A stretch of DNA of 64,000 nucleotides from Chlamydiae bacterium RIFCSPLOWO2_12_FULL_45_20 (GCA_001796285.1 MGMD01000001.1:74143-138142); one strand, 5' to 3'; shown: positions 1-64,000, numbered from the stretch's first letter. The notes: generated by a model not told the origin, from the sequence alone. Numbers and translations are program-made.

Positions 1-98
1 CGAAGATGGTTTTTCCGATCCCCATAAAAACCACTACACCGCTTCAAAAGTTTTTTCGTCCGCTTCCTCGCTTGGACCGAGTTCGTCACTCTCACCAT
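1..98 (-). CDS. rplT: 50S ribosomal protein L20, N-terminal part (runs off the window)
   Basis: The reverse complement from 98 reads ATG..MVRVTNSVQARKRTKKLLKRCSGFYGDRKNH, an L20-like N-terminus. It lies directly downstream of rpmI, as in the conserved infC-rpmI-rplT order. Confidence 0.8.
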   Translation of the reverse strand, partial: MVRVTNSVQARKRTKKLLKRCSGFYGDRKNHL

Positions 99-99
99 C

Positions 100-294
100 T
101 TAAGCCCCCATCATGATCTTAAACATTTTTAACTGCCCTTCATCTACAAGACGAGCCTTCGCAAGGCTACGTTTGCGGTTTGAACTCTTCTTTGTCAAAA
201 TATGGCGACGTCCAGGTCGAGTTCTTTTCAGCTTACCAGTTCCTGTAAGCTTAAATCTCGCCTTCACTGCTTTACGAGTTTTCATTTTAGGCAC
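100..294 (-). CDS. rpmI: 50S ribosomal protein L35
   Basis: The ORF track protein contains (V)PKMKTRKAVKARFKLTGTGKLKRTRPGRRHILTKK, typical of L35. I place the start at the GTG at 294, which gives 64 aa, rather than at the upstream ATG at 345. Confidence 0.9.
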   Translation of the reverse strand: MPKMKTRKAVKARFKLTGTGKLKRTRPGRRHILTKKSSNRKRSLAKARLVDEGQLKMFKIMMGA

Positions 295-835
295 GGGTAG
301 ATTCTCCAATTTTTTTATCGTTGCTCTGTTTAGGCCGCTTCCCACTCGGCGTTAGCACTGTAGTCATCGTGCGGCCCATTAATTTTGGCGGCGCTTCAAC
401 ACTCGCTATATCGGAAAGTTCATCACAAAATTGCTGAACCACTTTTTGCCCAAGATCAATGTGCAACATCTCCCGGCCCCGAAACATAATGCTGATCCGC
501 ACCTTACAGCCCTTGAGAACAAACTCTCGAGCATGCTTCACTTTCGTCTCAAAATCGTGTGTGTCAATGTTCGGCTTAAGCTTCACCTCTTTTACCCTGA
601 TCACAACTTGCGACTTCCTAGACTCTTTCTCCTTTTTCGTCTGATGATATCGCAGCTTTCCATAATCGATAATCTTCGCAACCGGAGGCTTAGCAGTCGG
701 CGCAATCTCTACAAGATCCAACCCCTGGTCTTCAGCCATCGCCAGAGCCTCTCGAAAACTCATCACCCCTAACTGTCTGCCATCTTCTGCAACGACTCTC
801 AACCGATCCGCGCGAATTTCTCTATTAATTCTCAA
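287..835 (-). CDS. infC: translation initiation factor IF-3
   Basis: 182 aa with INREIRADRLRVV..GLDLVEIAP..PVAKIIDYGK..KEVKLKPNIDTHD, the IF-3 N and C domains. The start codon is TTG and overlaps the stop of the upstream ORF (TTGA). Confidence 0.95.
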   Translation of the reverse strand: MRINREIRADRLRVVAEDGRQLGVMSFREALAMAEDQGLDLVEIAPTAKPPVAKIIDYGKLRYHQTKKEKESRKSQVVIRVKEVKLKPNIDTHDFETKVKHAREFVLKGCKVRISIMFRGREMLHIDLGQKVVQQFCDELSDIASVEAPPKLMGRTMTTVLTPSGKRPKQSNDKKIGESTRA

Positions 836-1806
836 ACTCTACCATCAACTAAGTGTTTTTCTAACATTTGAGACAAAATAGTCTCGACCTCCGCACAAAC
901 AAAAATATCTATGCGAGAGACCCCTATTCGATCCCTTTTTTCCACGTGGACAAGCGAATGGCTTACTGAAAGCTCATCCTCCACAAAATAATGACCCCCT
1001 CTTTCGTCACAAGAAAAAGAATGATCAAAGCCCAAGATGGTAAGGGTTTTTCCAATCCTTTGCAAGCAAGAATTCCAATCTGTAGGCAGTTTATCAAAAA
1101 AACTCATGAGAATCTCAGTCTCAAAGCGGCTTCTAGAGTACACCTCCGCTACGATCTTCTCGGATAGTAAAGCGTGTTCCTCTCTACCCTGGAGAGTGGC
1201 CACCTCCAACGCTCCTTCAAACCATTCTTTTTTCAAAAAATAAATCAGATTGTCTCGAGCCTCTAGTCCCCTTTTCAGCCAGATGTCCTCTATCCAAAAC
1301 CCTAACATTTCCCCCTTCTTCTCCGGAGAAATTCGGTTAGCAAGAAGCTTTAAAAACTGTTTATGCTGTCCCTTACTCCAATGACAAGTCCCACTGATTC
1401 TCACCTTTTCAGCAAGCGGCTCTAGCTGAAGGCGAAAGGCGCCGAGTTCAAACGTATTTTTTAGATGAGGACCGGGGCAAAAATCAATATACTTCCCTAT
1501 CTGGACAAGCTCCACAGTAGAGTCCTCGAGAACCGCTTCTGCACGGGCAAAAAACTCTCTACTTTTCAAATATTCTCTTGCAGAAAATGGAACCATTTCC
1601 AAGATTTTAATCGGTCTTCTTTCCTGGATTATAGCCCGCACCTTCTCTTCGATGACAGAAATTTGTATCGGATGAGCAAAGCAAAAATCATAGAAGAACC
1701 CAACCGGGGTGACTCCCCCACCGAGATATTCTACTTCAGGATAAATTTCATACACGGCGGCAGCTAGGATACAAGCAGTCGTGCGACGCAAAGTTACAAG
1801 GTCCAA
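832..1806 (-). CDS. threonyl-tRNA synthetase-like protein, truncated and diverged (N2/editing-type domain only)
   Basis: 324 aa. ..AAAVYEIYPEVEYLGGGVTPVGFFYDF.. and ..YIDFCPGPHLKNT.. align to the ThrRS second additional (editing) domain. I see no class II motif 2/3 and no anticodon-binding domain. Confidence 0.7.
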   Translation of the reverse strand: MDLVTLRRTTACILAAAVYEIYPEVEYLGGGVTPVGFFYDFCFAHPIQISVIEEKVRAIIQERRPIKILEMVPFSAREYLKSREFFARAEAVLEDSTVELVQIGKYIDFCPGPHLKNTFELGAFRLQLEPLAEKVRISGTCHWSKGQHKQFLKLLANRISPEKKGEMLGFWIEDIWLKRGLEARDNLIYFLKKEWFEGALEVATLQGREEHALLSEKIVAEVYSRSRFETEILMSFFDKLPTDWNSCLQRIGKTLTILGFDHSFSCDERGGHYFVEDELSVSHSLVHVEKRDRIGVSRIDIFVCAEVETILSQMLEKHLVDGRV

Positions 1807-1820
1807 ATGAATGATCTAGT

Positions 1821-1897
1821 TGGTGGGATGTAGCTGACTCGAACAGCTGACCTCTACGATGTCAACGTAGCGCTCTAACCAACTGAGCTAACACCCC
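1821..1897 (-). tRNA. tRNA-Val (anticodon GAC), CCA encoded
   Basis: The reverse complement GGGGTGTTAGCTCAGTTGGTTAGAGCGCTACGTTGACATCGTAGAGGTCAGCTGTTCGAGTCAGCTACATCCCACCA folds by hand into a cloverleaf. It has a 7-bp acceptor stem, a GCTC/GAGC D stem, a CTACG/CGTAG anticodon stem with loop TTGACAT, and an AGCTG/CAGCT T stem with loop TTCGAGT. Confidence 0.95.
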
Positions 1898-2013
1898 ACA
1901 TTCAATTTTTGAGTGGCTAAATGATACTTAAATCCCTTTTTGTATACAAGGTTGAAAAAATTTCAAGAAAGAGTATACTCTTGAGAGGGTTGTGAGTACC
2001 CCCCCCCTTCCAT

Positions 2014-2553
2014 ATGAATCACCTAGAGTTAACAAAGCAGTACTGGAAAACACTCTTGCATCCCTCCGATTTGGCGATCGATGCTACCTGCGGAAATGGA
2101 CATGACACGCTTTTTCTAAGCGAGCTCTCTTCTGTGATTTCCTTAGACATTCAAGAGGCCGCTATTCGCAATACGGAGGCTCTATTAGCCTCCAAAGGGA
2201 AAAAAGCCACTCTATACCGCTTAAACCATGCAGATATCGATTCCCTCTCTCTCCCGCACTCCCCTCGCTTGATTGTCTATAACCTAGGATATCTTCCGGG
2301 GGGTGACAAGTCTTTAACGACGCTTCTAGGCACAACGCTTATAAGTGTAGAAAAAGCCAAAACCATGCTTGCGGAGGACGGGGCTTTAAGCATCACATGC
2401 TACCCTGGGCACAAAGAAGGCGCCATCGAAGAAAAGGCTCTTTGCAATTGGGCAGAAAAACTCTCATATAAGGAGTGGCGAGTCTGTCACCACAGATGGA
2501 TCAATCGCACCAACGCCCCGAGTATTCTTTGGATCGAAAAAATAGGAAAGTAG
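2014..2553 (+). CDS. class I SAM-dependent methyltransferase, YtqB/MnmM-like
   Basis: 179 aa. The motif DATCGNGHDTLFLS and the later YNLGYLPGGDK and CYPGH match the YtqB-type rRNA/tRNA methylase family. Confidence 0.8.
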   Translation: MNHLELTKQYWKTLLHPSDLAIDATCGNGHDTLFLSELSSVISLDIQEAAIRNTEALLASKGKKATLYRLNHADIDSLSLPHSPRLIVYNLGYLPGGDKSLTTLLGTTLISVEKAKTMLAEDGALSITCYPGHKEGAIEEKALCNWAEKLSYKEWRVCHHRWINRTNAPSILWIEKIGK

Positions 2554-3546
2554 GTAAAAAGATCCTGCTACTACACCTTGAGAGATAGCCTGCGGTTCCA
2601 CGTTTGTAAAACCCGGATAGGATTGCCTTAAACGTGGATGGTCTACTCGAACCATTTGAATGGATGTCGCAATGGGTCTAATAATCTCCACACAGGAGAT
2701 CCAATCCTTACTTTTAGAAAACGCAAGAAAAAACAGAAACGTCTGGCCTGGATAATGGATTTCTAGGGCTTCTTTTAATCGCCAAAACGCTGAGGGGTTA
2801 TGCGCAGTATCAAAAAGAATGTTCCCTCTTTTTTCAAATCGAAAAGGGGTTTTTGTATCCAGTCCCGCTTCTGAATCTATAGAGAGCATTTTGAGGGCCT
2901 GCTTGGCCAAAGAGCGATTTTCCAGTTCAAAAAACGGCTCTCGCAAAATGGTTGGGGCGTTGGGAAAAAATGGCGCGGCAGTGGGACCCACAAGACAGGG
3001 TACGTGGGGCTTGATAATCCCTCCTTTTTCTTCTGCAACCTCTTCTAACGTGGGGCCTAACTGCTCCAAATGATCATACCCTATCGAAGTAATGATCGAA
3101 AGAACCGGAATAATGACATTGGTTGCATCGAATCTCCCGCCTATTCCCGCTTCGATTACAGCAAAATCCACAGACTCATTACGAAAATAGAGAAAGGCCA
3201 TAGAAGTCAGTACATCAAAAAAAGACAGTTCTGGATCATACACTTCAGCAAGCAGGGTCTCCACAGCCGATTCTGGAATCATTTCTCCATTGATCTGAAT
3301 CCTTTCTCGGTACGTGAAAAGATGGGGGGATGTAAACAGTCCCACCCGATATCCAGCATGCTGTAAACCTGCAGCCACTTTGGTCGCCACAGTACCTTTG
3401 CCATTCGTCCCCGCGATATGAATAGATTTAAAATGCCGGTGAGGGTAGTCTAACGCGCGATCTTTGACTTGCATCGCCTCGAAAGTGACTTGCCCTCGAC
3501 CAGGTAAGGAAAAAATCTTCTCTTCCAGGAATAGAAGCTCTTGCAT
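2464..3546 (-). CDS. folC: folylpolyglutamate synthase / dihydrofolate synthase (Mur ligase family)
   Basis: It has a HIAGTNGKGTVA P-loop, FTSPHL, a ..ITSIGYDHLEQLG.. Mur-ligase core, and DTAHNP. The 3' end overlaps the convergent methyltransferase gene by 90 nt. Confidence 0.85.
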   Translation of the reverse strand: MQELLFLEEKIFSLPGRGQVTFEAMQVKDRALDYPHRHFKSIHIAGTNGKGTVATKVAAGLQHAGYRVGLFTSPHLFTYRERIQINGEMIPESAVETLLAEVYDPELSFFDVLTSMAFLYFRNESVDFAVIEAGIGGRFDATNVIIPVLSIITSIGYDHLEQLGPTLEEVAEEKGGIIKPHVPCLVGPTAAPFFPNAPTILREPFFELENRSLAKQALKMLSIDSEAGLDTKTPFRFEKRGNILFDTAHNPSAFWRLKEALEIHYPGQTFLFFLAFSKSKDWISCVEIIRPIATSIQMVRVDHPRLRQSYPGFTNVEPQAISQGVVAGSFYLLSYFFDPKNTRGVGAIDPSVVTDSPLLI

Positions 3547-3549
3547 AAC

Positions 3550-4407
3550 TCAGGTTCTTTCGATGTTGGGGCTCTTTGAAACCCCACTTTGTAAGAACGA
3601 CTCAAACGTCAAAAGACCTACCCACGAGCAGCCAAGCCTAATATGAGGCTTCAAGGTTCCGTGGTAATCAGAACCCCCTGTTGCAATCAGTCCTCTTGCA
3701 TGAGCTTTATCTAGCCAAGGTTTCTCAAGGGATTTATCCAAATTTGCATAATGGCATTCATATCCGTCAAAAGGAAGATCCAGAAGTTTCCTTAAAAACG
3801 CCCCTTTTTTATAAAAATGGGGATGGGCCAAAATGGCTTTGCCTTTCGCTCGCTGAATCTCTTCGATCACCTCCTGGGGTTTATGTTTCAACCCAGCAGC
3901 ATAACAAGACGCTCCCTCTTTGATATAGAGGTCAAAAGCCTCCTTGATGGAAGAAACAAATCCCTTTTGGATCATTAACTGGGCAATGTGAGGCCTACCT
4001 ATAGTGCGCTTTTGCGCAAAGCTTGTGAGCTCCTCCTCTGAGATCGGCATGTTTTTTTTAAAAAGCTTTTCCAAAATGAGGCGATTACGATCCGTTCTTC
4101 TTTTTTGCATGCGTTCAAGAAAGGTGCGAAAGCTCTGGGACTCCAGATCCAATCCATAACCGAGTATATGAACCGGTATTGTTTCCAGTTCCGAAGAAAC
4201 CTCCACGCCTGTCAGAAGACGAATGGCTAGCTTTTTTGCCTCCTCAACAAGCTCCCCTGTGTAAGCAGCTGTCGTATCGTGATCCGTAATCGACAACCCT
4301 TGCAACCCGGCTCTTTTTGCCATGTGCAAAACTTCGATAGGGGAATCAGTACCATCAGAACAGATCGTATGGCAATGTAAGTCTGCGCGAAACTCAGCGA
4401 TCATCAA
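3550..4407 (-). CDS. PHP-domain metal-dependent phosphoesterase (TrpH/YciV-like)
   Basis: The N-terminus has DLHCHTICSDGT and SITDHDT. The C-terminus has ILAHPH and GGSDYHG. These are the PHP motifs. Confidence 0.8.
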   Translation of the reverse strand: MMIAEFRADLHCHTICSDGTDSPIEVLHMAKRAGLQGLSITDHDTTAAYTGELVEEAKKLAIRLLTGVEVSSELETIPVHILGYGLDLESQSFRTFLERMQKRRTDRNRLILEKLFKKNMPISEEELTSFAQKRTIGRPHIAQLMIQKGFVSSIKEAFDLYIKEGASCYAAGLKHKPQEVIEEIQRAKGKAILAHPHFYKKGAFLRKLLDLPFDGYECHYANLDKSLEKPWLDKAHARGLIATGGSDYHGTLKPHIRLGCSWVGLLTFESFLQSGVSKSPNIERT

Positions 4408-5254
4408 TCATGCGGATTTCAGGTTCGAGAAACACCCCAGTTTGCTGAAAAACTCTTTCTTGCACAAGATGAATCAGTTTTTTGACATCATTGGCACTCG
4501 CTCTCTCTTTATTCACGATAAAGTTCGCATGAACTAAGGAGACTTCTGCCCCCCCTACTCTTAGCCCCTTCAGACCCGCTTGGTCAATCAACGCTCCTGC
4601 AGACATGTGGCCTGGATTCCGAAAAATACAGCCAATACTTTTCTCCGTTAAGGGTTGGGTTTTCACTCTATGGTTAATCATCGCAAGCTGGTCTTCCCTG
4701 GCGGAAAGACCCTTTTGCAACACAAAACTGGCTGCTAGGATCACCCCCCTCATTGTCTGAAATGAAGACTCGCGGTAACCAAATTCCAGCTCCTTTTTCA
4801 AAAAAATTTTTTTAGAAACTCCATCAAAAAATTCCACGGACTCGAGCACCTGACAAGTCTCCCTCCCATTGGCGCCCGCGTTCATAAAAATAGCTCCACC
4901 TACGCTAGCTGGAATCCCAGAAGCAAATTCCAAGCCAGAAAAGTTCTTTTTGGCAGATTGAGCGCCGAGGCGGGAAAAACTGTAACCGGAACCCGCTGTC
5001 ACAAGATTTTTTTCCCAATGACAAAAATCTATTTTATTAAGAAGAACAAGCCCTTGGAATCCCTCGTCGCTAAATAAACAGTTGGACCCCCGGCCAATCA
5101 CCAAAACCGGTCCTTCCAAAGAAAAGGCCTCACACATCTCATCTGCATTTGAAACCTGCACAAAGCGATCAATCGGCCCGCCTACACCTAAGGTGGAAAA
5201 TTCAGAGAGCTTCCTCCCCTTTTCCAATTTCAAGGTCATTTTTATATACCCCAT
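4394..5254 (-). CDS. murB: UDP-N-acetylenolpyruvoylglucosamine reductase
   Basis: FSTLGVGGP..VIGRGSNCLF..GLEFASGIPASVGGAIFMNAGA..GCIFRNP matches the FAD-binding MurB pattern. An alternative start is the ATG at 5239. Confidence 0.9.
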   Translation of the reverse strand: MGYIKMTLKLEKGRKLSEFSTLGVGGPIDRFVQVSNADEMCEAFSLEGPVLVIGRGSNCLFSDEGFQGLVLLNKIDFCHWEKNLVTAGSGYSFSRLGAQSAKKNFSGLEFASGIPASVGGAIFMNAGANGRETCQVLESVEFFDGVSKKIFLKKELEFGYRESSFQTMRGVILAASFVLQKGLSAREDQLAMINHRVKTQPLTEKSIGCIFRNPGHMSAGALIDQAGLKGLRVGGAEVSLVHANFIVNKERASANDVKKLIHLVQERVFQQTGVFLEPEIRMIDDR

Positions 5255-5627
5255 CTACAATCGCATTGATAAATCGAGCGCTCTCCGGAGTCCCAAATTT
5301 GCGACACAACCGAATCGCCTCAGCAATCGATACTTTGGGAGGGATAGCGGTATCAAACATCAACTCATATAACGCAAGACGCAAGATAGACTTTTCCACT
5401 TTCGAGATCCTCTCCAATCGATACTCTGTTGAGGTAGACGCAATAACGGTATCAATCTCCCCCAGCTTGGAACACACCGCATCCACTCGCTCCACCACTT
5501 GAGTGATGGCCGCCCGAGTGGTTTTTAGCTCCGCCATCATGAAGGAAATCACATCCCCATCATCAAATTCACGCGCATAAAGAATCTGCAACACCGCTTC
5601 CCTCATTTTTTGATTGGGTAGCGCCAT
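5202..5627 (-). CDS. nusB: transcription antitermination factor NusB
   Basis: 141 aa. REAVLQILYA..ILRLALYEL..IPPKVSIAEAIRLCRKFG..FINAIVDGV is the NusB fold signature. Confidence 0.85.
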   Translation of the reverse strand: MALPNQKMREAVLQILYAREFDDGDVISFMMAELKTTRAAITQVVERVDAVCSKLGEIDTVIASTSTEYRLERISKVEKSILRLALYELMFDTAIPPKVSIAEAIRLCRKFGTPESARFINAIVDGVYKNDLEIGKGEEAL

Positions 5628-5778
5628 AAAACACCCTATTCATTTTTTGTAATTTTTGACCGAAATCACTTGCAACGGGCTGCAAATAAATCACTTAATA
5701 TATAAGCAACCTATCTTAATCCTACCATTCCTTCGGTACAAGCATGGAAAATATAGCCTGCATTGATTTAAGTCAAAC

Positions 5779-5799
5779 TCGACTTTGTACATTTTTTGG
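5779..5799. repeat. 21-nt motif TCGACTTTGTACATTTTTTGG, copy 1 of 2
   Basis: The string is identical to the one at 52090-52110. Here it lies in the nusB/exonuclease intergenic region and is followed by a partial reverse complement, ACAACTCGA. Confidence 0.7.
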
Positions 5800-5884
5800 G
5801 CCACGCGAAAACAACTCGACTTTTTTGAAGGAAATTTTTAGACTGGCCCTGTAGAACTCGCGCGCGAGACTTGGGGGAACCGGC

Positions 5885-6535
5885 TTGCAGCGGGAAGATA
5901 GCAGGAACAGGGATCCTAAAAACGTGATCGGCGTATTTCTCGATACAGAGACCAATGGGCTGAATTCCCAAATTCATAGAATGCTTGAAATCGCCTTTAA
6001 GATTGTCGACCTTTCTACAGGAGAGGTAAAGGCAAACTATCAGACGCTGATCGCCCATCCCATTGAAATGTGGGAAAAGAGCGATCAAGAAAGCCTGCGC
6101 ATCAATGGATTTTTATGGGAAGAAGTGTCAAAAGGCAAGACGCCAAGGCATGTTTCTCAAACCATTATCGATCTTTTTACTCAGTGGAATATCCGAAGAA
6201 AAAAAGCAGTCTTTATTTGCCAAAACCCATCTTTTGACCGAGTTTTTTTCTCCCAGCTCATCGATGCCGATACGCAAGAGCTCTTGAGCTGGCCTTACCA
6301 CTGGCTTGATCTCGCTTCCATGTATTGGGCCATTGCAATGAAAAAGGCGACACAAAACCAGGGGCCTTTGCCATGGGTGACGGGTGTTTCTAAAGATCAA
6401 ATTGCCGCACAGTATCGCCTGCCTGAAGAAAAAAAGCCCCACCGGGCCATGAATGGTGTAGAGCACTTGCTGCTTTGTTACGAAGCAATCGTTGGTTTTC
6501 CCAATAGAACCACGACCAGTAGACCTCTTGCATAA
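5885..6535 (+). CDS. DEDDh 3'-5' exonuclease (DnaQ/RNase T-like)
   Basis: It has VFLDTETNGL (Exo I), QNPSFDRVFF (Exo II) and HRAMNGVEHLL (Exo III-like). The start is uncertain: TTG at 5885 or GTG at 5924. Confidence 0.75.
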   Translation: MQREDSRNRDPKNVIGVFLDTETNGLNSQIHRMLEIAFKIVDLSTGEVKANYQTLIAHPIEMWEKSDQESLRINGFLWEEVSKGKTPRHVSQTIIDLFTQWNIRRKKAVFICQNPSFDRVFFSQLIDADTQELLSWPYHWLDLASMYWAIAMKKATQNQGPLPWVTGVSKDQIAAQYRLPEEKKPHRAMNGVEHLLLCYEAIVGFPNRTTTSRPLA

Positions 6536-6545
6536 CCCAAGAAGT

Positions 6546-7562
6546 CTAGTAGCTCGAGTGATCCAACCTAACCTTCCCTCTAAACACACGATACACAAAA
6601 GCTCCATAAGCAAGAACCAAAGGCACTCCAATCATTACGACAATCAAGAGAATCTTTAACGTCTTGTCACTCGAAGACGAGTTGTAAATCGTCAGGCTAT
6701 TCACCGCTGGGTCAAGGGTTGAGCGGACAATCCTCGGGTAAGTGCCTAAGCTAAACAGGACAAGAAGAAACGCTATACTCAGGGAAGAAAAAATAAAAGC
6801 AAGACCATCTTTTCCCTTCTTGATCAGTCTCGGGACATTGAAAATGGCTAGAAAAGCCAAGATAGGAAAGGCAATAGTGTAGGGCTTGTGAATAAAACGG
6901 TGCGTCATGTGGGGCATATAGATGATGGTCAATAGGGTCGTCACGAGATACCAAAAAATAAAAGAAAGAATCGCTTTATTGATCCATTTTCTCACCGTTT
7001 CATGCGCGCCGCCTTCGGTTTTCATCGTAAGATAAATCGTCCCATGCATGGCAAAAAGAGCGACTGTCGTAATCCCTACAATGACAGAGTAAGGTTTAAA
7101 AAAGTCGGAAAACTTTCCAACATAGTTTTGGGTGGAGTCAATCGGAATTCCCTCAATCATATTCCCAAGCAAGAGGCCGATGATGAAGGCCACCAAAATA
7201 CTGGCTAAAGAAAAAGTAGCATCCCAAAAAGACCTCCACCCTTTTCCTTCTCGTTTGGAACGAAACTCTATCGCGCAGGCTCGAAAGATCAGGCCTGCAA
7301 TCAAGAACATAAAGAGAGTGTAGAAGCCGGAAAAAATCGTTGCATACGCATTCGGGAACCCTGCAAATAATCCCCCCATCATGATGACGATCCAAACCTC
7401 GTTGCCGTCCCATACAGGGCCTATGGCATTTAAAAAAATACGCCTCTCCTCATCGGTCTTCGCAAAGAGATGAAGAGCTCCCACACCAAGATCAAATCCA
7501 TCCAAAACACAATACAGAACGGATGCAGCCCCGAGAACCATGTACCAAAGAAATTGCATCAT
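6546..7562 (-). CDS. cydB: cytochrome bd ubiquinol oxidase subunit II
   Basis: 338-aa polytopic membrane protein. The N-terminus ..VLDGFDLGVG.. and WDGNEVW are CydB signatures. Its ATG overlaps the cydA stop. Confidence 0.9.
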   Translation of the reverse strand: MMQFLWYMVLGAASVLYCVLDGFDLGVGALHLFAKTDEERRIFLNAIGPVWDGNEVWIVIMMGGLFAGFPNAYATIFSGFYTLFMFLIAGLIFRACAIEFRSKREGKGWRSFWDATFSLASILVAFIIGLLLGNMIEGIPIDSTQNYVGKFSDFFKPYSVIVGITTVALFAMHGTIYLTMKTEGGAHETVRKWINKAILSFIFWYLVTTLLTIIYMPHMTHRFIHKPYTIAFPILAFLAIFNVPRLIKKGKDGLAFIFSSLSIAFLLVLFSLGTYPRIVRSTLDPAVNSLTIYNSSSSDKTLKILLIVVMIGVPLVLAYGAFVYRVFRGKVRLDHSSY

Positions 7563-8914
7563 CCCATTTTACCTATGTTCTGGTAAATAAAATCATCTTG
7601 CCGTACATCTTCAGGTCCATGTTTGATTTTTCGATCCAAAAGAAACAGGAAGAGAACAAAAAGGAGGGTATAGATCAGCACGAACATCGTAATGGAGCCA
7701 AAGACCTGCTGTTTCACAATCGAGGTAGACACCCCTTCGCTAGTCCTTAAAAGCTTCCACACGATCCAGGGTTGCCTCCCTACCTCGGTAGAAATCCAAC
7801 CACACTGCTGCGCGATGTGAGGCAAGACCACAGAAAAAACCATCGGCCAAAGAAGTCCCTTCTTTGTCTCCAGACGTTTCAGGTAAAAAAGACCCAAAAC
7901 AGCAAGGATGAACATCACCGCCCACATCATGACCATGATATGATAGGTTTGAAAGGTCAGCGGAACATTCGGCCATTCATCTTTTGGGATTTGGTCCAAT
8001 CCTGTTACAGGCGTGGATAGGTCCCGATAGGTTAAAAAACTAAGAGCCCCTGGAATTTTAATCGAATGCACCGTTTCATTTTTCGCATCCACCCATCCAA
8101 CTACTGAAATCGGGGTCTTGGGAGCTGTCTGATAGATTCCTTCAAAAGCAGCCAGTTTTCCCGGCTGATATCGTGCTATCAATCGGGCGCTAGAATCCCC
8201 TGAAATCAACTGTAAAATCAAGGAAACCATGGCAAAACTAAGGCCGATTTTCATCATGGAACGGGCAATCTCTTTATATCTCTTTTGTAATAGATAATAG
8301 GCCGCCACGCTAATAACAAAAAAAGCTCCCGTCAGCCAGCAACCTAAAACCACATGGCATAACCGATCGATCGTCGAGGGATTGAACACCATGGCCCAAA
8401 ACTCCGTTACAACAGCTCGAGGCCCATGTTCTGTATCGACTATTTCGTATCCAGCGGGGGTCTGCATCCACGAATTAGCTACAATAATCCAAACAGCGCT
8501 AAAATGCGCCCCCAAACATACAAAAATAGTGGAAAGGTAGTGCAGTTTAGGTCCCACGCGGTCCCATCCAAAAAGAAGAATTCCTAAAAATCCCGATTCT
8601 AAGAAAAAAGCAAACACTCCTTCCGCTGCAAGGGCGCTTCCAAATACGTCTCCGACAAAACGGGAATACCGAGCCCAATTCGTACCAAAAGCAAACGTTT
8701 GTACAAGCCCTGTTGCAACACCTAGGGCGAAAGTAAGAGCGAAAATCTTGATCCAAAAACTTGTCATCTTCTTATATTTCAAATCTTTGGTCTTCAGATA
8801 GAGCCCCTCCATTACAACAAGCATAATGCCAAGACCAATGCTGATCGGCGGATAGATGTAGTGAAAAGCTGTGTGTAAAGCAAACTGAAGACGAGAAAGA
8901 AAAAGAACGTCCAT
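7559..8914 (-). CDS. cydA: cytochrome bd ubiquinol oxidase subunit I
   Basis: [28 protein letters not shown] matches the CydA N-terminus, and the GRQPWIV motif is near the C-terminus. I chose the ATG at 8914 rather than the upstream TTG at 8926. Confidence 0.9.
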
Positions 8915-9092
8915 CAAGAAAACCAAGTTCTATGAAAAAACTAATATTAGTATATGGAAAGGGAATGAGTAAACACATTCCTTAGACCTTTTGTTGGAAT
9001 CCCTTGATCAGAACTCAAAAACAGCCTACAATCTTACGTAGGGACTATGAATTTCTTGCAAAGATTTGTCCCTTTTTTGTAAAAGGCAACAA

Positions 9093-9887
9093 ATGAGCTT
9101 TTTCCACGCAATCACACCGTTTCTCGAAGTGCTGATCATAGCCGTCATGCTCAACTACATCCTGTCCTTTTTTTGGAATACCAAATCCATGGATTTGGTG
9201 TGGGGTTTCTTTGCCTTCTTTTTGATCTTGGCCATCTCCAGCTGGCTGGATCTCCCAGTCTTGCACAGGATTATGGTGTTGATCGGTAATGTGCTAGCCA
9301 TTGCCATTATCGTCATTTTTCAACCGGAGTTGAGAGTCGCCTTAGCAAAACTTAGTTTTAAGAGCCGAAGGTCTCGAGATATTACCGAATTCGATAAATT
9401 ACTCGACCAGTTCGCCGCCTCGGTGTACCGGATGTCTGAAAAAAGAGTCGGAGCACTGATCGCCATAGAAAATGACGACTCCTTAGAAGAATATGCACAA
9501 AAAGCAGTCATGCTCAATGCCGCTTTCTCTCCTGAGCTCCTCGAAACTATTTTTTCCATTAACACCCCTCTCCATGATGGGGCTGTGATTTTGCGTGACC
9601 AGGTCCTCCTCGCCGCCGCCGTGATTCTTCCTCTTGCTGAAGATGCATCGCAACTAGCGCGCTCTATGGGAACAAGACATAGGGCGGGGCTCGGTCTCAG
9701 CCATATGACAGACGCTCTAGTGATTGTGGTCTCCGAAGAGTCAGGAAAAGTTTCCATTGCAAGAGAAGGGATTATGACGCGAGGTGTAAAAATCGATCGA
9801 TTTAAAGGAATTATCCGCAGTATCTTTAACCCTCCAGCCCGCTTGGGCGCATCAAAATTTAATTTGAGGGAGTGGCTCAAAGCATGA
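9093..9887 (+). CDS. cdaA: diadenylate cyclase CdaA/DacA (membrane-anchored, DAC domain)
   Basis: Three N-terminal TM segments are followed by GALIAIE..TPLHDGAVIL..GTRHRAGLGLS..DALVIVVSEESGKVS, the DisA_N/DAC motifs DGA and RHR. Confidence 0.9.
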   Translation: MSFFHAITPFLEVLIIAVMLNYILSFFWNTKSMDLVWGFFAFFLILAISSWLDLPVLHRIMVLIGNVLAIAIIVIFQPELRVALAKLSFKSRRSRDITEFDKLLDQFAASVYRMSEKRVGALIAIENDDSLEEYAQKAVMLNAAFSPELLETIFSINTPLHDGAVILRDQVLLAAAVILPLAEDASQLARSMGTRHRAGLGLSHMTDALVIVVSEESGKVSIAREGIMTRGVKIDRFKGIIRSIFNPPARLGASKFNLREWLKA

Positions 9888-11128
9888 GAACTTTACTGCT
9901 ACAGTTATTGACCAGTCATTGGCCGAGGAAAGTGCTCTCGTTAGCTTTAGCGATGATCATTTGGATGTTAGTCAATCATTCGATGACGGTAACCAAAGTC
10001 GTGCCCAATGTGCCCATTCGAGTCAGCAATCTGCCTGCTGGGAAAACCATCGAGGGAATGCAAATCGATGGAACCTTGAACAAAAGGGTTTCCCTTACTT
10101 TGATAGGACACCGGGCGGCATTAGAAAACATTCAGGCAAAAGACCTAGAAATTCTCATCGATGCGGAAAATACATCCCATGAATGGATTGCATCGATCGA
10201 CAAGAAGCATCTCGTCAGCCTGAACCCAGGATTAGATATCGTCAAGCAAATTTCCCGAGTTCAGCCCATTGACATGATTTTCCGGCAAAGCCAGCTGACC
10301 AGCGAAAGGATTCCCATCACCATCACGCAGCCCATTGGCGAAGTTCCCAGAGGGTATCAACTGCTTGATATTTACCCCTACCAGCTTTCCGTGACGATCA
10401 CAGGACCTGAAGAAGCCGTCAAAAGGTTGAAGAACCGAGGGCTTAAGCTTACGTTTAATCTCAATGATATCAATCAAGAGGAGCTCGATGCCCTCTATTC
10501 TCTGAAAGGGGATAATGCCGATGAGATCAGCTATTTTGTGCCCGACTCCTGGAAAAGGATTTCCTTGCCCCTCCTTTCTGATCAACCGATCGCCATTGAC
10601 GATCCGAGGGCCTCTTTTTTAAGGATTGATTTTTCTCGTCAAGACCTTCTTCCCATCACCTTTCCCATTCCTATTACCATTTTTTTTCCATCCCAGCATA
10701 GCGCGACCATCAACCCTGAGACCTATGCACTGGCAACTAGTGATTTCATCACAAAAAAAAATGGAATCAAACTCTTTAACGCCCCCCTGTACGCCCAGGG
10801 GGTAAGTCGTCTTTTTTTAGAGACCGTCAAAGATCGGTTACAAGTGGTCATCATTGCAGCGCCCAAATCAGAAAGAGAAGCGCTGCTTTGGAACCTCCAA
10901 TTCATGTATCCGCATGAGCTAGAAGACCGCTATGTTTCCAAGGTCATTTCAGAATCCAATGATCTGATGTTCGATGTCCAGCCAACCTATTTGGAAGACT
11001 ATCTTCGGAGCCGTTTCCGAAGTTACATGAATCGTTTCCGCCTCTATACACCCAACCATAGCAAGCTAAACCTCAACATCGAGCTGAAAGCCAATGCGAT
11101 TTCGGTAACCCCGCAAAACTACCCATGA
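9884..11128 (+). CDS. YbbR-domain protein (CdaR-like regulator of CdaA)
   Basis: The start overlaps the cdaA stop as ATGA. It has an N-terminal TM anchor followed by repeated beta-rich modules. Its position and architecture match the ybbR gene that follows cdaA. Confidence 0.75.
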   Translation: MRTLLLQLLTSHWPRKVLSLALAMIIWMLVNHSMTVTKVVPNVPIRVSNLPAGKTIEGMQIDGTLNKRVSLTLIGHRAALENIQAKDLEILIDAENTSHEWIASIDKKHLVSLNPGLDIVKQISRVQPIDMIFRQSQLTSERIPITITQPIGEVPRGYQLLDIYPYQLSVTITGPEEAVKRLKNRGLKLTFNLNDINQEELDALYSLKGDNADEISYFVPDSWKRISLPLLSDQPIAIDDPRASFLRIDFSRQDLLPITFPIPITIFFPSQHSATINPETYALATSDFITKKNGIKLFNAPLYAQGVSRLFLETVKDRLQVVIIAAPKSEREALLWNLQFMYPHELEDRYVSKVISESNDLMFDVQPTYLEDYLRSRFRSYMNRFRLYTPNHSKLNLNIELKANAISVTPQNYP

Positions 11129-12213
11129 ACGTAGTCCTTCTCAAATCGCACTCTAAAAACCTGGGAGGCCTTGAAAAATACACCTCTCGGATTGCCTCTT
11201 TTTTCATACAAAAAGGCTGCCGAGTCACCCTTCTTTCCACAGGCCCCTCTAGCTATACGGAAATTCCTATTGTTTCGATGCCATCGGCTCCTTGGCCCTC
11301 TTTCATTCGAATGGAACAGTTTGATCGGTTTGTTCAAAAGTGGATCCGAGAACATCAGCCTGAAATAGTTTTTGGTATGGATCGAAATCGCACGCAAACC
11401 CATCTGCGGGCAGGAAATGGGGTACATGCTGCTTATCTCCAAAGCCGCCTCTTCGCCGAAGGCAAAAGAAAGACTTTTTTGTGCCGATTCAATCCTCTGC
11501 ACCGTAAAATTCTCGAGCTTGAAAAAGAAGGTTTTGAAAACCCCTCTCTTCAGAAACTTTTTACAAACTCTCATATGGTGAGCTCTGAAATCCTAAATAC
11601 TTACAATGTGCAGCAAGAAAAAGTGAAAGTCGTTCATAATGGGGTCGAATGGGTGGAAATGGAGCCTGCTTTTGCGCTTTGGGAAGAAAGGAAAAACCAA
11701 CCGTTCCAGTTTCTTTTTATCGGACATGGATACTTAAGAAAGGGTCTTGAAAGACTGTTAACGGGACTGTCTCTTCTAAAAACACAAGAGTTTCACCTCA
11801 CGGTGATCGGCAGGGACAAGAACATGGCACTTTTCCGGGAACAAGCAAGAAGGCTGAAACTACAAGAACGGATCACCTTTATCGGCCCAACGACTGACGT
11901 GATCCCATACTATCAACAATCAGACTGCCTGGTCATCCCATCCTTTTACGATCCCTTCGCAAATGTGACTGTTGAAGCACTTGCAATGGGGCTATTTGTC
12001 GTTTCGTCAAGGCATAATGGCGGCTCAGAAGTCCTCACTTCAGAAACTGGGGTTGTAATCGAAGATCTTCTTAATGACGACTCTGTGAAAACAGCCCTTG
12101 AACAGGCTATGAAGTGTCCTAAGACCCGCCAAAGCGCGATCCACATCCGCCAATCTGTAAAACACCTCGATTTTGCCAATCAACTGACACGACTGATGGA
12201 ACACTGTGTCTAA
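11125..12213 (+). CDS. GT-B glycosyltransferase, family 4 type (LPS core-type)
   Basis: 362 aa. The C-terminal half ..FIGHGYLRKGL..LVIPSFYDPFANVTVEALAMGLFVVSS..GGSEV is the GT4 E-x7-E region. Its ATG overlaps the previous stop (ATGA). Confidence 0.8.
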   Translation: MNVVLLKSHSKNLGGLEKYTSRIASFFIQKGCRVTLLSTGPSSYTEIPIVSMPSAPWPSFIRMEQFDRFVQKWIREHQPEIVFGMDRNRTQTHLRAGNGVHAAYLQSRLFAEGKRKTFLCRFNPLHRKILELEKEGFENPSLQKLFTNSHMVSSEILNTYNVQQEKVKVVHNGVEWVEMEPAFALWEERKNQPFQFLFIGHGYLRKGLERLLTGLSLLKTQEFHLTVIGRDKNMALFREQARRLKLQERITFIGPTTDVIPYYQQSDCLVIPSFYDPFANVTVEALAMGLFVVSSRHNGGSEVLTSETGVVIEDLLNDDSVKTALEQAMKCPKTRQSAIHIRQSVKHLDFANQLTRLMEHCV

Positions 12214-13486
12214 AGAAAAATGGATATACTACATCATCCGGATAGGAACCTTTCCCTTGGGCTATCTTCCCTATTCATGGCTCCATAGAATCGGAAAATG
12301 GCTCGGCTGGATAGGCTACTATGGTATGAGAGAATACCGAAAACGGGCGTTGAGCAATCTCGCCTTGGCGAAGGATCTAGCTTTAAGTCGCAAAGAAATC
12401 CTTGTATTTGCCAAACAGTCCTTTCAAAATCTTGCCATCAACTGTCTGGAATACTCCAAATTTGCGCGTGAAAAAGATCTTTCCCGCGTGATTACATGTG
12501 AAAATCCCGAAGAGGCAGCGCACATTTATGCGCAAGGGAAAGGGATCATTTTTTTCTGCGGTCACCAATCGAATTGGGAGGTACTATTCCTCAATGGAAC
12601 AGCCCACATGAAGGGTCTTGCAATCGGTAAACCCATTAAGAATAAATGGCTCTACAAATGGATTCTTTCCATTCGAGAAAGAAATGGCGGAACCATTATT
12701 TCCCCGAGAAATGCCGTCAAAGAAGGTCTTAAAGCGCTGAGAAGGGGTACCTTCCTAGGGATTGTGGGGGATCAGGGCATGCCAAATAGCGGCTATTCCT
12801 TTCCCTTTCTGGGAAGAAGGGCATGGACATCTCCGGCCCCAGCTCTTCTTGCATACAAAACCAATAGTCCCATCATTTTTGCAGACACCCGACGCGTTCA
12901 GGGTAGATATCAGATCCATTATTCTGACCCCATTTGGCCCGATCTTTCAAAACCCCTAGAAATAGAAGTGATCCGCATGATGGATCAAACGCTCACCCTT
13001 CTTCAAAAAAGCGTCCAACGCTCTCCTGGAGAGTGGCTCTGGCAACATAACCGCTGGAAACAGCAAACCATCCACAACCTCTACAAGCGCTTTCGGCACG
13101 ATTGCATTTGCCTGATTCTTCCCGATGAGGGATTTCATGCACTCCTTCCTCACCTTTCCACATTAAAGGAAATTTATGCTTTAGCCTTTTTTTTCCTACT
13201 CGTTCCTGAAAAATACCGAGCAATCCCCCTCATCGAAGCAGAGGAGACGATCTATTATTCTAAACCTGAAGAAACCCTCCTTGACGACCTTCGCTTCAAG
13301 CTCATCTTTAACTTTACAAACTACAAAAAAATCCATAAATACTATAAGCGTTTGAGCGCCTTTACAGTACTCAACCTAGAAAAAATCCACGAACTTGCCA
13401 AAGAACATGCAAAACCTCATCATGACCTTTCTGATACCTTGAAAAGAGCTCTTTGTAAGCCGGGCTCCATTTGGCAAAGAGAATAG
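12206..13486 (+). CDS. lipid A biosynthesis (Kdo)2-lipid IVA acyltransferase-like protein (LpxL/HtrB family) with C-terminal extension
   Basis: It has the GHQSNWE acyltransferase H-x4-E/D motif, GIVGDQG, and an LpxL-like N-terminal TM segment. About 130 extra C-terminal residues have no motif I recognise. Confidence 0.75.
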   Translation: MSKEKWIYYIIRIGTFPLGYLPYSWLHRIGKWLGWIGYYGMREYRKRALSNLALAKDLALSRKEILVFAKQSFQNLAINCLEYSKFAREKDLSRVITCENPEEAAHIYAQGKGIIFFCGHQSNWEVLFLNGTAHMKGLAIGKPIKNKWLYKWILSIRERNGGTIISPRNAVKEGLKALRRGTFLGIVGDQGMPNSGYSFPFLGRRAWTSPAPALLAYKTNSPIIFADTRRVQGRYQIHYSDPIWPDLSKPLEIEVIRMMDQTLTLLQKSVQRSPGEWLWQHNRWKQQTIHNLYKRFRHDCICLILPDEGFHALLPHLSTLKEIYALAFFFLLVPEKYRAIPLIEAEETIYYSKPEETLLDDLRFKLIFNFTNYKKIHKYYKRLSAFTVLNLEKIHELAKEHAKPHHDLSDTLKRALCKPGSIWQRE

Positions 13487-13488
13487 AC

Positions 13489-14163
13489 ATGCCAGTAGAC
13501 CGTTTTTTTCACGACTCAGATCTCACCGGAGAAGTACAACTGGAAGGGGCTGAAATGCACCACTTCCATGTAATGAGAAAACAGGCGGGTGATACCATTG
13601 AACTCGTCAATGGCCACGGTTCGGTGGCAAAAGCTAAAGTTCTGACACTATCGAAAAAAGCTGTCCTTCTTACAATCGTATCTTTATCGCATACACCGAT
13701 CCCCCCCCCTCAGTTGACTCTTGCTATCCCCTTCATGCGGCCCAGTAAACTCGAGTTTACGTTAGAAAAATGCGTCGAACTGGGAGCGGATGCCTTTTAT
13801 TTATATCCTGCACAATTTTCTGAAAAAGAGAACTTCTCCACCCATCAAATGTCGCGGCTAGAATCCATTGTGATCTCTGCCATGAAGCAGTGCGGCCGTC
13901 TTGATTTGCCAAGTATAGCATGTACTTCTTTGCTGGATTGCTTAAGTCAAGAACTACCCCTTTATTTCGGAGATCCTATAGGCCAAAAAAAGACGATACC
14001 AAACGATCCCTGTATCATCATCACAGGCCCTGAAAAAGGCTTTTCAGCGGAAGAGAAAGAGCTTCTCCACCAAAAGGGTTCTCCTATCCGACTAGGGGAC
14101 TATATTTTACGAGCCGAGACAGCCCCCATCGCAGCCGCATGCGCTTATCACCTTAGGGACTAA
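13489..14163 (+). CDS. rsmE: 16S rRNA (uracil1498-N3)-methyltransferase RsmE
   Basis: MPVDRFF.., HHFHVMR, LEKCVELGA and GPEKGFS..E....G......LG..ILRAETA form the RsmE/SPOUT pattern. The start lies 2 nt after the upstream stop. Confidence 0.85.
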   Translation: MPVDRFFHDSDLTGEVQLEGAEMHHFHVMRKQAGDTIELVNGHGSVAKAKVLTLSKKAVLLTIVSLSHTPIPPPQLTLAIPFMRPSKLEFTLEKCVELGADAFYLYPAQFSEKENFSTHQMSRLESIVISAMKQCGRLDLPSIACTSLLDCLSQELPLYFGDPIGQKKTIPNDPCIIITGPEKGFSAEEKELLHQKGSPIRLGDYILRAETAPIAAACAYHLRD

Positions 14164-14404
14164 TATAGTCGATTAAGTTTAAAATTACATTTTTAGAGCC
14201 TCGCGAAAGCTCCCGCGGGAAATATGATCGAAAGTGGTGGATGAGAGGCTAAAAAGAGCGTACCCATAATGATTTTTCTTAGACGGAAAAAATCAAACAA
14301 AAAGGAATACGCTCATGAAATGGGTATCTTCCGGCTCGCGATATCCAAACCGGTATTGGGCCAATCAATATTCGTCAGCCTAGGGTTAGAGATAAACTCA
14401 GGCC

Positions 14405-14433
14405 TTGACTCTAATTTTTTTGTTTCGTAAGAT
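14405..14433 (+). promoter_or_regulatory. candidate sigma-70-type promoter for the 957-aa ORF
   Basis: TTGACT at 14405-14410, a 17-nt spacer, then TAAGAT at 14428-14433, about 40 nt upstream of the ATG at 14472. This is a sequence match only. Confidence 0.3.
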
Positions 14434-14471
14434 CTCCGATCTTCTTTTTTAGAAGATTAAAGGATCTATCC

Positions 14472-17345
14472 ATGTCAATAGTAATTAGCAGCTCTCTAAC
14501 AACAACCACTATCCCTTGCGCTAAGTGTAACAATGCATTGCTAGTACAATTAAACGTCGAGAAGACAGGAAACATTTTTCGCGCTCTCGTTAATGAAACA
14601 GCCTTCCCATTAAATAACAGTAATTTGGCCTTAAGGATTTCAGCTCGTGGAGGAAACGGATTAGATGGAATAAATGGAATGCACGGAAGAGATGGGATGA
14701 ATGGATCTTCTGGCTCCTCAGCTACCGAACTTTCTATAGGCGGAAACGGCAGTAATGGAACTAACGGAACTGACGGAGGGCCCGGAGGTGATGGAGGTAA
14801 TGGAGGTGATGGAGGTAACGTCATTATGATGGCACCTCAAGAAGCTACAGATCTTTTTATGTTAATTCGTTCTATTGATGTCTCTGGAGGAAAAGGGGGC
14901 CGTGGAGGCAAAGGGGGCTGTGGAGGAAGGGGAGGGAGTGGAGGAGCTGGGGGGAATGGATATTCCTGGTCAACTTATACATATAGGCAAACTGCAGACA
15001 TGGGAACTCTAACCGATATAGCATACCATTCAATGCCAGGAGGACACAGTGGGTTCAATGGATCTTCTGGAAGGGACGGAAGAGATGGAAATAATGGAGC
15101 AGATGGTAGAAGCGGTTCGTACAAATTTGTTGTTTACAAAGACGGGTCTTCAAGGGAATATCAAGACAGATACGATCTTACATTGGAATCATTTTCACCT
15201 ATAAGCACGGAGACAGGAACCTTTGAGCCTGGACAATCAGTTGAAATAGGGGACATACGGGTTTTAAATCCAACTGCCATGCCAACTCCAGTAGTCCCCG
15301 CTTTTGTAACTTTAGCATCATCCCCTCATATTCAAAATGTTAAAGGAATAGAGGTACCGAGTCTTGCTCCAAAGGAAAAACGTACTTTAGAAGGCAAGGT
15401 TTCCTTTGTAATTAGTCCCTTTGAATTTGATCCAGGATCTGCCCAATTTTTAAATTTACGGCTTACAGTGGATCTGATAGCTCAGCTTCAAAGAGTAGGA
15501 GCTTGCTATCCATCTGTACTTAAGCCTTTTTGTAATGTCCGTTACCCCGTTACACTTTATCACAACTCTTCTACAAATGTAACCATAGCAGGAAATCCTT
15601 TCTGCCAAGCATTTTTAGTAAAAAACCATTCTCCCAAACTCTTTGGAGAAGGCTCGCATGGTAGAAAGCTAGCTCTTAGACTTTCTGCAACAAGAGAAGA
15701 TGGGCAGTCTCGCTTGCTGTGCGTACGTTTACGAAGTGGAGAAACACAATCTTTAGATGCTCCTGTTATGATTCCAATAGATAGCCTTTCCAAAGACAGT
15801 CCCTTTTCTTTATCTGGCTCTTTTGTAGTAGATCCATCTGCACCTTCTCACGTGCCTACTAAAATTTTAATTGAACTGTTTTTTCACTGTTTAGATAACT
15901 CTTATAGAGTTATTCAAAGAATCTCTCATCAATTTACTTTCTCTACAGCTTTTGTAGAAGAAGAAAAGACAGGGATTATTCTAGTAATAAACAACCAAGT
16001 TACAAAAAAAGTAATAGATACTTGGAAAAGTTTTGCTGAAAAGTTAAATCGTTCCCTCCAGATATGGGATCAAAGCCTTTATGAGGGAATTGATTTTCAA
16101 GCCTTTTTGCCAAAAGAAAAAACTTCTAACACAACCAGAATCATAGTTCTTTTTAATGAAAAACTCTCAAATGTAGGTAAAAATGCAACAACCTTTTCTC
16201 TGCTATCTAAAGATGCCATAGCAAATGGAACTGTCAAGAGAGTTCATACTTACGTAATAGGAGAGACTTTTCCCATCGAAAGTTTTATAAATCCTCCTCA
16301 AGGATTTGAAAAGAGATGTTATAAAAATCTTACAGACTTTATCGAGGAAGCTTTAAAAATTCCTGCTAATCAGTATTTAAACTTTTATGTAGAGTTTAAT
16401 GTTTTGGAAAGAAGTTATTTTAAGCCAGCACAAAATGATTTAGGTAAAGCTATTTCAGAAATACAAAAAACTTTACACAAATCCTTACCTATGCGTTCTT
16501 TCGAAATTACCATAGACCCAACCCAGCTTACAAAATGGGGTAATGCCGAGAATTTTTTCGGAAGAGACCTCTGGAGATTAGGTGTCATTAAAATTGAGGA
16601 AACTTCGAAAGGTTTGACTACCAAACTAATACACGCACCAGAAAATTTAAGCGCTCTGTCCCATTTTAAAAATACAGTGAAGCTTTGTTCCTTCGAAGAA
16701 AAAATTGAGTATCTTTCCATAGAAGATGCTTCATATAAACAGGCTATTTTAGATACTATTTTATCTGATTTGGTAGATGAAGTTACTATTTACTGGAATC
16801 TGCCATCTAGAGACAATATAAAAAATAAGCAAGAAGCTCTCCCTTGCCTAACTAAATTACTAGCTTTTGTTGCGAGTGTAGAGGAGCAGCTATCTCAAGA
16901 GATACAAGATTTGCTTATTTCATACTGTGCAGTATTAAAAAAAATACAACCATACTTTGTTTTTAGCAATACAAGAGCGCAAGATCTAACAAAATTTGCC
17001 ACCCTATCTATAGAAAATATTTTTAAAGTCCGTTCATTGAACGAATTTCAAAAACAAGTAGATAGTAAATACAAAAACTATAAACAAAAAACAGCAGATG
17101 AAGTAAGAAAAAACGCTCCTTTTTTTGATGAAGTTACCATTAAAGATAACCGCTTAGCTAAACAACATCCTCTCATGGTGACTACCAAAAAAAATAATCA
17201 AGCTGACCTTGTTGTGGCCATTAATTACGACGCTGTAAGAATAAAGCCTGAGCAAGAAGTAAATGATTTGCAGAACAAACTATTGCAGGATCTTTTGAAT
17301 AGATACCCAGAAAACTGGACAGATGACGAGAAAAAAATCTCTTAA
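14472..17345 (+). CDS. large hypothetical protein with four Gly-X-Y triplet blocks (collagen-like periodicity) and an unassigned ~740-aa C-terminal region
   Basis: 957-aa uninterrupted ORF. Residues 60-83, 90-116, 139-163 and 191-217 have Gly at every third position (8, 9, 9 and 9 triplets by my count). No signal peptide is evident, and the N-terminus is Ser/Thr-rich. Confidence 0.85.
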   Translation: MSIVISSSLTTTTIPCAKCNNALLVQLNVEKTGNIFRALVNETAFPLNNSNLALRISARGGNGLDGINGMHGRDGMNGSSGSSATELSIGGNGSNGTNGTDGGPGGDGGNGGDGGNVIMMAPQEATDLFMLIRSIDVSGGKGGRGGKGGCGGRGGSGGAGGNGYSWSTYTYRQTADMGTLTDIAYHSMPGGHSGFNGSSGRDGRDGNNGADGRSGSYKFVVYKDGSSREYQDRYDLTLESFSPISTETGTFEPGQSVEIGDIRVLNPTAMPTPVVPAFVTLASSPHIQNVKGIEVPSLAPKEKRTLEGKVSFVISPFEFDPGSAQFLNLRLTVDLIAQLQRVGACYPSVLKPFCNVRYPVTLYHNSSTNVTIAGNPFCQAFLVKNHSPKLFGEGSHGRKLALRLSATREDGQSRLLCVRLRSGETQSLDAPVMIPIDSLSKDSPFSLSGSFVVDPSAPSHVPTKILIELFFHCLDNSYRVIQRISHQFTFSTAFVEEEKTGIILVINNQVTKKVIDTWKSFAEKLNRSLQIWDQSLYEGIDFQAFLPKEKTSNTTRIIVLFNEKLSNVGKNATTFSLLSKDAIANGTVKRVHTYVIGETFPIESFINPPQGFEKRCYKNLTDFIEEALKIPANQYLNFYVEFNVLERSYFKPAQNDLGKAISEIQKTLHKSLPMRSFEITIDPTQLTKWGNAENFFGRDLWRLGVIKIEETSKGLTTKLIHAPENLSALSHFKNTVKLCSFEEKIEYLSIEDASYKQAILDTILSDLVDEVTIYWNLPSRDNIKNKQEALPCLTKLLAFVASVEEQLSQEIQDLLISYCAVLKKIQPYFVFSNTRAQDLTKFATLSIENIFKVRSLNEFQKQVDSKYKNYKQKTADEVRKNAPFFDEVTIKDNRLAKQHPLMVTTKKNNQADLVVAINYDAVRIKPEQEVNDLQNKLLQDLLNRYPENWTDDEKKIS
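14784..14819 (+). repeat. 4 x 9-bp in-frame tandem repeat (GGAGGTGAT/GGAGGTAAT/GGAGGTGAT/GGAGGTAAC)
   Basis: Read directly from the sequence. It encodes GGD-GGN-GGD-GGN inside the second Gly-X-Y block. Confidence 0.8.
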
Positions 17346-17531
17346 TTTGATCTCTGTCAAGTTATTTTCACTATGATTGTGTGTCGTTTCCTCCGGCCAA
17401 GCTCCAAGCTCAAAATTTTCGAGCGATGGCAAGATCGGTTGTATCCGGAAATGCTTCCCAGGAAAAGCGAGTTACAGCATTTGGCGCGGTCTAAAAGATG
17501 CAATTTTAAACTTAATCGACTATAACAACCG

Positions 17532-19283
17532 TTACCCTCGGTAAATAAGCCCTTTTTGTGGATCGAGGGTGACTTCATCCCCTTCTTTGAGAACCGACAT
17601 GGCTCCATCGGCCCGGCTCATGACAGAAATGTCATAGGTCTTCGCTACAAGAGCTGCATACTTTTCAGAAGCCATATCCCCAATGTAGTTTTGCAAAATA
17701 ACTCCTGCGACAAGCTTGAGAACCGGGAGAAAGAGGTGATTGCAGTGAGAAATAACGACAATTTGCCCTGTGAGTTCCTCGGAGTTGTAGATTTCAGGCG
17801 CTAAGACAAAAACCACTTTGCCTGTCACTTTAGGCCCAAAGCCTTTATGGCCCCGAACAAGAACTTCTCCAATATTTTCCACCCGCATCATATTCGTTGT
17901 CCCTTTCTTCCCAAAAGGCTCGCCTGCAGTCACTACGACGACATCTCCAAAGGAAATCAGCCCCCTCTCAAGAGCAAATTGGCTAGCGGCTGCAAAGGAT
18001 TCTTTCGAATCTTTACACCCCTTCGCAAGCACAGGAATAACCCCCCAGTTAAAGGCGAGCTGATGATAGTTCTTCTCATGCGGAGTGACAGCAATAATCG
18101 GGATCGGAGGTCTTAAGCGAGAAACCAGTCTTGCCGTCCCTCCGCTGGTCGTAAAAGCAAAGATACTCTTGGCATTAGCGCTGTAAGCCGTATTCACGGC
18201 CGCCATAGAAACAGCCGAAGAAACGTCATGGTAATCTTTTTGCGAGTTGGCCCTGAAAAACCCCTGATAGTCAAAGTCTTTTTCTGCCTCCATCACAATT
18301 TCTTTCATCCGCTGGACTGTTTCGATGGGGTACTTCCCAATAGCAGTTTCCCCTGAAAGCATAACAAGAGACGTGCAGTCGTAGATCGCATTGGCCACAT
18401 CGGAAACTTCGGCGCGAGTAGGCCTAGGATTCACAATCATCGACTCGAGCATTTGCGTTGCTGTCACAACGGGCTTACAGGCTTGGTAGCACTTCCGGAT
18501 CATCATTTTTTGCAGTTTCGGAACCAGCGCCAGGTCTACCTCTACTCCAAGATCGCCCCGAGCAATCATCACCCCATCTGAAACCTGGACGATGCTATCA
18601 AAATTTTCAATCCCCTGCGTGCTTTCAATTTTAGCAATCACCTGGATATCAGGTTTCTCCTGCTTAACTAAGAGCGCCTTGATCGTCAAAACGTGGTGGG
18701 CGGAGCGTATAAAGGAAGCTGCAATGTAATCCACGTCGTGTTTACAACCAAACTTAATATCTTCAATATCCGTTTCGGTAAGAGCTGGAAGCGGAATTTG
18801 AGCCCCTGGGATATTCACCCCTTTGCCACTTTTTAAAACGCCCGAGTTTTGTATTTCTACCACCGCACTTTTGTCCGTTTTTTCAATCACCTTCGAGACA
18901 ATATACCCATCGTCAAAAAGAATGTTCATACCGGGCAACATCGCATCGACTACCTCAATCGGATGGATGGGAATCTCATCGAGTTTTTCACTTTCTTTTA
19001 CGACCAGTTTGACCCTTTGCCCCGGCTCTAAGGTGATTTGACCCGAAGGAAGCCTACCCACTCGAATTTTTGGTCCGTGTGTGTCAAGCATAATCGCAAG
19101 GGGTATGTTCTTCTCTTTCCTCGCCTTTTTCAAATGGTTGATCACTTGTAAATGCTCTTTATGCGAGCCATGGCTAAAATTTAATCTAGCTACATTCATT
19201 CCAGCGTCGATCAATGCAAGAATTTTCTCATAAGAGCTGACGGCGGGGCCGATGGTGCAAACAATTTTTGTGCGGGTGTACAT
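17532..19283 (-). CDS. pyk: pyruvate kinase with C-terminal PEP-utiliser-type mobile domain
   Basis: TKIVCTIGPA, NVARLNFSHG, ..MIARGDLGVE.. and MLSGETA form the PK core. An extra ~95-aa C-terminal domain resembles the Bacillus-type PK extension. Confidence 0.95.
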   Translation of the reverse strand: MYTRTKIVCTIGPAVSSYEKILALIDAGMNVARLNFSHGSHKEHLQVINHLKKARKEKNIPLAIMLDTHGPKIRVGRLPSGQITLEPGQRVKLVVKESEKLDEIPIHPIEVVDAMLPGMNILFDDGYIVSKVIEKTDKSAVVEIQNSGVLKSGKGVNIPGAQIPLPALTETDIEDIKFGCKHDVDYIAASFIRSAHHVLTIKALLVKQEKPDIQVIAKIESTQGIENFDSIVQVSDGVMIARGDLGVEVDLALVPKLQKMMIRKCYQACKPVVTATQMLESMIVNPRPTRAEVSDVANAIYDCTSLVMLSGETAIGKYPIETVQRMKEIVMEAEKDFDYQGFFRANSQKDYHDVSSAVSMAAVNTAYSANAKSIFAFTTSGGTARLVSRLRPPIPIIAVTPHEKNYHQLAFNWGVIPVLAKGCKDSKESFAAASQFALERGLISFGDVVVVTAGEPFGKKGTTNMMRVENIGEVLVRGHKGFGPKVTGKVVFVLAPEIYNSEELTGQIVVISHCNHLFLPVLKLVAGVILQNYIGDMASEKYAALVAKTYDISVMSRADGAMSVLKEGDEVTLDPQKGLIYRG

Positions 19284-19326
19284 GAGTGTATGTTACAGGA
19301 ACTCTCTTTTTGATAGAATCTCCGAC

Positions 19327-22300
19327 ATGATTCGATTGAAAAAAGTTTCCGTCCACAACCTCAAGGCAGTCGATTTAGAGTTAGAACCTGGAACCTTCAT
19401 TGTGTTTACAGGGGTTTCCGGCTCAGGTAAATCTTCTTTGGCTTTCGATACGATCTATGTCGAAGGGCAGCGCCGCTACATCGAATCGCTTTCCCATCAG
19501 GCAAGGAGATTTTTGGGAGAGCTCCCTAAACCAGAGGCTGAGAGCATCTCTGGCATCGCCCCGACCATCGCCATTGAACAAAAAACAGCAGGTCGCTCTC
19601 CCAGATCAACAGTGGGAACAATGACTGGGATCTACGACTATTTACGAGTGTTATTTGCCCGGATCGGCACTCCCCACTGCCCCATCAGTAAAGAGCCGGT
19701 CCAAGCCCAAAGCCAAGAAAAAATCATTGCGGAAATCCAAAATCTCAGTCCAGGCACGAAAATTATCATCCTCGCCCCCTTTGTAAAAGGAAAAAAAGGA
19801 CAGTTTAAAGAGGAGTTTTTAGAGCTTCTCTCCAAAGGATTTTTACGCCTTCAAATCGATGGCGAATTTGTCGATTTGAGCGAAGAAGTGACCCTGGATC
19901 CCAATGTAGCACATGATGTCGACATCGTCATCGACCGGCTCGTCGTCAATCCTGACAGCCGATCCAGAATTTTAGAGAGCGTTCAGCTCGCCTTAGAAGT
20001 GGGTCAAGGATTTTTTAGCGTCAACGACACTGTATACTCTCAATTTGCTCACTCCGCCACATCTGGCTTATCCTATGGCCCTTTAGAACCTCACGATTTC
20101 TCCTTTAACCACCCACTGGGCATGTGCCCCACCTGTCAGGGCATTGGGAAACTCGCTCAGTTTACTATGGAAAAAATCATCGATCCGCAAAAAAGTATTG
20201 CCGAAGACTGCTGCTCGATTGCTGGACATTATGATACAGTACGCTACGGAAACATCTACAACAATTTGGCCAAGATATATGGTTTTGATGTAAAAAAATC
20301 GTGGAAAAAACTGTCCCAAGAAGCAAAACAGGTCTTTCTTTACGGTACAGAAAAAAAGTGGACCCGCATGCGCTTCTCCCATCCAACCAAACGGACTCAC
20401 TGGTTTGAATATGTCCATTGGAAGGGCGTGATCCATGAAGCGAGAGAAAGGCTGGCCGCAGCAAAAAGCGACGCCTATCGAAAGAAAATGGGTGAGCTCA
20501 TGAGCCTCGCTACCTGTGCCGATTGTAAAGGGTCTCGTATTAAGCCCTATCCGGCAGCAACCCTTCTTGGAGGGCAAAGCATTCATCAACTCACGGCTAT
20601 GCCTCTAGAAGAGTTTTTGGCATTTTTTCATTCTCTAAAACTTACGGAACTAGAGCACATCATTGGAGATGAGCTGATCAAAGAGCTCAAAGAAAGAGTA
20701 CAATTTTTACTTGGGGTGGGACTTAGTTATCTTTCCCTTGAGCGAACATCCCCCACTTTATCTGGAGGAGAAGCGCAACGAGTCCGCCTCGCCTCTCAAA
20801 TCGGTTCAGGCCTTGTAGGCGCTATTTATGTCCTGGATGAACCCTCGATCGGCCTTCATCCCATTGACCACCATAAACTCATCGCCACCTTAAAACATCT
20901 TCGTGACCAAGGGAATACAGTCATCGTTGTCGAGCACGATCTGGACACAATTTTAAGTGCAGACCGTATTGTAGATGTAGGACCCGGAGCTGGAATCCAT
21001 GGTGGACAGATTTTGCATTTGGAAGACCCTGCATCAATCACAGGGCAATACCTCTTTGGTAAGCTTGCCATTCATCCTCCTAAGAAGCGAAGAAAAGCCG
21101 CAGGGACACTCCTTTTAAAAAACGCCTGTCAAAATAACTTAAAGAATCTCTCCGTCCCCATTCCTTTGGGTGTTTTCGTCTGTATTACAGGAGTGTCGGG
21201 TTCCGGAAAATCATCTTTGATTGAAGATACGCTTTTGCCCGCTTTAAAGACCCGCTCTAATGATTTGGAAGGACTCGAACAGATCGACAAAGTCATTCAC
21301 GTTGATCAATCTCCTATTGGAAGAACCCCCCGATCAAACGCGGCCACCTATATCAAACTCTTCGATTTGATTCGGGATTTTTTTACAGAACTTCCTGAAA
21401 GCAAACTGAGGGGGTTTGAGGCAGGCCATTTCAGCTTTAATGTTAAAGAAGGATCTTGCTCCTACTGTTCTGGCCTTGGGCAGATAAAAATTGACATGGA
21501 TTTTATGGAAGACGCTTGGGCTGAGTGCCCTCAGTGCAAGGGCAAACGCTTTGATCCCGAAATTTTAGCCGTCCACTACAAAGGAAAATCGATTTACGAT
21601 GTGTTAGAGCTCGATGTTGAGCATGCAATCGAACATTTTGATGCAATCCCAGCCATTCGAAACAAGCTAGAACTTTTGCGTAAAGTAGGCCTGAACTACC
21701 TGAGCTTAGGCCAGCCCTCAACGACTCTATCTGGCGGAGAAGCCCAACGGATTAAACTCGCTAAAGAGCTGGTTCGTCCCGCGACCGGGAAAACGATCTA
21801 CATTTTAGATGAGCCCACCACAGGGCTTCATTTCCACGACATTAAAAAGCTAATTGAAATCCTCCAGGAACTGGTCGATCGGGGTAATACAGTCATTGTC
21901 ATCGAACACAGTATGGAACTTATCAAATGTGCAGATTGGGTCATCGACTTAGGCCCTGGCGCGGGGGATCACGGAGGCCAAATCGTCGGTATGGGGACTC
22001 CTGAAAGCATTGCGAAACTCAAAACAGCTACAGGGTTGGCTCTTAAAGGCCTAAAAAGAGAACAAAACACCCCTTCTTCTATGAAAGAACCGAGAGAGAT
22101 CCTTGTTGAAGGCGCGTGCCAAAACAATCTAAAAAACGTGTCGATGAAAATCCCTCGCGGTAAGATAACAGTCTTCACAGGCCCTTCAGGATCTGGCAAA
22201 TCCTCCATGGCTTTTGAAACCCTCTATGCGGAAGGGCAGAGAAGATACACAGAAACGCTCAGCCCCTATGCCAGAGCTCTAGTCAAGCAACTGCCTAAAC

Positions 22301-24729
22301 CGAAGCTTGAAAAAATAGAAGGCCTTTCCCCTTCCATCGCCCTGGAACAAAAAACGGGGGGGCTTAATCCGAGAAGCACTGTAGGCACCATTACAGAAAT
22401 TTACGATCTTTTAAGAGTGCTCTTTGCCCACCTCGGCATCCCCCACGACCCGGTTACAAAAAAACCCATTGGGATCGTCAGTAAAAAAACGATTGTAGAA
22501 ACGATTTTGTCTCTACCCAAAGGAGAAAAAATCCAACTTCTCACACCGATTGTCTTTCAAAAGAAGGAGACCTTTGAAGGGCTCATGGAAAGACTCAATC
22601 GGGAAGGGTATTTGAGAATTCGGTTAAACGGCCAAGTGTATGAGCTAGATGCAAACATCCCGTACGAAAAATTTAAGAAAAATGAGCTTTATCTCGTCAT
22701 TGACCGAATGCTCGTCGATGAACAGGCGGAAAAACGCATCTATGAAGCTCTTTCGAAAGTTGACGAGACGCTCGTGATTGCCAGGCCAAACGAGGATCTT
22801 ACCCTCCATCTTTCCAAGGAAAAAAAGAACTCTCCCCAAACCTTCTCTTTTAACCACGAAGAAGGGATGTGTCCTGAATGCCAGGGGTTGGGAGAAACAT
22901 ACGGTGCCCATCTAGAACAGAACCGCTCGATTCAGCGCTTGTCCATTTACGATGTGATCGACCGTCTGATGAAAGACAAGGGAACCAGCAATACCTACAG
23001 GCTACTAGAGACCTACTTCAATCAAGTAGGAGAAAACAAAGAGATCCTACTTCATGGGGGACCTGAAGTAGAGGTGAAAAAAGGCTTCCACATCAGGTGG
23101 ATCGGTCTACATACTGCGTTTGCTAACGCGGCCCGAATGGGCCATGGAGCCATTCGAGAGGCCATTTTGCCTATGATGAAGGCGAGTCCGTGCCCTGAAT
23201 GCCAAGGAGCCCGTTTGAATGCAAAAGCAAGGCACGTCTTCCTTAACAAGCTCTCGATCCACGATGTTTCTACCCTGAGTATCGAAAAGGCTCGCGCCTT
23301 TTTACAATCGCTAAAATGCCCTATCTATTTGCAAGAAACTCAAGCACAACTACTGAAATACTTAGATTTCCTTCTCTCCATTGGACTTCACTACCTATCT
23401 TTAAGCCGCTCTGCTCCTTCTCTTAGCGGCGGAGAGCTGCAGCGAATCCGCCTTGCTAAACAACTGGGCTCAGGCCTCACATCGTGCCTTTACATTCTCG
23501 ATGAACCTACCATCGGACTCCACCCATTCAATAATGAGTTGTTAAATGACGCGCTTAAGCGTCTCCGAGATCTCGGTAATACCTTGATCCTAGTTGAGCA
23601 TGACCCCATGACCATTCGGGCTGCAGATTACCTATTTGACTTTGGTCCTAAAGCAGGGAAAGAAGGAGGCATGATCACGGCATTCGGCACAATTTCAGAA
23701 ATTGAGAAACATCCCCACTCACTGACAGGAGCCTACCTCAGCGGCAGAAAGAAAGTGCCTATCCCTACCATCAGGAGAACCTTTTCCTCCCCTATTAAGA
23801 TTGAGAATGCGACGCTGCATAACTTAAAAAATATTACCGTAGAGATCCCAACAGCAGCGATCACCTGTCTAACTGGAGTTTCGGGCTCAGGAAAATCATC
23901 CCTCATGAGCTATTTAAGGAGAAAGGACAAAAATTTTGATGCGATCCTCCATATTGACCAAAGTCCCATTGGTCAAACGCCCCGTGCAGATGTCAGTACC
24001 TATTCAGAAGTACAACCCCTTATCCGAGAGCTTTTTGCATCCATGCCGCTCGCCCTTACCAAAGGGCTTTTACCTCGCCATTTCAGCCCGAACCACCTCC
24101 GCGGTATGTGCCGCACTTGCTGGGGGCTGGGTTATAAAACAGTGAACTTACAGTTTCTTCCCTCCGTTCAGATCGAATGCGATGCCTGCCATGGGCATAG
24201 GCTCAACCCTATTTCTCTTGAGGTTCGATACCGTGGCAAACACTTTGGAGAAATTCTTCAGATGACTGTAGAAGAATCACTTATTTTTTTTCACGCGATC
24301 CCTAAAATGGTAAAAAAGCTGGAAATTCTCCGTTCCGTCGGCCTTCATTACCTCAAACTCGGCCAAGAGCTCATCTCGCTTTCTGGGGGCGAGGCGCAAA
24401 GGCTGAGGCTATCTCGCGAGCTTGCGAAAAGGTCTTCTGGGAAAAACCTTTACTTAATCGATGAACCCACCGTGGGGCTCCATCCAGAAGATGTCCTCAA
24501 GCTCCTCGCAATCTTCCACCGCTTGGCCGATAAAAAAAACACCCTGGTCATCATCGAACATAATGTGGATGTAATAGTCAATGCAGACTATATTATAGAC
24601 CTAGGCCCTGATGCAGGGGATGCGGGAGGATACGTCATAGCGCAAGGGACTCCCGAAGAAGTAGCTCTTTCTAAACAATCAAAAACAGCAAAATATATTC
24701 GAAAGCTGCTACAATCCAGCAAGAGGTGA
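19327..24729 (+). CDS. uvrA: excinuclease ABC subunit A, double-length (tandem UvrA-UvrA fusion)
   Basis: There are four Walker A motifs: GVSGSGKSSLAFDT, GVSGSGKSSLIEDT, GPSGSGKSSMAFET and GVSGSGKSSLMSY. There are four LSGGE signatures and Zn-finger Cys pairs. I chose the ATG at 19327 (MIRLKKVSVHNLK). Confidence 0.95.
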   Translation: MIRLKKVSVHNLKAVDLELEPGTFIVFTGVSGSGKSSLAFDTIYVEGQRRYIESLSHQARRFLGELPKPEAESISGIAPTIAIEQKTAGRSPRSTVGTMTGIYDYLRVLFARIGTPHCPISKEPVQAQSQEKIIAEIQNLSPGTKIIILAPFVKGKKGQFKEEFLELLSKGFLRLQIDGEFVDLSEEVTLDPNVAHDVDIVIDRLVVNPDSRSRILESVQLALEVGQGFFSVNDTVYSQFAHSATSGLSYGPLEPHDFSFNHPLGMCPTCQGIGKLAQFTMEKIIDPQKSIAEDCCSIAGHYDTVRYGNIYNNLAKIYGFDVKKSWKKLSQEAKQVFLYGTEKKWTRMRFSHPTKRTHWFEYVHWKGVIHEARERLAAAKSDAYRKKMGELMSLATCADCKGSRIKPYPAATLLGGQSIHQLTAMPLEEFLAFFHSLKLTELEHIIGDELIKELKERVQFLLGVGLSYLSLERTSPTLSGGEAQRVRLASQIGSGLVGAIYVLDEPSIGLHPIDHHKLIATLKHLRDQGNTVIVVEHDLDTILSADRIVDVGPGAGIHGGQILHLEDPASITGQYLFGKLAIHPPKKRRKAAGTLLLKNACQNNLKNLSVPIPLGVFVCITGVSGSGKSSLIEDTLLPALKTRSNDLEGLEQIDKVIHVDQSPIGRTPRSNAATYIKLFDLIRDFFTELPESKLRGFEAGHFSFNVKEGSCSYCSGLGQIKIDMDFMEDAWAECPQCKGKRFDPEILAVHYKGKSIYDVLELDVEHAIEHFDAIPAIRNKLELLRKVGLNYLSLGQPSTTLSGGEAQRIKLAKELVRPATGKTIYILDEPTTGLHFHDIKKLIEILQELVDRGNTVIVIEHSMELIKCADWVIDLGPGAGDHGGQIVGMGTPESIAKLKTATGLALKGLKREQNTPSSMKEPREILVEGACQNNLKNVSMKIPRGKITVFTGPSGSGKSSMAFETLYAEGQRRYTETLSPYARALVKQLPKPKLEKIEGLSPSIALEQKTGGLNPRSTVGTITEIYDLLRVLFAHLGIPHDPVTKKPIGIVSKKTIVETILSLPKGEKIQLLTPIVFQKKETFEGLMERLNREGYLRIRLNGQVYELDANIPYEKFKKNELYLVIDRMLVDEQAEKRIYEALSKVDETLVIARPNEDLTLHLSKEKKNSPQTFSFNHEEGMCPECQGLGETYGAHLEQNRSIQRLSIYDVIDRLMKDKGTSNTYRLLETYFNQVGENKEILLHGGPEVEVKKGFHIRWIGLHTAFANAARMGHGAIREAILPMMKASPCPECQGARLNAKARHVFLNKLSIHDVSTLSIEKARAFLQSLKCPIYLQETQAQLLKYLDFLLSIGLHYLSLSRSAPSLSGGELQRIRLAKQLGSGLTSCLYILDEPTIGLHPFNNELLNDALKRLRDLGNTLILVEHDPMTIRAADYLFDFGPKAGKEGGMITAFGTISEIEKHPHSLTGAYLSGRKKVPIPTIRRTFSSPIKIENATLHNLKNITVEIPTAAITCLTGVSGSGKSSLMSYLRRKDKNFDAILHIDQSPIGQTPRADVSTYSEVQPLIRELFASMPLALTKGLLPRHFSPNHLRGMCRTCWGLGYKTVNLQFLPSVQIECDACHGHRLNPISLEVRYRGKHFGEILQMTVEESLIFFHAIPKMVKKLEILRSVGLHYLKLGQELISLSGGEAQRLRLSRELAKRSSGKNLYLIDEPTVGLHPEDVLKLLAIFHRLADKKNTLVIIEHNVDVIVNADYIIDLGPDAGDAGGYVIAQGTPEEVALSKQSKTAKYIRKLLQSSKR

Positions 24730-24733
24730 AAGA

Positions 24734-25105
24734 ATGTCTGAACATCATCCGATTACTTCGAAGAAAAGGGCGGGAGCCCTTTCCTCCTCCCTTTTCTTAG
24801 TGGGACTTGCGACTCTGATCTTTACTCAGGCCTGGTGGCCTGGGATCATGCTGATTGTGGGACTACCTCTGGCTCTCAGACAGTATCTTTTAGGTCGAAA
24901 CTACGACATGCTCGTGACTCTTGTGGTCTTCATAGGAACCTTTGTCACCGTCCAATTCGATATCTCTTGGCGTATCTTTTTGCCCATCCTATTTACGCTC
25001 GGTGCAATTTATATTTTTTTCCGGGAATTTTTCGGTCCCGATGAGACCGATGAACAAGAAAGAGAAGAGCAGCTCAACCACGAAATCGAAGAGAATAAGA
25101 AATAA
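24734..25105 (+). CDS. small hypothetical membrane protein with acidic tail
   Basis: 123 aa with about three hydrophobic segments and the tail DETDEQEREEQLNHEIEENKK. It starts 5 nt after the uvrA stop. I recognise no family. Confidence 0.55.
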   Translation: MSEHHPITSKKRAGALSSSLFLVGLATLIFTQAWWPGIMLIVGLPLALRQYLLGRNYDMLVTLVVFIGTFVTVQFDISWRIFLPILFTLGAIYIFFREFFGPDETDEQEREEQLNHEIEENKK

Positions 25106-25195
25106 GAGATCCGTAAATACATACCCAGTTACGAGGATCGATTTTTTGCGCTTTGACGCATCCAGAAGCTATCAATAAAATTTTAAGCGACTATA

Positions 25196-25465
25196 TTATA
25201 ACTCTCGAGTCTCTTGCTCAAGCTTTAATGCGTGTTCTTGAAGAATTGCAACCGTTTCTTTGTCTTCTGGATGTTGCAGAAATCTCAATACATCCATGTA
25301 AAGAAGCTCTGCTTCCATTGCAAGAGGACCTCCTATTTGAGCCGCCATCGAGAGAATGTCATCCATTTGAGCCTTACAGGTTCCTCTACGAGCAGGGTTA
25401 AAAAGATCTTTAAACATGGCTCGCAACTCATTGCCTAGCTTGCAATATAGATCCATATCACCCAC
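25196..25465 (-). CDS. hypothetical protein (89 aa)
   Basis: Its start overlaps the stop of the upstream 595-aa ORF by 8 nt, which suggests co-translation. No recognisable motif. Confidence 0.45.
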   Translation of the reverse strand: MGDMDLYCKLGNELRAMFKDLFNPARRGTCKAQMDDILSMAAQIGGPLAMEAELLYMDVLRFLQHPEDKETVAILQEHALKLEQETREL

Positions 25466-27245
25466 CTGTCTTTGAATAGCTTCTCATTACGTTACGGTGC
25501 GATTCAATCAATCCTCTCAACGTTGCGGCTCCAGAGATAAATTTTCCTATGTTTTCCGCTTCTTGTTGTTCCATATCGGGGTATTTTCTCAAAGTCAAAG
25601 CCCTCTGGACAAAATGGCGCAAAAATCGATTGGCCGAGTGCTCTTGGATAATAATCTGACTTAACCGCTGAAAGCCCTCATACGTTTGGGGATCTTGAAG
25701 AGAAAGTCCCAGCTGTAAAGCAAGGGTCGGCCATTCTTCAACGGTTTGAAAAAAAGCTTCATCAACCCATTCCTCTTCCTGAATAGGAAGATTATACAAA
25801 AATCCGCTAGTCATCCCTCGAATACAGTGCAAGGTACCTTGGTATTCAGGAAGACGATTTTCTACCAGCGCAACGAGATCTTTCAGAAAGTATCTCGCAT
25901 GTTCCCTGCCATCATAAAAAAAAGTCTTTCCCTGCGATATAGCCTCAGAAAAGGACTGATTTCCACGAATCCCTACCCAATTACCGCTTAAGGATAAAAG
26001 AGCCCTGAAATCGTTTTGAGAAAGTTCTTTAGGAGAGAGGATACGGAGCTTCTTACCGGAAGCAGAAATCGGGATCAAATGCAAACGATCCCCAAGGTGA
26101 ATTTCGATTTCCTGTACTCCCAATTCCCACTCTAGGATCTCTTTTCCTTTCTGCTTTTGCCTTTCCACAAACTGCAGAAACCACCCCAAGTCTGGCACAC
26201 AAAGATCAATGCTTCGATCGTCTTGCTGAAGTGACTTTAAAAGAGCGTGTAAATAGATGGCCCCGCCTATTTGCGTGGAAAGATAGGCAAGATAAAACAA
26301 GTTTTCTGGATTCCTCATCCGTAAAAGATCTGGATTCGATATATCACGCCAAGAAGCTTCGAGCGGCTTTCTCACAAGCACTCCCTTTTCTAAAAAGTGG
26401 AGCCCCATAGAATGGTTATGAGATTTTGGATGAAACCAATTAGACTCTAAAAACCCATACTCTCCCACAGATTCGATGGTCGGCATAGTCCCACCATCCA
26501 TTCCCTTCAACTTATCTACCATAGAATCAAAATGAGGATAATACGTTGGGAGTTGGACAATGAGATCAGAAGACCTAAGAAGAGAAAGAACCTCGGGAGA
26601 TACGGCTTCAAGAGGGCAATCTTTGGCATACGCAATCAAAATCGAATTCTCAGGCCTGAGCAAGCGATCTGCCATTGTTTCAGGAACTAATGCCACAAAA
26701 TGAAGGGCCAAATCAGCAAAGCGCGTTTTTAAAAGGCGCAATACTTCTGACGCCGCAATATAATCCCCCAATCCGTCATTAATCACCCAAGTAAAGAGTG
26801 TGACCTTTCCTGCAATTTCACAGGTGGAATAAAGACTGTAAAGGGCGGGGATGCAGGCATGCTTTTTTAAACTAGGAAGGTGGGTGAAAGGATGTTTCAC
26901 ATAAGATTGGCTGGGAAAATTGCGATGATACATCCTGGGAAGGCCACGATAGATGCGGGGAAAATAACGCCATAAACCAAGCTCAACAAAATCCTTTTCT
27001 GGAAATGCTTCCATTAGTACTTTTTCTAAGTAGACAACCCCCTTGTCGCGAAAAAAGTTCTGATAGAGCTCTATGACCTCATCTAAGGGCGTCTGATGGT
27101 TCGGTTCTGTCAACCTTTGAAGAAGAGCCTTGAGACATTCATCTGAACCAGGATCCCAACCTTGCTCTTGCACCCGTTTTTCCACTTGACCTTTCAAGAG
27201 CCTGAGTAGCTCCGCATGAAATAGACTGATTTCTTGCACACACAA
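25458..27245 (-). CDS. hypothetical protein, possible GT-B (EarP-like) glycosyltransferase core
   Basis: 595-aa clean ORF. The landmarks TLFTWVINDGLGDY, LFYLAYLS and VGIRGNQSFSEAISQGKTFFY resemble the EarP/GT104 landmarks (F-C-x-VVDNYGDIG, LFAYEN, VRGEDSFVRAQWAGKP). This is by eye only. Confidence 0.7.
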   Translation of the reverse strand: MCVQEISLFHAELLRLLKGQVEKRVQEQGWDPGSDECLKALLQRLTEPNHQTPLDEVIELYQNFFRDKGVVYLEKVLMEAFPEKDFVELGLWRYFPRIYRGLPRMYHRNFPSQSYVKHPFTHLPSLKKHACIPALYSLYSTCEIAGKVTLFTWVINDGLGDYIAASEVLRLLKTRFADLALHFVALVPETMADRLLRPENSILIAYAKDCPLEAVSPEVLSLLRSSDLIVQLPTYYPHFDSMVDKLKGMDGGTMPTIESVGEYGFLESNWFHPKSHNHSMGLHFLEKGVLVRKPLEASWRDISNPDLLRMRNPENLFYLAYLSTQIGGAIYLHALLKSLQQDDRSIDLCVPDLGWFLQFVERQKQKGKEILEWELGVQEIEIHLGDRLHLIPISASGKKLRILSPKELSQNDFRALLSLSGNWVGIRGNQSFSEAISQGKTFFYDGREHARYFLKDLVALVENRLPEYQGTLHCIRGMTSGFLYNLPIQEEEWVDEAFFQTVEEWPTLALQLGLSLQDPQTYEGFQRLSQIIIQEHSANRFLRHFVQRALTLRKYPDMEQQEAENIGKFISGAATLRGLIESHRNVMRSYSKTGG

Positions 27246-27265
27246 CCATTAAAAGAAAACAAGGC

Positions 27266-29212
27266 TCATAATCGATTCTTCGTCCCCTTGTCAATATAAA
27301 TTTCTCCTTGGCTTTCGCTATTATGATACGTTTCCCAAAGGAGGCGGAAAGGCAAGCAAATATCCAAAAGCTCTTGTAATCCCCCTTCGGCAATCTTTTT
27401 TCCTTTTTCCAGATAAATGATTTTGTCTGCATGTTCAATCGTGGACAGCCTATGAGCAATGAGAATCTGCGTCAACTCACCGCGTAAGTCTTCCATTGCT
27501 TTTTTAATCCGCTGCTCTGAAATGGCGTCTAAAGAAGAGGTGGCCTCATCCATAATCAAAATAGGAGCCTTTTTCACAAGGGCCCTTGCAATCGCAAGCC
27601 TTTGCTGCTGACCCCCTGAAAGCGTTTTACCCATTTCAGCAAGGAGCGTGTGGTATTGATTGGGAAGCTCATTGATAAATTCATCAGCGTAGGCTTTTTT
27701 CGCAGCCCCCTCAATTTCCTCTTGGGAAAAAGCGCGGCCAAAGGCAATGTTTTCCGCTACAGTATCAAAAAAAAGAAAAGGTCTTTGTGGGACAAAGGCA
27801 ATCTGTTCTCTTAAAGATTTTTGCGTTACGGCATGCAAGGGAATACCATCAATCCGAATCTCTCCTTTTTGCACTTCATAGAGTCTCGGAATCAGCTGCA
27901 CAAGAGTAGATTTCCCCGCTCCGGTTGCGCCTACAAGTGCGACAATTTCTCCCCTTTTCACTGTAAAACTCACATCGCGAATGACCCATTCCTCTCGATA
28001 CTTAAACCATACACGATCAAATTCTATAATGTTTTTAAAATCAGTGATTTCGATCGCCCCATTCCGATCTTCAATCTGAGGACGCAGGTGCAAGACTTCA
28101 AACATCCGCTCAGCAGCCACAACCCCTTTTTGAATATTCGCGTTTTCTTCAGCAAACTTCTTTACAGGCTCATAGAAAAGATGCAGTAGACCACAAAACA
28201 TGAGGAGTTGACCCACTGTCATATGTAGGGAATAAAGGCCAAAGAGGACAATAATGGCCAAACAACCCGTTGCGATGAAGTGGAGAACAGGCCTGGTCAA
28301 TAGGCCATATTTTGCGCTCTTGCTTTCCAAATGAGCCATTTGGTCGTTTTGTTCTTTATATTTTCGAAGAGAAAAAGCCTCCATAGCAAAAATCTTGACC
28401 GTCTGAATCCCCGCTAAAAAATCGAGAAGAACCGAGGTAAATGTCTCTTGATTTTTCTGAATCTGTCTGGTAATCCGCTTCACTCTCCGCGTGAGAAAAA
28501 TCACTGGCAGAATGATTAAGGGAAGACCAAGGAAAATAATGAGAGAAAGTTTCCAAGACAGATAAAAACAGGCAGCTAAGGTAGAACAAATCGTAAAAGG
28601 AGTTTGGAGGTAGTTGGTCAAACAAGAATTCAAAGAAGAGGCGATCTGTCCCGCATCGCCCACGGCCCGAGAAGAGAGACTTCCCAAGTTATGCCCTTGG
28701 TAAAAGCTGAGCGGCAAGGATTGAATATGCTCAAAATACTGTTGTCTTAAATCCCTCGTTACGCGAATCGATAAGAGCTGAGTGACATAACGAGAAGAAA
28801 AAAGAGTGATCGCTTTGAAAAAAGCCACACTCATGAGAATAAGAACAAGAAATGAAAAATTCTTCTCATAATCAAAATAGAGGGCTGCTTTGTGCATGAC
28901 CCAACCGAGAGGGTTGACATCTTTACGAGACGCGATATAACGGGCAGCCTCTTGCTTGGAAATCACTCCATCATAATTCGTGTCGATGGTCTCCCACCGT
29001 CTGTGGACATCCTCTAAACTAATTTTATCTTTAATTTTTTTTCCCTCCGTGCTGAAGAGGGCAAAAAAATCAGCGCCAGAGCTTGTGATGAGACCTAAAG
29101 AAAACATCTCACATTGCGTTGCGACAACAGCAAACATGAGCGTGAAAAACGTGAGGATGGCAAGAGTAAGATGCCTACTGTTCCGAAGGGCAGCTTGCAA
29201 CAAGAGCTTCAT
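27266..29212 (-). CDS. ABC exporter, MsbA/lipid A export-type (fused TMD-NBD) with an EF-hand-like insert
   Basis: Walker [10 protein letters not shown], signature [15 protein letters not shown], Walker [10 protein letters not shown], and a six-TM type I exporter domain. The insert after TM1 contains [12 protein letters not shown]. Confidence 0.9.
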
Positions 29213-30182
29213 GATTCTCCGATAGTTTTACATGAGAATCAAATTTGCCCATTTTCCGAAATTTTTGATAGCGATTTTCTAAAAGAGAAGAAATAGGTGT
29301 CGCTTTGAAGGCCTCCCACTGTTCTAAGATAAACGATTTGACATTCTGAAAGGCCTGCTTTGGATTGAGATGAGCCCCGCCGAGAGGTTCATCGATTTTT
29401 TGATCGATAATTCCCAATCCCAAAAGATCCTCGACGTGCATTTTTAAAGCAGAAGCGGCTACGGAGTTTTTACTCGCATCTTTCCATAGGATCGATGCGC
29501 ACCCTTCAGGAGAGATGACAGAATAGTAAGAATGTTCCATCATCCCAATGGCATCTCCTGCTCCGATCCCCAGCGCCCCTCCAGAGCATCCTTCACCAAT
29601 AAGAACAACGATGATAGGCGTTGGCAATCTTGCCATCTCCCAGAGATTTTGGGCAATCACCCATCCTTGTCCCCTCTCTTCAGCAGAGAGTCCTGGATAA
29701 GCCCCTGGAGTGTCTACAAAAGAAATCACGGGAAGGTTAAACTTTGCAGCGAGCTTCATACAGCGCATGGCTTTGCGGTAGCCTTCTGGATGGGGCATGC
29801 CAAAATTGCGGTAGATGCGGCTTTCAGTGTCTTTCCCTTTTTCTTGGCCGATTATGACAAATTTCTGCCCATCAATGAGGCCACAGCCCGATATAATGGC
29901 GTGATCATCAGCAAAGGTACGGTCGCCAAACAACTCGACAAATTCGTCGCAAATGGCCTCCATATAATCGATTGCATGGGGGCGGCGGGGATGGCGGCAG
30001 ATCTGTACGCGGTCCCAGGGTTTGAGCTGAGAATATGTGCGTTCTTTCAGTAGCTGCAGCTTTTTTTCCAGTTTAACGAGCTCATCTTGGGAGAAAAGAG
30101 GGTTGCCCTTATTCTGCTCCTTCAGTCGAGAAAGGGTTTCTTCCACCTCAAAGATCTGCTTTTCATGGGGTAAAATGGTCAC
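29175..30182 (-). CDS. accA: acetyl-CoA carboxylase carboxyltransferase subunit alpha
   Basis: RHPRRPH, ..[16 protein letters not shown].. and [13 protein letters not shown] are AccA motifs. Confidence 0.9.
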
Positions 30183-31126
30183 TGTGAGATTTCCTTTACA
30201 ATTTCTACAGTAGTTGGTTTGGTAATCACGATTGCGAAAATCTCCTCTACATCAGACGAAGCCATTCGAATACATCCATCACTGTTGAGCCTCCCAATCT
30301 GGCTTACATCTTCTACCATCTGGCCATCTGCTCCTACCACCCAAGGAACGCCATGAATACCAAATCCCTTAGCGGGCTCTGAACAACCGTCAATTTCTTC
30401 CTCAAAAGGGAGCCATCGTGTCCCAAAGATACGGATCATCTCCACTTCTTGATCTTGAAAATGCCCTATTACACCCGGCTTATAAATCGCAACCTTCTCC
30501 CCTAGCCCATACTTTCCTATCGGCGTTAAAGATCCAGATGTACTCACAGAATCTTTTTTTCCCACACCTACTCGGTAGGTTTTTAGAAGTACTTTTTCCG
30601 AGCCATCAAGATAATAAAACCACATTTTGCACTGTGCAAGATCGACCAGCAAGTGAAAGCGAATGTCTTTTCCCTGCTTAAATACATTGAATCGATCGCC
30701 AGGATGAATCTTTTGAGTGAGGTAATCTGCCTTTCCGTTCAAGCTGCGAGCAATAAAATGGCGGGATGTTTGATAGTGAGACGCATAATCAGAAATCCAG
30801 GCAGGTCTCCCTTTTAACCACGGAACACGGCTTGTAAAAGACACTGTTTCGACGATCGAAAGCTGTTTGGATCCTGTTGCAAAAAGCTGGGGGATCCGAT
30901 CTACTTCCGGTTCTGCTACGACAGGCTCTAAAGAGATCGGCATTGGCTCGCTGGCAGTACCTAAAGCAATTTCTTGTACGGACTCTTCAATGAACTGGCC
31001 TTTCTTGACCCATCCTATAAAGCCTATCCCGCCAAAAAGAAGGATTGCCCCAATAATAAAATACTTCACAACTCGCCATCCCCTCTTGAAAATATCCCTC
31101 TGCCACTGGACTTTGTCCAGTTCCAA
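30179..31126 (-). CDS. L,D-transpeptidase (YkuD domain) with N-terminal membrane anchor
   Basis: The C-terminus GFGIHGVP....[17 protein letters not shown] is the YkuD H-G / S-x-G-C-I-R-M catalytic motif. Confidence 0.85.
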
Positions 31127-31244
31127 GAGTCTACCTGTTCAAAGAAATTTCTGTCGACTCAAGACAAAATATTGTTTGAACAAATGGTTGACTTACGCGA
31201 GCATTATCGAAGACAAGTGACTATTTTGCAATGGGAATCACGTA

Positions 31245-31411
31245 TTATACCATTTGCGAGAAATAAATTCATAAATTAGGGCTGGGTAACGTGGCAGATT
31301 TGAATGGTCGTTTTGCAGCTCATGTTTTTAAACATGAGCAAGAAAGGATCGTTCAAAGATGACATGTTATACGGCCCTAATTTATGAATTTATTTCTCGC
31401 AAATGGTATAA
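31245..31411. repeat. 38-bp perfect inverted repeat (31245-31282 / 31374-31411) around a 91-nt spacer
   Basis: The left arm is TTATACCATTTGCGAGAAATAAATTCATAAATTAGGGC, and the right arm is its exact reverse complement. The spacer contains a second palindrome, CTCATGTTTTTAAACATGAG. Confidence 0.9.
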
Positions 31412-31432
31412 GGTATACTGGACTGTGTCCAA

Positions 31433-32242
31433 TCACTTCCAAACAAGGTTCCCGAAACTATCAAAAAATTGCTTAGGAGTCCAGTCAACCGTTTGTTTCG
31501 GGCCCACTGCCACAGGAAGGGTTATTCTAATGATTTTATCATCAACAATTTGGATACGTTGTAGGTTTGCTGATAGGGGCAATTTCAAGAAGCCTAGGCC
31601 TATCTTTGTTTGCACTGTCAAAAATGCTTGGAATGAAACGCTACGATCGCTCCAGTTGATCGATCCGATCACGTCCTTGCATGTAAATGTTGCCGTCTCA
31701 AGAGGCTTCCATCCTTCTTCTCCAAATTTTCCGATCTTTCCCACATATTTTTTTGTATATGTAACCTTAAAATCCGTTTGATTACCATTTTCAAAACATT
31801 CAATGGAATGGTGATCTTGGGGTATCAAGCGCAAAATAAATAATCCTAATCCATCGATGGGAGAAGCCCAATCAGTGAGTTTTTTTTTGAGAACTTCCTT
31901 AGGGTCATCCGTAGAAATAGACGAAGCTAAGACGAGCGAAAAAGGGGGAAGCTTGGGCAGAGGAGACAAAGAGCCCTCTACAAAATTCTGGACAGCTAAC
32001 TGGATCGCCCGCTTGACTCGGAACCTACGGCTCGGAATAATCCATACTTGAAACCAAGTGGAGGGGCGGTTCCATGATAACTCGTATGCCCAGCCGAAGT
32101 GATCAAAAATACGCTTGGCAGTTTCTCGGATCACATCCGTATTTTTTTGTTGTATAGCATGCCTGTCCTCTGCCTTCACTAAAGAATTTTTTATGATTTC
32201 TTTGGAAATGTAATAATAACTAAAATAATTAAAAATTTTCAC
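31433..32242 (-). CDS. hypothetical protein (269 aa)
   Basis: Long ORF that fits the strand-consistent gene packing. I recognise no motif. Confidence 0.6.
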   Translation of the reverse strand: MKIFNYFSYYYISKEIIKNSLVKAEDRHAIQQKNTDVIRETAKRIFDHFGWAYELSWNRPSTWFQVWIIPSRRFRVKRAIQLAVQNFVEGSLSPLPKLPPFSLVLASSISTDDPKEVLKKKLTDWASPIDGLGLFILRLIPQDHHSIECFENGNQTDFKVTYTKKYVGKIGKFGEEGWKPLETATFTCKDVIGSINWSDRSVSFQAFLTVQTKIGLGFLKLPLSANLQRIQIVDDKIIRITLPVAVGPKQTVDWTPKQFFDSFGNLVWK

Positions 32243-32282
32243 ACTAAACCAAAATAATACGTCTAATTATTATATCAGTTAA

Positions 32283-33179
32283 TTATGAATTTCTCAATGA
32301 CTGAAAAACAAAAAAAACTTGTGAAAGACAGGGATGTATTTCACATAAAATTAAAAATGTACTGTCCCAAAAACAACCTTTTCCCGCTAGGGGGATCACC
32401 TGGGTGAGCAAAGGATGTTCCAATGCCACTACTAATTGGTTTTGAAAGGAAATTTTTTGCGTGTGGGCTTTGAACTTCTCCAAGCTTCGAGGAACGATGA
32501 TGGCATTTCCTACTTCGCATTGGTTGGCGCGAATATAAAAAGCGATATAAAACGGTTCCTGAGGGCGAAGTCCTACGAGACTGAAGGTAATTTTTAATGC
32601 GTCATGATCTATATCTGACGGAAGGCAGTCTATTTGGTGTTTCATGCTGAGCCAGATCTCTGGATCAAAAAAGCTCTGCGTCCATCCGCTTACTCCCGAG
32701 CCTTGAATTCCAAAAGATAAAGCGGAGTTTTGAGGACCAAAGGCACACACCTCTACATCTTTTGACCGAATCACTCCCAACCCCACTTCATTGCCTGATA
32801 AAGTCAGCGCAGCCTGAATTGTCGGAAGATTTATGAGAGTGACGTCGAGAAAATCTGATGGAGCGGGGCATATCGGCTGAATGCACCGTATTCTTTGTAG
32901 ACATTTTTGGACATTTGACTGAGAAAATTCTCGTTCCCTGCACCAAAGAGTTGGGAAGGATTCGAGTTTGAGTACTTGAAAAGCGAGCTTACCCGCTTCT
33001 TCGACCCATCCCGCTTCTTGATAAAGACAAGCAAGCCGACAAAGTTTGTGAAGAGCGATTTCGCCATATTTTGGAATATATGGAGGAAGTCTGGCTCCCA
33101 TTTGTTTCAATCGTATGTAGGCTAGAAGAGGCCGATACACACCAGCCTCACAGCCTGCCTGGAGATTCCATAGTTCCAT
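32283..33179 (-). CDS. hypothetical protein (298 aa)
   Basis: Long ORF immediately upstream of the 269-aa ORF on the same strand. I recognise no motif. Confidence 0.6.
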   Translation of the reverse strand: MELWNLQAGCEAGVYRPLLAYIRLKQMGARLPPYIPKYGEIALHKLCRLACLYQEAGWVEEAGKLAFQVLKLESFPTLWCREREFSQSNVQKCLQRIRCIQPICPAPSDFLDVTLINLPTIQAALTLSGNEVGLGVIRSKDVEVCAFGPQNSALSFGIQGSGVSGWTQSFFDPEIWLSMKHQIDCLPSDIDHDALKITFSLVGLRPQEPFYIAFYIRANQCEVGNAIIVPRSLEKFKAHTQKISFQNQLVVALEHPLLTQVIPLAGKGCFWDSTFLILCEIHPCLSQVFFVFQSLRNS

Positions 33180-33184
33180 GGGAA

Positions 33185-33469
33185 CTATTCAATGAGTTTA
33201 CGCATTTTCTTACCAGGAGTAAATTTCACGGCTTTACGCGCTGGGATCACAATCGGAACCGCTGCATTCTTCGGATTGCGTCCAATTTTTTGCTTTCTCT
33301 CTACGATTTCAAACACTCCAAAATCGCGGAACTCCAAACGATCTCCTTGTGAAAGAGAATCTGTCATCGCATCGAGGAAAGCCTGTATGACATTCCGTAC
33401 ATCATTAGGGTGCAACCCCTTGGATGTAGAAATGGTTTGGATCAGCCTCTTTTTTGTGATAGTCGCCAT
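33185..33469 (-). CDS. HU/IHF-family DNA-binding protein
   Basis: MATITKKRLI...VIQAFLDAMTDSLSQGDRLEFRDFGVFEIVERKQKIGRNPKN..VPIVIPARKAVKFTPGK is the HU/IHF beta-arm pattern. I chose the ATG at 33469. Confidence 0.85.
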   Translation of the reverse strand: MATITKKRLIQTISTSKGLHPNDVRNVIQAFLDAMTDSLSQGDRLEFRDFGVFEIVERKQKIGRNPKNAAVPIVIPARKAVKFTPGKKMRKLIE

Positions 33470-33642
33470 ATCAGCGCTCCTCCGTTGACTTAAGGTACTT
33501 TCTTGATTTTCAGACAAGCTGTTTGTCTCCTTCCTTGGGTTATTCTAATGAACCGATCCCAAATTCATTCCTCGACACCTTAGGTGCTCGATGTAAAGGG
33601 GTTCACGAGTCTCAAAATAGCTTTTAGAGAATATTTTTCAAA

Positions 33643-34905
33643 TCAATTTTTGTTTATTTTGATTAAGAGGCGTTTTTTTTTGCCCATGCTGAAGAGGAGA
33701 TAGGTGTGATCGATGAGATCTTTTTTTAAGATCACAAAAGCTGGATCGTGAATACGTACATTGTTGAGATAAGCCCCTCCATTTTTAATCAGGCGTACGG
33801 CTTCTGACTTACTGGGGGAAAAACCCACTTGTACCGCAACGTCCACGAATTTTCTTCCGAGTACCTCTGCCTGAGAGAGCTCACAAGACGGCATATCTTC
33901 AGCAATCTGGGAGAGTAAAGACCCTGTTAACATCGCATCGCTACCCGGGTTGATGCCCTGGGTGACTTTTTGAGCGGTCTGAAGACCTTCTTCACCATGC
34001 ACAAAGCGGGTGACTTCTTCTGCGAGGCGCTTTTGCGCCCTATTGGGCTCCTGCATGCCACTTTCGATTTCCCTAATTTCATCGAGGCTTAAAAAAGTCA
34101 GATTTTTTAACAGCTGAATTACATCCTCATCACTCACGCGAATTAAATACTGATAAAACTGGTAAGGGCTAAGCTTTTCTGAAGAAAGCCAAATAGCCCC
34201 TTCTTCTGTTTTACCGAATTTTTTCCCATCTCTTTTGGTGAGAAGAGGGAATGTGAGGCCAAAAAGCGGGATACCTCCGAGCTTCCGGTTCAATTCAATA
34301 CCAGCTGTGATATTGCCCCATTGATCACTTCCCCCCATTTGGAGGCTGACGCCATGTTTTTTAGAAAGATAGTGAAAGTCATATCCTTGGAGGATTTGAT
34401 AGGTAAATTCAGTAAAACTCATCCCCTCTTCAGACTGAAGCCTTGTTCTAACCATTTCTTTACCCATCATGGGCCCAATACGAAAATGCTTTCCCACATC
34501 TCTTAAAAATTCGACAAGGGTAAACCTTCCCAACCATTCATCATTATTCAAGATGACAGGCTGTGGCCCATTTTCGAAGGAGAGAACTTTTTTAAAAAAC
34601 CTGTCAAGACACTGTACGTTATACGCTAGCGTTTGTTGATCGAGGAGATTGCGTTCTTGGCTTTTCCCGGAAGGATCTCCAATTAATCCGGTTGCCCCGC
34701 CGAGAATAGCAAACGGGGTATGACCGAACTTTTGAAACCACGCAAGCGCCATGATGCCCACTAAATTCCCCAGGTGCAAACTATCGGACGTTGGATCAAA
34801 TCCAACGTAGACTTTGATCGGCGAACCAACCTGTTTCCTTAGATCGGCGTGAGTCATCTGGTCGACAAAGCCCCGCTCCTCTAACACATCAATGACGTTT
34901 TCCAT
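33643..34905 (-). CDS. tyrS: tyrosyl-tRNA synthetase
   Basis: MENVIDVLEERGFVDQ.., GFDPTSDSLHLGNL (HIGH region), KFGKT (KMSKS region) and a C-terminal S4-like domain. An alternative start is 34938. Confidence 0.95.
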   Translation of the reverse strand: MENVIDVLEERGFVDQMTHADLRKQVGSPIKVYVGFDPTSDSLHLGNLVGIMALAWFQKFGHTPFAILGGATGLIGDPSGKSQERNLLDQQTLAYNVQCLDRFFKKVLSFENGPQPVILNNDEWLGRFTLVEFLRDVGKHFRIGPMMGKEMVRTRLQSEEGMSFTEFTYQILQGYDFHYLSKKHGVSLQMGGSDQWGNITAGIELNRKLGGIPLFGLTFPLLTKRDGKKFGKTEEGAIWLSSEKLSPYQFYQYLIRVSDEDVIQLLKNLTFLSLDEIREIESGMQEPNRAQKRLAEEVTRFVHGEEGLQTAQKVTQGINPGSDAMLTGSLLSQIAEDMPSCELSQAEVLGRKFVDVAVQVGFSPSKSEAVRLIKNGGAYLNNVRIHDPAFVILKKDLIDHTYLLFSMGKKKRLLIKINKN

Positions 34906-34921
34906 CCCGAGATAGCCTACA

Positions 34922-35275
34922 TTAAAAATCCTTTGCATCCAAGGCTTTTCTCAGCTGATTCATGTTCTCTTCCAATTGTTTCGCAAGGCTTTTTACTTTT
35001 TTGCTAACAGCTGCAGGATCTTTGTTCTGATTGAAGAGTCTAATATTCGATTTTTCTTTGATGGGGATTCTATGCTGAGCGTGATCGGCGATCCACTTGT
35101 GAATTTTGTCAGTGGTCTCTTTCAGCGCTTGAGAGGTAAAGGAGAGTCTTTCAGACTCCCATTGTTTGATGAGCTTTTCTCGAACCCGCCTTGTTTTTAC
35201 ACTTTCTTGAGCAGCCACACGCGCAGCTCTTTTGCCTGCCGCAGTCATTGAGCTCCTTCTTTCCGACTTGCCCAA
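34922..35275 (-). CDS. hypothetical basic, Lys/Arg-rich coiled-coil protein (117 aa)
   Basis: ORF directly upstream of tyrS on the same strand. It has a strongly basic composition. No family recognised. Confidence 0.5.
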   Translation of the reverse strand: MGKSERRSSMTAAGKRAARVAAQESVKTRRVREKLIKQWESERLSFTSQALKETTDKIHKWIADHAQHRIPIKEKSNIRLFNQNKDPAAVSKKVKSLAKQLEENMNQLRKALDAKDF

Positions 35276-35325
35276 TCTAGTAAAATTTGATTTAAAGATC
35301 CATTTTTTTTTGCTAAACTGACGTT

Positions 35326-36003
35326 ATGTCAGAAGTGGGAAAAATGGCGGCCAGTGAAAAGGCTGTAGATCTTATTGAAAGTGGGATGATTGTGGGGCTT
35401 GGATCTGGCACTACAGCAGCCAAGTTTATCCAATTTCTCATCCAGAAAGCAAAGGAAGGCCTTCGCATTCAGGCTGTGGCCAGCTCTCGAACTTCTTGGG
35501 AACTAGCCACAAGAGGTGGCATTGAAGTGCTTGATATTAACTCGGTGCCACGCATTGATCTAACCGTGGATGGGGCGGACGAAATTGATTCCTTAAAGAG
35601 GATGATTAAGGGGGGAGGCGGAGCGCATGTAAGGGAGAAAATCCTGGCTAGTTCGAGTAATGAAATGGTTGTCATCATAGATGAGAGTAAAAGAGTACGC
35701 CAAATAGGAACAAAAAAACTTCCCATTGAAGTCCTTTTTTTTGGTTCGCCTGCTACTCGCGCAAAAATCGAAAATCTTGGGTATTCGGGGAGATGGAGGT
35801 TGAATGCCGATGAGACCTTTTATGTTACAGAAAATGGGAACCTTCTCTTTGATCTTTCTTTTGATCGGCCACCTGAGGTGCCTGAAGCCCTACACGACCT
35901 GCTGATTCATATTCCCGGTGTTGTAGATACGGGATTTTTTTTCAATCTGGCAGGACGGGTTATCATAGGACACGAAGATGGACGAGTAACGGTCGTTTCT
36001 TAA
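35326..36003 (+). CDS. rpiA: ribose-5-phosphate isomerase A
   Basis: VGLGSGTTA, DLTVDGADEID and KGGGGAH.REK are RpiA motifs. Confidence 0.9.
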   Translation: MSEVGKMAASEKAVDLIESGMIVGLGSGTTAAKFIQFLIQKAKEGLRIQAVASSRTSWELATRGGIEVLDINSVPRIDLTVDGADEIDSLKRMIKGGGGAHVREKILASSSNEMVVIIDESKRVRQIGTKKLPIEVLFFGSPATRAKIENLGYSGRWRLNADETFYVTENGNLLFDLSFDRPPEVPEALHDLLIHIPGVVDTGFFFNLAGRVIIGHEDGRVTVVS

Positions 36004-36022
36004 CTTACACACACATTGAGTA

Positions 36023-36301
36023 TTAGTAATCCATGTAGAAATGATTGTGGGCGAGCTTGACAATCGCCTGCACGGCCTTTTCCGCATCTTCCCCTGTTGC
36101 CTCCACAGATACCTTGGCTCCTCTTTCTGCTGCAAGCATCAAAATCCCTAAAATAGACTTGGCATTGACCACGTACTTTCGATAGCTTAAATTCACATGG
36201 GCTCTAAAACCAGCGGCGCACTTGACGAGTTCCGTCGAAGGGCGTGTGTGAAGTCCTTTAGCGTTTAAAACGACAAAAATACCGCGGGCTTTCTTCTGCA
36301 T
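36023..36301 (-). CDS. ptsH: phosphocarrier protein HPr
   Basis: 92 aa. GLHTRPS carries the His15 site and NAKSILGILML carries the Ser46 region. Confidence 0.9.
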   Translation of the reverse strand: MQKKARGIFVVLNAKGLHTRPSTELVKCAAGFRAHVNLSYRKYVVNAKSILGILMLAAERGAKVSVEATGEDAEKAVQAIVKLAHNHFYMDY

Positions 36302-36436
36302 CTAATTTTTCTCAGGAGACAGATGTAGGTATTACACCGATGGATTTTTTTTTGCAAGAGTAGTGTGCAAAATCGCATCGCGTAGGAGGGAATCCGCGCG
36401 TCTTGGACAGTAGACCTCTTGCATAAAACGCATTGA

Positions 36437-37666
36437 ATGGATAGAATACCCTTTTTTTACAATGGAGTAACGTTAATGACCCTGCCACTCTCGGCGCATT
36501 CCTCAGGGGCTTCGGTGAATTACATCGTTCCTGAGCTATTCCAATCCTTAAACAAGAAAGCCCTGGACTACCTGCGCAATCCTTATTACACCCAGTCGCT
36601 AGAGCTAGCATTTACAGCACTAAGCGAAGCTAACATTTTCACTGATGAAAACATCAACGATCTCATCGACCACCCTGACTATGCTCTCCCGCTTGCAAAC
36701 ATATTCGTGGCTCTGCACTCTAAAACCTTGCTCGATGCCCACAACCGAACCCTTATCACACGCTCCCCCAGGCATGCAGGAAGCTTCGCAGAGACGCTCA
36801 ACATTCTAGAAAAGGCTTCATTGACAGATTCTTTGATCTGCCAAGCACTTATCGACCAGTACGATCATATAGAATTAATTAACCGCTTATTCTACATTCT
36901 AGCTGTGACAGAATGTGGGATCGAAAAAGAGACAAACTTTCTCGATATGGCAACCTGCAACCAGATCATTAGGAACCATAAACATTTAGAAGCCTTCATA
37001 AAGGTATTCTCGTCTCTAAAATCAGTGGGACTCCTCAATGTTAGAAGCCGCGATACAATTCTTTCAGCCTCAAAATATGCAGAACCGCTCGGAAAGATAT
37101 TCTCTGCTTTAAAAAGGGTAAACCTTCTTAATCAGACAACCTCTGACCAATGTATTGTACTCTATAAGCATGCAAAACCACTCGCAGAAATATTCGAGCC
37201 ATTGCAATTGGCAGGGCTTCTCAACAAAGAGACCTACGACTATTTTATCCAACACCCCCACCAAACAGGCTCGCTTGGAGACGTATTTTCCTTCCTACAA
37301 AAGGGGGATCTTCTTAATAAAAACACCTACAACAGCTTTATTCCATTCCACGAGCAGGCAGCGTCATTCACAAGCGCATTTTCTTCCTTAAGTCGGGCAA
37401 GACTGTTCAATACAGAGACTCTCTCCACCCTCATCCAATACGCCCAGCACATAAAATCGCTAGCACAGATATTCAATATTCTGGTATGGCCACATCGCAA
37501 GATTACTGATGCCAATTACAAGGACATGTTTCTCAATGCTGACAACTACAATGCCGTCATGCAGCATGTTCAAGATGCAGCTAGGTTGGCAGAGAAACTT
37601 ACAACACTGAGAGATAATGACATACTCACTCAACAAACCTTTCTCGAGGCCCTCGACTCTCTGTAA
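36437..37666 (+). CDS. hypothetical tandem-repeat (about 31 aa x ~11) alpha-helical protein
   Basis: The unit H/Y-A-x-x-L-A-x-I-F-x-x-L-x-x-x-G-L-L-N-x-x-T-x-x-x-I recurs, for example YAEPLGKIFSALKRVNLLNQTTSDQCIVLYK / HAKPLAEIFEPLQLAGLLNKETYDYFIQHPH. Confidence 0.7.
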   Translation: MDRIPFFYNGVTLMTLPLSAHSSGASVNYIVPELFQSLNKKALDYLRNPYYTQSLELAFTALSEANIFTDENINDLIDHPDYALPLANIFVALHSKTLLDAHNRTLITRSPRHAGSFAETLNILEKASLTDSLICQALIDQYDHIELINRLFYILAVTECGIEKETNFLDMATCNQIIRNHKHLEAFIKVFSSLKSVGLLNVRSRDTILSASKYAEPLGKIFSALKRVNLLNQTTSDQCIVLYKHAKPLAEIFEPLQLAGLLNKETYDYFIQHPHQTGSLGDVFSFLQKGDLLNKNTYNSFIPFHEQAASFTSAFSSLSRARLFNTETLSTLIQYAQHIKSLAQIFNILVWPHRKITDANYKDMFLNADNYNAVMQHVQDAARLAEKLTTLRDNDILTQQTFLEALDSL

Positions 37667-37769
37667 GAGAGAGGCATCGGTGAGACATCAAGAATCTGTC
37701 TAAAACGGCAGATTCTTGTACTCGATTTTGCACATTTTTGAATTGCCATCTGCCGAGAGGCCCTCCCAT

Positions 37770-39683
37770 TCAAAAACACTGCTGGAAATCGTCCAAGAGT
37801 TTTCCAAAATGTCGCATGGCTGCATGCACCGGATCGGACGTTTCCATGTCCACGCCAGCGGTTTTCAATAAGTCTATTGGAAACTGGCTCCCCCCAGAAG
37901 AGAGGAATTTTACATAGCGCGCTTTAGCCGCGTTATCTTGAACCACTTGGCCGTGCAGCGCTAAAGCTGCGCTGAGGCCTGTCGCATATTGATAGACATA
38001 AAAGTTCGTATAAAAATGAGGAATGCGCGCCCATTCCACTTCAAGTTCAGGATCTACAATAAGATCCGGTCCGTAATACTCTCGACACAGTTTGGCATAA
38101 TGCTGATTCAAGAGCGTTGGGGTCAGCGTTTCCCCTTTTTCCACGCATTCATGAATGTATAGCTCAAACTCCGCAAAAAGAGTCTGCCGAATAATCGTCG
38201 TTCGAATTCTCTCTATCTGGAAATTCAAAAGAAAAGCCTGCCTTGTTTTTGAATGATTTTCTGACTTGAGATGGTCCAAAAACAGCTGCTCATTGAAAGT
38301 CGATGCAACTTCTGCCACAAAAATGGGGTATTGGGCGTAAACATAAGGCTGGTGGGTGCGGCTGAGAAGGCTATGCATGCTGTGGCCCGCCTCATGGGCA
38401 AGCGTCAGCATATCGCTGAGGGTGCCATGATAGTTCATGAGAATGTAGGGCATACTGTCATAACAGCCTGAAGAATAAGCGCCCGATCTTTTTCTCGTGT
38501 TTTCATAGACATCCACCCAACGATCTTCCACAAGACCCTTTTTTAGGGCGCTCTGATATTCATCCCCGAGTAAAGAAACTGAGGCGATCACCGCGTCCCT
38601 TGCTTCAGAATACCCAAGATGCTCCTTAGATTCCTCCACTAAAGAAGCATAAAGATCATACGCATGAAGCTTATCTAGCCCAAGCAGCTTCTTTTTAAGA
38701 GCTACGTACTTGTGCACAAGCGGCAAATGCTCTCTCACAGCCTTGATCAAATTTTCATACACCGCTTTCGGTACATTCTTCGGGTATAATGCTGCCTCTA
38801 GACAACTGCTAAACTTTCTCGCCCGAGCCATGAAAAAATGCTGGTTTACCTCTCCTTGAAGAAGCTCGCAAAAAGTATTTACATGAGCCTGAAAACCACG
38901 ATGTAAATTCTGAAATGCGTTTTTTCGTAGCTCTCGATCAGAGCTCATCATATAAGATCCATACGTCGCATTGGACAATGGATGTGCCTTGCCTTTAGAA
39001 TCGACTACATCCACAAACGTCAAATCTGCATTATTTAAAGCGCTAAATGTCTGCGCCGGCACACCCAGAGCTTTAGAGCTGAGAGCCAAAAGCTCTTCTT
39101 GTTCAGGAGCTAAAGTATGCGCCCTCATACGCCCAATTTTTTCTAAATAAAAACGGTACTCGGCAAGGAGTGGATGGTCGAGTAAATGCCGAAATTCCCC
39201 TTCTTCTAAGGCGAGAAATTCAGGATTAACCCAAGCCATTTCTAAGCCAAACTCATGGATGAGAGTCGAAATCGAACCAAAACCACTTTTAAAAAAATCA
39301 TTCCCAAGATCTTCATCCAAGCGAAGATGCGCATAGACATGGAGCTTTTCTAGCTTTCTATCTAAACGAAAAAAAGACTCAAAAAAATTTTTAACAGAAG
39401 AAGGATCGCGCATTTTGCCCTTAAATGCTTGCAGCTCAGGCCACTTAGGAAATTTTTCCCCACCCATCACTGTGAGAAGCTCCAATTTCCAACTCTCCGG
39501 ATCTACAAAAAGAGCCTCCACGTTCCAGCGGCTATTTACTGGGATCTCTTCCCGCTTATAAGAAATCTTATCCCCTACGTTTATAGAGGCTTTGGATCCA
39601 TTCATCGCTTGTCCTTGTGTAAAAAATGAAAAGATTAGCAATCCAGATAATGCTTTGCTAAATTGTATTGCAAAAAAATCCAT
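37770..39683 (-). CDS. pepF: oligoendopeptidase F (M3B metallopeptidase) with N-terminal signal-like segment
   Basis: It has the HEAGHSMH zinc motif, and its length and surrounding conserved blocks are typical of PepF. The N-terminus is hydrophobic (LLIFSFFTQGQA). Confidence 0.9.
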   Translation of the reverse strand: MDFFAIQFSKALSGLLIFSFFTQGQAMNGSKASINVGDKISYKREEIPVNSRWNVEALFVDPESWKLELLTVMGGEKFPKWPELQAFKGKMRDPSSVKNFFESFFRLDRKLEKLHVYAHLRLDEDLGNDFFKSGFGSISTLIHEFGLEMAWVNPEFLALEEGEFRHLLDHPLLAEYRFYLEKIGRMRAHTLAPEQEELLALSSKALGVPAQTFSALNNADLTFVDVVDSKGKAHPLSNATYGSYMMSSDRELRKNAFQNLHRGFQAHVNTFCELLQGEVNQHFFMARARKFSSCLEAALYPKNVPKAVYENLIKAVREHLPLVHKYVALKKKLLGLDKLHAYDLYASLVEESKEHLGYSEARDAVIASVSLLGDEYQSALKKGLVEDRWVDVYENTRKRSGAYSSGCYDSMPYILMNYHGTLSDMLTLAHEAGHSMHSLLSRTHQPYVYAQYPIFVAEVASTFNEQLFLDHLKSENHSKTRQAFLLNFQIERIRTTIIRQTLFAEFELYIHECVEKGETLTPTLLNQHYAKLCREYYGPDLIVDPELEVEWARIPHFYTNFYVYQYATGLSAALALHGQVVQDNAAKARYVKFLSSGGSQFPIDLLKTAGVDMETSDPVHAAMRHFGKLLDDFQQCF

Positions 39684-39747
39684 GGTCGGCTATATTCCTT
39701 AAGTGAAAGATTCAAAAATCCGTTTACTAAAACAGGAGAAACAACAT

Positions 39748-40062
39748 ATGACCCAGAAAACGGCTAAAAAAACCACCTTAAAACCTTTAGGAAACCGCGT
39801 TCTTGCCAAAAGACAAGAACCTGAAGAAACAGTGAAAGGGGGTATCATTCTTCCAGATACAGCGAAAAAGAAGCAGGAAACTGCGGTAGTAGTTGCTGTA
39901 GGCCCTGGGAAAAAACTAGATGATGGGAAGCTCGTCCCTATCTCTCTTAAAGTCGGAGACATCGTTTTAATGAACAAATACTCAGACCAAGAGATCACGA
40001 TCGACGGTGAAGAGTTTATTATTGTGAAGTTCGACGACATCATCGCAATCATTGAAGAATAA
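39748..40062 (+). CDS. groES: co-chaperonin GroES
   Basis: [36 protein letters not shown]. The ATG at 39748 is preceded by AGGAGA. Confidence 0.95.
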
Positions 40063-42398
<2,336 letters not shown>

Positions 42399-42596
42399 GA
42401 CTTTGGCCTATCTTTTTGGGGTTAGTGAATGCAGAACGCACACAGCTCTCGTAAAAAAAGCAGATAAAGTCCTTTCGGCTAATCATGGAAACACTAGTAA
42501 AAAAAAATCTCCTCGTCAATATTAAGTTCTAATAGTCTCATTTACAATCGGTTGCAAAGGATTTCCTTTTAACTATCAAGTTCTTATAATGGGGCT

Positions 42597-43187
42597 ATGA
42601 GAAAGAGTACTACGAAGCTGTATAATTGGGCGATCTGTAAGGCCTCTTCGACCCGGGCTCCCTTTTGGATCGGTCTATTGTTTTTTTTAGAACTATGTCT
42701 TCTCATGCCTCTCGATGCGGTGTTTATGTTTTTCTGCCTGCAGAAGAGAAAAAATATTTTTCTTTACATTATGATTGCCACCGCCGCCTCCTGTGCAAGC
42801 GCCTTGATTGGATATCTTTTGGGGCATTTTTTCTGGGATCTTGTGGGCCATTGGGTAGTTCCCCACCTGGTCTCTACGAGCACCTTTGGGAAGCTCACGG
42901 GATATTTGACGCAATACGAAAGCTGGACAATCTTTATCGGAGGGCTGCTGCCATTTCCTCTGAAAGCGCTGAGCTTAGTGGCAGGCGTCTTTCAGTTGGG
43001 CATTCTCCCTTTTATAAGCTATTTTGCCGCGGCGAGACTGATTCGCTTTGCTCTTCTTGGAGCTACAATGGCGATTTATGGGGAAAAGGTAAAGCTTTTT
43101 GTGGATCGTCATTTTCACAAGTTGTTTATGGTGCTGGGCGCTAAAGTGGCCGCAGCCTTTCTCTTTTTGTGGGTCCTGGCCCACTAG
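42597..43187 (+). CDS. YqaA/DedA-type (SNARE-associated-like) membrane protein
   Basis: 196-aa polytopic protein. The N-terminus ..APFWIGLLFFLE..LMPLD.. and the overall layout resemble the YqaA family. Confidence 0.65.
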   Translation: MRKSTTKLYNWAICKASSTRAPFWIGLLFFLELCLLMPLDAVFMFFCLQKRKNIFLYIMIATAASCASALIGYLLGHFFWDLVGHWVVPHLVSTSTFGKLTGYLTQYESWTIFIGGLLPFPLKALSLVAGVFQLGILPFISYFAAARLIRFALLGATMAIYGEKVKLFVDRHFHKLFMVLGAKVAAAFLFLWVLAH

Positions 43188-43204
43188 CCCACCCATGGCG
43201 GGGA

Positions 43205-44032
43205 CTAGAAGAACCTTCGATATTCTCTCGTAGGGAACCTGTTTTCTTTATTCCCATTCCATTCTGCATCGCTAAGCTGACTGATCCGTAAAAAAGGTTT
43301 CCCCTCACGAGAAGAAGTATGGATGAATGAATCTTTTTCTAAATACATGCCTACATGTTTGATGACCCCATCTGATGTGCCCCAAAAAATCAAATCCCCG
43401 AGCCCTAGCTCTTCTAGTACAGCCTTTCGTCCCCTTTTATCAGCACACTGCATGTGGGAGTCTCGCGGCAAGTGCATACCGGCCCACTGATAAAGCATTT
43501 GCACAAAACCGGAACAGTCATAGCCGAAACTCGATCTGCCTCCCCACACATAAGGAATACCTAAAAACTGTTTACTGAAAGTCAGAAGACCCTTGGGTTC
43601 TTTAGCAAGATCCCCTCTTTGAACAAAAACCTGCTTCCCATCGGGCAAGAGAACTTTGAACCATCTTTCGTCTATGGTTTCCACAACCTGCAGCCTAGCG
43701 CCATAAGGCAAAAGGATCAAAGGAGACTCTTCGGCATCAGGTTTGTCATAGAGCCTTGCATGAATGTTCGTCACCTTGTCCTTGCTGATGTAAGGAACCT
43801 CCCGATTGAGCAAGCTAGAGGCAGGGATCCAGCCGGCATATCCATCTGTCGTGATGATTTCAACCCAATCCTTGAGATGTTTTTTGATCAACACATGTTC
43901 AGAAAAATAGGTCTGAGAGACGATCTCCCCACTTTCTTGTGGGGTTTTTTTCATATCAACCACAGGGAGGTGAATGGTGTGATAGATCATGCCTTCAAAA
44001 GGATAGGATAATCTCCAAAAAATTTCAAGCAA
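43205..44032 (-). CDS. NlpC/P60 (C40) peptidase with SH3-like N-terminal domains
   Basis: IPYVWGGRSSFGYDCSGFVQMLY carries the catalytic Cys, and GVIKHVGMYL carries the His. Confidence 0.85.
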   Translation of the reverse strand: MLEIFWRLSYPFEGMIYHTIHLPVVDMKKTPQESGEIVSQTYFSEHVLIKKHLKDWVEIITTDGYAGWIPASSLLNREVPYISKDKVTNIHARLYDKPDAEESPLILLPYGARLQVVETIDERWFKVLLPDGKQVFVQRGDLAKEPKGLLTFSKQFLGIPYVWGGRSSFGYDCSGFVQMLYQWAGMHLPRDSHMQCADKRGRKAVLEELGLGDLIFWGTSDGVIKHVGMYLEKDSFIHTSSREGKPFLRISQLSDAEWNGNKENRFPTREYRRFF

Positions 44033-44696
44033 ACGACGTTGACGACTTACGCAAACAAAATGTCCTTGGCGTCATGGGGTAAGGCTTAATCCCTAGGGGG
44101 GCCCAATAGCTTTCTTCTTCCCCTTCATAATTGACTAAGAGCTGCTCGCCGGGACGAATTTTCTTCTGGGCTTTGTATAGAATCTGATACCCAGCATCAG
44201 GCAAATCCACCAAAAAAGCTACGATATTGGGAACATGAGAATGATTGATAAAACGAGTAAAATTCCCAATCTTTGTCGCATCTACTTTGATGTCATAAAG
44301 TCGCCTAGGAGAAAACGGTCTACGAGGGTCGAACTTTTTTTGCTCTTTTTGCGTCAATGTTAGCCCTGTGACAACATCAAAAGAATAGTCTCCATCATCA
44401 GCATCCATCTGCGCTTCCAAAATGACCTGTCCGGTGTAAAGCGCGATGATCTCTCCCTTGAGAATGGGATCGGCCTCTACTTGAAGAAAAATTCCATATC
44501 CGATGTTACCTTTAAGTTTTTTTTTCACATATTTTTGTGGGATACCGTAGGATTGAATTTCTCCATACACTTCCTCCAGCTCTTTCAAACCTTTTCTACG
44601 GAGACGATGGAGATGAAGATCCCTTTTTTGAAATTGCCTATCTATAATTTCAGAAAAATCTTTACTAAAACGAGATGTTTTTAAGTTAAAGCTCAT
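44025..44696 (-). CDS. SET-domain protein (putative protein lysine methyltransferase)
   Basis: GYGIFL.., ..FINHSHVPN.. and GEQLLVNYEG are the SET core motifs (NHS and a Y near the C-terminus). Confidence 0.85.
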   Translation of the reverse strand: MSFNLKTSRFSKDFSEIIDRQFQKRDLHLHRLRRKGLKELEEVYGEIQSYGIPQKYVKKKLKGNIGYGIFLQVEADPILKGEIIALYTGQVILEAQMDADDGDYSFDVVTGLTLTQKEQKKFDPRRPFSPRRLYDIKVDATKIGNFTRFINHSHVPNIVAFLVDLPDAGYQILYKAQKKIRPGEQLLVNYEGEEESYWAPLGIKPYPMTPRTFCLRKSSTSFA

Positions 44697-44831
44697 GAAA
44701 ATGATAATAACAAAAAAATAACAAAACTGGCTATAGAATTACAACTAACCACTTCTCTAAGGCAGGGCTTTTTGATGAAAAAATTTGACAGTTTTTTTAA
44801 GTTTTTTTTTGACTGAAAATTGAATTTTTAT

Positions 44832-44893
44832 CCGTTCACGGCCGAGATGTAAGCCGCTCGGGCGCAGCTAATCTACAGGAGGGTATTGGTTCT
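44832..44893 (-). repeat. 62-nt element, exact inverted copy of 55332-55393 (group II intron 5'-region-like)
   Basis: The reverse complement equals AGAACCAATACCCTCCTGTAGATTAGCTGCGCCCGAGCGGCTTACATCTCGGCCGTGAACGG, the same 62 nt as at 55332. I checked this base by base. Confidence 0.6.
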
Positions 44894-44967
44894 CAATATA
44901 TTGGCGTATCACTGATATCGGAGCTCCTCCGCATGAACTGGCAAAATAGCTCGGTGACTACAACTGA

Positions 44968-45403
44968 CTGCCCCACAAGGCTCTCTCAATCGAGGAGTGC
45001 TTTTTCTTCCGAATTATGCCAATCACCGGAGGGTGGGCAAATTACTTTGGCTTGGCGGAAGCTAGCAACATATTTGAGAATTTAGACGGGTGGATCAGGC
45101 GCAAAATACGGAGTGTCCTCTGGCGACAGTGGAAGAAACCTCGTACTCGATACCAACGACTGATAGCACTTGGACTCAAAGAAGGTACTGCCAGGAAGAC
45201 GGCATATGGGGGTAAAGGGCCATGGAGAATGGCCAAAACCTACGGTATGCATAGGGCATTATCGAATGGAGTCATCGAAGTGATGGGATATACTTCTATG
45301 GCAGATATAGTACGGGCTAGGTCAGAGTGTACATGAACCGCCGTATACGGTTCCGTACGTACGGTGGTGTGCGAGGACGGGAGTCAAAGCAACTCCCTCC
45401 TAC
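44968..45403 (+). mobile_element. group II intron 3' remnant: C-terminal maturase (X/GIIM) fragment plus domain V and VI
   Basis: ..ITGGWANYFGLA...LDGWIRRKIRSVLWRQWKKPRTRY matches the intron maturase domain. A DV-like hairpin CCGCCGTATACGGTTCCGTACGTACGGTGG follows at about 45338-45367, then a DVI-like stem ending ..CTCCTAC. The RT domain is missing. Confidence 0.75.
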
Positions 45404-45806
45404 GCTATTCAACTTTTGACTGGGGCAAATGAATCGCAAATTTGCCCTATGGCCTCTTAAAAACCGGATCTGTCTAAAAAGACTGAAGAATCTGCTCTAT
45501 CCCTATTCGCTTTAAATGGTAGCCAAATGCGTCCCTTTCCGGAAGGAGGACGTCTTTGCAAATTCTTAATGTAAGTGTTTCTTTTGAGCCTTGTTGAATA
45601 AATCAACTTAAAGAACTGGCCATCAATGTATTACAGCAACTAGTATATTTCGTAACTATATGAAAACAAAACACTTAAGTCGACCTTCCTTTTGTTTAAC
45701 TGTATAGTTTATTTAATAAATTAAACATATATAATTTTATTTTAATAATGTTATTAATGTATAATTATTATTAAATAATTATTATCAAAACAAGAAGGAT
45801 GGTAAA

Positions 45807-46331
45807 ATGAGCGTATCATTTAGGGACTTTCAACCAATCAATACGTGGAAGCTAGATTCTGATGGCTCAAAATGGGACGATGGAGAGGCAGAACATTTAA
45901 TTGACACGACGACGGGTCGAAGATATTGGAATGAATCTAAAGGTTGCGTTGGATTTAAATGTTTTCTGCTGACTTTAGGAACCCCTATTTTTCATTCAAT
46001 TGCATCCTTAGTAAATGTGGCTTATAGAATTGTAAAATTAGTTTCGTTTTCTCACTTCTGGATGGATAAAGAGGGAGAAAAATCTTATTCCTTCAAAGGA
46101 CGATTAAAAGATGCTGGACAGGATTTGTTAGGGGTTTTAACCACTCCTATTGCTTTTATAGGTCTCGAATTAGCGGCAATATATGGAATATTTACTCCTT
46201 ATAATGGTAGAAAGCTCTATGCTAGCATTGAGCGGGCTCAGGATGGGAACTTTATCTTGGCTCCTTGCTTCCAACCGGATCCTAAATATCATGCATTAGG
46301 TGGAGATCCTAAGAAAAAAAACGCTTTTTAA
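45807..46331 (+). CDS. hypothetical protein with two hydrophobic segments (174 aa)
   Basis: The ORF is preceded by a nearly pure A/T tract at about 45700-45800. Its two TM-like segments are FLLTLGTPIFHSIASLV and VLTTPIAFIGLELAAIYGIF. Confidence 0.5.
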   Translation: MSVSFRDFQPINTWKLDSDGSKWDDGEAEHLIDTTTGRRYWNESKGCVGFKCFLLTLGTPIFHSIASLVNVAYRIVKLVSFSHFWMDKEGEKSYSFKGRLKDAGQDLLGVLTTPIAFIGLELAAIYGIFTPYNGRKLYASIERAQDGNFILAPCFQPDPKYHALGGDPKKKNAF

Positions 46332-46377
46332 ATATTCCCATAGAGATATGCACGACAACCCTTGTGCATATCTTTTT

Positions 46378-46595
46378 TTAAGTCTCTTGCATTGGGTATT
46401 AGACGTAATTTTCAAGGAAGATACTGCACAAGCAAAGACTGGATTCATTGCTGAAAATATGGCGTTTTTTAGACGATTGTCGATGAATGTCATAAAAGTC
46501 GCAGTCCGGATCGTGGGTTCGCCGATGCTCGACGATTTTGCACGTATGAACCAAAATATTTGAGAGGAATTTTAGGCAAGATATTTATGGGCTAA
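46378..46595 (+). pseudogene. ISAs1-family transposase, C-terminal remnant with frameshift
   Basis: LHWVLDVIFKEDTAQAKTGFIAENMAFFRRLSMNVIK resembles the ISAs1 C-terminus (HW..ENKLHW.LDV.F.ED). The tail YLRGILGKIFMG* is in a different frame. About 300 aa of the N-terminal part are absent. Confidence 0.7.
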
Positions 46596-46760
46596 CATGT
46601 CAAATCTTTTTCATCAGGAGACCCTGTCTCTAAGGGACTGTAAACGAATTTATTTCGGTCGAGTGTTTGGATGATTTTGGCCGCTTTTCGCATCCAAAAT
46701 TGGGGGGCTATATACTACCGAACGTGATGCAAAAATTGGTTACTGGGCTGCTATCCAGTC

Positions 46761-47549
46761 CTAGAGCCGCAAAAGAGCGTAGGCCAAAAAGGGGTCTCGA
46801 AATGGCACCTGTCGCCATTCACCTCGAAAGTGATATGTATAGTACCCTTCGGCAAAGGCTTTTTGGATTTCTTCGATTGAAAGTTCCAAAATGTCTTCAA
46901 TGGCCTCCGTTTCTTCTGGCTGTCGGGCATCAATACCTGCAACTTTTGCCACAAACACGGGTACTACCACACTTAACACACCTGTATCGGGAGGCATTTC
47001 CCCAAGCAATCGTACTTCCACGATAGACCTCCCCGTTTCTTCGGAAGCTTCCCGCGTTGCTGCATCCTCAGCAGTTTCCCCTGCATTTACTAGGCCACGT
47101 GGTAGTTCAATCTCCCAAGAACGGGTGGAATGACGAAAATTACAATTGAGTACAATCTTCCCCTCAGAAGTGATGGGCATGACAGCCACTCCCGGAGTTG
47201 GTGATTCTAATCCTCGAACCCAAAGAATTCGCCCATAAACGCCCTCATTACCGCTAGGAAACTTGCAAACATCATTGATCCAAATCCAATACTGATCTTC
47301 CTTCACTACCCCAACATCGCGTCCTAACTTTCTCTCAACCGAAGCTATTTGCTCTTCATCAAGAATAATTTCGATCTCACCTTGGGTTGCATCACCTCGT
47401 GGTAAAACAAGATGGGGATATTGCTTTATAAGTTCTAAATAACGGTGGCGCGATCTTTCATCTGCCTGTAAAACACCAAAGAAAAAGAACAAACACGGAA
47501 AAATCTTCTGTTTCAAGAAAAATGTCCTATTTATGAACCTACAATTCAT
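46761..47549 (-). CDS. Nudix hydrolase with N-terminal signal-like sequence
   Basis: The Nudix box is GLVNAGETAEDAATREASEETG (G-x5-E-x7-REUxEExGU). The N-terminus is hydrophobic (IFPCLFFFFGVLQA). Confidence 0.85.
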   Translation of the reverse strand: MNCRFINRTFFLKQKIFPCLFFFFGVLQADERSRHRYLELIKQYPHLVLPRGDATQGEIEIILDEEQIASVERKLGRDVGVVKEDQYWIWINDVCKFPSGNEGVYGRILWVRGLESPTPGVAVMPITSEGKIVLNCNFRHSTRSWEIELPRGLVNAGETAEDAATREASEETGRSIVEVRLLGEMPPDTGVLSVVVPVFVAKVAGIDARQPEETEAIEDILELSIEEIQKAFAEGYYTYHFRGEWRQVPFRDPFLAYALLRL

Positions 47550-47676
47550 CTCGATTTTGTACGAAGTCGAGCAGTGTAATAGAATGCAAAAATTAAAAAC
47601 AAGAGGTTTCCTCTTCTTTATTAAATGGAGATTCTTGTATCATCCGATCCATAATTTTTGAGATGTCTTATTTTCT

Positions 47677-48687
47677 ATGTTTAGACAAACATTAAAAGCA
47701 TGTTGTTATTTTCTCGTTTTTATATCTTTGGAAGCAGCTCATCTTTCCATAATTAAAGAAGAGTTCATTTTTATTGATCCGCCTTTTGCTTCCTGTCATG
47801 CTTCAACTCTCACCCAAACTCATTCAGGAACAATCCTTTGCGCTTGGTTTGCAGGTTCCGAAGAAGGAGCGAATGATGTAGCGATTTGGTTTTCTACTTG
47901 TGAAGAATCAAAATGGGATTTGCCAAAAAAAATTGCCGAAACAGAAGGAGTTCCTTGTTGGAATCCAGCTCTATTTACTATGCCTTCGAAAGAGATCCTT
48001 TTATTTTATAAGACGGGAAGAAACCCTCAACAATGGTCTGGATTATTAAAACGATCCTGGGATGAAGGTGTCCATTGGTCTGAAGAGGAGTGCCTGCCCG
48101 CAGGAATCATTGGTCCTGCCAAAAACAAACCCCTTTTGTTGCCCAACGGAACTTTACTTTGTGGTTCATCTATTGAAAGTTGGAGACGCTGGGGGTGTTG
48201 GATTGATATCACTGCTGATGTAGGTCACACTTGGCATAAAAGCTCACCAATTAATGTTGATGCTCAATTGTTTGGTATCATTCAACCAACTCTTTTCTTT
48301 GGGAAAAATGACTCACTTAAATTGCTTGCAAGATCGCATCAAATCGGATCTATTTGTACTGCAGAATCCTATGATCAAGGAGAAACTTGGAGTAAAGCTC
48401 AACCCATTTCTCTTCCAAATCCAAACTCTGCTATCGATGCTGTCAACATAATGGATGGTCGAATTGTCTTAGTTTATAATCATTCCAAAGAAGAACGTTA
48501 TCCGTTAAATATTGCTGTTTCAAAGGATGGAGGAGGAACGTGGAACACAGAGGTTGTTTTAGAGGAAGAACCTGGCGAATATTCATACCCGAGCGTAATT
48601 CAATCTTTAGATAAAGAAATTCATATCACTTATACGTGGAACAGAAAATATATTAAGCATGTCATTCTAGATCCAAAATTGCTCTGA
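47677..48687 (+). CDS. BNR/Asp-box beta-propeller protein (sialidase-like family) with signal peptide
   Basis: There are four Asp-box-like motifs: SWDEGVHW, TADVGHTW, SYDQGETW and SKDGGGTW. The N-terminus is ACCYFLVFISLEAA. I did not see the sialidase RIP motif. Confidence 0.8.
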   Translation: MFRQTLKACCYFLVFISLEAAHLSIIKEEFIFIDPPFASCHASTLTQTHSGTILCAWFAGSEEGANDVAIWFSTCEESKWDLPKKIAETEGVPCWNPALFTMPSKEILLFYKTGRNPQQWSGLLKRSWDEGVHWSEEECLPAGIIGPAKNKPLLLPNGTLLCGSSIESWRRWGCWIDITADVGHTWHKSSPINVDAQLFGIIQPTLFFGKNDSLKLLARSHQIGSICTAESYDQGETWSKAQPISLPNPNSAIDAVNIMDGRIVLVYNHSKEERYPLNIAVSKDGGGTWNTEVVLEEEPGEYSYPSVIQSLDKEIHITYTWNRKYIKHVILDPKLL

Positions 48688-48822
48688 TTTACGAAACTAG
48701 CAGATCAATAATCAATATGGAAGCTATTCCCTGCAGATCGTTGTAGAAATAAACCTCTTGCATAATTCAGAGGGAAAGCTCGAAAATGTCTTATCGGGAA
48801 TTTCAATGTGTGAGGGGTACTA

Positions 48823-50247
48823 TTGCGGGTGCAACGTTCTTTTGATTTATTCGATACTTTGGCGGGCCGTTTGCATTGCCACCCCCAGTGTATTTTTGAT
48901 TTTGTAGAAAAAGAGTTTCCTTTCTCAGGATTTCGTTTTTATAGGAGTATTGCTGAGTTACAGTCGAATGGGACTTTGTTAGATATTTATAAGCGATTGC
49001 AGATCTCTTTTGGGCTGAGTTCTGAGCTGGCATCCGATTTAATGCAGTTTGAGTTCGAAATAGAGCTTCGTCAGGTGTTTCCCATTCTCGAAAATCTCAA
49101 TGCTGTTCAGGATGGGGATTTGGTGGTTAGCGATACTTATTACGATGTGGCTCAAATTAAGCAAATTTTGAGGAAAATCAGCCTTAATAAGAATGTTGAG
49201 ATTTATGCCACCCCTTGCGGAAAGGGGGCAGGGTTTATCTGGGATAAGTTAAAGAGCTCATCCATTTCGTTTCATGTGGGCGACAATGTTCATACTGATG
49301 TGAATATGCCGCGTTCTCGTGGGATTGAAGCATTTCATTATGTGTACAGCGGTCTTTCGATTCCTGAACAAATCATGGTAGATTTAGACCAAAATGATTT
49401 GGCGTATCTCATGCGAGCCATTCGTCTCCAAAATCCTTTTTCTCAAAATTCTCTTGAATTTTTAACTTGGGAAGAACAGTGCCAATTGAATATTCCTCTA
49501 TTGATTTCTTCTTGTGTCTTCCTCGATGCTTTCTGCAAAAAACACAAGAAGCGCCGTGTTCTTTTTACGGCAAGAGATGGTTGTCTTTGGATTCAGCTTT
49601 TTAGAGTGTTATATCCTGAATATGATTCGATTTATTTTCATGCGTCCCGTTTTACTTATTCCAATCCTTCGCCTTCATTTGTTGATTATGTACAAAAGCT
49701 ATATACAGACGATTCTATGATCGTCGATGTTCAGGGGAAGGGGTTTACTTGCGAGAGGTTCTTTCTGGAGTATTTAAAATGCAAGCCATGTTATCTGGCT
49801 ATTGTGAATACGGGGAAAAAGCATCATGCGATCTTTCGTTCTACTAAAAAGGTAGAAAAAGAGCATTCTCATACTTTCAAAAAATCGATGGAACGGAGAT
49901 TTAAGACAGTTGCTATGGGCTCAGATCTTGAGAAGATCAATGCCGATTTGGTAGGTGCTCTCTACGACGTTCAAGATGGTAAGCCTTTGCGTGCAGATCC
50001 TGAGTACGATCCTAAATGGATTCAACCTTGCCATTTAAGCATTGAAAAGTGTGTGGAACTTTTGCCTTATTTCGAGATCAAGATTTTCGATAAAAGAGTT
50101 GTTCATTGGGCGATTCATGCGATTACTTCTGAGCGAGTTTTGAAACATGTTAGAAATATTTCTGAACATATTCATCTTCCAAGCAAAGATCCGAGAATAC
50201 ATTTGCATATTTTATCGAATGGTTCGTTATATAGTACTTCCATCTGA
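48823..50247 (+). CDS. HAD-like hydrolase domain protein with ~300-aa unassigned C-terminal region
   Basis: The N-terminus has SFDLFDTL (HAD motif I-like), VVSDT (motif II) and HVGDNVHTD (motif IV). The start codon is TTG. The remainder is unrecognised. Confidence 0.6.
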   Translation: MRVQRSFDLFDTLAGRLHCHPQCIFDFVEKEFPFSGFRFYRSIAELQSNGTLLDIYKRLQISFGLSSELASDLMQFEFEIELRQVFPILENLNAVQDGDLVVSDTYYDVAQIKQILRKISLNKNVEIYATPCGKGAGFIWDKLKSSSISFHVGDNVHTDVNMPRSRGIEAFHYVYSGLSIPEQIMVDLDQNDLAYLMRAIRLQNPFSQNSLEFLTWEEQCQLNIPLLISSCVFLDAFCKKHKKRRVLFTARDGCLWIQLFRVLYPEYDSIYFHASRFTYSNPSPSFVDYVQKLYTDDSMIVDVQGKGFTCERFFLEYLKCKPCYLAIVNTGKKHHAIFRSTKKVEKEHSHTFKKSMERRFKTVAMGSDLEKINADLVGALYDVQDGKPLRADPEYDPKWIQPCHLSIEKCVELLPYFEIKIFDKRVVHWAIHAITSERVLKHVRNISEHIHLPSKDPRIHLHILSNGSLYSTSI

Positions 50248-50287
50248 AGATGAAAAACCTGGAGAAAGTTCGAGAATACAATTTGGT

Positions 50288-51925
50288 TTACTTAAACCGA
50301 ACGATACTGAAAAAATGGTCGGAGAAGGTGATCCTTTTCTGCAGATTTACAATGTACTCGTCCCGTTCTTTGTAATAATCTAAAAGCTTTCCCGATTCAT
50401 TGTAAACAGCAGCTTCTCGCGCAGCTGATTGAAGTGTTATGCCGTTACCCACGATCACTTGATCGAGGGCGTTTGGATCCATAATCCCGTCTTTGGAAAT
50501 ACGTGGAGAAAAAGGTCCCTCAGAGCGTCCAATAAAACTGTTCCAAGCAATGGGAGTCGGCGCATAATAGTCTGTTTCTCGGAAATCTTTACTGCCGGTG
50601 AATAGTTCGCGCAATCTCTCTACGTATTTGTCTCCCCCCAACTGTTCAAAAACATTCAAGTCTCCCCCGATCACAAATCGCTGTTCATTAGGAGCATCTT
50701 GAAAAAATCGGGTTGCAAATTCATGAATTTTGGCTGCTGTTCTCGCATAAATGTCATTTTGAATTTTATGATCTGTATGCGTAGAAAAAATAGTAAATAT
50801 CTCATTTGTATGGGTATTGCGTACTCTCACGCCTAGAATCTTGCGAACGCTTCCTGATTCAGTGGGTAGATCTCCCAAATCTACCTTGAGAATTTCCAGA
50901 TCACGGCTTAAGGCTAAGGTTGAAGTGAATCCTGTCGCCTCTCCCAATACCTCTTCTTGTCGAGGTGCTAGGGTCATTTTTCCAGAAACATGGTTAAAAG
51001 AGATCCATTGAAGATCCCTATCTGCCAGTGTTTGCTTCAAATCGCTCAATGCTTGTGGCGTAACTTCTTGCAGGGCTAGAAAATAAGGTGAATTCGGCGA
51101 TACGGAAATTACTTTATCGATCATTTGTTTGAATACGTCGGTTCTCATATCCCAAGTCAAAGGGGGGCCGATCAACTCAGATTTGTTTTCTAATAGGGAT
51201 TGAAGAGCTTCCTTGGGATTCTCTCTTATGATCTTCGCAGCATTATCTACAGTCTGTTCTGCCCGATTTGTACATTGGATCAATCGTGCGATTAGCACTT
51301 CATATCGCCCTTCTAATGTAGGAATTTTTTGAATGATCTCTTGACTCCAGATCAAAGTTTCTTGACTTGCCTTTTCTAATGAGATTTCTAAGGATTGGCC
51401 GTCTAAGAGACGATTCTGTACGCGCATGGCGAAGTACTTAGAAATCATTTGAGAAAATGGTAATCGCTCGAGTCTATAAAGAGAGATATCATTAAATTCT
51501 TCTGGAGACAGAGGAAAGGGGATGCTCGAATCTTTTGAATAAGCTTCAATCCAGTCAAAAAGTTTCTTTTTTTGTGCTAGCTCTTGATCTTCGGGGTAAA
51601 GAATATTTCCATAAATGCCTACTACTTGATCGGAACTGGTTTCTAAAGGCAAGGGGGCATCGATATGGTTAGCGGAAGAGGGGCGAATATAAGCTGCTTG
51701 TTCTTGGAACGCGCTTACGGAAGTGCTCGCAGGTTGCAGCATTGGCGGTGCAGCTAATAGAAGCTTCATTCTGCGGACAGAAGCCCTCTGAGAAGAGAAG
51801 GTGTCTTCAGACGAAATCGTGGGTGAACTTTTAATATGATTGTAAGAAGGTGCACTTGCAGGGAGAGCGATTGGAGCAGAGAGCAATGATAGTGTCAGTA
51901 AAGCAGAAATTTTTTGGTCTGACAT
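50288..51925 (-). CDS. endonuclease/exonuclease/phosphatase (EEP) family protein with signal peptide and ~270-aa N-terminal extension
   Basis: FLALQEV, FSTHTDH, IGGDLNVF and FSDHFF are EEP catalytic motifs in the C-terminal half. The N-terminus is ALLTLSLLSAPIALPASA. Confidence 0.75.
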   Translation of the reverse strand: MSDQKISALLTLSLLSAPIALPASAPSYNHIKSSPTISSEDTFSSQRASVRRMKLLLAAPPMLQPASTSVSAFQEQAAYIRPSSANHIDAPLPLETSSDQVVGIYGNILYPEDQELAQKKKLFDWIEAYSKDSSIPFPLSPEEFNDISLYRLERLPFSQMISKYFAMRVQNRLLDGQSLEISLEKASQETLIWSQEIIQKIPTLEGRYEVLIARLIQCTNRAEQTVDNAAKIIRENPKEALQSLLENKSELIGPPLTWDMRTDVFKQMIDKVISVSPNSPYFLALQEVTPQALSDLKQTLADRDLQWISFNHVSGKMTLAPRQEEVLGEATGFTSTLALSRDLEILKVDLGDLPTESGSVRKILGVRVRNTHTNEIFTIFSTHTDHKIQNDIYARTAAKIHEFATRFFQDAPNEQRFVIGGDLNVFEQLGGDKYVERLRELFTGSKDFRETDYYAPTPIAWNSFIGRSEGPFSPRISKDGIMDPNALDQVIVGNGITLQSAAREAAVYNESGKLLDYYKERDEYIVNLQKRITFSDHFFSIVRFK

Positions 51926-52088
51926 AAAAAAAATTTCTCCAATTTGTGGCTTATATACCAGATAGGATGCGTTATTTTTCTATTAATTTCAATTTAATTA
52001 ATAATTATATCTATCAACATTAAACTTATTTTCATTATCGTTGTTTTATTCCAGATTATATTAACATCCGATTGTTTAAAATTCATAG

Positions 52089-52120
52089 TTCGACTTTGTA
52101 CATTTTTTGGACAAAGTCGA
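52089..52120. repeat. hairpin TCGACTTTGT-(11 nt)-ACAAAGTCGA containing copy 2 of the 21-nt motif
   Basis: The 10-bp perfect stem was read directly. The 21 nt at 52090-52110 are identical to 5779-5799. Confidence 0.7.
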
Positions 52121-52135
52121 GGTGAGTCAGCGAAG

Positions 52136-52300
52136 ATGAAAGATAAGCGAATTCTTATATCAGGTGCTGGAATTGCTGGTTTTACACTGGCTTACTGGTT
52201 AAAACAACGAGGTTTTTCGCCAACTATTATCGAAAGATGTCCTTTCCTTATGAGAAAGTGGGCGAAAAATATATCTAGGATTGATGGATCATTCTTCTAA
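52136..52300 (+). pseudogene. N-terminal fragment of an FAD monooxygenase (duplicate of the 54193 gene start), frameshifted
   Basis: From about 14 nt upstream of the ATG to ..GTGGGCG, the sequence matches 54179-54315. By my count there are 3 substitutions and one 4-nt insertion between the ATG and GTGGGCG. It reads MKDKRILISGAGIAGFTLAYWLKQRGFSPTIIERCP and then goes out of frame. Confidence 0.75.
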
Positions 52301-53086
52301 AGAAAACAGCTTCATAAAAAGATAGCATAAAGTGTTATTTAGGATGTGCGCTGCGACAGGCGCTTCAATTCCATAATTTGCAACCAGATAACCATACAGA
52401 AGACCGCTGAAAGTTGTAAGAACTGCTTGAGTTATAGCCCCTTCGTGCGGATTGAAAGCATGCGCTAGCCCAAATACTACTGACGAGGGAACTAATCCAA
52501 CTATTGTTTGCCCGATGTAGCGAAACATAAGCTCCTCGATAATTGGGCCTAATAAACCAACATCTATGATGCCAAGTTTTTTTATTGATTTTGCATATTC
52601 TGAATTTTTACTGGGCATTTCTGTTGGTATTTTTAATGTTTTTAAGATTCTGTGAATGAATGCCCTGGGGACCATTTCAGCCATCCACGCTAAGCAACCC
52701 ATCCTGAAAGATAGTGAATAATAAGCGCCTACCCCAATAACAGATAAATTTGGCAAACATTGCCCTATTTTTTTTAAGGCCCTTATAGGGTGGGTCAGCA
52801 CGTTTTGCATACATCGATCTGGGATTTCTTCGACTATCTTGCTTGAAAGTGCGGCCCATCTCTTTTGGGTAGATTTGAGATTTTTTTTGAAAGTAACTAT
52901 TCGCTTTTTTCTAAAATTTTTTTTAGTATATATCAGTAATTTTTTTAAATCAGAGTTAATTTCATGAATTAGGTTTGGGCAAGAACTACAGCAAAAACTC
53001 TCTTTTTTTGAAATTTTGCTTTGAAAATGGTTAATTTTATAATTAACATAATTTATTTTTAATGTTTGATTCGTTCGTATTGACAT
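52289..53086 (-). CDS. CPBP-family intramembrane glutamic endopeptidase (CAAX protease/Abi type) with ~130-aa N-terminal extension
   Basis: It has IIEELMFRY (EExxxR), FGLAHAF (FxxxH) and AHILNN (HxxxN). The N-terminal part contains CCSSCPN. Confidence 0.8.
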   Translation of the reverse strand: MSIRTNQTLKINYVNYKINHFQSKISKKESFCCSSCPNLIHEINSDLKKLLIYTKKNFRKKRIVTFKKNLKSTQKRWAALSSKIVEEIPDRCMQNVLTHPIRALKKIGQCLPNLSVIGVGAYYSLSFRMGCLAWMAEMVPRAFIHRILKTLKIPTEMPSKNSEYAKSIKKLGIIDVGLLGPIIEELMFRYIGQTIVGLVPSSVVFGLAHAFNPHEGAITQAVLTTFSGLLYGYLVANYGIEAPVAAHILNNTLCYLFMKLFSLEE

Positions 53087-53372
53087 ATTTACATTCTTAA
53101 ATAAAATATTTACATATATTATATGATATTTTTTTGTAAATTAAAATAAAAATCTTTATTTTAATAATTTGGTTAAGTCTTATTTTTTGCTACGTTTTTT
53201 AATTGTGGGATAACCACTCTTTTAGCCTTGCCTGCCTACCTGGACGCTGAACAACGACTCAGAATGGCCTTCCTAAAAGGACGCAAATTTTCTCTGTTTT
53301 GAAGTTTGTTAGCTCAACGCCCTTTCTAAAAATCATTACGGTTTAGCGGAAGAAGATTCAAAAATCATATGC

Positions 53373-53990
53373 TCAATTTTGTTCAAGTTTATCTTTGAGA
53401 AACTGAAAGGAACCAGATAGGGCTTGTAACATTTGTTCAATTAGGGTTGGAAAAGCTTGGATGCGTCGCTGCAAGTCTTCTTTCGTCCAAGGATAGATTC
53501 CCATATCTGTAAGGAATTGAATTGCAGAAAGGATAAACTCTGCGCACTCGAGAGGATTTTTTGTTTTGAAAATTCCCTCATCACAACCTTGTTGGATTAT
53601 TTCTGCATATAGCGGAGCTTGTTTCATCAAAATAGCGGCAAGGAGTCGGCTGTGCAAGACATCATTAGCGGGTGTATGGAGCTGCTCTACTATTTTTTCA
53701 TTCTCTTGGGAAATATTTCCTGCATTTACCAAAAGCTGGATTTTTTCTAGGGCGTTTTTTGGAGAATTCTTTATCAGAGCTGCCATTTGTTTAACCTTTT
53801 TTTCAACGATGTCTTCGATGACTGCCTCAAACAGAGCTTCCTTGGATTTAAAATAGTGATATATAGTGCCTTTAGCAATTTCTAAGGCATCCATGATGTC
53901 GGCCATGGTTGTTTTCTCATAGTCTTTAGTTAGGAACAGGTTTCGAGCAACCTTCAAAATCTCTTCTCTGCGATTTACAAGCTTTGTCAC
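53373..53990 (-). CDS. TetR/AcrR-family transcriptional regulator
   Basis: The N-terminal HTH is ..YEKTTMADIMDALEIAKGTIYHYFKSKEALF. Confidence 0.9.
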   Translation of the reverse strand: MTKLVNRREEILKVARNLFLTKDYEKTTMADIMDALEIAKGTIYHYFKSKEALFEAVIEDIVEKKVKQMAALIKNSPKNALEKIQLLVNAGNISQENEKIVEQLHTPANDVLHSRLLAAILMKQAPLYAEIIQQGCDEGIFKTKNPLECAEFILSAIQFLTDMGIYPWTKEDLQRRIQAFPTLIEQMLQALSGSFQFLKDKLEQN

Positions 53991-54021
53991 GGGTTCATCC
54001 TTTTTTATAGTGAATCATAAC

Positions 54022-54044
54022 ACTTGACCGACCGTCGGTCAAGT
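54022..54044. promoter_or_regulatory. candidate TetR operator: 11-1-11 perfect palindrome ACTTGACCGAC-C-GTCGGTCAAGT
   Basis: Read directly. It lies in the divergent intergenic region between the TetR gene (start 53990) and the monooxygenase gene. Confidence 0.5.
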
Positions 54045-54192
54045 ATTATGATACTGTCAATTAATTGATTATTTACGTGAAAAGGCAAGTATGTTCATGA
54101 AAAATTTTTTAGCATTTGTTATGACTGTGCTTCCGATCATGAACTTAGCCTCTGTAGAGGTACAAACAGAACAATATTGTGAGGCAGTGAAG

Positions 54193-55389
54193 ATGAAAGA
54201 TAAGCGAATTCTTATATCAGGTGCTGGAATTGCTGGTTTTACGCTGGCTTACTGGTTAAAACAACGAGGTTTTTCGCCAACTATTATAGAAAGATGTCCT
54301 TATGAGAGAGTGGGCGGATATAAAGTTGACGTGCGTGGCACAGCTCTTGAAGTTGCGAGAAGGATGGGGATTTATCAAGAGCTCTTAGAAGCTAATGTGA
54401 ACCTTGTACGGTCAAAATTTGTTTCTTCTGATCACAAAGTCTTTGCATTTGATGGAGATATCTTAGGTCTCTCTTCAGAAGGAGAAATAGAAGTCAATCG
54501 ATGGAATCTTGTCCAAATCTTGTCTAAAAAAATAGGTGAGGGTGAGATCATTTATGGTGATTCCATTATAAAGATAGATGAAAAGATGGTGTATTTTGAG
54601 AAGATGGAACCGAGAGAGTTTGACATTGTAATTGGAGCTGATGGGCAATACTCGAATGTGAGACGATTGGCTTTTGGAGAAGATTCAAAATTCTTAAGAA
54701 AATACGGTATTCAGTTTTGCGTCTTTCCCATTCCAAACATTTTTGAACTTGAGCGTTGTGAAATTGTTTATTTTGATAAGGGAAAGTTAGCTACAGCTTA
54801 TGCCATAAGGAATCACTCTTATGCATGTCTTGCGTTTAAATCTGAAGATGAGACACTTCCTTTTGGTAATTTAAAAGCAGTATTTGAAAAGCAGTTTCAA
54901 GGTTTGGATTGGGAAATTCCTCACCTTATCTCTCTAATGCAAGAGAGTAACGATTGCTATTTTAATTCCATCGCTCAAGTGAGAATGCCCCGTTGGTCTA
55001 AAGGACGGGTTGCTCTTATTGGAGATGCAGCTCATTCAGTTCAAGGGATGGGAACAAGCCTTGCTATGGTTGGGGCTTACATTTTAGCAAGAGAAATTGA
55101 AAAATCAAATGGAGATCATGCTCTTGCTTTTGATAAGTATGAAAAAACTATGAAAGAATATGTTGAGGTTGCACAAGCACTTGCTGAAGCTAATCAACAG
55201 GCCTTTACGGAATCTTCAGTGCGTATGAAGTTTCAACTCTATTTAATGAAAATTTTACCTAAAAAATTCACTCAATATTTCATTGAAAAGAGAAGAAAGC
55301 AAATGAAAGAAGTAGCTAATGGTTTGATTTTAGAACCAATACCCTCCTGTAGATTAGCTGCGCCCGAGCGGCTTACATCTCGGCCGTGA
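54193..55389 (+). CDS. FAD-dependent aromatic-ring-hydroxylase-type monooxygenase (3' end replaced by intron-related sequence)
   Basis: It has ILISGAGIAGFTLAYWL (GxGxxG), IGADGQYSNVR (DG motif) and LIGDAAHS (GD motif). I chose the ATG at 54193, which is also where the 52136 duplicate starts. The last ~19 codons lie in the 62-nt repeat. Confidence 0.85.
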   Translation: MKDKRILISGAGIAGFTLAYWLKQRGFSPTIIERCPYERVGGYKVDVRGTALEVARRMGIYQELLEANVNLVRSKFVSSDHKVFAFDGDILGLSSEGEIEVNRWNLVQILSKKIGEGEIIYGDSIIKIDEKMVYFEKMEPREFDIVIGADGQYSNVRRLAFGEDSKFLRKYGIQFCVFPIPNIFELERCEIVYFDKGKLATAYAIRNHSYACLAFKSEDETLPFGNLKAVFEKQFQGLDWEIPHLISLMQESNDCYFNSIAQVRMPRWSKGRVALIGDAAHSVQGMGTSLAMVGAYILAREIEKSNGDHALAFDKYEKTMKEYVEVAQALAEANQQAFTESSVRMKFQLYLMKILPKKFTQYFIEKRRKQMKEVANGLILEPIPSCRLAAPERLTSRP

Positions 55390-55555
55390 ACGGCCGAGTT
55401 TTTCGCTGTCAACGGATAAAACGGGAAAGGGAAAAGATGAGAAAAAAAATGGTAGCCGGAGATGATATGAGCCTTAAGAAAGGCTTGAGCCGTATGATGG
55501 GAAACTATCACGTACGGCTCTTAGAGGAGGAAACTGGGGCACCTAGTTTCCTTAC
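55332..55555 (+). mobile_element. ORF-less mini group II intron derivative (5'-region-like segment plus domain V and VI)
   Basis: 55487-55520, GAGCCGTATGATGGGAAACTATCACGTACGGCTC, is a textbook 34-nt domain V with the AGC triad, a GAAA tetraloop and an AC bulge. A DVI-like stem ending ..TTTCCTTAC follows. Upstream, TGCGCCCGAG.. resembles the GUGCGCCC intron 5' end. Confidence 0.65.
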
Positions 55556-55632
55556 TCAACTTTTGATTGGAATAAATTGAATACTTCTATACTTCTTCCT
55601 TTAAGGACAGGAAGAAAATTAAGGAGTATTGA

Positions 55633-55968
55633 GTGAAAACTTTATTATTTGCAACTTTCTTAAAGCCTGGAATGTTGAATGCTTATAAACAATTTACTGC
55701 AGAAATTACAGGGCCTCGTAAAGCAGAGTATAAGGAATTGCTGAAACGGTATGGGCTAAAAACAGTCAAAGTTTGGCATGAAAATCTTGCAGGAAAAGAT
55801 TATGTAATGATCGTACATGATGCAGAAGATGATGCTCTTGAAAGATTGAAAAATTGGATATCTTCTACACATCCATTTGATCTTTGGTTTGGTGATCATC
55901 TGAATAAATGTTATGAAAAATTCCCAGAGCCCTCTCATTTGCTATTCAAATTTGATCTTGGTAATTAA
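55633..55968 (+). CDS. hypothetical small protein (111 aa)
   Basis: GTG start preceded by AAGGAG. No motif I can name. Confidence 0.5.
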   Translation: MKTLLFATFLKPGMLNAYKQFTAEITGPRKAEYKELLKRYGLKTVKVWHENLAGKDYVMIVHDAEDDALERLKNWISSTHPFDLWFGDHLNKCYEKFPEPSHLLFKFDLGN

Positions 55969-55973
55969 GACCT

Positions 55974-56324
55974 CTATTTTCCTTCCTCAAGGCAGCGAGT
56001 ATCATAGATAAGATCAATCTTTGAAATGCGTCCTTCTTTAAAGCTTAGGAGCGAGGCTGCGCGCAAATTTTTGGCAAAACCAGGGATTTCTACGTCATAA
56101 ACAATCATCGCTTGATCTTCGGAGCCAAATTTTGCGTGAATTGTTAAAGTTTTAAAGATGCCAGTGAATCCTTGTGCCGCTGTAAGAACAGCCTCCTTTC
56201 CGATTACTTTTTCCTGTGGGTCCGTAAATTGAATATCAGGATGCAGATATTTTTTCACTTCCTCCATATTTTTCTGTCCAAGCGCTGTGTAATAGGCTAC
56301 TGCTGTAGAAATTGTGCTTTTCAT
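55974..56324 (-). CDS. NTF2-like / SnoaL-like small protein
   Basis: 116 aa. The pattern ..AYYTALGQKNMEEVKKYLHPDIQF..P...V.GKEAV.. is typical of SnoaL/ketosteroid-isomerase-like folds. Confidence 0.65.
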   Translation of the reverse strand: MKSTISTAVAYYTALGQKNMEEVKKYLHPDIQFTDPQEKVIGKEAVLTAAQGFTGIFKTLTIHAKFGSEDQAMIVYDVEIPGFAKNLRAASLLSFKEGRISKIDLIYDTRCLEEGK

Positions 56325-56381
56325 AGCTATCTCCTTTTTGTTTTTGACAAATCGAATTAATTATAGTAAACTATATCCAAT

Positions 56382-57032
56382 ATGTCAAAGATCAAAAAAA
56401 GACCTTACAATTCCGTAGCCAGAAATGCAGGGGCAGCTCAGACGAAAGAGCGTATTCTTCTTGCCGCAAAGAATCTTTTTGAGTCAGAAGGATTTGAATG
56501 TGTGACAATTGAAAAGATAGCTCAAGTTGCTAACGTTTCCATACCCACTATTTACTCACTTTTTCAGTCTAAAAGGGGCATGCTTCGAGCTTTAATGGAC
56601 GAAGTTTTTCCCAAAGATCAGTTTGATACTCTTGTTGAAAAGAGTAATAAAGCAAGCTCTCCAAAAGAACGTCTTCTTTACTCTGCTAAAATTGCACGTC
56701 AAATATACGATGCAGAGAAGGCTCAAATGGCGGTTTTTCGAGGCGCTGTTGTTTTAGCACCTGAGTTCAAAGAACTTGAAAAGGAAAGAGAAATGCGTCG
56801 ATACGCCAGGCAGGAAGTAACTATAAAGGCGATGGCAAAAGAAAAATCGCTTTCTAAAAACCTCAGTGTAAGTAAGGCTCGAGATGTCTTATGGGCATTT
56901 ACAGGTCGTGATATATACCGTATGTTAGCAGTGGAACAAGGCTGGACATCTGAAGAATATGAACAATGGCTTGCCCAACTACTTGTCAATACGTTGATAG
57001 ATCACAGAATAGAAGAGCTAAAACTAGGATGA
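56382..57032 (+). CDS. TetR/AcrR-family transcriptional regulator
   Basis: The HTH is FECVTIEKIAQVANVSIPTIYSLFQSKRGML. Confidence 0.85.
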   Translation: MSKIKKRPYNSVARNAGAAQTKERILLAAKNLFESEGFECVTIEKIAQVANVSIPTIYSLFQSKRGMLRALMDEVFPKDQFDTLVEKSNKASSPKERLLYSAKIARQIYDAEKAQMAVFRGAVVLAPEFKELEKEREMRRYARQEVTIKAMAKEKSLSKNLSVSKARDVLWAFTGRDIYRMLAVEQGWTSEEYEQWLAQLLVNTLIDHRIEELKLG

Positions 57033-57123
57033 ATGACTTATGCAAATTTAATTTGATAGGCCAGACTTTATCCACTGTGTCAAGCTGTCATAGATAAAAA
57101 GAGTAAAAACGGAAGAAGGAAAG

Positions 57124-57939
57124 TTGAGTATGGTGCATAGATTAGCGGGTAAAGTAGCTCTTATCACTGGAGCAGCTCAAGGGATAGGGAAAGCTTGTGC
57201 AGAGCTATTTGTAAAAGAAGGTGCATTTGTTTTTATCACCGATATCAATGATGACTTAGGTAAAAGAGCTGCTTTGGAAATCGGTCCTCAGGCTCAATAC
57301 CTCCATCTAGATGTGCAAAATAAAAATGATTGGGAGGTAGCTATTGGGGAAGTCATTAAGCAAAAAAAACAGTTGGATATCCTCGTCAACAATGCTGGCA
57401 TTACAGGGTTTCAAGAGGGCTTTGGATTACAAGACCCAGAAAATGCTTCTTTGGAAAGCTGGCGAAAGGTACATGCAGTCAATTCAGATGGGGTTTTTCT
57501 TGGTTGTCAGAAGGCAATTCAGCACATGAAGCAGCGCAAAGGCTCCATAGTAAATATCTCTTCTCGCTCTGGTATGGTTGGAATTCCTGGAGCGGCTGCT
57601 TATGCAGCTAGTAAAGCAGCTGTTCGCAATCATACGAAAAGTGTCGCTCTTTACTGTTGTGAGAAAGGATATGATATTCGTTGCAACTCTATCCACCCCG
57701 CCGCTATTTTGACGCCTATGTGGGAACCAATGCTGGGTAGTGGAGTAGAAAGGGAAGGAAGATTGACTCAGATTGCCAAGGAGATTCCAATGCGTAGGCT
57801 GGGAACACCTGAAGATATAGCATATGCAGCACTTTTCTTAGCTTCCGATGAAGCAAAATATATTACTGGTGTCGAGTTGACCGTGGATGGGGGCATTCTT
57901 GCTGGAAGTAGTGCATCTCCTAAAAAGGAGGGCGATTAA
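57124..57939 (+). CDS. short-chain dehydrogenase/reductase (classical SDR)
   Basis: It has TGAAQGIGKA (TGxxxGIG), NNAG and YAASKAAV (YxxxK). The start is TTG at 57124 or ATG at 57130. Confidence 0.9.
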   Translation: MSMVHRLAGKVALITGAAQGIGKACAELFVKEGAFVFITDINDDLGKRAALEIGPQAQYLHLDVQNKNDWEVAIGEVIKQKKQLDILVNNAGITGFQEGFGLQDPENASLESWRKVHAVNSDGVFLGCQKAIQHMKQRKGSIVNISSRSGMVGIPGAAAYAASKAAVRNHTKSVALYCCEKGYDIRCNSIHPAAILTPMWEPMLGSGVEREGRLTQIAKEIPMRRLGTPEDIAYAALFLASDEAKYITGVELTVDGGILAGSSASPKKEGD

Positions 57940-57987
57940 ATTGGGGTACGCGTTCACGGGGGGCAGGGGGTAGTATTAAAATCTTTC

Positions 57988-58284
57988 ATGATGTACACCC
58001 TTCCGACCATGGAAGACGAGTCACAAATCCATTGGAAGGAACGCTACTTCGAGTTGCTTAAAAAAGTTGAGGCGCTCGAGGCTGAGGTTAAGCGACTGCG
58101 CGAGCTGCTTGAGACTAACTCCAAAAACAGTTCCAAGCCCCCATCCCAAGATCCATATTCCGGTCAAAGAGACGAACCGAACCCTCTGGCCCCGCAAACA
58201 GGGGGCAGCCAGGCCACCCCGGCCATAGCAGGACTCTTGTGCCACCTGGCCAAGTAACCAAAATGGTTGACCTCTTTCCCTTTC
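57988..58284 (+). pseudogene. IS66-family transposase, N-terminal remnant (frameshifted, truncated)
   Basis: The coiled coil ..LEAEVKRLRELLETNSKNSSKPPSQD matches the IS66 TnpC N-terminus. The GQPGHPGHSRTLVPP motif continues in another frame. The sequence ends exactly where repeat copy A begins. Confidence 0.75.
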
Positions 58285-58410
58285 ATCCAGTCTAGTGCGT
58301 AAATACTGCATAATTGAGCTTTACGCAGCTGAATTCAGGTTGTATGTCTATGAAAACAAAAGGCTTCAGTCGTGAAACTGAAGCCTTAATTTTGATTGGA
58401 GGTGGAGAGA
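58285..58410. repeat. copy A of the tmRNA 3'-end/downstream-flank repeat (126 nt)
   Basis: It aligns with 59432-59570 apart from a handful of substitutions and one 13-nt indel. It ends with TGGAGGTGGAGAGA, the complement of the last 12 nt of the tmRNA (59559-59570), and includes a copy of the terminator hairpin. Confidence 0.85.
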
Positions 58411-58493
58411 CGCATTCAGAACTTTTTCCTGGAGGGGTTTTCCCATTTCAGCTACGATTTTCTCTAAAAAATTAAGTTCAAAGGAAGTGGGTT

Positions 58494-58736
58494 ATGTCTA
58501 ATGGAGAGATCATCCTCTATACCACTGAGGATGGAAAAACCGCGATTCATCTCAAGGCTCAGGGAGAGACGGTTTGGTTGACGCAGATGGAACTTGCTGA
58601 CCTATTTCAAACAACCAAACAAAATATCAGCTTGCATATCAAGAACATACTTTCGACAAATGAATTGTCAGAAGCAGTAGTCAAGGATAACTTGACAACT
58701 GCCGCTGATGGCAAGCGCTATAAGACTAAGTTATAA
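58494..58736 (+). pseudogene. RhuM-family protein, N-terminal fragment (80 aa)
   Basis: IILYTTEDGKTAIHLKAQGETVWLTQMELADLFQTTKQNISLHIKNI...TTAADGKRYKTK matches the conserved N-terminus of RhuM-like proteins, which are normally several-fold longer. Confidence 0.6.
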
Positions 58737-58908
58737 AATCTCCCAACCTTTTACTGATAACCACTTGTAAATAAGGTTGGAAATGGGTTGTTTTCTGGAA
58801 AATTACGCAGTATTTACGCAGTTTAAGAAAAAGTTGTCACATTTTTCACAATCCAAAAGGCTCACGATGTAACAGGAATTCTCTAGTGTGTTACAACCGT
58901 CACACTTG

Positions 58909-59358
58909 TTACAGTGACTTTAGCGCAATACGTTCTTGTAGATTTAGGAAATCGGTCGAAGAATCGGGATCGAGGATGATAAAGCATAATAGGGGCTCTA
59001 ACGCGTCTTTATGGTTCAAGATTCCCTTATCGGAAGTAAGAAATAAGTTAGCCTTGTTCTTATAAGCTGTGTCAAGTTGCCTACAGTCTCCGTCTCTTTG
59101 GGGGTCTATACCCAAAATCTTTTGGATTTCGGGGAATTTTTCCGAGTGCTTTATATCTTCCCAGGCGTAGTCGGCTTTTTTCCAAGGAGAATGGCATTCG
59201 GCCCAGGTGATTTGAGTTGGCACGCCGTGGTTTTGAATTTTAGAGTTTGCTCCTTCAAACGGAAATTGGATTAGTTTTACCTGCCCTTTCTCTTCGTAGG
59301 TTTTTGTTAGCGATTTCACTTTTTTAAAGTTAGAGCATCGATCGATATATATGTTCAT
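58909..59358 (-). CDS. hypothetical protein, possibly PIN-like
   Basis: 149 aa. The N-terminus NIYIDRC and the later RQLDTAYKNKANLFLTSDKGIL resemble the first and last acidic motifs of PIN-type nucleases. The evidence is weak. Confidence 0.45.
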   Translation of the reverse strand: MNIYIDRCSNFKKVKSLTKTYEEKGQVKLIQFPFEGANSKIQNHGVPTQITWAECHSPWKKADYAWEDIKHSEKFPEIQKILGIDPQRDGDCRQLDTAYKNKANLFLTSDKGILNHKDALEPLLCFIILDPDSSTDFLNLQERIALKSL

Positions 59359-59431
59359 GCGCCTGATCCTTTTTTACAAAAAAATTGTAGCAGAAAGGTT
59401 GAATAGGAGCAGCGCTTTTTATGCTGGTTTA

Positions 59432-59570
59432 ATCCAGTCTAGTGCGTAAATACTGCGTAATTGAGGTTTATGCAGCTGAATTTTTCGGTGTGAATTTCGT
59501 GTTGTATGTCACTAAAAACAAAAGGCTTCAGTCGTTAAACTGAAGCCTTAATTTGGATTGGAGGTGGAGA
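59432..59570. repeat. copy B of the tmRNA 3'-end/downstream-flank repeat (139 nt, attached to the intact tmRNA)
   Basis: See copy A. Positions 59559-59570 belong to the functional tmRNA 3' end. Confidence 0.85.
59513..59547 (-). terminator. rho-independent terminator of ssrA
   Basis: On the minus strand, GGCTTCAGT-TTAACG-ACTGAAGCC is followed by TTTTGTTTTT, beginning about 12 nt after the tmRNA 3' end. Confidence 0.7.
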
Positions 59571-59930
59571 GAATTGAACTCTCGTCCTTAGCAAACTCGG
59601 AACATCGATGACTACATGCTTAGAGCCTTAAAAATAAATTAGCCTGACGAAAAGCTCGGATCGCAAAGGGCTAACTGGACTTTCTCTATCTCGAACTCCT
59701 TCCTAGATCATCCCAAAGGGAAAGGGTTCATACCAAGACGTATGACAGTAGACATCTGAAACTCCCGGTCAGATCTCAGGCTACCGCCTCACAAACTGCG
59801 GTTAAGCAGCGTTGAGGGACAAATCGTAAGATTCGTCGTTTATTGTTTAATCGGAAGATTAAAGAGGCCAACCGATCATCCTCTGCATGCCACCTATGCC
59901 TCACTTCTAAGTCGAAACCTTGACACCCCC
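59559..59930 (-). ncRNA. ssrA: tmRNA (transfer-messenger RNA)
   Basis: The 5' end is GGGGGTGTCAAGGTTTCGAC.., and the 3' end is ..GGACGAGAGTTCAATTCTCTCCACCTCCA. This gives a tRNA-Ala-like acceptor with a G3:U70 pair and a T-arm. The internal tag frame is ..AAC GAC GAA TCT TAC GAT TTG TCC CTC AAC GCT GCT TAA. CCA is not encoded. Confidence 0.9.
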
Positions 59931-60096
59931 AGGAGGGGAAGATCTAAAACAGACCTTCCCCCTCTGGGAACGTGAAGGGCATAGCCTTTACCCCCTTATT
60001 ATAACCGATTTAACACTTTTTTGTGAATAGGGGTGTGTTTTCTCAGTTTGGTATTAATGCTCAATCTCTTATACTTGGGTGGTTTGAGGGGTAGAT

Positions 60097-63000
60097 ATGT
60101 TCGAATTTTTCCCTGGTGAAAGCTTCCCAGAAAGAGAAGAAAGGGTGTTGGCATTTTGGCAAAAAGAGGGGATTTTTCAACAGTCCATCGACCCCAAAAA
60201 ACCTTCATTCTCCTTCTATGACGGTCCCCCGTTTGCAACGGGGCTGCCTCATTATGGACACCTCCTTGCGGGCACCATCAAAGATGTCGTCCCTCGCTAT
60301 AAAACAATGCAAGGTTTCTCTGTTGAACGCCGCTTTGGATGGGATTGTCATGGCCTTCCCATTGAAAATGAGATCGAAAAGGCCAAAGAACTTTCCGGGG
60401 CAAGCGCCATTGAGCAGTTTGGCATCAATCTCTTTAATGAGGAGTGTCGTAACATCGTCTTGCGATATACCAGTGAATGGAAAAAAACCGTTGATCGGAT
60501 GGGACGCTGGGTCGACTTTAGCAATACCTACCGGACCATGGATCTTCCCTTCATGGAAAGTGTGTGGTGGGTATTTCAGCAGTTGTGGAATCAAGGACTC
60601 GTTTACGAAGGTTTCAAGGTCATGCCTTTTTCGATGAAATTAGGCACTCCTCTTTCAAACTTTGAAGCAAATCTCAATTATCGAGAAGTGGACGATCCTT
60701 CGGTGATTATCCAGTTTGAACTTGAAGGAAAAGCAGGTGAGTATTTTCTCGCCTGGACAACTACTCCCTGGACGCTCCCCTCTAACTTGGCTCTGATGGT
60801 TGGCCCTGATGTGGACTACATTCAGGTAGAAAAAGAGGGAAAACTCTACTGGCTTGCTGACACGCAATTCGCCGCCCATTTTAAGAAAGGAGAGCGGATA
60901 GTTCAGAAGATCAAGGGAAGGCAGCTTGTGGGCCAACGGTACAAACCTCTTTTTTCTTTTTTTCACGATCGCAACGCCTTTCGCGTCATTGGAGAAGAGT
61001 CGGTATCAACGGAAGAAGGAACAGGTATTGTCCATAGCGCTCCCGCTTTCGGAGAAATGGATTTTTTTGCCTGCAAAAGAGAAAACATTGAACTAGTGTG
61101 CCCGATAGATAGTAACGGGAGATTCACCTCAGAGGTAGGCCCTTGGGCAGGGCTTTTGGTCAAGGATGCAGATAAAGAAATTCTGAGGGAGCTGAAAAAG
61201 CAAGGCAAGGTTTTTTATCAAGGAACCATTCGCCATAGATACCCGTTTTGTTGGAGATCCGACACTCCTTTAATCTATAAAGCAGTGAAGACCTGGTTTG
61301 TAGCCGTTGAAAAAATCAAAGATCAGCTCCTCGCATCCAATGAGGAGATCTATTGGGTCCCCGGGCATATCAAGAAGGGCCGGTTTGGGAAGTGGCTTGA
61401 ACAGGCAAGAGACTGGGCCATTAGTCGCAATCGCTATTGGGGAACTCCCATCCCCATCTTTCGGTCCGATTCGGGCAAAATACAAGTTGTGGGTAGCATT
61501 CAAGAATTGGAGCGTTTAACAGGGGCTACAATAGAAGATTTACACCGCCATAAGATCGATCATCTGAGTTTTCAGCTAGACGGGGAAGTGTTCCGGAGGA
61601 TTCCCGAAGTATTTGATTGTTGGTTCGAGTCAGGATCGATGCCCTACGCACAAAATCATTACCCTTTTGAGCACAAAAAGGAATTTGAAAAAAATTTCCC
61701 CGCCGATTTTATCGCGGAAGGGTTAGATCAAACACGCGGTTGGTTTTATACGTTGACCGTGCTTTCAACAGCACTTTTTAAAAAGCCCGCTTTTAAAAAC
61801 ATCATTGTAAATGGGATCATTCTGGCTGAAGATGGCAATAAAATGTCCAAGAGACTCAAAAACTACCCTGATCCAGAGCTTGTTATTTCCCAATATGGTG
61901 CGGATGCCGTTCGTTTGTATATGCTCAATAGTCCTGCCGTAAAAGCGGAAGATCTGCGTTTTTCAGAAAGAGGGGTAGAACAAGTTTTAAGACAAGTGCT
62001 AATCCCTTTTTGGAACTCGTTTGTCTTCTTATCAACCTACGCGAAGATCTATCGCTGGAGTCCCAAAAAAGAAAAGCCCAAGGCGTTAATCGATCGGTGG
62101 ATTCTTTCAAAAACGCAAAAATTGGTACTAGAAGTAACAACCGGCATGGAAGGCTACGATCTTAATCAAGCAGTCACTCCCCTTGTAGGATTTATCGAAG
62201 AGCTCACAAACTGGTACATTCGAAGGTCTAGGGCAAGATTTTGGGCCGATGAAGATACACCTGATCGAAGAGAAGCATTTAGTACTCTTTACGAGGGGCT
62301 CTTAACTCTCAGTAAAGTGGCCGCTCCCTTCATTCCCTTTTTAAGCGATGCGATTTATCGCGAATTAAAGACAGAGAGTATGCCAGAATCGGTTCACCTA
62401 GCCGCTTTCCCTAAAGTCGATGACGAGGTAAGAGATCTGGAACTAGAGCGGGAGGTGGCAGCGGCACAGGCGGCTGTGAGCTTGGGCCACTCGCTCAGAA
62501 AAGAATACAAGCTGAAAGTCAGACAACCCTTGGCTAAAGCCCACCTCATCACGTCTAACGAGGAACTTTTAGGGGCTTTGCAAAAGCAACAGAACCTCAT
62601 CGCCGATGAACTCAATGTGAAAAAAATCGAACTGCATAGCGATGAAGCGCAGTTTGTTCAGTGGCTTGTAAAACCGAATTTTCCCGTCCTAGGCAAAAAA
62701 ATTGGGAAATTAATGCCGGAGGCCAAAACAGTCATGCAACAATTCTCCCGCTCTCAGATCCAGACACTTGCAACAGGCCATACAGTGGTCGTCAAAATCG
62801 GTAAAGAGATGGTTGAACTAGAGCCCTCTGATGTACAGATTGAAAGGCAAGTCAAAGCAGGGCTTGCTGCAGGTAATAGCGGAGAATTAACGGTTGCTCT
62901 AGATACGGCCCTCAACGAAGATCTTTTAATGGAAGGGCTGGCAAGAGAGTTGATTAATAAGATCAATACCATGAGAAAAGAGATGGGCTTTGAGGTGACG

Positions 63001-63174
63001 GATCGGATCCGCATGATCCTCGACACCACGGAAAGAGTCCAAGCTTGTTTTCAGAAATTCGGAGATCTCATCGCTCATGAAGTGTTGGCGCGGGAAGTAA
63101 CATTTCAGGGATGCCCAGGAACCCTGGTGGATCTCAATGGAGAGGAGACGAAAATCTTACTGGAGAGAATGTGA
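60097..63174 (+). CDS. ileS: isoleucyl-tRNA synthetase (long, eukaryote-like type 2 form)
   Basis: 1025 aa. It has PFATGLPHYGHLLAG (HIGH) and KMSKRLKNYP (KMSKS), with a CP1 editing domain in between. Confidence 0.97.
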   Translation: MFEFFPGESFPEREERVLAFWQKEGIFQQSIDPKKPSFSFYDGPPFATGLPHYGHLLAGTIKDVVPRYKTMQGFSVERRFGWDCHGLPIENEIEKAKELSGASAIEQFGINLFNEECRNIVLRYTSEWKKTVDRMGRWVDFSNTYRTMDLPFMESVWWVFQQLWNQGLVYEGFKVMPFSMKLGTPLSNFEANLNYREVDDPSVIIQFELEGKAGEYFLAWTTTPWTLPSNLALMVGPDVDYIQVEKEGKLYWLADTQFAAHFKKGERIVQKIKGRQLVGQRYKPLFSFFHDRNAFRVIGEESVSTEEGTGIVHSAPAFGEMDFFACKRENIELVCPIDSNGRFTSEVGPWAGLLVKDADKEILRELKKQGKVFYQGTIRHRYPFCWRSDTPLIYKAVKTWFVAVEKIKDQLLASNEEIYWVPGHIKKGRFGKWLEQARDWAISRNRYWGTPIPIFRSDSGKIQVVGSIQELERLTGATIEDLHRHKIDHLSFQLDGEVFRRIPEVFDCWFESGSMPYAQNHYPFEHKKEFEKNFPADFIAEGLDQTRGWFYTLTVLSTALFKKPAFKNIIVNGIILAEDGNKMSKRLKNYPDPELVISQYGADAVRLYMLNSPAVKAEDLRFSERGVEQVLRQVLIPFWNSFVFLSTYAKIYRWSPKKEKPKALIDRWILSKTQKLVLEVTTGMEGYDLNQAVTPLVGFIEELTNWYIRRSRARFWADEDTPDRREAFSTLYEGLLTLSKVAAPFIPFLSDAIYRELKTESMPESVHLAAFPKVDDEVRDLELEREVAAAQAAVSLGHSLRKEYKLKVRQPLAKAHLITSNEELLGALQKQQNLIADELNVKKIELHSDEAQFVQWLVKPNFPVLGKKIGKLMPEAKTVMQQFSRSQIQTLATGHTVVVKIGKEMVELEPSDVQIERQVKAGLAAGNSGELTVALDTALNEDLLMEGLARELINKINTMRKEMGFEVTDRIRMILDTTERVQACFQKFGDLIAHEVLAREVTFQGCPGTLVDLNGEETKILLERM

Positions 63175-63734
63175 AGCACCTCTATTTATGTCGGCATGGA
63201 GAGACAGCGTGGACCCTGTCATCGCAGCATACGAGTACTACAGATATCGAACTGACTGAGAGGGGGGCTGCACAAGCTAAAAAACTTAGAACTCGCATGG
63301 AAAAGGTTCCCTTGGATGCGGTCTTTACAAGTCCCCTCCGAAGGGCTAGGGACACTTGTCAGAATCCCAAGGCCAGGATCGATCCCAACCTTGTGGAATG
63401 GGGCTATGGTGATTATGAGGGACTGACTACCCAAGAAATTCAAGCTAAACATCCCCAATGGAATCTTTTTCAAAATGGTGCGCCTCATGGAGAGTCTGTG
63501 CGTGATGTGAGGAAAAGAGCCGATGCGTTTCTAAAGAGGATTAGAGCGTATGAAGGGAACGTTGCTGTATTCTCCCATGGGCATTTTATGCGAGTGCTCG
63601 CTGCCAGGTATCTGGGGCTCAAAGTAGAGAAGGGACAAATGTTTACTCTCTCTGTCGCATCGCTATCTATTTTAGGATCTGAGCATGACCATCCAGCCAT
63701 CCTTCTTTGGAATGATACGGATCATTTAGTGTGA
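63171..63734 (+). CDS. histidine phosphatase family protein (phosphoglycerate mutase-like)
   Basis: (V)KHLYLCRHGETAWT carries the RHG motif, and SHGHFMRVL carries the second His. The GTG start overlaps the ileS stop (GTGA). Confidence 0.8.
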   Translation: MKHLYLCRHGETAWTLSSQHTSTTDIELTERGAAQAKKLRTRMEKVPLDAVFTSPLRRARDTCQNPKARIDPNLVEWGYGDYEGLTTQEIQAKHPQWNLFQNGAPHGESVRDVRKRADAFLKRIRAYEGNVAVFSHGHFMRVLAARYLGLKVEKGQMFTLSVASLSILGSEHDHPAILLWNDTDHLV

Positions 63735-63961
63735 TCCTTTAAAAATCGCTTCCAAGGACGGGGCTGATCGGATGCATGAGAAGGAATCAGGCAAAACATC
63801 GCAAGTAACGCGGCAACAATGAGGTAGTTTTGAAGGCCCATGGGAAGCCAAGGAGTGGGGTATGAAAATCCAAGATAGATTAGTAAGCCTGTAGGCAATA
63901 CCTGAAAAAGATGCATTTTGTTCCACTGTTCTTTATAAGAAAGCAGAGCAAATAGGAACAT
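63722..63961 (-). CDS. possible membrane protein
   Basis: Hydrophobic 79-aa ORF near the window edge. It overlaps the phosphatase 3' end by 13 nt. No motif recognised. Confidence 0.3.
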   Translation of the reverse strand: MFLFALLSYKEQWNKMHLFQVLPTGLLIYLGFSYPTPWLPMGLQNYLIVAALLAMFCLIPSHASDQPRPWKRFLKDHTK

Positions 63962-64000
63962 GAGAACAGCGGATAGGATGCCTACGAGGCTAAAATAATC

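Follow-up and report, generated by a model that had tools for sequence, protein, structure and literature searches.

Only about half a dozen natural families are known to have a glycine-rich polyproline-II (PPII) helix bundle as a folded domain. Such bundles are marked by PPII backbone angles (phi about -75, psi about 150) and by helices that lie side by side, joined by inter-helix H-bonds. In the snow-flea AFP (sfAFP), six PPII helices run antiparallel in two layers, and the glycines face inward; in the N-terminal Obg fold of Obg/CgtA and in the glycine-rich domain of ALK/LTK, PPII helices are packed against or between beta elements, and these proteins bind macromolecules, the ribosome in the case of Obg and a cytokine in the case of ALK/LTK (bioRxiv 10.1101/2023.11.25.568672). 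The gp38 tip of S16 and T-even phages (PDB 6F45) is a glycine-rich polyglycine-II (PGII) sandwich, a rigid platform that shows variable binding residues (PMC13243192, PMC12892980). The PGRS domains of mycobacterial PE_PGRS proteins are predicted by AlphaFold to form PGII 'sails', some of which are followed by a C-terminal functional domain (PMC9436101).

Here I describe an ORF of 957 amino acids plus a stop codon, starting with ATG, in a Chlamydiota genome. The window is the whole 64,000-nucleotide stretch of DNA that was analyzed. The ORF product may be explained as a divergent member of the Pfam DUF7932 family, probably horizontally acquired, that carries a PGII/PPII bundle and has a non-enzymatic binding or assembly role; taken as a whole, this explanation is moderately probable. 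The features are as follows.

14405..14433, plus strand: sigma-70-like promoter match TTGACT-17-TAAGAT, 38 nt upstream of the ATG (motif scan)
8 nt upstream of the ATG, plus strand: Shine-Dalgarno-like AAAGGA (read in the sequence)
14472..17345, plus strand: CDS, divergent full-length DUF7932-family member (Pfam match, homologue searches, alignments)
14472..14534, plus strand: Ser/Thr-rich lineage-specific leader, aa 1-21 (alignment; pLDDT 62-68)
14643..15176, plus strand: glycine-rich module, aa 58-235, four Gly-X-X/GGx blocks (periodicity, model, family conservation)
14649..14720, plus strand: Gly block 1, aa 60-83 (phase-0 Gly conserved 0.99-1.00)
14739..14819, plus strand: Gly block 2, aa 90-116 (periodicity, family conservation)
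14886..14960, plus strand: Gly block 3, aa 139-163, GGx throughout (periodicity, family conservation)
15042..15122, plus strand: Gly block 4, aa 191-217, Gxx (periodicity, family conservation)
15177..15509, plus strand: first predicted Ig-like beta-sandwich (Pfam DUF7932), aa 236-346 (Pfam, model, conservation)
15510..15956, plus strand: second predicted beta-sandwich, aa 347-495 (model, hhalign, conservation)
15957..16649, plus strand: predicted alpha/beta region, aa 496-726 (model, Foldseek, profile searches)
16650..17342, plus strand: predicted alpha-helical domain, aa 727-957 (model, conservation)

Family membership and genomic slot

The first-pass annotation had left the family without a name. 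It can be named as Pfam DUF7932 (PF25560), a large, catalogued, and uncharacterised family, on which the literature search found no publication. The Pfam match covers residues 247-342 (E 1.4e-7; 32.4 bits versus a gathering cut-off of 27). The word-index search gave 385 matches, the best at E 1e-75; coverage is 70-89% for matches at E 1e-75 to 1e-60. An exhaustive HMMER search gave 934 clusters at E<=1e-3 and 187 at E<=1e-30, with a best identity of about 31%, and its best stretches span aa 41-890; the family size of about 930 is given in clusters at 50% identity. Collinearity begins at the first Gly block and reaches residue 770 ('SDLxDE') or beyond; with bacterial members it continues to about residue 890. 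Members share one succession of domains: the Gly blocks come first, then the two beta-sandwiches and an alpha/beta region, and finally a helical region carrying 'SDLxDE'. As judged from sequence, the ORF product is a divergent, collinear member of this family.

The family invariants are retained in the protein (all invariant Gly, E252, N266, P273, P359, and R398), and it departs at several highly conserved (90%) positions (D248T, G268T, and Y460H). In addition, L, I, M, S, or T stands where the GGx triplets of block 1 and of the first half of block 2 would have their second Gly. Given all these departures, the protein could have diverged in function or be decaying. Two N-terminal Gly blocks, 'DxSGxxGxxG', which are present in about 85% of members, are absent, and the 21-residue Ser/Thr-rich leader stands in their place. 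Because a minority of other members also lack the N-terminal blocks, this is a variant and does not exclude the protein from the family.

The family was found in Myxococcota, Bdellovibrionota, and a few Chlamydiota, and its eukaryotic and viral members come from Dictyostelium, Planoprotostelium, Tetrahymena, Stylonychia, Rhizophagus, and a Terrestrivirus (full-length match, E 7.5e-36). Thus, a search of Chlamydiota, amoebae, and giant viruses, as had been proposed in the first pass, was positive in all three groups. Named relatives are Terrestrivirus A0A3G4ZNF8, Tetrahymena thermophila TTHERM_00320360, and hypothetical proteins of Sandaracinus and Polyangiaceae. Pairwise alignments are collinear over aa 78-770 with Dictyostelium and over aa 191-774 with Tetrahymena. 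The Dictyostelium and Planoprotostelium relatives are PH-domain proteins; the PH domain occurs in many eukaryotic members but is absent from the 957-aa protein and from bacterial members. The other Chlamydiota members are P0082 (locus L087) and probably P0010 (L089), and the tree clade of the 957-aa protein contains ciliates, Endozoicomonas, and chlamydial members. Since most members belong to free-living Myxococcota and Bdellovibrionota, the family is not specific to intracellular bacteria. About 15% of the homologues have a Sec-type leader and about 85% have none; thus, localisation in the family is mixed.

The gene lies in an rsmE-pyk slot, and the pyk of the window is 80% identical to those of Chlamydiota MAGs. 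Synteny of the type lpxL-rsmE-[slot]-pyk-uvrA is found in 80 related Chlamydiota loci. There, the slot holds different accessory genes (Fic, LRR-like, efflux, and Rhs-like), and no homologue was found in these loci with tblastn or with the family HMM on six frames. The gene had been suspected to be AT-richer than its flanks. Indeed, the GC content is 0.353 for aa 244-957 versus 0.45-0.47 in neighboring genes, and the GC3 of 0.265 is the lowest of the 43 ORFs in the window (the other 42: mean 0.426, sd 0.068). The gene is thus foreign in composition and occupies an accessory slot that varies between Chlamydiota loci; these features suggest that it was probably acquired by horizontal transfer. 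As for its own promoter, a TTGACT-17-TAAGAT site is present; however, five such sites were found here versus 8.4 expected from shuffles, so the match adds no evidence.

Conservation and predicted fold of the glycine blocks

In-phase Gly runs are found at residues 60-81 (8 triplets), 90-114 (9), 139-163 (9), and 191-215 (9), and a second Gly register at 103-115 and 140-161. The linkers between the blocks are 6, 22, and 27 residues long, within the range first reported, and the collagen-like periodicity noted there is far beyond chance: period-3 runs of four or more contain 48 Gly, versus a mean of 4.1 and a maximum of 23 in 2000 shuffles of residues 50-225. The first 240 residues hold 54 of the 79 Gly of the protein. 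A beta-alpha-beta element (116-136) and two beta-hairpins (164-188 and 216-230) are interleaved in the module.

Across 70-111 homologues that share just 20-30% identity overall, the Gly of all four blocks are fully or almost fully invariant. In the homologue alignments, the invariant residues are G60, 66, 72, 75, 78, 81, 93, 96, 140, 149-161, 191-197, and 209. In the family, blocks 1-3 are GGx with a variable, polar third residue; a count by phase gave a conservation of at least 0.9 for both Gly and an entropy of about 3 bits for the third position. In block 1, six of the eight phase-0 Gly are invariant in the family, and the second position is L/I/M in the 957-aa protein but Gly in the family. 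The third positions of block 3 are basic (K, R, K, R). The first-pass annotation had named unconserved low-complexity linkers as the finding that would speak against its reading. The opposite was found: no other part of the family is as conserved as the blocks, and they are thus structural. On this pattern of conservation, they are not linkers. Disordered, RGG-like linkers or condensate-forming regions may be suggested by the best single-sequence PDB matches, which are the RGG tail of 40S S2 and designed GS linkers (E 0.018-0.05), and by block 3, which reads GGKGGRGGKGGCGGRGG. However, the Gly invariance is position-specific, there are no gaps inside the blocks across about 110 homologues at 20-30% identity, so that block lengths are fixed, and AlphaFold2 places the blocks confidently. 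Disorder is therefore very unlikely.

The full-length AlphaFold2 model has a mean pLDDT of 84.4 and a pTM of 0.71. In aa 58-115, 137-163, and 189-215, 10-residue windows average pLDDT 86-96, mostly above 90, and DSSP assigns neither H nor E. The blocks thus show two features of the PPII/PGII class: every third residue is a conserved Gly, frequently within GGx triplets whose remaining position varies, and the order is neither alpha-helix nor beta-strand in the AlphaFold2/DSSP assignment. From DSSP, pLDDT, and sequence logic, the blocks most likely form an intramolecular antiparallel bundle or sandwich of PGII/PPII helices. The glycines would face inward and the third residues would lie at the surface, with short beta elements capping the bundle; each block may be one long helix or two. 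Loss of at least four of the eight scored second-face Gly is confined to the 957-aa protein, P0007, P0008, and P0054, none of which has the N-terminal Gly blocks; members with those blocks have a mean of 0.34 non-Gly at the eight positions. This joint loss fits a helix-on-helix packing, as far as sequences can tell. All structural statements on this protein are predictions.

Could the blocks of three chains instead form collagen-like triple helices, as in a trimeric stalk of the Scl/BclA type? The strict period-3 Gly of 8-9 triplets in four blocks is in line with this, and a few collagen peptides occur among very weak PDB profile matches (E 3.5-9.6). On the other hand, Pfam Collagen (PF01391) has no match at E<=1, the family blocks are GGx with Pro at only 2-10% of non-Gly positions (one Pro in all blocks of the 957-aa protein), conserved folded inserts separate the blocks, each of which is short, and the monomer model already accommodates them with pLDDT mostly above 90. 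A collagen-like trimer is thus highly improbable, and the remark in the first pass that classical collagen stalks are not built this way was apt. Still less credible is an RTX-like or PGRS-type Ca2+-binding parallel beta-roll made from GGxGxD motifs. In favor of such a roll, Asp and Asn are abundant at the third positions of blocks 1-2, but the period is 3 instead of 9, the hydrophobic residue at position 8 of GGxGxDxUx is missing, block 2 is entirely devoid of hydrophobic residues, and DSSP strands are absent from the blocks.

Regarding the predicted PGII/PPII bundle, the solved PGII proteins (sfAFP, Obg, gp38, ALK, and acetophenone carboxylase) gave no significant sequence match, and none of the five is among the Foldseek matches listed. 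The family profile aligns in register with the snow-flea AFP 2pne, at an E of 0.058 that is not significant. Accordingly, the resemblance to solved PPII/PGII proteins is an analogy and not a family membership.

Domains after the glycine module and possible roles

The first sandwich has the motif EPGxxVxxxxxxVxNxxxMPTP. The second, with the motif VxNxSxxxxG...R398, is homologous to the first (hhalign probability 82%, E 1e-5). Two stretches had been read as CARDB-type sandwiches. The beta-sandwich fold was borne out in the prediction, and the CARDB assignment was not: the CARDB (PF07705) and DUF11 HMMs have no match, and the sole Pfam report at E<=1 is DUF7932. Moreover, a single domain contains both stretches (about aa 252-273 and 297-313), which fall within the DUF7932 match of aa 247-342. 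A strand motif of the 'PGE..V.V.N.G' type is common to the CARDB/DUF11 sandwiches and the 957-aa protein, and a Tupanvirus DUF11 protein is a Foldseek neighbor (E 8e-8). Both Ig-like domains belong to DUF7932, not to CARDB/DUF11.

The alpha/beta region opens with a flavodoxin-like beta-alpha unit, followed by more strands and helices; its conserved residues are N507, W518, W532, D533, S535, N562, and G597. The helical domain has conserved K744, D766, and E770 and a low-confidence segment at about aa 890-925. More than 450 C-terminal residues had been called unassignable, and so they are: the C-terminal profile has no relative in Pfam or PDB sequences, and the C-terminal model has no Foldseek PDB match at E<=1e-3. 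NCBIfam, PADLOC, and PHROGs have no match for the 957-aa protein. The alpha/beta region might be a cryptic enzyme or signaling domain, such as a TIR-like NADase or a pseudo-receiver, of a stand-alone conflict or defence factor. The best small-domain Foldseek match is the Brucella BtpA TIR (probability 0.75-0.80, target TM 0.47-0.49), there is also similarity to CheY-like receivers, and some homologues adjoin mobile or defence-type genes (a MukFEB-like cluster and Uma2, AAA_14/DUF4143, IS110/IS4). However, all Foldseek E values are at least 0.39, which indicates only a generic flavodoxin-like fold. Conserved Glu, Asp, and His are lacking at the expected TIR/receiver active site, aa 496-625 have no conserved Glu, Pfam TIR has no match in 24 members, and PADLOC likewise has none. 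The gene neighborhoods vary, with no conserved neighbors of family members found, and Sec-exported members would be unlike an NAD-consuming enzyme. An enzyme of this kind is improbable.

W, P, G, and L make up most of the conserved C-terminal residues. Since conserved polar residues are few after the sandwiches and an active site is not recognisable there, a non-enzymatic mode of action, as a binding or scaffold protein, is most likely; the function is deduced only from the architecture and from the lack of catalytic motifs. The glycine helices may make up a rigid, flat, hydrophilic platform that serves as a binding or assembly surface. The Ig-like spacer would hold this platform, and the C-terminal region would bind a partner or oligomerise. 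In this chlamydial lineage, the protein may be host-directed, a role suggested by the accessory slot and by a family common to amoebae, ciliates, and an amoeba-type giant virus. A specifically host-directed reading is weakened by the many members in free-living predatory bacteria.

It may be further speculated that the protein is exported by the chlamydial T3SS via its Ser/Thr-rich N-terminus and then, inside the cytosol of an amoeba, mimics, or interferes with, the DUF7932/PH-domain proteins of that host. This proposal overlaps the binding-protein explanation and adds the export and mimicry steps to it. An accessory, foreign gene with relatives in hosts (Amoebozoa and ciliates) and in their giant viruses has the typical profile of a candidate effector. 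The gene is in a Chlamydiota genome, in a slot that holds Fic and LRR-like genes in relatives; its composition is foreign; and homologues are present in Dictyostelium, Planoprotostelium, ciliates, and Terrestrivirus. No Sec-like hydrophobic N-terminus was found (peak 12-residue hydropathy 1.36), in agreement with the first pass, and the protein has no TM segment. The leader, aa 1-21, is unique to the protein, has low model confidence, and is free of acidic residues; of the first 25 residues, eight are Ser/Thr and none is acidic. Short Ser/Thr-rich leaders are also present at the start of the chlamydial homologues P0082 and P0010. In contrast, Ser/Thr richness is unspecific and favored by AT-rich codon usage, no chaperone-like gene adjoins, most of the family is in non-host-associated bacteria, and the bacterial members, including this one, lack the PH domain of many eukaryotic members. 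Secretion and effector status is plausible from sequence features, and the T3SS route with mimicry is a tentative, rather doubtful proposal. A broader combination is unlikely: DUF7932 would be an unrecognised, widespread glycine-helix bundle class whose module is longer and more conserved than any other known of this kind; its members would have passed between amoebae, ciliates, giant viruses, and bacteria preying on or living in protists, and the chlamydial copy would be a secreted mimic engaging the pathway of host PH-domain DUF7932 proteins at membranes.

Comparison with known glycine-helix proteins

If the predicted bundle is true, about 930 sequence clusters from bacteria, protists, a fungus, and a giant virus join the PPII-bundle families. 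The long blocks of fixed length, with a GGx/Gxx pattern resembling inner and outer helix faces, may be useful for understanding and designing the PPII-bundle fold.

Among proteins with Gly at every third residue, as in the 957-aa protein, Scl1/2 and BclA have G-P-X triplets, whereas this family has GGx and a fold predicted to be intramolecular. The human Obg homologue MTG2 gave only a chance-level match (E 0.74), and, unlike Obg and ALK/LTK, the 957-aa protein has no GTPase or kinase context. The PGRS domains share GGx triplets with inward Gly, as predicted for the DUF7932-family blocks, with no homology. PGRS helices have 3-4 triplets each and are 7-54 in number, and PGRS domains are polymorphic and indel-tolerant, while the block lengths in the DUF7932 family are fixed; the PE secretion domain of PGRS proteins is absent from the 957-aa protein. 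The gp38 protein, with no sequence or Foldseek match to the 957-aa protein, has helices of 6-9 residues, binds by hypervariable loops, and is located at the tail-fibre tip. The snow-flea AFP (PDB 2pne/3boi) has the Gly-X-X/Gly-Gly-X grammar in common with the 957-aa protein. However, sfAFP, an ice binder that stands alone, is 81 aa long and its helices have about 10 residues, whereas the 957-aa multidomain protein has blocks of 24-27 residues interleaved with beta elements. Known PGII bundles have helices of 3-4 triplets, while the blocks of the 957-aa protein have 8-9 triplets in one phase.

DUF7932 membership and spread of the family

A Pfam scan of the 957-residue protein encoded between rsmE and pyk gave a single domain, DUF7932 (PF25560), at residues 247-342 and above the gathering score. 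Thus, the protein belongs to a family that can be named, contrary to the first-pass annotation, which had taken it for a candidate secreted or effector protein of no nameable family. NCBIfam, PADLOC and PHROGs searched with the protein gave no match. I found 385 homologues in a word-indexed search of 5.8 billion proteins, nearly all of them about 950-1200 residues long and carrying DUF7932; the best reached E 1e-75 with 70-89% coverage at an identity of only 29%. In an exhaustive HMMER search covering 1.84 billion cluster representatives, 934 clusters passed E<=1e-3, of which 497 also passed E<=1e-10 and 187 passed E<=1e-30; the maximum identity of any cluster to the chlamydial protein was about 31%. 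Such low identity across hundreds of clusters indicates that the protein branches deeply and in isolation within a sizeable uncharacterised family. A single-protein search of genome contigs and viral contigs found no close relative. In the literature search, no paper mentioning DUF7932 or its Tetrahymena member TTHERM_00320360 was found, nor did the literature on polyproline-II (PPII) bundles yield a description of such a family.

The phyletic check found relatives in other Chlamydiota (homologue P0082), in amoebae (Dictyostelium and Planoprotostelium) and in a giant virus (a Terrestrivirus protein, E 7.5e-36 against the full model), and the distribution also includes ciliates. Eukaryotic members come from Tetrahymena, Stylonychia, Rhizophagus and protist transcriptomes besides the two amoebae, while bacterial members come from Myxococcota (Polyangiaceae, Kofleriaceae, Sandaracinus, Labilithrix), Bdellovibrionota, Bradymonadales, a planctomycete and Endozoicomonas. 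The chlamydial protein is collinear with the Dictyostelium (aa 78-770) and Tetrahymena (aa 191-774) proteins. A rough NJ tree places it in a clade with ciliates, Endozoicomonas and chlamydial members, outside the Myxococcota/Bdellovibrionota clade. In many eukaryotic (amoebozoan and protist) members, a PH domain is inserted past about residue 820 (P0253, P0277, P0251, P0255, P0203); a Pfam scan of P0257 from Dictyostelium cf. discoideum gave no PH domain. When the long homologues were checked for fusions, the only matches were weak ones to Pentapeptide and PH. No conserved gene partner was found around six homologues at eight loci.

P0082 is encoded on a 2.1-Mb contig whose nusB-murB-PHP-folC genes are 45-62% identical to those of Chlamydiae MAG loci and stand in the same order as at 5627..2512 of the window. 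Its DUF7932 gene lies past folC, next to IS110 and IS4 transposases. At this locus (L087, 8888-13318), the gene is directly followed by a DUF4143 fragment and the IS110- and IS4-family transposases, which suggests that this copy sits in a mobile context. P0010 is probably also chlamydial. Both proteins have only about 24% identity to the protein of the window. The chlamydial copy studied here is a divergent accessory gene whose pedigree is common to hosts and virus.

Sec-type leaders occur in about 15% of the homologues and are absent from the remainder. As the first-pass annotation had stated, the protein of the window has no Sec-like leader; no TM segment was found in it either. Many members of the Myxococcota clade (P0012-P0117) start with a conserved motif, 'M(x)(P/V)YRE', about 25 residues before the first Gly block; it may serve as a signal for sorting or processing.

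The variable slot between rsmE and pyk

The features of the locus are as follows.

14164-17531: slot between rsmE and pyk
14405-14433: sigma-70-like promoter match (sequence match)
14411..14824 (-): Pro-rich 137-aa ORF (PPSPPLPPSPPGPP...), antisense to the Gly blocks
14472..17345 (+): DUF7932 gene, ATG start, 957 aa
17532-19283 (-): pyk, divergent from uvrA
19252-24729 (+): uvrA, fused and duplicated 1825-aa form

The gene had been credited with a plausible promoter of its own; a sigma-70-like match is indeed present, but such matches are no more frequent than in shuffled sequences. The antisense ORF is the reverse complement of GGN codons and thus a shadow ORF, not a gene. The uvrA ORF as called overlaps the start of pyk by 32 bp; since relatives align from about UvrA residue 20-27, the true start is probably further downstream.

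The genes around the slot place the window in a member of Chlamydiota. The pyruvate kinase is 74-80% identical to those of the nearest Chlamydiota/Chlamydiae MAGs, and the best NCBIfam match of LpxL is PRK05906, which I take to be the Chlamydia-type LpxL. The order lpxL-rsmE-[slot]-pyk-uvrA is conserved wherever the fetched loci contain the flanks, and lpxL, rsmE and pyk occur together in 39 of the 80 fetched Chlamydiota loci. No homologue of the DUF7932 gene was found in these 80 loci, either by tblastn or with the family HMM on six-frame translations. Rather, the length of the slot varies from about 80 bp to about 8 kb across Chlamydiota, and the cargo changes from lineage to lineage: in the closest relative (L007) it is a YD/Rhs-like ORF, and elsewhere three efflux-type genes (L008), a Fic protein (L036), an LRR-like protein (L043) and many orphan ORFs whose N-termini are F-box-like. 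The slot is a hot spot for insertions in Chlamydiota (L007-L086).

The gene is AT-richer than its flanks, as had been noticed at first reading. The part coding for residues 244-957 has a GC content of 0.353 versus 0.45-0.47 in rsmE, pyk and uvrA, and the GC3 of the gene, 0.265, is the lowest among the 43 long ORFs of the window (mean of the other 42, 0.426; sd 0.068). The locus is accessory and foreign in character. The outlying GC3, together with a variable slot that holds no homologue in the 80 loci, points to a probable lineage-specific acquisition of the gene.

A second low-GC3 stretch lies at 45807-57939 (0.27-0.37 versus a window mean of 0.43) and holds genes for a BNR_2 sialidase-like protein (47677-48687), an Rce1-like CAAX protease, two TetR regulators, an SDR and an FAD monooxygenase. 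The stretch is a candidate for a further acquired island. A 595-aa ORF at 25458-27245 (-), without a match in Pfam or NCBIfam, adjoins an MsbA-like ABC transporter.

Tandem sandwiches and the C-terminal half

A full-length AlphaFold2 model from a 70-sequence alignment had a mean pLDDT of 84.4 and a pTM of 0.71.

Predicted features of the DUF7932 protein in the AlphaFold2 model (residues)
58-115, 137-163, 189-215: Gly segments without helix or strand by DSSP; mean pLDDT 86-96 per 10-residue window, most windows >90
116-136: beta-alpha-beta element amid the Gly segments
164-188, 216-230: beta-hairpins between and after the Gly segments
236-346, 347-495: two beta-sandwiches
496-726: alpha/beta region
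727-957: alpha-helical region

The two sandwiches are mutually homologous (hhalign probability 82%, E 1e-5) and share a CARDB-like signature, 'PGE..V.N.G/S'. The first-pass annotation had read CARDB-type sandwiches here; the domains belong to DUF7932, not CARDB. Against PDB, a Foldseek search with the whole model gave only generic matches of the tandem Ig-like type (PAD4, FnBPA, integrins), all at TM <0.15. Forms of about 600 residues that lack the entire C-terminal half exist (P0074, P0231-P0241; 40-48% identical to P0082), which indicates that the Gly-plus-sandwich N-terminal module is an independent unit.

The remainder, which had been called unassignable, stays so. A separate model of residues 491-957 (pLDDT 82.3, pTM 0.80) had no Foldseek match in PDB at E<=1e-3, nothing significant came up among PDB sequences with either the family profile or a profile of the C-terminal part only, and no Pfam family was common to more than two of the 24 C-terminal halves scanned. 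The two parts of the alpha/beta region have no detectable homology that would mark an internal repeat. The closest small-domain likenesses were generic flavodoxin-like folds, the BtpA TIR domain (TM 0.47-0.49) and CheY receivers. The conserved residues are mostly W, P, G and L, along with N507, D533, S535, K744, D766 and E770, and no catalytic constellation is visible among them. A reading as a TIR enzyme was rejected on these low TM values, the lack of a match at E<=1e-3 and the lack of such a constellation.

Conservation and predicted fold of the glycine blocks

The four blocks of Gly triplets (residues 60-83, 90-116, 139-163 and 191-217) and their spacers of 6, 22 and 27 residues are as the first-pass annotation described them. 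The in-phase runs are 60-81 (8 triplets), 90-114, 139-163 and 191-215 (9 each), and a second Gly register runs through 103-115 and 140-161. Period-3 runs of at least 4 contain 48 Gly residues, versus a mean of 4.1 and a maximum of 23 in 2000 shuffles of residues 50-225.

In family alignments of 53, 70 and 111 sequences, overall identity is only 20-30%, and the invariant columns are almost all block Gly (G60, 66, 72, 75, 78, 81, 93, 96, 140, 152-161, 191-197, 209). Across the family, blocks 1-3 are GGx with each Gly at least 0.9 conserved and a variable, polar third residue (D/N/R/S/K; entropy about 3 bits), while block 4 is Gxx. There is no gap within the blocks. Judging from these alignments, the Gly blocks are the conserved core of the DUF7932 family, and the possibility that they are low-complexity linkers without conservation, which the first-pass annotation had named as refuting its own reading, is excluded by the position-specific, gap-free Gly; a disordered linker is also contradicted by their confident placement in the AlphaFold2 model. 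Conservation dips in mid-block at 105-109, 145-148 and 203-206, which may mark turns. Block 2 is on average acidic and block 3 basic; charge complementarity between blocks was considered and dropped, per-sequence correlations being weak (r -0.29 to 0.11).

The protein of the window lacks two N-terminal Gly blocks typical of most members. Its second GGx Gly is replaced in block 1 (L64, I67, M70), and the same holds for block 2 in its first half (S94, T97, T100). Among 111 members, at least 4 of the 8 scored second-face Gly are lost only in proteins without the N-terminal blocks; members with them have a mean of 0.34 non-Gly at these eight positions. This would be expected if the second face normally packs on the missing helices.

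Several known repeat types were compared. A collagen reading, already doubted in the first-pass annotation, is contradicted: the Pfam Collagen HMM gave no match, two-thirds of the positions are Gly (GGx), Pro makes up 2-10% of the non-Gly positions, and the blocks are short and split by conserved folded inserts. RTX is contradicted by the Gly period of 3 and the lack of DSSP strands in the blocks. Membership in the chlamydial Pmp family was considered and rejected, since its GGA(I/L/V) and FxxN repeats and its autotransporter domain are absent.

The blocks are confidently predicted as neither alpha nor beta. It is likely that they would fold as a bundle of polyglycine-II (PGII)/PPII helices, since so long a confident stretch of this kind is combined with a strict Gly period of 3, as in known bundles. 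The characterised PGII domains are all known to bind something, be it ice, ribosome, receptor or cytokine. By this analogy, the protein would act as a non-enzymatic binding or scaffold protein, and a putative host-directed role in this chlamydia is possible.

Known Gly-rich PPII/PGII bundles include the snow-flea AFP, the Obg N-domain, phage S16 gp38, ALK/LTK and acetophenone carboxylase (bioRxiv 10.1101/2023.11.25.568672; PMC13243192), and the PGRS 'sails' are AlphaFold-predicted PGII (PMC9436101). The family profile matched the snow-flea AFP (2pne) in register at E 0.058, which indicates analogy, not homology. With the family already in Pfam as a DUF and the fold class a known one, the finding is not categorically new. 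Rather, on the model, DUF7932 appears as an undescribed large family whose fold belongs to a rare class and has unusually long blocks: known PGII helices have 3-4 triplets, whereas the blocks of the present protein have 8-9 and are thus two to three times longer.
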